A program made the translations under genes and the position numbers. A stretch of DNA of 63,914 nt, counting the filler, from Hyphochytrium catenoides (lineage: Eukaryota; Protista; Hyphochytriomycota), in NCBI GenBank assembly GCA_900088475.1. It is 9 parts of 9 records of this genome, joined end to end, with 100 filler letters (N's around TTAATTAATTAA, not from the genome) between each part and the next. Parts side by side here need not be neighbours in the genome. Positions count along the whole stretch, not along the records: positions 14,795 to 39,791 come from FLMG01002038.1; 8 more parts are not named here. The stretch is one strand, 5' to 3'. The notes beneath the pieces are model-generated. The model worked only from the letters and a program-made list of their open reading frames with translations. It was not told the origin of the DNA and ran no database searches. Shown here in pieces: positions 1-63,914 of this stretch (position 1 is its first letter; each line of letters starts with the position of its first letter).

Positions 1-59
1 AAATGACCGGGACAGAGAGGCAGAGGGAGAGAGTTCCTGCTAATATTCGAGCTCTTACA

Positions 60-470
60 TGCAAATCTCTCCCTTAGAGAAGGAGAAGAGGGAGGAGGAC
101 GCTTCAAAGGCGAGCGGAAGTGGTCCGAAATCTTCACAGGCGGAGAATAGACCATTGAGGGAGACTTCTGAGGGGAGTCTCTCTCTTCTCTGTCTCTCCC
201 TGGCAGCTGGGGAGATGGAAATGTGTTCTCCTTTGGCCTCTCTCCTTCTCTCTGATCTGCATCTGCTTCGTCCAGCATATCCACAGGGTCCAGAAGCCCT
301 TCTTGGCTAGGTCGTCGAGAGCGGCGGTGCCGTGATACGTTCATTTCTAGTCTTTCAGCGTCGTCTTTCCGATGCTTCTCTCGGTCTCTCTCTTTTCTCT
401 CTTTCTCTCTCTTTCTTGTTTGCTCGTGTAGCCGCCTCGCGCAGTTTGTCTTATCCAGGTCACAGCGTGC
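60..470 (-). CDS. Possible exon of a hypothetical low-complexity (charged, Pro/Ser-rich) protein running off the window start
   Basis: Stop-free minus frame (...RHRRSRRPSQEGLLDPVDMLDEAD...SPPVKISDHFRSPLKRPPPSSPSLRERFA) ending at a GTAAGA donor near 60; no recognisable domain. Confidence 0.3.
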
Positions 471-656
471 CTTTCACTGACTGTCTGAGAGTTTTGCTGC
501 GTCAGTTCTCTCTTCTCTTTCTCTTCGCAATATCACCAGTCTTGCCCACACTCTTCTACATTGCCGTTTCTCTACGGCAGCGTTAGATCTATTGAGTGCG
601 GTGCTGGTACAGTAGGACTAAGATTACCAAAGTGTCAAGAGAGAGAGAGAGGAAGC

Positions 657-690
<34 letters not shown>

Positions 691-736
691 AAGAGAGAAA
701 GAGAGAAAGAAAGAGNNNNNNNNNNNNNNNNNNNNN

Positions 737-772
<36 letters not shown>

Positions 773-1562
773 GGAGAGAAAGACATTTATGCTCTCCCCT
801 AATCCTACCTAAGGTTTCCCGCCAAATACCTGCATTTGGCGGGAACGGAGACATAGCGGTTAGCGGCTCCTCTTCCCCTTTGTCAAGATCTTGAAAGGGG
901 ACTGCGAGATAGTTCTACCTTCAGGAGGAGAGAGTCAGAAAGAGAGACAGAGAGGGGGAGACACAGAGAGAGACACAGAGAGAGAGACACAGAGAGAGAG
1001 AGACGCAGAGGGAAAGACAGAGAAAAACGACACAGAGACACAGAGAAAGAGACAGAGAGAGAAACGGAGGGAGAAAGAGCAGGAGAGCCCGCGCGAGAGA
1101 GAAAGCGAGAGACAAAGAGAAAGGCAGAGAGCAAGACAGAGCGACAGAGAGAGACAGAGAGAGAGGAAAGTTAATTACACGCGAGAGAGAGGTGGCGAAG
1201 ATAGAGACAGGACTAGAGAGACAGATGTAGGAGATAGGGCCAAGAGAGAGAGAGAGAGGCAGGATAAGAGTGACACACAGGGAGGGAGAGAGAGAGAGAG
1301 GCTGGAAAGAGAAACATCGTCTCTTATCTCCATGGTAGGAACCTGTCCAGAAACAGAAAAGATCCCAGGACAGACGAAAGAGACAGAAAGAGACAAAGCT
1401 CACAGTCCGGATGCATCGCCGTCAGACGGCACGCCCTGGAAGACCTGCAGTAAGGTAGCAGAGCAGCCCAGAGCCAAGAACAGAGAGAGAGAGAGAGACA
1501 GAGAAGAAAGAGAGAGAGAGAGAGAACGAGAGAAGGAAAGCTGAGCACGTGAAGAGAGAAAG

Positions 1563-2133
1563 ATGACGGGAGACTTGGCTGCTGCTGCTCTACAGAGCTC
1601 TCTCTCTGCAGGAGTGTCTTCCCGCGCTCTGCGCTGCTTGATTCCCTTCAACTCTTACGGGCAGTACTACATAGAAGCGATACAGAGACCGTGGACCAAG
1701 GAGAACCAGAACGGGTAGGTTGCCGATTCGTCAGTCTCTTTCACCGTCTCTCTCTTCTCTCTCTCTCCTTTTTTTCTCCCCCTCCCCACTCTCTCTCTCT
1801 CTCTCTGTCTCTCTTTACACCTGAGTCTCTCCTGGTCCATTGCTCATGTCGCACTTCGGGCGACGTAGCCAAATTGAATAGCGCGCTTGCCAATGACGGT
1901 CCTGTCCTCGCGATCTCACACTCTCTCGCTACATTGTCTCTCTCTCTGTGTTACACTCTCTGTGTGTGTCTCTCTCTCTCTACCTGTCTCTGTCCCTCTG
2001 ATTCCTTCTGTCTCTCTCTCTCTCTTTCTCTCTCTCCCTTACAGCCTAGTCTCACACTCTCTCAGACTACTTTCTCTCTCTCTCTCTCTCTCGTTTTCTC
2101 TCTCTCTCTCTTCTAAACTCCCTCTCTCTCTGA

Positions 2134-2164
<31 letters not shown>

Positions 2165-3824
2165 CTCTCTCCCTTATTTAGCTACATCAACCTCTGTATG
2201 GCAGAAAACTCTCTTCACGCTGTCGAGGTCCGGGATAAGCTAGAAATGGAAGGGAGAGACCCTCCTTCCTACGTCTCAGGCTATGTCCTGGGAGAAGGAA
2301 TTGAAAAACTGAGAGAAGAAGTAGCCAAGTTCCTGGAGAGGAAGTTCCTCCGAGGCGTGGGAGTGAGGAAAGAGGAACTTTATGTCACGAACGGGACGAC
2401 CACGCTCTTGGAGAATCTGGCTTATTGTCTCGCCGACGAAGTAAGGGCACGACGCAACACGTGTTTCCCTCTTCTGTCTCTTTCTCTCTCTCGCGCTCTC
2501 ACTCGCTCTTCTCTCTCTCTCTCTTACCCTCTCTCTCACGCTCTTTTTGCCTTTCTCTCTCGTTCTTTCTATCTATCTCTCTCTCTTTCTCTCTCTTTTT
2601 TCATTCTCTCTCTTTTTTCTTTCTCTCTCTTTTCTTTCTCTCTCTCTCTCTCTCTTGTGTTTCTAGTTCTCTCTTTCAGTCTGGCTGCGTGTCTCTTTCT
2701 GACACTTTCTCTTTCATTATATGTATATAGCTCACGGTAGACCTCTTGACTTCCATCTATTTCCATTCTGTCTCTGTCCGAGCTCGCGTGTAGCTCCAGC
2801 TCCAACGCATCTAAACTAACTCTCCTTTTCTCTTCCTCTCTCATCTTCTCTCTCTCTCTCTCTCTCTTCGCTGCCTTCCCTATCTTCTCCCTCCCTGCCT
2901 AGGGCGAAGGGATCTTAGCTCCTGCGCCGTTCTACTGCGCCTTTACTCGGGATCTACAGGCTCGGGCGGCGTGCGTCCTTCTCCCTGTGCCCGAACCAGA
3001 CGGGTCTCTCTTGCCATCTGTCGCCTCACTCAAGGTAGAGACACGGCTCTCTCTCGCTTTTTACCGGTTTTCTTAGCTTTCTGTGACACTGTCTTCGGGA
3101 TGACTATCTGTCAATGTTTCTGGCGCGAGAGAGAGTAGGAAAGATAACGATAGCAAACGGGGGACTGAAGGGAAGAGAGACAGGCAGAAAAGAAAAAGAG
3201 GAAGAGAGAAAGAGAAACAGAGGGGAGGATGGCCTTCGTAATAGGAAGAAGATGGCCCCATTAGCTACCGTTCCCAAATCTCGCCCTTTCTTTCCTTCGT
3301 TTTACGACCTCTCTCTCTCTCTCTCTCTCTTTCTGTGTCTCTGTCTGTCTCTCTCTCTCTCTCTACATCTCTTTACCCGATCGCTCTTTCTTAGTGAGCC
3401 GGTGCGCTACTAACTCTCCTCCTCTCCGTCTGCCTACCATTTTGCACCTTACCAAGGCAGCAAAGAAAGATGCAGAAGAGAGAAGCATCCCTGTCCGGGT
3501 CCTTCTCCTGACGAATCCACACAATCCCACAGGCTTCGTACTCCCTGAGGAGAGACTGGCGGAGCTCCTGCTCTGGGCGATCAAAGAAGGACTTCACGTC
3601 ATCTCAGACGAAATATACGCAAAGTCTCTCTTCTCTCCGCCCTCGTCTGTCCCCTTAGCTCCCTTTGTCAGCGCTGTCCGCGTCGCGCAAACGCTAGTGA
3701 GCGAGGGGAAGTTAGGAGAGAGAGAAGTCGCAGAGTCTCTCCATCTGCTCTACGGGATGAGCAAGGACTTCTGTATGAATGGCTATAGAGTTGGTTTCTT
3801 ATGGACACGCNNNNNNNNNNNNNN

Positions 3825-3859
<35 letters not shown>

Positions 3860-4593
3860 TCTCTCTGTGTGTGTGTGTCTGTCTCTTTCTCTTTCTCTGT
3901 CTTTTCTGTCTCCCTCTGTCTCTTCTCCCTCTCCTTCTCTCGCTTTGCTCCCTTCTGTCTCTCTCAATCCTTCTCTCTTTTCTTACTCAGCTCAAATATT
4001 TCCGTACGTCTGTCTCCTGCCATTTCTCTAGTTTTCTCCCTCTCGCTCGCGTTTTCTCCCTCTCGCTGGCGCTCTCTCCCTTTCGTTAGCTATCGCTCGG
4101 TCGCGCTCTCTCTCTCTCTCTCCTCTTCGCTTTGTCTCCTTTCTAGCTAACTCCGCTCCACTATAGATCCCTATTCTTAGTTTCTGATTGCTGTTGTTTT
4201 CTAGGTCTTCTAGCAGATGAGCAATGGGTAGACGCCTATCTGGAGAGAAATTCTCGGTCTCTTCTTTCAGCTTATCTGACGCTTACCCAGGGATTAGAGA
4301 AGCACGGCATCCCTTTCCTGCCTGTGGGAGCAGGAATGTTTGTCTGGGTAGACCTGCGGAAACTTCTCTCCTCTCCATCCTCATCCTCTGATGCTCTGCC
4401 AGGGAAAGAAGAGGAAATGGAGCTCTTCCATAGGCTGAGAGAAGAATGCAAAGTTCTTGTTGCTCCTGGAAGTGACAGCGGCCATCCGATCGCTGGTTTC
4501 TTCCGCTTCTGTTTTGCTGCTTGCAGTCCTGAAGCACTGTCAGAAGCTGTGGACAGGATAGGACAGTTATGGGCTAGTGCTAAAGCCTCGTAA
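1563..4593 (+). CDS. ACC synthase-like PLP-dependent aminotransferase class I/II (multi-exon)
   Basis: Exons ~1563-1714, 2182-2440, 2903-3034, 3457->3810 (N gap, probably hiding a short coding stretch), 4205-4593. Motifs NQNGYINLCMAEN, APAPFY, LTNPHNPTG, VISDEIYA, PLP-lysine GMSKDFCMNGYRVG, AGMFVWVDLR and GFFRFCFA match ACS-family boxes. Confidence 0.88.
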
Positions 4594-5009
4594 GACTGTG
4601 GGTCTCTCAGTGAGAGGAAGATTAAAAGCCCGCGGCCAAGAGAGGAGAGCGCGAACGGAGAGTCTAGGATGGCGCAGAGGTGTCGACTCTGCGGCCAACA
4701 AATGAAGCTCCGCTCGCTTTTAAGAATAGTTCTTAAGAGGGGCACCAGAGCCCTTGTTGGATGTAGAGAGACACGGTGTGTAGGAGGCGGAGAGGGAGAG
4801 AGAGAGAGAGAAAAAGAGGGAGTCTAGAGAGGTAGCCAAGAGAAAGATGGGTAGAAGAGAGAGAAGAAGAAGCTGAGCGATCCAAGCCCATATATATATA
4901 ATCTACTGACGTGACATTGTACATATAGTAAGACCAGTGTGGTCCTGATAATGTCATTTATCTAGCTATGAATTCCCTTTCTCTCTCGCTCAGTGTCTCT
5001 CTCTCTCTC

Positions 5010-5080
5010 TCTCTCTTCCCCATGTGTCTCTCTTTCTTCCCCATGTGTCTCTCTTTCTTCCCCATGTGTCTCTCTTTCTT
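5010..5080. repeat. Short tandem repeat, ~22-bp unit (tctctctttcttccccatgtg-like) x3
   Basis: Directly visible tandem copies just downstream of the ArgRS stop. Confidence 0.7.
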
Positions 5081-5103
5081 TGGTATCACCTCCCGTTAGG
5101 TTC

Positions 5104-8100
5104 TTAGATCTGCATCAGGTATGTGATACCAAGAAGCGTGAAGCATTGGCGCATAACTCTGGCGGTAGTTTCGCAAAGAAGAATGCGACTCTCCTGCTCT
5201 TCTGAGCCAATGACACGGCACGCAGTGACGAAGGCGCCGACCTAGAGCAGCAAAGCGAGGCGATAGCCGCCAAGAGAAAGAGAGGCAGAGGGGTTAGCTA
5301 TCCAGTCGAGCGTAGAAAGCAGCTATTACCCTTCTTCTGCTGTCTTCCCTTTCCTCACTTCTTTCAGCTTGTCCGCGCCCCATATACGCACAACTCCCTT
5401 TCTCTGCTCTTTGTCTATTCTAACACTTACTCCTTTGTCTCGATCCTTTCTCTTTCCTATTTTGTCCTTTCTCTTTCTCTCGTATGTTCTTAGCTTTACT
5501 CGCAGAAGCTCCTCTCTCTCCTCTTACCTTCTCTGAGAGCTTGTAGAGGTAGTCACAGAGTACATTGGGCTGCAAGCTCTTAACCATCTGAGTCAGTGTG
5601 TCCTGGAAGGCAATGAGGTCACAAGCCAGGGCCCTCTCTGAAGGATGGGTGAGAACGATCTTTCCTCCTTTCTTCATCACTTCCTCAACGTTTACGCCTG
5701 ACTTCCTAATGATGGACGATATGCGAGCATGCGCAAAGAGAAGGTACACAGCCTGCAAACGTATGGACGTCGAACAGCATCAGCCATTGTTGCGGGTTTT
5801 AGTGGTTAGGAGCAAAGAGGTATCTCCAATGGCAATGACGGCGCAAGGAGAACAAAATGCCATTCCAACTCTCAAACAAGAAATAGGACCAGCGAGACGT
5901 GCGACCATACGTCCTGTCTCTCTCTCTACTCCCCACGTTGTGCTCTAATCCCTGATGCTGCCTAGACCAAGCTTACTGCCTTTACCCTTTACTTACCGTG
6001 TCGCCGCTGGTGCTAAGCATTCGGTCAAAGCTAAAGATATAGTTGCTCTGAGGGTTCTGTCTCAAGTCAAAGTACTTCACGGCTCCGTAGCCAATCGCTT
6101 CTGCCGCCTCGTCTATCTCAGAAAGAGAGAGAGAACTCTGACCGCTCTTCACTCTTTCCTCCAGATTCTCCCTCATCCTATTCTTGGCTTCATCCAGTAG
6201 ATCCACGAGACGTACCGTCTCCCCGCTTCTCGTCTTGAACTTCTTACCATCAGGTCCGCATACCAAACCAAATCCTATGTGGTCCACCTTGTTCTTCCCA
6301 TCTTCTAAGAATCCTGCTAGCTTTGCCGCTCTAAAGACAGTGTCAAAGTGGCTCCACTGTCCTGCATCCGTGATATAGATCACCCATTCTCTCTCTAAGG
6401 TTATTAAACGATGGTAGATTGCTGCCATATCCGTAGAGCCATAGCCAAAGCCTCCATCCCTCTTCTGGACCATAAGAGGAACCTTCAGTCCGGGTACAAA
6501 GACCACTCTGGCGCCATCACTTACTTCCACCATCCCTTTGTCCTCTAACATTTTGATAACACCAGGGATGATGGGGTTATAGTAGGACTCTCCATATTCT
6601 TCAAGTGTGACATTCAGCCGATTGTAGACCTTGCTGAACTCTTTCCTGCTAAGGTCACAAAGGATTGTCCAGAGCTCGCGAGAGAGAGGATCTCCACCCT
6701 GGAGAGCCACGACTTGCAGCTGACTTCGCTTCTTGAACTCTGCATCATCATCGAACCTCTTCTTTGCCTCCTTATAGAACTGCGTCAAGTCAGTAATGTT
6801 TGGAGGATTGTTCTTGAAATCTGGGAATGTCTCCATGAGGTGGACAATGAGCATGCCAAACTGAGTGCCCCAGTCACCGATGTGGTTGACTCGCATAACA
6901 TCGTGCCCACAAAACTCTAACAATCTAGAGAGTAAGAGGAAAGAATGTGAGAGAGGCCTAAAGAAAAAGCAATGCCAGAGAAATGCTAGCAGAACGCAGC
7001 CGCAGCCGTCATACTCGGCTAATAGATCAGTTAAGAAAGACCAGAACAACAAGCAGTGACTGTTGAGGAGGTGCGAAAAGAGGCTGACCCCTCAGCCTAG
7101 CACATCTTTATAAATAAGACGAGAGCTCAGTGGCTACGAAGCCCAAGGGCGACTAGCTTCTTGTCTATTGATAGAGCCAGAGACAGACACGGATAAAAAG
7201 TCGAGATAGACAGCAGCACACGTGGCTCTTCATGAGCAGAGGTCTAGACTGGCCAACAGGAAGAAAAGGAAGGGAGCAGCACCAATAGACAAGACGCTTT
7301 CGCATCTTTATCATCCAACTGCTATCCCTCCCGCACCTTTCCTTACCTGCAGATTGACTCTCCAATGATGGTGGAGCGCAGATGACCCACATGCATCTCC
7401 TTTGCCACATTAGGCGACGAGAAGTCCACTAGAATGTTCATCTTTCTCACCTGCAACACAGGGACGACGCCCAAGAGGGGATCAGATGATAGAGTTTGAA
7501 ACAAGAAGGCTTACTTCCTTACCTGTGGAGGGCGGACACCGTTCTTGAGTATCGACAAGCACCGATCAGCCAAGAACTGGGTACTAAGATGGCAGTTGAT
7601 GAAGCCTGGACCTGCCACCTCTAGCTTTTCAAAGAGGTTCTTCGAAGGAAGATGGTCAATGATGGCCTGGCCAAGGGCAGCAGGAGATCGAGGCAAGTCT
7701 TTCTCTCCCTTTAGAGCCTTAAAGAGCTGCATAGCAGAGTTGCACTGATACTCTCCAAAGGCAGGGTTGGTGGAGCGGGTGACGGCTGCCGTCTGGAAGC
7801 CTTTCTCTTTAGCACTAGGAAACGCGGACAGTACAGCCATAGTAAAGAGCTGAACCAAGGCATCAATCAGGGAATCAGCAGAGTCGCTGTCACCTGCTGC
7901 TGTGCCAGAAAGAGAGGAAGAAGAGGGAGACGGAGCAGCCGCGGAGGCCGAGCACAGATTAAGGCCGTCCTTGAACGCTTGCTCCTCGTTAAAGAGACGC
8001 GCGGTATAGCTTCGTACTTTCTCAAGAGGGACTGAGTCTTGGACATACTTTAGCGCTTCTTGTGCCGTGACGCCGACCACGATGTCCGCGAGAGAGAGAG

Positions 8101-8467
8101 AAGAAGAGAGAAGATAGTTGCCCTCTAGAGCTTCGTTTAGGTGTAAAAGAGCGGAGACGAGAGAAGGGACCTTCGTCTTGTCTTTCTTAGCCTGTGAGAG
8201 TGCTGGGGAGAGCGCATTGTCCTCCCACTCTATCCATTGATCGACAGCTAACTCGCTGACAGCTAACTTCTCACTAGAGTATGCCAGGTAGCGGCTGATC
8301 GTGTTGGCGCCAAAGATAGTCTCATTTCCAACAGAAATGTATGGAGTTAGAGCACAGATGCCCTCGGCCTTGTCCGCCTGCGACGTCTGAAGCTTGAGGC
8401 CCACCGCGGATGCCGTGATATGGCACTTGAGGGCCTCCTCAGGATGAGAAACGTGGACCTTCTCCAT
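5104..8467 (-). CDS. RARS: Cytosolic arginyl-tRNA synthetase with N-terminal GST-like domain
   Basis: Exons 8467-7523, 7450-7347, 6924-5997, 5752-5528, 5241-5104. HIGH motif [68 protein letters not shown]-terminal SRILLCE...LLGI. First ~170 aa are GST-like ([29 protein letters not shown]). Confidence 0.96.
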
Positions 8468-8748
8468 TGATCTCTGGCAAGTTGATCCCTTGATAGACCT
8501 AAGCTGTTGCTCCTGATGTGTCGCTTCTCGAGCCGTCTCGTGGACGGAGGAAGAGATAGTCTGAAGCTAAGAGATCGGATGTGGAAGTAGGAAGCAGGGA
8601 GATGGAAGTGAAGCTTGTGAGGACAACAGGAAAGAGAGAGTGGAAGACAGAGGAGGTAGAAGAGAAAGAGGGGCGAGGATAGACGGAAGAAAAGAGAGAG
8701 AGCGGGAGATGGTCAAACAGGAGCTGAGAGATAAGAAGAGAGGGAAAC

Positions 8749-8783
<35 letters not shown>

Positions 8784-8983
8784 GAGAGACAGAGAGAGAG
8801 AGAGAGACAGAGAGAGAGATAAGACAGTGAACAAGGATGATTGAGGCTGATGGCACAGCCATCAAACTCTTTCTTGGCCGTTAGCGGGTTGTCACCCCAA
8901 TTCTAATTCTTGTGTGCGCATCTGCACACCTCCCCCAGGAGCATAAGTTGAAAGGACACACCAGAAGCCAGATTTTCGCCCAG

Positions 8984-9032
<49 letters not shown>

Positions 9033-9861
9033 CGCCCTCTCTCTCTCTCTCTCTGTTTCTCTCCCTCTCTCTCCTTTCCCTTCTCTTTGCTACCTCCTTT
9101 CTACTCGTACCTCCTCCTTGCTAACCTTCCTCGCTCGCGTTGGCCTGGTCTTTCTCCTTCAGTCATCGTTCGCCTGTGCATCTGCTTATCGGACTGGTTT
9201 GTCGTCAATGTATAGCCATTGACAGTGCATCCTCTGGCGTACTGGGGAGGCAGGCATTGCTGAAGAGAAAGGCCCACACATCCGCCTTTTCTTTCCTTTC
9301 GGCACCTCGTTGTCTCTCAGTCTCTCTCTTCTTCTCTTTATCTCTCTCTCTCTTCTCCGGCGCCGTCTTCTGTCTAGCTCCAGCTAGCCTTGGATCTTCA
9401 ATGGTATGGGCCTTATGTCCTCAGCTGTCGGCCCCTTGGCTTAGCTGGCCCGCGAGGGAGAGGTAGTTCACCTTTCTCACATAATTTGGTCCTTATGGCT
9501 TCGCTGTCCTAGTAGGCTGCACTTGCCCCTCTCTCTCTCTCTTTCTCTCTCTCTCCTTTCTTTTGCTCATCTCTTTCTCTCTCTCCCGCTTAGTCCTGCT
9601 TGCACGATCTCTCCTGCTGGTCCTATTGCTTTGTCCCTCTGTTTCTTTCTAAGTTTACCGCTGGCTGACGAGTCTCTATCCTGACTTCTCTCCTGTCTGA
9701 GGGGAAGGATCTGACTGTCCTTATTGGCTTTTCTCTTCCTATCTCTGTTCGACGGTGGTCTCCTTCTCTCTGCCTCATTCCCACGTCCCTGTCTTCCTCT
9801 CTTGCCCACTATCTCGCGCTGTCTTCCCCTGTCTCTCTCTCACCCTCTCTCTCTCTCCCCC

Positions 9862-9961
9862 NNNNNNNNNNNNNNNNNNNNNNNNNNNNNNNNNNNNNNN
9901 NNNNNTTAATTAATTAANNNNNNNNNNNNNNNNNNNNNNNNNNNNNNNNNNNNNNNNNNNN
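9862..9961. other. Artificial contig spacer N-TTAATTAATTAA-N; also at 11697-11796, 14695-14794, 39792-39891, 54705-54804, 56186-56285, 58331-58430, 62045-62144
   Basis: Identical 100-nt cassette of Ns with a core giving stops in all six frames; interrupts genes mid-exon. Confidence 0.97.
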
Positions 9962-11696
9962 TCTGACTGAGATCTCTGCCTGGATTTTACCTCCTGAAAG
10001 CTTGGTGAGTGAAGAGAACTGCGCGGATTTGAGGACTCCAAGATGTAGCCGTAGCTCTCCACCTCTTGGCTTCATCCTGCCTATCTCCCTCGGGACGTCA
10101 CTCCCAAAGTTAGCAACGGAAGAGCTGCCTACGTGGCCCTGTCTTGCGCCATCCGTCCACTGCCGTCTAAGTGGCTGAAAGACCACTTGTACCTTCAGCT
10201 GAGCGACTAATGTCTTTTCTCTGCCCTTATCTCCTCCTTGCGCCATTTTGTCGAGATGCTCAAGGAGGCTATCAGAATAGAGCGGGAGTACCAGACTTGC
10301 TTCCTGCCCAGGAAAGAAGATGAATGGAGAAACATGAAGCACCCCTCGTCCTATCACTTCGTCTCTGAGAATCCGAGGCGAGACCAGGACATACTCTAGA
10401 TAGGGTACAGCTTCCTTCACTTCTTCGCTATTGTCTCCTCCTTGATGTCCTGCGGGCTTCCAGCAGACCTTCGAAGAGAAGCTCTCTTTCCAAGTGATCA
10501 CGCCTCCCGCACCATCCTTACCTCCTAGGAAAGGGAGAAGTGAAGTAGTCCATGCAGAATTGAGAGTGGAACCGATGAGAAGTCTCAACTCAAGCCTTAG
10601 CTCGCGGCCGCGTTCAATAGCGTTGGGCGAGAAGTCCCTTGCCTCAAGACTGGAGAGGATGAACGTGCCAGGGCCGGGAGTGGAAGTGTATGGAGAACGC
10701 TTTTGCTTCTGCTCCTTCTCCAGGAATCTCACGAGGGTTGTTTCTCCCTTCTTCTTCTCTTCGCCATCTTCATCCACGTTCGTTGACAGAACAAACCGAA
10801 GATCCACTGTCAGCTGAACTGACTCTCCTGTGGGAGACTACGAAGTTCCCCGAACGCAATGGGCAGGGAGAAGGTAGAAGTTTAATAAAAGGCGTTAGAC
10901 AAAATGGCTCAAAGACAATGTGTAAGAGAGATATTCTGGGAGAGGATGCGTCTGCAGTAGAAGGTGAAGACAGAGAGATATTCTAACGACCAGAACGCTG
11001 GCTATGAGAAGGGACAGGAAGGGTATAAGGCCGGAGACACAGAGTAGGCGAACAACTACCCAGGGAGAGAGCACTAGATACGGAGACCAATAAGCTGAAG
11101 GTTATCCCTCGCATCGCAGTAAGACCGGAAGACTCTTGGTGGCTAGGTCTCCCTAAGGCTCATACCTTTCTTTGCAGTTCTATAACTCTCCTTGTCATTT
11201 CTTCCTCTTCCTCCTTGCAGCAGGGAACAGACGAGAGAGCTAGCTGGCCAGAAGCTAGCAGCTCATCCATCAGCCTGCACTCATCTGCGGAGCGGTGGCC
11301 AGTAGTGAGCTGCCTGACTTACAAAGTGCTAGTCAGAGGAACTTGGAAAGATAAACAGCGAAGTTCACCTTACCATACAGGGAGAACTCCACTAGAGCAG
11401 TAGTAGGAATCTCTTCAAAGAGGAAAGATTCGGACCAGCGAGGAGAAGTGGGGATTTGGACGCGAGTCTTCGATTGGAGCTTCCGACCTCCCGTGGCGGT
11501 AGTGGACAGGGCGATGTACGGCTTAAAGACTCCGATCTGTAAGGGCCGTGGCTTTAGCTTAGAGCAACTGAGGACAGTGACGTAGAGCGTGCCCAGCGTC
11601 ATCTTTTCAGAGCTTTTTGGTGGCCCTTTCTCCGTCTCTTCATCTTTGCCTCCACCCCAAGCGGATGGCAAGAGCGAGGATAGAAACCCTGACGTC
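9962..11696 (-). CDS. Internal fragment of a multi-C2-domain protein (truncated at both spacers)
   Basis: LGTLYVTVLSCSKLKPR...KPYIALST...KTRVQ...SPRWSESFLF...VEFSLY is C2-like. A second degenerate C2 lies in 10807-9962 (GTFILSSLEARD...ITWKESFS...DEVIGRGVL...LKVQVVFQP). GT-AG boundaries near 11370 and 11166. Confidence 0.65.
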
Positions 11697-11796
11697 NNNN
11701 NNNNNNNNNNNNNNNNNNNNNNNNNNNNNNNNNNNNNNNNTTAATTAATTAANNNNNNNNNNNNNNNNNNNNNNNNNNNNNNNNNNNNNNNNNNNN

Positions 11797-12856
11797 GCAT
11801 ATCGATGTGTTTGTGGATGTAACTACCCTGGCTGGAGCTGACCCTTCACATAGGAAGATCTTTGTTCGCGGCCTAGGTTGGGAGTGCAAGCAAGAGCAGC
11901 TTGAGGAGTGCTTTGGGCAGTTTGGTGAGGTTGAGGAAGCTGTCATTGTCACGGACAAGACCACAGGAAAGTCCAAGGGCTACGGCTTCGTCACATTTAA
12001 AGACATCGACGCGACGTATAGGGCTTTAGAGGAACCAGCAAAGGAGATCAATGTAAGGCCAGCAAAGAACTTCTATATGATCGGTAGAAGTTTTCTTATC
12101 CTTTGTGGTTTGCAGGGACGCAAGACGTATTGCAACCTAGCTGTCCTAGGGGCTGGCTCACAGGGTGCGGCTTCAGCCAACGATCTTGCCTCCCGTAAGG
12201 TGTTTGTGCGTGGGCTCTCTTTTGACACTGTGAAGGAGACGTTGCAAGGCATCTTTGAGCCTTTCGGTGAGATTGAGGATGTTTCACTTCCAATTGATAA
12301 GATCACAGGCAAGAACCGTGGATATGCTTTCATCACGTATGCAAAAGCTGCGTCTGCACAAAAATGCCTTCAGCAGCCTCAAGTCACTATCGATGTAAGG
12401 ACAGCGATTACGCTCTGCTTGATGCTTGACGGTTGCTAATTACTTGGGCAGGACCGAGTTTGCCACTGCAACCTCTCTGAGCGCACACAGAAGTCTAGCA
12501 CGAGCACAACTCCAACGCCAGCCGTAGTGACACCCGCGCTCGCGACTCAATTCCGCGCTCCTGTGCCCCAGCCAACCTTTGCAATGGGCGCCCAGTCTTA
12601 CATGACCCCAACCGCCGCTGCTGGCTACGGAGTAACAGCTGATCAAATGGCTGCATATGCAGCATATGGAGGATATGATATGTCCATGGCTAGCCAATAC
12701 GGCTACGGCTATGGCACCCAGGCTTATCCTGCGACAAGCTATATGGGAACAGCAGCGACAACAGGTACCACGGCAAGGACGGACTATACCGCTCAGACGC
12801 AGCAACAACAGCAACAACAACAGCAGCAACAGGCTGCCAAGCGCTACCGTACTTAA
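11797..12856 (+). CDS. Two-RRM RNA-binding protein (UBP1-associated protein 2 / hnRNP-like), 5' truncated
   Basis: Exons <11797-12052, 12116-12394, 12452-12856. RNP2 KIFVRGL and KVFVRGL, RNP1 KGYGFVTF and RGYAFITY, DPSHRKIFV N-cap as in UBA2, Tyr/Gly/Ala/Gln-rich tail ending KRYRT. Confidence 0.9.
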
Positions 12857-12995
12857 CTCTTGCGGCAGTAGCTTAGAAGAGAAGCCGGGGGATCGGTGAG
12901 CTCTACCCTTACGTTCCACTTTACATCGTCATTTAATGTTATAAATAGAGCTAGCCGGCCCGTTCCCATATTACTGCGACATAGTGGTGTTGTCC

Positions 12996-14533
12996 TTAGC
13001 CCCACAGTCTGTCTTTTAACCGTTGAAGCAAGCTTGATCCTTTGCCCGAACTGGACTCTGACGTCCCCCAAATACCGAGGCCTTTGACCTTGGCTCTTGA
13101 CTGGGCTTTTTCTAACTTCTCCAGACGGGCAACGAAGGTCTGCAGCGACTTGATGCTGACAAAAGGAGAGAGAGACCCATACACATAAGAGAGACAATGG
13201 GGAGGGAGGTGGGGGGGCAGACATAAGGGAGGTGCGAACCATCCTGTCACCTTTCCGATCTCGACCTCAGCCAGTCCACTAACCTGCCATCAAGTTCTTT
13301 GCCAGGTACTTCATCCCTGAGTGCCGCCAGCCCCAGGTCTAGCAGTCTTCGACTGAGGTCCTGCCTAAGAATGCTCCCTGTCTACACGACGAAGGAGCCG
13401 TATAAATATCTATGGACTGTTTGTACTCTATCACGTCCATACGACTTCCTACCGGTCTGTACGATAGGTCACATACGAGCCTCATTGGGTCCTCTTTATC
13501 CCTAGAGAACAGCGAGCGGAAGCGGAAGCCATTTCGTGAGACAGAAAGCGAGAGAGCAGCCACCTTCCTGAAATTGAATAGGGAAGCGAGCTGGAGGCCG
13601 CGGGCAGCGACGGAGTGACAGGGGGATAGAAAGGACAGAACTTTGGAGACAAGGAAGAGGGAGGAGCAACCCCTTGACTACGGCTAAGTAAGAGAAGCCA
13701 TGGGTCACGCTAGTCTCTCCCGCTTAACTTCAGAGGTCAAACTTACTGCTGCACTATGCTGGCCCTGAGATAGCGATTACTAGCCAATAGCTCCTCTCGC
13801 ATCAGGGCTTCAGCCTCCTGTCCAAGAGTCACGCCGAAAGGCCTTACTCTCAGAATAGGAGACTCACGGATGGACCCTAGCAGTTCAGCAAGCGTTAGTA
13901 TAGGCAGGTTGAAGTTATTTACTGTTCAGCAACCAACACCTGGCTCGACAGCAGCGAGGTCAGCGAATGAACTCATCTTCTTGGAGCTCGGGAAGTCGTC
14001 GCGCAGGATCCAGCCTCGGAGGTAAGGCACATGATACACATGGATGGTAGCTGGATCCAGGCGCGGCTCGTACTTTATCGCGCGCACGCGGAGAGTCTTT
14101 CTTTTCTTAATCATTTGCATTGGAACGTCGGCTGCCCGATCAAATCTTGTGAACTGTGACGAGCAGAGTCATGGCAGTCAGCCCATCGGCGAACACTGTC
14201 TTCTCCAATCGCTCGACTTACCCAGCCTGTCTGTCGCAGCGTCAGAAAGGCGGCGCCTCCCATGGCTGCGAGGCAAGCGTAGCGAAAGGCGATGAGGTGC
14301 TCATCTATGAAATCTCCGGCGGTGATGGACCAGTGCCCTACTCTGTTGCGAATAGAGGAGGTAACAAGATCCCAAGTGACAGGAGAACTCCTGTTTAACT
14401 TCCTGCTGTCGTCTGGGGCAGCGCTGCCCTTCGGCTCGCCATCAACATGGTCAGGTCCTGTCCCTTTATCAGTCTCTAAAGAGAAGGCTGGTAGTGTACT
14501 CCTCCCACCTCTCTTAGTTGCCTCCTCTGGCAT
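12996..14533 (-). CDS. Staphylococcal-nuclease-like OB-fold protein (C3orf33/LCL3-like) with N-terminal hydrophobic segment
   Basis: Multi-exon. FIDEHLIAFRYACLAAMGGAAFL (TM-like), IHVYHVPYLR, LRVRPFGV, QDLSRRLLDLGLA, and the typical SNase C-terminus LEKAQSRAKVKGLGIW. Confidence 0.72.
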
Positions 14534-14976
14534 CTTAGTCCTTCTTCAGAGCCTTACAACGATTGCAGCCAAGCAAAGAGCAACACTTAGAGCTGCATCT
14601 ATTACCTTAGCGCAGGCGGTGCATCCACAATCAGCTAAATAAGGCTCTCCTTTCTCCAGATTATCTTCAAAGGGACTGTCATCTACTTCCATGGNNNNNN
14701 NNNNNNNNNNNNNNNNNNNNNNNNNNNNNNNNNNNNNNTTAATTAATTAANNNNNNNNNNNNNNNNNNNNNNNNNNNNNNNNNNNNNNNNNNNNTAGGGA
14801 AGAAAAGAGAGAGAAGGCTGACAAGATCACGGGAAAGACGGAAAAAGGAGAGAAAGAGAAAACGAAAGAGAGAGGGGAAAGAAAGAAAGCGAGAGAGAGA
14901 GAGTGAGAAAGACAAGCAAGAACAGGGAAAGCCGAAGAAAGAGGGGGAGAGAGAGAGGGAAAGAGAGACACAGTAG

Positions 14977-15466
14977 CTACTTAACGGTATCTGCGCCAAA
15001 AAGACGTCGCATTTCCAGATCTGGATTCAGACGCTTCACATCAACGGCCAAGAGGAGAGAGAGAGGAGAGCGCTGAGATCCCTCTCTCTCCCCCGTGACC
15101 TCATTCTTTTCTTCCGTTAGCTGTAGGAGAGAATCAAGATCCTCTTGCTCCTCTTCTCTCTCTCTCTCTCGCCCTCGGGCTGATCCTTTTCCTCTACAGA
15201 GAACCAAACAGTAAGCAAGGCCGTATCTTCTTGAAAGGCAGAAGTCGAGCCCCCTCTTTCTCTCTCTCTCTGTCTCCTCTTCTCGCTCTTTCTGTCTCTT
15301 TCTCTCTTTTCCCCTCTGTCTCACACACACACTCGGCCTCTCTCTCTTTGCCTTGCTCTCGTCCCCTCCTATCTGTCTTTCGGTGCCTCTCCCTGCATGT
15401 GTCTTTCTTTCTCCACTTTCGCCTCTCCCGCTCTCCTTTTACCGACGGGGTATTCTCACGAGATGG

Positions 15467-15523
<57 letters not shown>

Positions 15524-15909
15524 CTTCCCCTGCTTCTTCGAGCTACCTCTTTCTTGATCCTCCTTTCCTCTTCTTCTTTCCTTTGGCTCCTTCCTTAGTC
15601 TCTAATGCTGCTGTGTGAGCGGTTGAAGAGAGAGACGACACGTTTGCTCCCCCAGTCTCTTCTTCTTTCTCCTCTCTCTCCTCCTCTGACTCTGAGTCTA
15701 GCAGCTGGACACAGCTGATGAAAAAGAGAGAAAAACGAGAAAATCGGGAGGACAAAAAAGAGGAAGAGAGAGGAAAAAATGGGAGGAGCAAGAAAAGCAG
15801 AGGGAGAGAGAGATAGTAACTGACAGCCACAGAGAGAAAAAAGACTACGTCCATCTAGGCCGCCAGCACATTCGGAGAGAGACAGAGAGTGACATGTGGA
15901 GAGAGAGAG

Positions 15910-15940
<31 letters not shown>

Positions 15941-16263
15941 AGAAAGAAGGGATTACCAAAGAATGTGCCGCAAAAACGCCCGCGGACGGCTTCACCTCCT
16001 CCTCATCTTCTCCTTCCGATTCGCTGCCATAACCAGAGTCGAAAGACTCACTCTTCAGCTCTTCTGAAGCTTTGATCTTGTTAAGGCGCGCTGCATGTCG
16101 AAGAGACCTGAAGACAGAGAAAAGTCCCCTACTTAATCCCACATGTAACCCGCTGGATGATGAAGAGAGAAAGAGAGAGAGAGAGAGAGAAAACAAGAGA
16201 GAGAGAGAGAAAACGAGAGAGAGAGAAAGACAGAGAAGAGAGAAAGCGAGAGAGAGATAAAAA

Positions 16264-16305
<42 letters not shown>

Positions 16306-16548
16306 AGAAAAGTAACCGGACATGGTTCAGATCCAAAAGGACAAGGTCCACAAAACACTATGCTGCTTTCTTATTATGCAGTGGATTCTTGATGCATGGA
16401 CACCGGAGCTCCTCTGTCTCTTCAGAGCAAGGGCCTGCAACCGCCTTAATACTCTAGAGCTGCCTCCGCCGCGTTGAATCTCTAGAAAGCGCGTCTCAAG
16501 AAAAGCTTCAATTCTCATTTCTGAAGCTTTTTTCTGCATTCTTGCCAA
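14977..16548 (-). CDS. Hypothetical multi-exon protein fragment, acidic low-complexity
   Basis: Non-repetitive coding-like segments separated by CT-rich introns (MRIEAFLETRFLEIQRGG; SLRHAARLNKIKASEELKSESFDSGY; LLAVDVKRLNPDLEMRRLFGADT); no family recognised. Confidence 0.45.
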
Positions 16549-17055
16549 GAGTTCTGATGAAGATTGACAAAATGACGGGGAACTATTGCGACTATATAAA
16601 GGCTGGTGGGGGAACTGCTAAAAGGATTACCACCTGTAAATAAGAACTATATGATACTATAATGGCTTTCTAGCAGGTAAGGAGTTCATGGTCCTTGGGC
16701 TTATTATGTGTTTCAACAAGAAGACAGAACTAAATACGTCATTATTAGGTAAATGAGAATCAGTTCCGTAATTATTTGAGCGATTATCGAGGGGTTGATA
16801 ATCCAAAGAGATCTCTCCTAGCTAATAGCGGAGAACTAGGATCGAGTTTGTAATGCCAAATAACGTTGCAGAAGGAAGGGGTAACTCCGTAAAAGCGAAT
16901 CGAAGTGTGAAGCTAGTTTACCCCACGTGGAGGCCCACTGTGTTCTGATCTCTCTCTNNNNNNNNNNNNNNNNNNNNNNNNNNNNNNNNNNNNNNNNNNN
17001 NNNNNNNNNNNNNNNNNNNNNNNNNNNNNNNNNNNNNNNNNNNNNNTGTCTCTCT

Positions 17056-17087
<32 letters not shown>

Positions 17088-17413
17088 CGTCTCTCCGTCT
17101 TCTCGCTCTGCTTCTTGCTCCTCTCGCTGGCAGTTCAAAGGCTTGACGCGTGGACAACTCGGCCAAGTTGAAGGCAGAAGAGACACGCGAGGAGAGAGAA
17201 AGAAAAGGCATGACAAATTCATGAGAGGGAAAGAGAGAGGGAGACGAGCCTCAAGAACTGAAAAATCCTTGACTTCCGACGGAGCAACCACTCTCTCCTC
17301 ACAAAGACACTTTCCAGCTGTGCAGACAAGGGAGAGGATTGGGAGAGAGAAAGACAGAAAAGAGAGAAAAAGAGAGAGAGAGTCGGCAATCGAGGAGAGA
17401 AGAAAACGATACG

Positions 17414-17834
17414 ATGAAGTCTTATAATGGACAGAGCAGCAGGAAACGGGGAAGAGCCTTGCTGCTGCTCTATCTCCTAGTGATCTCTCTTACTTGCGGA
17501 TTGTTGGCAGTAGCTCAGGTCTCCGGGCCATATCTCTCTATTTTTCTCTCTCTCTTCCTCTCTCCCTTTATCTCTCTCTCTCTCTCTCTCTCTTTCGTTT
17601 CTCTTGTCTCTTTCGTTCCTCTCTTAAACTCACTCAACCTGTGTGCTCTCTTTATCTGTCTCTCTCGCGTTCCCTTTCGCTGACATTTCTTGCTCAATCT
17701 CTCTTTCTCTCTCTTTCTCCGTCTCTCTCTGTCTGTCTCTCCCCTTCCTCATCCTCAGGCTGTCGAGATAGAGGCTACGGAGGAATGGCAAGAAGTGCTG
17801 CCGGGCCAGTCTATCCCTAAGGTTTGCGTTCTCG

Positions 17835-17883
<49 letters not shown>

Positions 17884-18549
17884 TATTCTTTCTCTTCTCT
17901 CCCTCTTTACCCTTTTTCTCTCTCACACACACAATCTCTTACTCTCTCTCTTTGTCTCTCTCTCTTTGTCCCTCTCTCTTTCCTCACGCACCTCCCAGGG
18001 TCTGCATGTTAGAATGGATCTCTCCACAGGAAAGACCTACGCTAAGCTTCTCACAAAAGAGAGAGAGGAAAAGAAAGAGGACTCTGTCTCGCTCCAATCC
18101 ATAGAAATAACCCCAAAGGGACAGCATCTCGTGCTAAAAGAGAAAGAAGAGAACACGTCTCTCTCTCTCTCCCCGCACTCAGACCTGGAGGTTCGGAAAG
18201 AAAAAGAAGAAAAGAGAGAAGAAGCGATGAGCGTAATGGAAAAGGTTCTTCTTTCTCTCCCTTCGGAGGGAGAAGAAGAAGGAGAGAGAGAGGGAGAGAG
18301 AGAGAGAAAAGGCGCAACCATAAGCGGAAAGGCTCTGGAGCAGCTGAAGCGAAGTCTTTCTCCTGAAAAATTTCAACAACTTCTGGAAAAGCTTTGGACT
18401 GACCGACAGCAGCTCCTGCAGCAGGCCATGGATTCCATGAGGGTAAGAGAATAGAGAAGAGAGAGACACAGAGAGAGAGAGAGAGACAGAAAGAGAGACG
18501 GAGAGAGAGAGAGAGAGCGAGAGAAAGAGAGAGAGAAGAGAGAGAGAGA

Positions 18550-18601
<52 letters not shown>

Positions 18602-18602
18602 A

Positions 18603-18647
<45 letters not shown>

Positions 18648-19039
18648 AGTACGTGATTTTCGATAGAGAGAGGGTGAAAAGGGAGGACATGACAAACGAG
18701 GAGGGAGAGAAGGGAAAGAGAGAGAGAAAAGACACACAGAGGAAAAGAGAGAGCAACAGGGCTTTTTCCACGTCTTTCTTATTCCTGTGGCTCTCTCTCT
18801 CTTCCTCTACTCTAACTCCTCTTTCTCCCTATCTTTCTCTTTATGCCTCTTACATATTTTCTCTGTTTTTCTCTCCCTCTGTGTGTCTCTCGCGCTTTTC
18901 TCCTCTCTCTTCTGTTTCTCTATCCTTCCTTTCTCCTGGATCTCTCTCTCTTCTATCTCCTTTATTCGCGCGCTGTTCTCTGCTTATGTTCTCTCTCTCC
19001 CTCTCTTCTTTCCTCTCTCTCTCCCTCCCTCCCTGTCTT

Positions 19040-19114
<75 letters not shown>

Positions 19115-20413
19115 GTCTCTGTCTGTCTCTCCTCTTCCCCCTTCACCCATTTCCGTTACTCTCTCTTTTTTTTCTCTCTCTCTCTCTCTTTCCAGAATGA
19201 AGCGGACTATCAGCGAGAGCTCATCCGCCGGATCCAGTCTCCTGACGCGACAACAGAAGAGCTGTTGAGCGCTTTAGAAGAAATAGAGTGGGAGGTGCAA
19301 GATATAGACAAAGGGAGAGACTTTCTCAAGGGAGGAGGTCTCTCTTCTCTCTCTTCTCTTCTCTCTTTCTCTTCTCTCTCCGTTCAGGGGAGAGCTGCTT
19401 GGGCTCTTGGCTCCAGTGTCAGGCACGACGCTGCGCTGCAGAATATGGCGCTGGGAGAGGGAGTGATGGAAAGACTCGGAGAGATGCTGAAGACGGAGAC
19501 AGAGGGAGAAGAGGCCACTGAGATGAAGAGAAAGGTAAAGAGTCTCTCTCTCTCTCTTTCCTTGTCTCTCTTAAACGACCCGTTGCCTCTGATTCTCAAT
19601 GTTTAAATTTGTGGGTCATACCTCCTCAATATCTGTCTCTTCTATTTCTCTTTATTTCTCGTTGCCTTGGTCCAATACCTTCTTTCTCTCCCCCCTCTCC
19701 CCCTTTCTCCACCCTCTCTCTGTCTCTCTCTCTGTCTCTCTCTCTGTGTCTCTCTGTCTCTGTCTCTCTCCCTCTTTCTCCTCCCCCCCTCCCTCTCTCC
19801 CTCTTCTTCTCCCTCTCTCTGTCTCTCACTCGCATTCCCCCTCTCCGCCATCTCTCTCTCTCTCTCTCTCTCTTTTTTCTAACTGATTCTCTCTCACAGG
19901 TCCTCTATGCAGTGGGCAGTCTTATCCGACACAGTCCGTTGGGGCAGGAGAAGTTCTTGGCTTCATCCCTGGAGAGAAGCATGCTCGACATTCTCTCCGC
20001 AGACACCGCCTCTCTCAAGCTGAAAACCAAGGTTCCTCTCTCTCTTTCTCTCTCTCGCTCTTCTNNNNNNNNNNNNNNNNNNNNNNNNNNNNNNNNNNNN
20101 NNNNNNNNNNNNCTCTCTCTCTCCCCGGCTGTCTCTGTCTCTCTCTCTCCCCCCTGGCCCGTTTTCTCTTATCTCTAACCGTCTGGATCTCTCCTTCTTC
20201 GCTCTTCATCTATCTCCTTTTTCCTCGTGCGCCTTGCTTTATCTCTCTTGGTTCGGCTGTCTGGGCTGCTGAGTGCCATTTCTCTCTCTCTTCTTTTTTC
20301 CCTGTTTTCCCCTCTAATTCACTATTCTCTTCTCTCTGTCCCTTTCGTTTGCTTGAGCAGTGAATCTCTTTTTATCCCCTTTCTATGTCTACAGCGACCA
20401 ACCATACATCTAT

Positions 20414-20458
<45 letters not shown>

Positions 20459-20465
20459 CTCTCTG

Positions 20466-20547
<82 letters not shown>

Positions 20548-20703
20548 TCCATATTCTTAGGTGATAGATATAGTTCATGACATCATGGAGGAAACTCCTC
20601 AGGGCGGAGTTTCTCTCCCTCTGAAGCAGCTGAAGGATAAGTTCTCTTCTTCTTCCTGGTGTCAAGAAATAATGAGGCATCTTCTGACCCCTGACATGGT
20701 TAG

Positions 20704-20734
<31 letters not shown>

Positions 20735-20772
20735 ATCCTCTTGATTCCTCTCTCTCTCTCTCTCTCTTCTTC

Positions 20773-20810
<38 letters not shown>

Positions 20811-21184
20811 TTCTCATTCCACCCAAACATTCTGCTCTGTAGTATCTATATTTTTTTCTTCCTTCGTCTAGGATCTCTCTCTCTGTGTCTCCCTTTTCAA
20901 CGTTAACATGCCTAACATGTCTATCAACACATCTCTCTCTCTCTCTCTCTCTCTTTTTGCAGAGTTCAGTCCAAAGAGAGAAGTCTCTCCTGACCTTAGG
21001 CTCCGTTCTCTCTTCTTGTCAAAAGAGAGAAGACTGGAAAAAGGCGAAGCTTCTCTCCTATCTCTCGGAAGTTAGGACATTTTTAGAGAGAGAGAGAAAG
21101 AGAGACAGTAATGAAACAGGAAATGCTGAGTTCTCAGACGATCTCCTTTCCCTTGTCTCCGAGCTGGAGGAAAGAGTAAGATAA
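17414..21184 (+). CDS. SIL1: ER Hsp70 (BiP) nucleotide exchange factor SIL1 (armadillo-like)
   Basis: Exons 17414-17518, 17759-17821, 17999-18442, 19196-19534, 19900-20031, 20561-20698, 20963-21184. Signal peptide; SIL1 signature [72 protein letters not shown]. Confidence 0.9.
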
Positions 21185-21728
21185 CGAGAAGTCAGATCTG
21201 GGAGAGAGAAATGTGCAAGAAGACAAAAAGAGAGATTGTAAAAGGAAGGAGAGCTAAAAGGAGAGAGAGAGAGAGAGAAAGAGAAGAAAAGAGGGGAAAA
21301 GAAGGTCATATACTCAAAGTTTTTTCTATTTAATCATTCCGTCTGCTTTGTCAAATGGCCGCGTGTCTCCTCAAAGATTAGAAGAGCAGAAGCTCTTCTT
21401 CGGGGAGGAGAGACGAGAGAGAGAAAGAAAGACAGAGAGACGGAAGGGAGAGAGAGAGAGAGAGGTGACACTCCTTCCAAGCCCCGGAAGCTCCTTCCTT
21501 TTTTCTTTCCTTCTCCCCCAGGGACATAACTACCGCTGTGCCCTGACTTGCTAAGTAACGAAGAACTAAGCCAGAAGGTACATTCGTCGCCCCACCCAGG
21601 CTAACGGCGCTGTCCCCTTCACTCGAACGGGTTATGATCTCCTTCTCTCTCCGCAGAGGTCCCAACGCAGTGATGGGCGAGTGATTGTCCCAGCTTCTAA
21701 ACAGGCGGCTGAAGGCGGACCGAGCAGG

Positions 21729-21900
21729 TCTGAGAGAGAGAGGAACGAGGGCCAGCCGCAGCCTTTAAGCGCCGTCACTAGGAAGAGCTTGAGTCACCGA
21801 TGGTGGGTCTAGAGCCATTCACTAGCTGTGGGATGTGATGGAGACAGTCTTTCTTACTACAGGCGCTCGCTTTTCTCTTTCTCTCTCCGTCTCTCCGCTC
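21729..21900 (+). repeat. Dispersed copy of a ~200-bp repeat unit
   Basis: Shares cgagggccag..cagcctttaagcgccg..ggaagagcttgagtca..agagccattcactagctgtggga.gtgatg..tttcttactacaggcgct with the tandem array at 31721-32176, in the same orientation. Confidence 0.85.
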
Positions 21901-22133
21901 AAATTTTTGTCTTCTCTCTCCTCGAGAAACTGGAAGAAGAGAACAAACGAACAGAAGATGAGTGGAACGCCTACTCTACAGCTTCTCCTCCTTCTACATG
22001 TTCGCGCTCTTCAGCCTCGTCTGTCTGTTTCACCGAAAGCAGAAAAGGGCAAAGATGCGCTCCCAGCAGCGCAGATGACCGCTCTGTAAGAGCTAGTGAG
22101 AAAAATTTTATAAAGACCTCTTATTAGTATGGC

Positions 22134-24020
22134 TCACAACCAAGCCTCTTGCCCTTGCTTAGTCAGGTCGTTGATTGCTTCGTTGATTTGCTGCCGAAGC
22201 ATCTGCTTCTCGTACTTTCTCAAGTTGTCAGAGTTCTTTGTCGCCGTCATTAACGAACTCCCAATCGTAGTGACAGCTGCGTCAGAGGCTGCGATATGCA
22301 GCTGCATGCTTTTGAATCTCCGCCGACACTTTGCCGCATTCTCGTCGATCTGGTCCTGCAGTTTCTTCTCCTGCTCTTGCTGAGCTTTTTCTAACTGTGT
22401 CTGTTTGTTCTCTAACTGTGTCTGTCTGCCTTGACATTCCTCCAAGCCTGTCCGCTGCTGCTCGAAGTTCTCCTTGAGACCGCCGACATCTGACATGACG
22501 CCATCTAAATCACTCCGTATGGAATCGAGAACTGTGTCCTGAACTATTGCTGCTTCAGCCCCATTGGCTTCAGGGGCCGCGAGAACAACCGGTGGAAGTA
22601 CGATGGCAAAGGCTTTCGCCCGATTACCGCTGCCGCTGAGCAGCATATCATAAAAGCTTAACTTGGTGCATGGTTGCTGTTGCCCTAGAAGAGGCGACCA
22701 CACATAAATTGACCGGTCTAACTGGAAGCCTGCAGCATGCTTCGTCTTGACCTCAAGTGGAATGGTTCTGTCCGTCGAAGTTGGTAAGGGTAAGTGGACA
22801 GAGCCATCAGAGTCCTTCAGGTCCGAATGAGTACCATCAATGAGGTAAAGGCGACCATAGAGGCCGCGGTTAAAGCTTGGTTCCAGCAGCTTTTGAGTCT
22901 CCACCCTCAGTTTGTTGAGAAGGCTTTCATAGCCCACCTGCGCCGTAACTTCCTCTCCCATGGTTGAGAATGGAATTTTGAAGACGCCACCATTATGGAG
23001 CGGGACATCGAGCGTCTCCTTCCCCTGCTGCTTGAGCTCGCGTAGGTGCTGAAGAGTGACTTCCTCCATGTCCGCTGGGTCCGCAGGTAGGATGTAGATT
23101 GAGTCTTCAGATGGCACGAAGACAGAAGAAGATAGGAGGAAATTGGGCCCCACAAGATGGACGCTATCTGTGACAGGAGTCTGCGCAGACCCTGGTTGGT
23201 CGCCCATAAAGATGAAGCCTGGAACACGCTGCCTGCGCTTGTTGCTTCCCCTTGAAGAGGGCGCAGCACATAGCTGAAATAGGACGAATTCCCACTTTGG
23301 AGGTGAGTCCGTATGTTCCTTGCTCTTGGCGTGAGTCTTGGTCCAGTGAATCTTTCTTCCAGTCTCTCCTTCGCATTCCTGTTGACACTCCTCGCAATAA
23401 ACTGGGTTCTTCTTCGCTGCCTTCTTCACTGTCTGATGTTGTCCTGTTGTCCTCTGCTTCCTCTTCTGCTTGCGCTGGGAAGCTTTGGGTCTCTCCGACG
23501 ACTTCTTGTTGGCTTCTTCCTCCTCTTTTCCCTCCTCCTCTTCCTCCTGGTGGTCCTCTCCCTCCTCCTCCTCCTCTTCCATTTGTGCGTCTTCCTCAAC
23601 CCCGTCTCTCTCTCTCGAGTCAGGTGGTTGGCTGCTCCGTTGGCCTTGTGTTGCCTCTCGGGAAGATGGTGGTCCAGCAGAAGAAGCTGTTCGTCCGCTC
23701 ACATCACAACTCCTGCTACTGTCCTCTGTTTTTCCATGGGCCTTAGTCCGGGCGCCCCTACTACCAAGAGAGCTTCGGAGTCTGCTAGAATAAGACTCGT
23801 TGGAGAGCGGCACCCTCGTGGGCTGGCGGCGGCCGAGCTCTTGAAAAACGTCGTCAATATGACGGTTAGAAGCTTGCTTCTTGTGAGGAGAATTGCAAGT
23901 CGCGTCAATATGACCAGGAGTCGATGGGGCGGGCGCAGCATCCATAGAGGGATAAGAGAAGTGTCCCGGGCTCCGACTCGTACTTGTTCCCTGACCGTCG
24001 GTAGGTGTCTGCTGCATCAT
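22134..24020 (-). CDS. Intronless 628-aa orphan protein: disordered/acidic N-terminus, basic NLS-like stretch, C2H2-like Zn finger, globular middle, C-terminal coiled coil
   Basis: Long non-microsatellite ORF; QRKQKRKQR; YCEECQQECEGETGRKIHWTKTH (C-x2-C-x12-H-x4-H); heptad-like tail QTQLENKQTQLEKAQQEQEKKLQDQ. Confidence 0.8.
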   Translation of the reverse strand: MMQQTPTDGQGTSTSRSPGHFSYPSMDAAPAPSTPGHIDATCNSPHKKQASNRHIDDVFQELGRRQPTRVPLSNESYSSRLRSSLGSRGARTKAHGKTEDSSRSCDVSGRTASSAGPPSSREATQGQRSSQPPDSRERDGVEEDAQMEEEEEEGEDHQEEEEEGKEEEEANKKSSERPKASQRKQKRKQRTTGQHQTVKKAAKKNPVYCEECQQECEGETGRKIHWTKTHAKSKEHTDSPPKWEFVLFQLCAAPSSRGSNKRRQRVPGFIFMGDQPGSAQTPVTDSVHLVGPNFLLSSSVFVPSEDSIYILPADPADMEEVTLQHLRELKQQGKETLDVPLHNGGVFKIPFSTMGEEVTAQVGYESLLNKLRVETQKLLEPSFNRGLYGRLYLIDGTHSDLKDSDGSVHLPLPTSTDRTIPLEVKTKHAAGFQLDRSIYVWSPLLGQQQPCTKLSFYDMLLSGSGNRAKAFAIVLPPVVLAAPEANGAEAAIVQDTVLDSIRSDLDGVMSDVGGLKENFEQQRTGLEECQGRQTQLENKQTQLEKAQQEQEKKLQDQIDENAAKCRRRFKSMQLHIAASDAAVTTIGSSLMTATKNSDNLRKYEKQMLRQQINEAINDLTKQGQEAWL

Positions 24021-27000
24021 CCCAGCCAGCAGCGGTCTTCTCTGGCGCCACTACACGAGGGTTGGAAGCGCTAGAGTTTTCGCTCTTTCTCCCACTTGGG
24101 CGGCACAGGAAGGGGCGCGCATGAGGCTGTTCAGGAGGACGGCAACAAGACCCGTTGACGACGCAAGGGAAGTTTAAAAAATGATGAGGACTCAAAATCC
24201 CATGTTGGGATGATGATGAGGACTTTGCCGCTGCTGCTTTCTCAATGAGTCTTCTTCTGCGGTAGGACAAGGATAAAGACCATCTCGCAAGGTTTTTTAA
24301 TATTGGTTTATGGACGGAGGAGATAGAGGCACACCCAGGAGAGGACTATAGTCTTTTCTTAGCAACAGCACTAGGAACTATGCTTCTTCTCGTCGAAATC
24401 CACGACGTCCTGCTCCTCGTCTTTTCCTCTCTGCATTGTGGTTACTATCTTTCCTCCCTCCTTTCCCTCAGTCTTCTTTGCATGTTTAAAGACATGGGGA
24501 GATATCAAGTGCATAAGCTTAGGGTTTGGAAGAAAGAGGAAGTGACGGTCAATGCGAGCAGCTGCTGCTAATGAGGAAGTTGAAGAAGCTGCCAAGAACT
24601 AAAGGCTTTGTCTAACATTGTAAATGGCCTCCTATTGTGAGCTTTAGCCGATGACGATGCAGAGAGGCGCACTAGAGGATAGAGGGGAAGACAGAACGAA
24701 GATGGAGAGAAGACAGGGAGGCTGGACAAAAGAAAGAATAAATAAGAAGAAGACCACCAAGAGCTCCATCATGCTTCCGCTTCCGCCCCCCACCGACCAC
24801 CCAGAGCCTTTTGGGCTTAGTAGTCTTCTCTCTTCAGTGCGTCATCAGTAAGAAGGTGCAGCTCTACAAGGAAGGACGACAGAGATGATGGGCGGCTGCC
24901 TTGCAGGGAGGAGCGGAACAAAGCTGAGGAGGAGGAGGAGGACGAGGCGCGACAAGGCACGTCCTAAGGCCAAAGAAGCAGGCGCTGCAACAATGATCTG
25001 GAGAGGAGGAGAGACGCTCGTTGTCTCCTTCTTCATGTCTGCAGCGGGGTCGATGTCTTACGACGTAGGAGTGATGATGATGGTGAAGGCGAGCAATGCA
25101 TCAGCATCAGCATGAGGGCAAGAACTCTACATATGATGTTTTTCTTTACTTTATAAAATCTAAGAAGATTTTGATGAGGTGTAATAAATCAGTACAGCCA
25201 AAGAATTGTTCAAAATTTACTAGGATATTATTACTATAAGTTTTAAGGTACTATATTTTGGGGTGTTTTTTCCTTCTTGCTCTTCTTAGGATAGGAGTGA
25301 TTTGCTCGTTTTTTTTTATGGCTCTACGAAGATTAGAGATTTTTAACTATTATCGCTACTAATAACAGACTAATTCTAAAAGAAGAAGAAAGAGAAAAAG
25401 AAGAAGAGGAAGAAGAAGAGAAGAAAAGCTAAGAAGAAGCTTTAGGCTCTTCCATCATCTCAGCTCGAACCTGCTCCCTGATCATCATCAGTAAAGTTTT
25501 ATTAGGCAAAAAAAAAATAAAAAAATCATTCTTTTATTTATTTTATGCGCACTGTGTGGCCTTTATTATGAAGAAAATATTATATAAAAAAAGGGTTGAA
25601 AAACTAACTTCCCTAAAACTGCCGTAACGAATTAAAACTATTTGTTTTATGAAGGTAGCTACTATTTTTTTCTTAGAAGTAATAAATAATAATGGCACGC
25701 ACCCAGGTTTCAAAATAGCAAGAAGGTGAGTGCACCTTCCTCCTGCTGCTGCCGCGTCATCAGAAGACATCGCGCTAATAAGCGAGAAGCTCCTCTCTGT
25801 GCTTCAGACTTTGTCAGCCTTATTGTTCCTCGCTAGCTCGTACACTTAGTCCCTCTTCGAAGCCTCACCCGACTTTGATCTACATCCTAAACCTCTCGCT
25901 GACTTTCTGATGAGGGATGATCTTGTAGAGACGGATGGCGAAGAAGGGACAGCAATGTTAGAAGAGGACCGCGCTGCCGTGGCGCGTCATCGGCCCGCCA
26001 CATCTGAAGCAGGTGCTGCCATTCCCCACTCGTTATTCTTCTTCTCGTCAATGGATTTGGTGGGGACTGAGAATCTCTGGCGTCAGCGTCTCCGTCTTAT
26101 TGTTCTCCGCCGCTGCGTTACTACGAACCAACGAAGGACAGATTGCTGATGATGATCTGCTTCAGGACCCATGACCTCGAGATAGGGAGGGTCAGATACT
26201 GCAGCAGCTGCTGGTAATGGCCTAGCCGATGGCGGCGCTTACGCGTCATCAGGACTTCTTAAACCCTCCTTGCTAATGAAAAAAGTACGTTCAATCGATG
26301 GCGCATCTCCCTCCCCTGGGTTGTACCTACTAAACAGTTACTGGCTTCTTGTCGTCATGGGTGACGGTGCGTTCTCTAGCGTAAACCATAGCTAAGTTTT
26401 CACTCCTGCTTCCTCGAATGCAAGTGTTGACGGAGTTTTCTTTTGCTCGCCAAGCTGATGTTGAAGAAGGAGAAGGACCACGTACCCTGGGGATAGTAGC
26501 CCCCAATGGAAGGAGACAAAAGTGATGAAAAAAGAAGTGGAGATGAGACCAAAACAAGAAGCAGGAAGGGGACCAAAAGGCAGGGCTTCATCTTCCAGAA
26601 CCTCTTCCTCCTCTCCCGCCAAGGCAGCGAATAAACGGGCTCACTCTTTGGGCTCTTTCTTTCAGAGACCCGTTGCTGCGGCGCTAAGAATGATGCTGCC
26701 TCAAGAATCCCGTCATGCTTTCTTTATAACAGTCTTTTACATACTCTAAGCATGGCTTATGATCTCATCTTGATCAACCAGAAAAAGAAGAAGCTGCTCA
26801 TCATCCATCTTTTCACCCAGTCAAATAGGCCTGCTTGTAGACAGAGCTCGAACTCTGCCTCCAACAGAGTTTCCTTAAAGATCACTGCGAGCAGCTTTAT
26901 TAGGACTTTGCGGTTAGGCTGCGAAGTAAGACGACCATCATCCTGCCTTTATCTCATACTATCGATCTCAGAGAAGCTTTGCGCTCTATTATTGCAGTCC

Positions 27001-27235
27001 CTACCCTCAGCAGACGCGGCGCTTTCTTCACACTACGGAGCTCCTTCCATCTTCCCGTCTAAAGTTGTAGTAGGACGCGCCTATTCACAAACGATTGCAA
27101 AGCCCTGAGCAAGAACGCACGCACGATCGTTCGGTTGCTCGAGGCATCGCTACTAACTAAGAACCCTCACTAGGCAGCAACGGCTGCTGGAGGGGCGGCT
27201 GGAGGGGCCATAGATCATTGGTCACAAAGGCAACG

Positions 27236-29992
27236 ATGAATGGCGAGGGTCAGCATGGTACCCAGGCACCCTATACGGACAGCCACGAGCAAGAAGGCTA
27301 TGATGTGTTTTTGGCGTACCTGGACGCCAAGAAGAAAGGCATAACCGATCTCGACCCAGCTTTTAAAGAGAAGGCCCTGCGGTTCGTATCTGCCAAACAC
27401 AGGACCCTAGGTTTGACGGTACTGAAGGATAGCGTACGAGGGCTTTTAACTAACAGCAAGAGGCTGCCTACACGAGACGACGAGCAGCCTGAGCGGGTCA
27501 GCTCTCCTCCCTTCTCCTCCGGCGAGACCAGTCATCGCCAGGAAGAAGTCAGGGGAGAGGAGAACTTTAGAGAAGAGCTGAAAGATAAGAGCTCTGACGT
27601 CTCCACTTCTGCTAGGAGAACCAGTCAGGACTCTCCTCATGACTGTTTTGAGAACTCGCGACCTTGCGACTCAGGAAGTGCCCTAAAAGAGGAAGAATGC
27701 AGCCAACATTATCAGGTTATTCAGGTGAGCACTGAGAGGGAGAGGTAGTTATTAGGTTCCTTGATCCCAACGCAAAGTCCTCGTGTCCGAATGAGGCCGA
27801 CGTTGACTGTCCTGCTTCTCTCGAGTCTAATCTTCTCTATTCGGCCCACAGGACCTCGAGGCTACGGTGAAGAAGCTCATGACTGCCAGGGCCCAACAGC
27901 AACAGGTCATCGATCAACAGCAACGAACTCTTTGCCACATGGAAGCTCAAATGAAAAACTTTCACCTTGAGCTGCAGGTTAGACATCGCTTGTAAGGAGG
28001 CGATAGTATAGGAACCTGCTTTTGGCCCGACGCAGTCTTAGTGATCCTTCTCTTCATGATCTTGTTCAAGGAATTGAGAGGCAACATTAGGGTCTTGGTG
28101 AGAGTGCGCCCGATGTTTCCATCCGAAACCTCGCAAGGACGCACCATGGAAACCGTCCGTTGCCATCCCAATGGTGAAGCTCTTACTATCTCAATGCCAG
28201 GGACTGCTGAGAAGAACAAGACAAAGACGCATTACTCCTTTGACAAAGTCTTTGCGCCCTCCGCAAATCAAGAGGTTGTCTTCCAGGTGAGCATCTCGCA
28301 AGTCCTTGGCAGAGGAGGGACTTCTCCTAAACCAAGCCGTATGGCATATCTCCTCCCTGTACCCGCCCTACTGCCTCCTGCTTGCTGTGGTTCCTTGGAA
28401 CCGTCCAGGCCCTTGAAGACGTCCTACGTTCAACATTGGACGGCTACAGTGCCTGCATCTTTGCGTATGGGGCGACGTCGTCAGGGAAAACATTCACGGT
28501 GGGTGAGCAAGGGATACTTCTCTACCCTCCACAGCCTCCTCCTTTCACTTCCTAACATGTGGGACGAGCAACTGCGGATTGAAGCTTCCCCCTTCCAACT
28601 TGCTCCTTTGGCAACCTTAGGTCCTAGGGATGGATGGAGATAGTGGCACTCGTTCAGGGCTCGTTCCAAGGTCAATCATGTATCTAAAGGGCCAAATCGA
28701 GCAGTACGCCCACATGGGCTGGGACTTCAGTCTCTCCTTTGTTTCGTATCTCGAAGTCTACAATGGCGCTATAACGGACCTTCTTGCCAAAGGAGCTGTA
28801 GATGAAGCTCCTAGTCCAAGCATCAAGATTGATGGTGGGTAAACGAACCGTGATATGGGTCCAAGGGTCGTACTACGCGGGCACTCACCGATCAAAGAGC
28901 ACGATAACTTTTACGTGCAAAATTTAATGGAGATTCCCTTAGCGGACCTCCTTGACAAGGGTCTCACGGGCCTGCACGCTAGGGAACCCACAAGAGCCTC
29001 CACGGAGAATAACTCCTCGTCCTCTCGGAGCCATACAGTCCTGACTCTTCACCTTCGCGGTGAGTTGTTAGAGTCATCAAAAAGCGGAAATTCATGCATG
29101 AACCTGCTCGCTCCTCCCCAACCATACTACTTCTTCCGACAGGAAGAAAGAGGAACCCTGAAGGGGAGGTTGAGGGCGTGCTTGTTGCTGGGGACCTCGC
29201 CTTTTGTGACCTTGCAGGGAGCGAGCGTCTGACAGACCCCAGCACTGCTGACAAGACCAAGAAGGAGACAGGCTCAATCAACCGTTCGAACCACACTCTC
29301 CAAAATGTTCTCTCTGCCCGAGCAGAAAAGAAGAAACACGTATGCTGCTGCAGTTAGATTACCGTCATTGTTTTCCAGACGCTGACCAGTTCGCGCTTTC
29401 ATATCACTGATGTTACCCTTTCTGCCCGCTGCCAATCTCTCCAGATACCTTACCGCGACTGTGTGCTGACCAAGCTGCTGAAAAGATACCTCTCTGGTGA
29501 TGCAAAATGTGTCATGATAGTAAGCTTTTCTCAAGCCTTCTCGTCCCTTTTAGTTGAACTAACGGTTCCTTCTTGCTCTCCCATCCTCGACCACGACTCA
29601 CTCGATTGTTATGGAAAGGCCAATATCTCCCCGTCCCCCAAGAGCTACTCCTTCACGAAGGCGACGGTTGAGTTCGCTCATCAGGTGGGCCCCAAATTGT
29701 CCTCCCTTCTCGCCACACAGTCATTATTACGATCTGACTAATGATGTGGGGACTTGTTTCCTCGTAGATAATGAAGAAATGTGAGCTGGGAAGAGCCAAA
29801 AGAAATGTGTCGACGTCAACAACGCGGATGCAGACGCCCTTTAACGATGATAAGGAGAACGAGCTACCACTAAGTGGTACTGGACGTAAGGCAAAAGCTT
29901 CAGGAGCTTCCAAGATGTCGTCCAAAGAGTCATCACAACGGATGTTAAGATCAACAAGGCAGATGAAGGCGCGGAAGTTGGAGGAGAACTGA
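27236..29992 (+). CDS. Divergent kinesin-14 (C-terminal motor, Kar3/Ncd/KIFC-type)
   Basis: Ten exons (27236-27724, 27852-27977, 28071-28286, ~28409-28498, 28621-28834, ~28898-29059, ~29143-29340, ~29445-29519, ~29619-29684, ~29768-29992) splice into one open frame. Neck LQELRGNIRVLVRVRP, YSFDKVF, P-loop IFAYGATSSGKTFT, YLEVYN, switch I SSRSH, switch II DLAGSER, HIPYRDCVLTKLL, C-terminal CELGRAKR. Confidence 0.92.
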
Positions 29993-31589
29993 ATATGCCC
30001 TATTCCGGGTCGTATGCCATTGTTGCACCAGTCCATCGCCACTCTTTTCTTTCTCTGGTACTGGCGTCAGGATCTGGGGCCCCATGAAGAAGAATCTGCG
30101 GATTCATTATCGGGCGCTAACATTAATGGGAGCACTGGCACAGAGGAAGTCTTCAGAAAGATAGTCTACGACGATCGGGAAACAAGGAGGTTAGCACCTG
30201 ACGCCAAGATGCAAAGTGATGCTTGGGACAAGGAAGAGCACGGGGTCACTCGTGGGTAGCATATATAGAGGGAAGACGCAAAGCTCGCTCTTCTTATTAC
30301 TAACGAGCAGTCTCTTTCAAATATCATTGAATCTACGCATGCTTCAGTTGCTAGCTAGACTGAATGTGTCATAGTGCGCCATACAAAGCTCTCACTATTT
30401 GGTTGACTTGCGTGTCAGACCTGGTAAACCATGGCTGGTGACCTTTCAGTGACCGTGGAGCCCTTTAACATCTATGCAAAGAATCATTATTATTAGAAGA
30501 CAACGTCCCTTCTTCCTCAAACCCTTGCACGCCTCGTCAAGGGAAACACTCTCTGAAAGCTACCAAGTCAAAAGGTAGGCTTATGCCGCCAAGTAACGGC
30601 GAAGATGAGAAAGAGAAAGAAAGAGGTTGGTGGTGGCTCTCCTGAGCGCCTCCGGATTCGAAGCAATTTGGCCCTACAATAGGGAAGAAAGCACTGAGTC
30701 CTGTGCCAGCCTTTCACAGCAGAGACAGAGACAACTATCCTTGCCGCCTGGCTTGATCAGTAGGAAGGAGGAGGCTCTTGGCCCAGACGGATGGATAAAA
30801 GCAGTGTCCTCATTGACTAACAAAGGACTACGCGATGATGTACAGATTCTTTGTTTCCCGAGGGGCAGCGCTATGACCTTCGTGCTGGCCGGGGCGGGCG
30901 GACGGCTGATACTTCGTCGTCTGCGTCACGCAGTTCGAAGGCTATCCAACTCTGTCTCCCCTTTCCCTTGCCGCTATCTACCCAGTTCTTTGCGGGTGCC
31001 AGAGGCTGAGACTGACCAAGCAAGTTCAAGAGTGAGGAAGGTCAGGCCCATCCTGTAACTGCGCCAGGCAACCCTAATGTCTCACAAATATTTTTCCACT
31101 CTATCGAATTCCAGCAGACAGCTCTCTCTCTACCGACGAAGACATTCCTCTTCTTGCGCTTTCATCAGCAGGTGCGAAGGCTTAAGCGAGAACAGCTGAC
31201 AGAGCCAGAACAACTGACAGTAGGTCTGAAGGTGCCCATAAGAACTGATGAGTCCACTGCTCTATTGCGGCTGCAAAGGACGGAAGAAAGAAACTTCTAC
31301 TCAGGACTCCGTCGCTGGCAGGAATGGATGGGAATTGGAGGCTGGAGATCTCAAAAGAACGGGAGAGAAGATGAGAGAGGAGACAGGGCACAAACGGAAA
31401 CTGAACCAGTGCGTTGGCCAGCAGTATAGGTGGCGATGACCTGCTAGTAGGACGTGTTCTCTATCCTGCTGGCGCTCTGCGTGGGCTAATGGCCCCTGTA
31501 GACTTCTTGATTGTTGGAGCTACACGCTAACTTTCTGACAGTATCTGCACTCACCGCTTTCGTTTCGCTGTGGGTCCGACATCTAAAGA

Positions 31590-31710
31590 CGCTTCACCTT
31601 CTTCATCCTTCTTCTGTGGGCCTGGCGCAGCTTCTTCTTGTCGACGATGATGCTCAAACAACTTGGACAACATCGACCCAACCACCTGCTCCAGCTAGAC
31701 CTCTGCTCGC
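31590..31710 (+). repeat. ~120-bp duplicated segment; second copy at ~32475-32592
   Basis: ttcttctgtgg..cctggcgc..cttcttcttgtcga.gatgatgc.caaacaacttggacaaca..gaccc.ac.acctgctccagct occurs at both sites. Confidence 0.85.
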
Positions 31711-31720
31711 TGGAAGCTTC

Positions 31721-32176
31721 AGCGCCCGCAGTAGGAAGAGCTTGAGTCATCGATAGATCAAGAGCCATTCATTAGCTATGGGACGTGATGATTACTTTCT
31801 TTCTTACTACAGGCGCTTCGCTTATTTTCTCTCTCTCGCTCTCTCTCTCTCTCTCTCGCTCTGTCTTTCTCGGTCTCTCTCCGCCTCTCCTTCTCTTCTG
31901 AGAGTAAGGAGCGAGGGCCAGGCCCAGCCTTTAAGCGCCGCGCTACGAGGAGCTTAACTCATCGATGGATCTAGAGAGCCATTCACTAGCTGTGGGACGT
32001 GATGAAGACTGACTTTCTTGCTACTACCGGCGATCGCTTCTCTTTTCTCCTCTTTCTCTCTGTCTTTCTCTGTGTCTCTCGGCCCTCTCTTTCTCTTCTG
32101 AGAGTGAGGAGCGAGGGCCAGGCCCAGCCTCTAAGAGCTGGCACTAGGCAGAGCTTGACCCTTCGTCGATAGATCC
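31721..32176 (+). repeat. Tandem array of a ~200-bp unit (partial + full + partial copies)
   Basis: ttctcttctgagagt(a/g)aggagcgagggccaggcccagcct recurs at 31891 and 32091 (200-bp period); agagccattca.tagct.tgggacgtgatg at 31761 and 31975. Confidence 0.9.
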
Positions 32177-33946
32177 ACTTAAGAAAGAAGAGAGGAACCT
32201 CAGCTCGATCGGGCAGCCTCCTCCTTCAAACACGCTGCTGTCTGTAGGGATCATGCCAGAACCTTATCGTCTGGCCGTTGACCGCAAAGCAGGCAGAAAA
32301 GAGCGGAAGAAGCGCTCGCAGAAGCTCAGTCTTCCTCCCAATTCTCAGCGTCTTTCTCTCTTTTTTCACTCTTACTAGTAAGCGTTTAACCTGGACACTG
32401 CTGGCTAGCTGCTGCGGCACCTGGCATAGGATTCTCCTGCTTCTGCTCTTGCTTCGTCATCTGACAGTTGACTTGCTTCTTCATTCTTCTTCTTCTGTGG
32501 AGCCTGGCGCCACTTCGTCTTGTCGATGATGATGCGCAAACAACTTGGACAACAAGGACCCGACAACCTGCTCCAGCTTGGGCGTCTGCTGGGATCTTTT
32601 CGGGCTTTGAAAGCGTCAAACGTTGTCTTCTTTGACCTCGATGATGACTTCCTCCACGTCATACTTCCCGTGGCAGCAAGCGGTAAGCACTGGAGAGTCT
32701 GCGGAGGGAAGAAGTGACGCTTATGCAATCTCTCATCAGATGAAAGGAAGGAAGAAGCCTCCTCCTTCCACGCGCTCAGTTGTCGCTCGGATGTTGCTTC
32801 TCTCTCTCCTCATCTGAGCTAGCTTTGGTCTGCTGCTGCTGTTGCTCGTCGTCCTCATCTTGTTCCTCCTCCTTCTTGCTGCTCCTGCTCTCCTCCAGCT
32901 GCTCCGCTGTCATCCAGTGGCCTCACCTTCCTCCTTCTTTTCTAAACATCTTCATCCTCTTCTTCCTGCGCTGGCCTCGTCGGCCGTGGTTCTTTCTTTT
33001 GTCTCACTCTTCACCATTTCTGGCTCTTCTTCCCCTTTCTCCCAGCGTCTGGCTTCCAACTCTCCTCCTGAATGTCGTCGCGTGGCTCCTCGACATCGTA
33101 GATAGCGTCTCACCGACCAAACCAGTGATGAAGGGAGGTCTTCTGCCCTTCTTGGGCTCTGTAAGCTTGGCAAGAGAACATAGATCGAGGATCTGCAGGC
33201 TGCTGATGCCGCCCAACGACCACAGGCTGATGATCACAGTTCAGAGCAGAATGGACCGCCGCGCTGATGAGTAGTCTGACGCTCCATAAAGAGCCCAAGC
33301 AGCCTAGCAGAGGATGATGCAGCACCCAGCCCCACTTACTTCTACTGCTTCCCTTGCCTTATGGGCAGCAGGGCAGGAGGAAGTGAACCAGCCGCTGGAC
33401 TCCTCTCAAAGGAGCCAGCCGTCCATGTAACCTCACCGAAGGCCTCAGAGAACAGAGACCTGACCTTGTGCCGCAGCAAGCTACCATGTCCAACTCACGG
33501 CTCCTGTCGTTCGCCTAACTTGGTGGGAAGAAGCGTGTCTCTTGAGAAAGAAAGGTCACACTTAGAAGGAAGAGGACTGTCGTATGATGATGAGAGCTCT
33601 GTTTCTCTTTCTCCAGGTCTCTCTCTCTCTCTCTCTCTCTCCAGACCGTGGCGGCTGAGACCTCAGCCCGAACAGCATGAAACCTATAGCGTCTGCATCG
33701 GTGCAGGAAGAGCGAGCGCTGGCTGATGTCTCGGAGAATGTTCACATCTATTTATTCATATTTATATATACAAAGTGTTAGCTCTCCTGGTTGCGCCACT
33801 ATTGCGCCGGAGAAGAAGAAGAAGAAGAGACAGCGCAGGCCATGAGCAAAGCAAAAGGCAAAAAGTCGAATGGCCGACGATGGTCTCGCTCCTTTCTTGG
33901 TCAAGGGCCTTAACCACCATCACGGCTTGCCTGGACCGACCCATCC

Positions 33947-35158
33947 TCATACATCCAGGGTCCACGAGGTGAGCGAATGCTGCTCCTCAAGGTTGCGATA
34001 AACCACGGCTATCACCCTCAACACCGTGCCAGGCACCGTCCGCCTCTTAACCTCCAGAGTCATTTGATAGTTCATCCCAGCCACCAACTGCCGCTGTGCG
34101 GAGATGATGCGTTTAAGATCTACCGGGCCGGCCTTACCACGGCCATGCAGTGAATTGTAAGCCTTCACTGCTTCGTCAGCTGCCTTGACGACCTCCTGCG
34201 AGGCAGGGTTGGTTGCCGAGAATCCACCGATTAGTTCTCCTCTGGCTTGAGGAGCGTCATTGGGACAATGAAGGGCCAAAGACAGGTACGACCACGAGGT
34301 GACAGAGTAGCTTTCGTATGGATAGGTGCTAATCCCTCTTCTGTTCACCACGGCGGAGGCCTGGATCTGCCTGCAGGAGCCATATCGCGGCACGAGCACA
34401 AGGTCCAGTTTATAGTTATTGCCTCCTGCCACCACCTGCTGCTGCGCGCCGCTAATCGTGTTCAGGTCCAAAGGTACGGAAAACTCCTTCAAGTTGAGGA
34501 AGAACACTGCAGCTCTCGCTGCACCAACAACCTTAGAGGACTTGGGATCAACTGACGATGGTCCAGCAGCAGCCAGAGCCCGTGTCTGCCGCAGCCGTTG
34601 TCCAGAAGGTTGAGTCAGCCTTGGGAGTCCTTGGTCATTAAGAAGCTGGTACTGACCCTGGAGGTCCTGATAGACCACGACTCTCTTGACCGCTGGGGCG
34701 CCTGTTGGGCTCATGCTGGCGTACTCATTGAGTGCTAGTTGCAGGACGTACTTCCCACCGCTCCTCTCCTTCTGATACTGAGCCGAGATCACTCTGTTGA
34801 GTTGGACAGAGCGGAAGAGGTTCTCCGGTTGTCCCTGCTTTTGCTCAAGATAAATTTGGACAGCGTTCACTGCTTTCCTCGCGACCGCACTGCGCGGGTC
34901 CTCTATGTCCATATATTCCCAACGCTGCGGCAGGCTGCCCGACGATACATAATCAGCGGGAGCGTGTGGAGCGGGTGCTGGTGGTGCTGGTCCATCATCC
35001 AACTCGCTTGCGTTGGTAGATCTCGGTAAATAGTTGTTGGTCACGTCCTGAGCGGTGGTGGATCTCTGTATGGATGCACCGTCAGCGATCGAGCTGGCTT
35101 GCAAGAGAACGACAGAGGCTGCCAGAAGTAGCGTTGAACAACGTAGCAGAGTGGTCAT
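33947..35158 (-). CDS. Secreted multi-domain cystatin (three cystatin-like repeats), intronless
   Basis: Signal peptide MTTLLRCSTLLLAASVVLLQA; repeats with ISAQYQKERSGGKY (degenerate), ISGAQQQVVAGGNNYKL and IGGFS...ISAQRQLVAGMNYQM (QxVxG cystatin loop). Confidence 0.88.
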   Translation of the reverse strand: MTTLLRCSTLLLAASVVLLQASSIADGASIQRSTTAQDVTNNYLPRSTNASELDDGPAPPAPAPHAPADYVSSGSLPQRWEYMDIEDPRSAVARKAVNAVQIYLEQKQGQPENLFRSVQLNRVISAQYQKERSGGKYVLQLALNEYASMSPTGAPAVKRVVVYQDLQGQYQLLNDQGLPRLTQPSGQRLRQTRALAAAGPSSVDPKSSKVVGAARAAVFFLNLKEFSVPLDLNTISGAQQQVVAGGNNYKLDLVLVPRYGSCRQIQASAVVNRRGISTYPYESYSVTSWSYLSLALHCPNDAPQARGELIGGFSATNPASQEVVKAADEAVKAYNSLHGRGKAGPVDLKRIISAQRQLVAGMNYQMTLEVKRRTVPGTVLRVIAVVYRNLEEQHSLTSWTLDV

Positions 35159-35971
35159 GATGCCTTCTTCTGGTTGCAAGGACGCAAGGAAATGACAGGA
35201 CGCTGTGGTGGTGGTCTTGTCGGTTGTCCTCGCGCGGCCGCAGCTGGTTGTCGCAGGTTCAGCCGTTGCTGGAATGTTTTGAAGTGAGAGAAGAGACTGC
35301 CGACCAAGAACGAGGCGGCAGCATCTACCTAGGATATCTCTTTATATTATATTACAAAGGAATGAATGAAGGAGACGAGTCGAAGTGCTGCTGCCAATGA
35401 CCTTGATCGTTATCCCAGGATGTTGCTGGCCCTCTCCACTCAGGAGAAAGGACTGAATTGACCTCCGATGCACCAAAGACGGCCGGTCTCTCACTGTCTA
35501 TGATCGATGGAGACGGCTTCATCAACTGCGGACGAGGTATAGTTCTCTGCATTTATTGTGGCTGACGATAACCCTTAATGAGAGTATCGCATGATCCCAG
35601 ACGTTGCGGCAGCAGCAGCAGCACCGCGGGTAAATGAGTTCGTCTTCAGCTATGAACGCTGGCTACTTGCTCTTCTCCGCTCCAAAAATGAAGGTCACTG
35701 CAAGCTGAATCTCTTCTCTTCTTCTCTCGTTCGTCAGATGAACATCATGCAGGTGCTCCGAGTGCTAGTGCGATAAGATTGCGCCGGGACACTACCAGGG
35801 ACTAGAACATGGGTCCTTGAGGGAAGAGTAGTACAGGCGAGCGAGGATTGATCAAAGAGAGAGTAGAAAAGACCAGATAAGGAAGAGGAGAGAAAGGCGG
35901 TCAACAAATTGAGAAACAATGAGAGAGAGCCCGAGGTAGAGAGAGAGAAAGAAGAGAGAGGGAGAAAGAGA

Positions 35972-36011
<40 letters not shown>

Positions 36012-36613
36012 CAACAAGCATGTCTCATTCCTCTCGACTTCGGTTCTCTTGTCTATTGATAGCTGACAATCTACGGGGTGTTGGCCTTCGCTAAGGTTAC
36101 AGGTTACCTCGGCTCCCTTGGCCTTATGATTCACAGTTCTTAGAATACTAGAACTACTTTGAAGAAGACATGACAAACAAGAAGGGAACTAGCGGGCAAG
36201 CACGCACCTGCAGCCTTTAGAGTAGATACCCTGGTCCGTCCAGAGATAGAAAGAAGGACGGTGACCAGACACAAACGGATGGCGATGCTTGGGCGTTGTT
36301 GAGACGAAGCTTTGTGCGCCTCTTCACTTTTATTTCTACTCTAGTAGCAAAAGTTTATTAGGAGTCGTCCTATCAATTTCTGAAGCCAGCCTGCCGCCAG
36401 TTTTTTGGAGGACGTGACTTCTGCTGCCGTTGCCCCAAATGAACAACCGGTTACTTTCTCCACTACTCTTTCTCCTTAGCCGAACCCTAAATATAGTTCT
36501 AGTTCTATAAGAATGTTCATTCAACTATTAGGGCGCTTGGTGGCCAAAAGCTGAAGCGAGAGGGAACATATACGCTTTGCTTCTATAGTTTTTTTCTCTC
36601 TCTCTCCTCTCTC

Positions 36614-36658
<45 letters not shown>

Positions 36659-61440: not shown

Positions 61441-62144
61441 NNNNNNNNNNNNNNNNNNNNNNNNNNNNGAACAGGAGAAAGAGAGAGGAGGAGAGGGAGA
61501 GAGCAGAAAGAGAGAACTAATAATGGAAGAGAGAGAGAGGGCACTGCAACTTCTTGGGGTAAAGATCTCAGTCACGGCCGCACCAACCCGCCGTGAAGGA
61601 TCTCTCCTAATGGCCCTGGAGTTTAGGTTCGTCGGTGACTTGTTCTAAATCTCCTAAGAGTTTTCCATAGAAATCCAGCCCATCCTTGCCTAAATCGTCA
61701 CGTGGGATCCAGACTGTCGTGATTTAGAACTCATGATACTCACTATATTTAACAATGTTCTTGACATTACAGCCAGCTCCATCATTTACGCGACAGTATC
61801 CTCCGGTCTGCCGCATAATATTTGACACTATTATTGACTTAGTGTGAATATTATGAGCGTGATGCCAAAACCTTTCCAAAATTCACAGTCGCCAACGTAG
61901 AAAGCTCTTCCCGGTCTGTCTCCCCCCTCTCCCTCTTTCTTTGTTATGGTCTCCATCTCTTCTCTGTCTGCAGAGCTGGTGTTGAACTTCTTTCCCTCTT
62001 CTCTTCCTCTTTCTGTCTCTGTCTCTCTCTCTCTCTCTCTCTCTNNNNNNNNNNNNNNNNNNNNNNNNNNNNNNNNNNNNNNNNNNNNTTAATTAATTAA
62101 NNNNNNNNNNNNNNNNNNNNNNNNNNNNNNNNNNNNNNNNNNNN

Positions 62145-62715
62145 TCATAAGGTCACAGACCTCAGCTTTTCGCCTCTCTGTGCAGTGCCATAAGGAAGAC
62201 AAAAGGGCGACGATAGGCAAGTTCATTAAGGTAAAAGACTGGCTCCTGGCTGACACCGACTTACCTGCCAGTATCGTCATCTGAGCCAGGGAAACTGCCA
62301 CGATCTCCTTTTCCTGTCTGGCATCCAGAGCTGCGCTGCGAACATCCTCCATCCTCTTTGCTACCAGCAGGTCATTGTCTGCCTGCCTTGTCATCGTCTC
62401 TACTACTGGGATCAAGCAGTCACAGGTGTTTTGAGGACTCCTTTTGTGCACAGAGCAAGATGTACCATGGGAGCAGTGAGAAGTACCGATTGATTTTAGC
62501 GGTGCCAGCCTTTCTCCGTCCTCGGCTTCCTCCGCTTGGGCCAGGTCACGCCACGGCGCACGACAGAGAATAACTAGCCTCACAGCGCCCCAAACAAAGT
62601 AAGTCGAGACAAGCATCACCGTTGTCAGGAAGCCGTACAGGACGGTCATCTCGATTGGTGAGAGGAGGTAAAAGGGTCTGAGGTCAATCATTATTTGTTG
62701 GCTTCCCGCAGTCAA
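62145..62715 (-). CDS. Fragment of a hypothetical membrane protein
   Basis: Open frame with hydrophobic segment VLYGFLTTVMLVSTYFVWGAVRLVILC, cut by the spacer. Confidence 0.45.
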
Positions 62716-63244
62716 GAAGAGGCAGGGACGAACTTGCTATGGGTCAGTATAATAAATGGTTCTTAGTTTACACCCCCCACAGAAAGCGGCACAATGTGAA
62801 GAGCTCGTTTTAAGTCGTTTTAAGACTCAATGATCTCTGCACTGATGGCAAACGAGAGCTCCACGCCCACTCCCACGGCACTCGGCGCAACCTTTCGCTG
62901 CGCACTTTCTCTCTCCCCTGTGTACGGTCTATAGAGACAGCGAGCAAATATGACTTGATGGGGTTAAAGCTTGTGTTAAGACTTCCTTTGATAGACTATA
63001 CCGTGGCTGACCCACAGCAACCTTTAGGGTGCCTGCGTTTGACTTAACAGTGTGTCATCTCTTGTCAAGACGGCTTCCCACCCGTCTTCCTCTTGCTTAT
63101 CTTGCACTCTGAAGAACTTGGCCCCATTGTCATCACCGCATTTGTCCCATTAACAGCAGCTTCCCCTTCGCTGCTTAGNNNNNNNNNNNNNNNNNCTTCT
63201 CTCTCTCTCTCCCTCTCTCTCTCTCTCTCCTCTCTCCCTCTCCG

Positions 63245-63275
<31 letters not shown>

Positions 63276-63914
63276 GTCTTCTTGCCTGCTCTGTCGCTGG
63301 AGTGGAGCAGATGGCAAGGAATCAGATGAATTACTGGAGAGAAGGGAAGCCCCACCGTGACCTTTCGATCACTAGTAATATGACGAGAACCGACCTCCTC
63401 CAGATACCTCTTTGGGCGGGTGGAGTAATAATAATGAGAGACGTCTGGCCTTCTGACTACTGATCGGCGACGGGTATTATCGACCGGCTTTGAGGGTTAT
63501 TACCCTTTTCTGTCTCTCTCAGTCTCTCTTTCTCATCGCATCCTCCTCCTGTGCCTTCTCTCCATCAATCACATCTTCTCTTGTGCTCTGTCTCTTCTCT
63601 CATATACCCTTGGTTCGCTTCTCTTTGTCCTCAGACTAAGCAGATTCCTGATATCTCCATCTGTCACTACTGTTTTATATCGTGTAGACCTTGTACTGCT
63701 GTCTGTTCGGTTGTATCGTACAAGAGAGACAGTAACAGTAAAGCCATCCCACTTCCTACGGGACCTGCCCCCAGCTCCTCTCTGGGCCACCACCATACCA
63801 AATCCTAATGGCAACTATCCGGAAGCCGTTCAGGTTACAAGGTATGCGGAATAAGAGGCTGCTGTAGAACTAGAGTGAGAGCCCGCTAAGAATCTCCCCT
63901 CATTACAAACTGCC

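Follow-up and report, generated by a model that had tools for sequence, protein, structure and literature searches.

Probable old local duplication of non-coding DNA around an orphan gene and a divergent kinesin-14 in Hyphochytrium catenoides

The window analysed here, 63,914 nucleotides (filler included) of the Hyphochytrium catenoides genome, contains a stretch of ~10 kb with an orphan ORF on the minus strand and a kinesin-14-type gene on the plus strand, and a repeat, termed R, lies on both sides of this stretch. A sequence-only reading had taken the arrangement for a selfish segregation module. Our analysis indicates that the R repeats are an old duplication of non-coding DNA restricted to one locus, that the genes between them are ordinary single-copy residents, and that the adjacency of orphan and kinesin is no evidence of a functional link; no result supports a selfish chromosome-segregation cassette. 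The repeats are probably what is left of old duplications that were purely local and involved non-coding intergenic DNA, rather than the ends or the targets of a functional cassette; overall we see here two resident genes with an ordinary low-copy duplication in the intergenic DNA around them. As it stands the locus is of little importance, being a small old local duplication in the repeat-rich genome of a poorly sampled eukaryote.

The copies of R were defined by repeat search, MAFFT, self-BLASTN (E 6e-29 and 4e-21) and nhmmer. All four methods agreed, and they bear out the earlier description of a ~200-bp unit present once on the left (21729-21900) and as a tandem array on the right (31718-32175). 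The repeats and other intergenic features of the locus are as follows.

21729..21900, plus strand: R0, a single unit of ~170-200 bp (MAFFT, self-BLASTN, nhmmer)
21954..22081, plus strand: left flank segment, homologous to 32184-32336 (nhmmer E 1.1e-4)
25346..25495, plus strand: AAG-rich dispersed element of 150 bp, unrelated to the R unit
31598..31707, plus strand: A, left copy of a second local duplicate, abutting R1 (repeat search, self-BLASTN)
31718..32175, plus strand: tandem array R1+R2+R3', ~2.4 units (MAFFT, self-BLASTN, nhmmer)
31718-31880, plus strand: R1, 5'-truncated
31884-32083, plus strand: R2
32084-32175, plus strand: R3', first ~85 nt of the unit only
32184..32336, plus strand: right flank segment, homologous to 21954-22081
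32476..32590, plus strand: A', right copy of the second duplicate (self-BLASTN)

All copies have the same orientation and together amount to ~3.4 units, each of which, R0 included, is closed by a CT-rich microsatellite tail. The gene order is left neighbour (+), orphan (-), kinesin (+) and cystatin gene (-), so that both R sites are convergent (3'-to-3') intergenic regions bracketing the divergently transcribed orphan/kinesin pair. R0 lies between the end of the last ORF of the left neighbour (21184) and the stop codon of the orphan (22134); the array lies ~2 kb 3' of the kinesin stop, in the region ahead of the cystatin gene, for which a word search found no homologues. Judged from the alignments, the similarity among the copies is far above chance: pairwise identity in aligned columns is 86% among R0, R1 and R2 and 75-85% for R3', and the copies differ by 1-nt indels. 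Being 14-25% diverged and roughly equidistant from one another, they are not products of recent insertion.

R is confined to this locus. When R0 and the whole array region were compared by BLAST with the 61-Mb assembly, only the home contig was matched, except by the CT-microsatellite tail. With 4759 contigs the assembly is fragmented, and collapsed satellite arrays could be absent from it. The most conserved 22-mer of R, searched genome-wide with up to 3 mismatches, was found in the three local copies and at one site on C2894, which we rejected as a fourth copy because the likeness stops at ~20 bp. An exact-pattern scan of metagenome contigs with the R core gave no match. With the unique part of R at one locus, a motor would have no array to act upon. 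The sequence-only reading had proposed searching for the unit and both genes genome-wide, and had set against its module a repeat scattered through the genome and two single-copy genes; the genes are indeed single-copy, whereas R is not scattered, being found at the one locus only.

The repeat had been described as a unit on each side, which holds, but the homology runs beyond the unit (21954-22081 against 32184-32336) and is accompanied by the A/A' pair. The left flank segment is colinear with R0 and adds ~130 bp of homology past the R unit, the two flanks being 78% identical in aligned columns, with many indels. Because the R and flank homologies are colinear, the duplication covered ~350 bp or more, which fits a duplicated piece of chromosome rather than a discrete 200-bp element. 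The left flank segment starts 53 nt downstream of the orphan stop and is probably within the 3' UTR of that gene. A and A' are 89% identical and lie 878 bp apart, on either side of the tandem array. Both are open in two minus-strand frames, but most of the differences between them alter the amino acid in either frame, so the pair is probably non-coding; we rejected the idea that a minus-strand gene had its terminal exon duplicated here, on the grounds of these amino-acid-changing differences and of codon scoring, which gave no coding signal. The R unit itself is non-coding.

The two convergent intergenic regions thus have in common a diverged segment of ~350 bp, made up of the R unit and its downstream flank; on the right, the R unit was amplified to ~2.4 head-to-tail copies and a second piece of ~110 bp (A/A') was duplicated. 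Replication slippage, unequal crossing-over or ectopic repair between CT-rich tracts is the likely mechanism, since the units have CT tails and such tracts are abundant genome-wide. The locus resembles low-copy intergenic repeats arising by slippage or unequal exchange in that its copies are few, local, non-coding, diverged and in the same orientation, and in that it has homology past the unit, one-sided tandem amplification and CT-rich tails. It differs from them in that the R core is slightly better kept than the flank (86% against 78% identity, with far fewer gaps in the core), which could reflect constraint or gene conversion instead of neutral decay.

Segmental insertion, the milder explanation offered before, would have the 10-kb two-gene block inserted or transposed into a pre-existing small R array, or arriving with a long target duplication. 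The left neighbour and the cystatin gene would then once have been separated by a single intergenic region, of which R0 and the right array are the halves. The data allow for some segmental rearrangement in which the repeats took part, an account close to the one favoured here, but insertion of the block between the repeats is unlikely. Direct repeats in the same orientation do bracket the block exactly, with colinear R-plus-flank homology on both sides, and the block is poorer in CT/GA dinucleotide runs (0.3%) than the left neighbour gene (11.7%) or 57 other loci of the genome (2.8%). This shortage of microsatellites had been noted before as a property of the block, but the poor zone continues past the right-hand repeat and through the cystatin gene to ~35180. 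Any such event must also be ancient, given copies 14-25% diverged, and the block looks native: its GC content (0.50) matches the rest of the genome, as do codon usage and intron features, and the kinesin has an intron position in common with a paralogue elsewhere in the genome. The hallmarks of a transposon are absent. Both genes are single-copy, neither Pfam nor codon scoring gave a transposase or reverse-transcriptase signal in the block, and codon scoring found no further coding signal besides the orphan and the kinesin. A mobile element with terminal direct repeats was rejected on the same evidence, as the repeats are only 75-86% identical, the interior lacks mobility genes, and neither the repeats nor the two genes recur elsewhere in the assembly. 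The DNA previously called decayed and TA-rich is an AT-rich island (~25100-25730) inside the 3.2-kb divergent intergenic region; it is TA-rich as described, but it holds the 150-bp dispersed element and is not simply decayed.

It is distinctly improbable that R is a selected cis element delimiting the gene pair, such as a 3'-end, termination or boundary element or a small RNA gene. The idea draws on the 86% conservation of the R blocks among three copies, next to a duplicated flank that is more decayed, and on their symmetric position in both convergent intergenic regions. However, gene conversion between copies 10 kb apart explains the conservation equally well, R occurs nowhere else in the genome and so is not a general signal, and its distances from the upstream stop codons are inconsistent (545 nt from the last ORF of the left neighbour, ~2 kb from the kinesin). 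A permissive Rfam search and a tRNA scan of the whole piece gave no match at the R repeats, the sole Rfam matches being sub-threshold, miRNA-like and within GA/CT tracts. RNAalifold consensus folds of the three copies had unfavourable covariation terms on both strands (+0.78 and +2.0 kcal/mol), in a test of low power. R as a structured non-coding RNA gene was rejected, there being neither an Rfam or tRNA family match nor compensatory changes.

The two divergent genes reported between the repeats are confirmed as an intronless ORF of 628 codons (-) and a nine-exon kinesin gene (+). The kinesin gene is intact, with GT-AG introns and exons that sum to 1689 nt, i.e. 562 codons and a stop.

27236..27724, plus strand: exon 1, N-terminal tail, 163 codons (no domain match, no paralogue match)
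27852..27977, plus strand: exon 2, short coiled-coil stalk and neck, ending ...MKNFHLELQ
28071..28286, plus strand: exon 3, ELRGNIRVLVRVRP, neck-motor junction (Pfam Microtub_bd and Kinesin; Ncd structures)
28409..28502, plus strand: exon 4, P-loop AYGATSSGKTFTV (Walker A retained)
28628..28834, plus strand: exon 5
28898..29059, plus strand: exon 6, switch I, SSRSH
29143..29339, plus strand: exon 7, switch II, DLAGSER
29445..29519, plus strand: exon 8, IPYRDCVLTKLL
29619..29741, plus strand: exon 9, end of the motor (NISPS...VEFAHQVG), then 16 codons and the stop

With 16 codons between it and the stop, the motor is C-terminal. The neck, KNFHLELQ followed by ELRGNIRVLVRVRP, matches the kinesin-14 neck consensus (..LHN...ELKGNIRV.CR.RP); exon 3, which covers the junction, scores 35 bits against Pfam Microtub_bd (cut-off 27) and has Ncd as its top match among solved structures. 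The nucleotide-binding motifs GATSSGKT, SSRSH and DLAGSE are present, and Pfam Kinesin is found on four exons. Pfam scores are low exon by exon, which is how the gene was compared, rather than as a joined spliced protein; the exons of this locus (C736) exceed the family score cut-off in a genome-wide PF00225 scan. Roughly 50 other kinesin loci occur in the genome. In an assembly search the exons matched only themselves at 100%, and the nearest paralogue in the genome is a canonical kinesin-14 on contig C1822, with 42-48% identity by exon. Both genes have a phase-0 intron directly before ELRGN, and the low identity combined with this common intron position points to an old split. The description of the gene as an intact, diverged motor of kinesin-14 type is upheld, and by its sequence it is an anciently diverged paralogue of that family. 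It resembles Ncd, Kar3 and KIFC1 in its C-terminal motor, in its neck-motor junction (...FHLELQ and ELRGNIRVLVRVRP) and in its intact Walker A, SSRSH and DLAGSE motifs, and differs from them in its P-loop (GATSSGKT for the canonical GQTGSGKT, with Q and G replaced and the Walker A motif retained), in an altered helix alpha-4 (INRSNHTLQNV) and in a very short coiled-coil stalk of ~42 residues. With Walker A, switch I, switch II and neck all intact, the protein is probably an active, minus-end-directed motor, as its family membership and C-terminal motor would also suggest.

The second gene had been called a C2H2/NLS/coiled-coil orphan. The basic stretch, the C-terminal coiled coil and the want of relatives were recovered, but the zinc finger goes no further than a pattern.

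22134..24020, minus strand: orphan ORF, intronless, 628 codons, coding-like
22140..22556, minus strand: predicted long C-terminal helix/coiled coil, residues 489-627 (pLDDT 74-96 over residues 510-590)
23331..23396, minus strand: C-x2-C-x12-H-x4-H pattern, residues 209-230, CEECQQECEGETGRKIHWTKTH (pattern only)
23457-23507, minus strand: basic stretch, residues 172-188, ahead of the finger-like pattern

Codon usage is coding-like in all thirds of the ORF and matches the rest of the genome, and the gene is single-copy in the assembly. A single-sequence AlphaFold2 model has a mean pLDDT of 44.7, with the C-terminal helix as its sole confident part; the N-terminal half is disordered, acidic and basic, and a mixed alpha/beta region modelled with low confidence occupies the centre. 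No credible relative was found by Pfam, by word search or in a protein atlas (whole protein and central domain), nor by HMMER against 1.84 billion representative proteins. Two HMMER matches were set aside as uninformative, one being to a repetitive protein in which a single 28-residue stretch was matched five times and the other to acidic low-complexity sequence. The genome has no SAG/SRS domains, which makes a Toxoplasma-like coccidian an improbable source.

The finger-like pattern has the C2H2 spacing (C-x2-4-C-x12-H-x3-5-H) and recurred in 2 of 20000 shuffled versions of the protein. The whole protein had no Pfam match at E<=0.01, and the best match of the finger region alone was a KIN17-type finger at E 1.1 (10 bits). 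Of the conserved hydrophobic core F/Y-x-C ... F ... L of such fingers, the F and L positions are held by C and R, and the zf-C2H2 neighbours in the protein atlas are all sub-threshold (scores 0.81-0.83). Sequence-specific DNA binding usually needs tandem C2H2 fingers, and the 628 residues contain one such pattern and no tandem fingers. The orphan is thus zinc-finger-like at the level of pattern only; it is a lineage-restricted, probably nuclear protein that ends in a long coiled coil. In Cik1 and Vik1, the non-motor coiled-coil partners of Kar3, the coiled coil stands ahead of a C-terminal motor-homology domain. The orphan is like them a nuclear-looking coiled-coil protein encoded beside a kinesin-14, but its coiled coil is at the extreme C-terminus and no motor-like domain was detected.

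These features bear on two further explanations, both of which would give the pair a function. The presence of R sequence in the same orientation in both bracketing 3' intergenic regions may be more than coincidence, and R plus flank could conceivably be a locus-specific functional element that delimits and co-regulates a dedicated pair of lineage-restricted adaptor and divergent kinesin-14, as a boundary or 3'-end element or as a site to which the neighbouring zinc-finger-like coiled-coil protein binds. We regard this as highly unlikely; if true, the gene pairing would be functional and not accidental, though not necessarily selfish.

The selfish module, in which the orphan would bind R and recruit the divergent kinesin-14 so that R-bearing chromatin is pulled poleward as in maize Ab10, has next to no probability: a diverged kinesin-14-type motor with intact catalytic motifs, an orphan whose zinc-finger-like pattern is non-random and which also has a basic stretch and a coiled coil, and a tandem repeat adjoining both genes are set against ~3.4 old R copies at one locus, two single-copy genes tied by adjacency alone, a single finger pattern without Pfam support, a kinesin coiled coil of only ~42 residues and an orphan coiled coil placed C-terminal to the globular part, the reverse of Cik1/Vik1. 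In maize Ab10 meiotic drive the pairs are KINDR with knob180 and TRKIN with TR-1 (PMC7462060, PMC11839137), and the knobs are arrays of up to tens of megabases located away from the motor gene (PMC7462060). Maize Ab10 and the present locus both have a diverged kinesin-14-type motor gene near a tandem repeat, but here the ~3.4 units are all beside the gene, the unique part of R is on one contig with no separate large array in the (fragmented) assembly, and no drive haplotype is evident. Nor is the motor gene recently evolved or amplified, being single-copy and 42-48% identical to a paralogue with a common intron. Had the module held up, it would have been a second case of kinesin-14 drive, independent of the first and outside plants; copy number and divergence make that very unlikely.

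Three side results of the analysis could be of use, namely a clean nine-exon gene model for the divergent kinesin-14 paralogue, whose P-loop is altered to GATSSGKT, a protein of 628 residues that is coding-like and without detectable relatives among 1.84 billion representative proteins, and a caution on 'orphan' labels in the Hyphochytrium catenoides genome. The label is a weak one because a conserved KIF22-like kinesin of the same genome also has nothing above 46% identity, its best matches, at 43-46%, being spread over amoebae, echinoderms and oomycetes.

A sequence-only reading had proposed that a repeat unit R (~170-200 bp) brackets two genes, with a single copy on the left and tandem copies in the same orientation on the right, and this arrangement was recovered concordantly by a find_repeats-type self-comparison, MAFFT, self-BLASTN and nhmmer. 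Window positions 14795-39791 are contig C736 of the eukaryotic assembly (61 Mb, 4759 contigs), along which gene order was read from ORFs and Pfam scans.

Features along contig C736 (window positions)
about 17.9-21.2 kb, +, left neighbour, a multi-exon gene with long CT/GA-microsatellite introns
21729-21900, +, R0, one unit
22134-24020, -, orphan ORF
3.2 kb, divergent intergenic region from orphan to kinesin
27236-29741, +, kinesin gene
~4.2 kb past the kinesin gene, no convincing coding signal
31718-31880, +, R1, 5'-truncated
31884-32083, +, R2
32084-32175, +, R3', first ~85 nt only
33947-35179, -, intronless gene for a secreted multi-cystatin protein (Pfam Cystatin, E 4.8e-18)
from the cystatin gene side to the contig end, repeat-rich DNA

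Given this order and these strands, R0 and the array both lie in convergent intergenic regions, R0 between the left neighbour and the orphan and the array between the kinesin and cystatin genes. The left neighbour (14795-21300, +) has very long CT/GA microsatellite introns between its exons and is interrupted by N runs at two assembly gaps, one near 16.96-17.05 kb and the other near 20.06-20.11 kb; its earlier label, SIL1, is compatible with weak, sub-threshold Fes1/armadillo Pfam matches but is not proven by them. The cystatin protein has 410 residues, several cystatin domains, QVVAG-like motifs and an N-terminal signal-like segment. The DNA that separates the kinesin stop from the A duplicate described below (29742-31597, about 1.9 kb) had no Pfam match, and its coding-like scores were weak and confined to two short plus-strand frames (29768-29989 and 29890-30084); this stretch may represent an extended 3' UTR or hold unrecognised exons.

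R0, R1 and R2 are 86% identical to one another and the partial R3' is 75-85% identical to the others (aligned columns). Single-nucleotide indels distinguish the copies, which shows that the unit is non-coding, and a CT-rich tail closes every unit. R had been described as a ~200-bp unit; however, homology runs on colinearly past it, with 21954-22081 aligning to 32184-32336 (nhmmer E 1e-4, 4.2-kb target; 78% identity in aligned columns, many gaps), so the duplication took in no less than about 350 bp of chromosome and was not that of a discrete 200-bp element. A second duplicate, A/A' (31598-31707 and 32476-32590; 89% identical, 878-bp spacing), also brackets the array. Together the array, the flank homology and A/A' indicate that the right-hand intergenic region has undergone several rounds of local duplication. 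We favour a probable origin in which intergenic DNA was duplicated locally long ago and, on one side, amplified in tandem. The milder form of the earlier proposal was a segmental insertion created by recombination between the repeats, and this is plausible. An ancient insertion of the ~10-kb block between R0 and the array into a pre-existing R array is unlikely. Slightly less likely again is that R has been kept as a cis element; the sole suggestion of this is that the R core is better conserved than the flank, which gene conversion would explain equally well.

R is neither scattered through the genome nor arrayed elsewhere in the assembly, as established by assembly BLAST, a 22-mer search and a metagenome scan. 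Queried with R0 and the whole 1-kb array region, BLAST found no contig but C736, CT-rich tails aside; the roughly 100 other matches all fell at query positions 203-315 or about 450-508, the tails of R1 and R2. The best-conserved 22-mer (up to 3 mismatches) occurred at the three local copies and at one site on C2894, rejected as a further copy as the likeness ends at about 20 bp; the reversed-pattern control gave 0. Public metagenome contigs, scanned for exact matches, yielded none. A fragmented assembly can lose satellites, although a large array would normally leave some collapsed contigs, and none exists in this assembly. No Rfam family or tRNA matched the repeats, the abundant repeat families of the genome had no similarity to R, and consensus folds of the three copies had unfavourable covariation terms on both strands.

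Three-frame reading with a splice-site search gave a kinesin model of nine exons (27236-27724, 27852-27977, 28071-28286, 28409-28502, 28628-28834, 28898-29059, 29143-29339, 29445-29519 and 29619-29741; 1689 nt, i.e. 562 codons plus stop) and eight GT-AG introns of 63-127 nt. Six donors are of the usual GTA/GTG kind (purine at +3); the donor of exon 2 is GTTAGA and that of exon 5 GTGGGT. The motifs RVRP, GATSSGKT (Walker A), SSRSH, DLAGSE, HIPYRD and NISPS are present, 16 codons separate the end of the motor from the stop, and the neck, KNFHLELQ followed by ELRGNIRVLVRVRP, is close to the kinesin-14 consensus; the neck exon exceeds the Pfam Microtub_bd cut-off and has Ncd as its best solved-structure match. 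Judged by its domain order and neck, the gene is thus correctly described as an intact, diverged kinesin-14. Kinesin-motor matches fell on about 57 contigs by our count of distinct contigs, an unusually large complement for 61 Mb, several with kinesin-14-type necks. Searched exon by exon, the gene matched only itself at 100%; next best throughout (42-48% identity) was the canonical kinesin-14 on C1822 (RRKMHNLIQ followed by ELRGNVRVFVRTRP; YGQTGSGKT), its closest in-genome paralogue. Both genes carry a phase-0 intron in the identical position, before ELRGN; the gene of the block is therefore a paralogue that diverged long ago from a conventional kinesin-14, not a recent duplicate. The tail, stalk and C-terminus had no match among the other kinesin loci fetched. 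A KIF22-like kinesin, L006, also has a GAT-type P-loop (AYGATGTGKT).

The 628-codon orphan ORF, single-copy in the assembly, can hardly be a chance open frame ((61/64)^628 ~ 1e-13 per start, our arithmetic), and each of its three thirds resembles the genome's other genes in codon preference and in GC pattern by codon position. No relative was found in four kinds of search: Pfam and a word search returned nothing, a protein atlas gave sub-threshold leads only, and HMMER against 1.84 billion representatives returned two uninformative match types, a five-fold repetitive protein matching a single stretch of 28 residues and a low-complexity similarity in acidic sequence. However, the orphan label is weak and calls for caution: sampling of the lineage is simply poor, since the cystatin neighbour had no homologue by word search and even the well-conserved L006 reaches a best database identity of only 43-46%, over unrelated eukaryotes. 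No SAG/SRS domains were found in the genome, which makes a Toxoplasma-like coccidian an unlikely source. Single-sequence AlphaFold2 was confident only at a long C-terminal helix (residues 489-627). The C2H2 finger claimed for this protein comes down to one C-x2-C-x12-H-x4-H pattern (residues 209-230), preceded by a basic stretch (172-188); its spacing is non-random (2/20000 shuffles), but the hydrophobic core residues typical of such fingers are missing and no zinc-finger profile supported it (best, a KIN17-type Pfam finger, E 1.1). Such a single atypical finger gives no basis to claim sequence-specific binding to R.

The observation behind the earlier reading is thus confirmed, while its headline, a selfish segregation module in which a DNA-binding adaptor links R to a divergent motor as in maize Ab10, is unsupported and highly improbable: R amounts to about 3.4 units in total, all beside the gene, and the putative adaptor's DNA-binding domain lacks profile support. 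In Ab10-type drive the motor gene evolved recently on the drive haplotype, whereas here it is single-copy and anciently diverged. We exclude a mobile element with direct repeats at its ends, since the copies are 75-86% identical, the block contains no mobility genes, both genes are single-copy and the repeats are confined to this locus.

The block was also said to contain few CT-microsatellite introns, and CT/GA dinucleotide runs indeed make up 0.3% of it, versus 11.7% of the left neighbour and 2.8% of 181 kb of other loci; however, the repeats do not bound the poor zone, which passes the right-hand repeat and extends across the cystatin gene as far as about 35180. Two intronless genes and the kinesin's short introns largely account for it. 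GC is 0.50 in the block versus 0.49 in the background. The DNA described as decayed and TA-rich is a real AT-rich island (about 25100-25730, in the orphan/kinesin intergenic region) but holds a discrete 150-bp AAG-rich element (25346-25495) with at least 50 genome copies at 86-98% identity; these have the same boundaries throughout, and some contigs carry several close together. At 37900-39791 there are three AAG-rich tandem units of ~610-660 bp, probably an abundant transposable-element family without a Pfam match. Their ORF (38881-39474, -) encodes a protein with at least 96 diverged genome copies (36-91% identity, most 45-70%), many on contigs that also carry the 150-bp element (C2899, C2953, C2940, C274, C3799, C300 and C1399).
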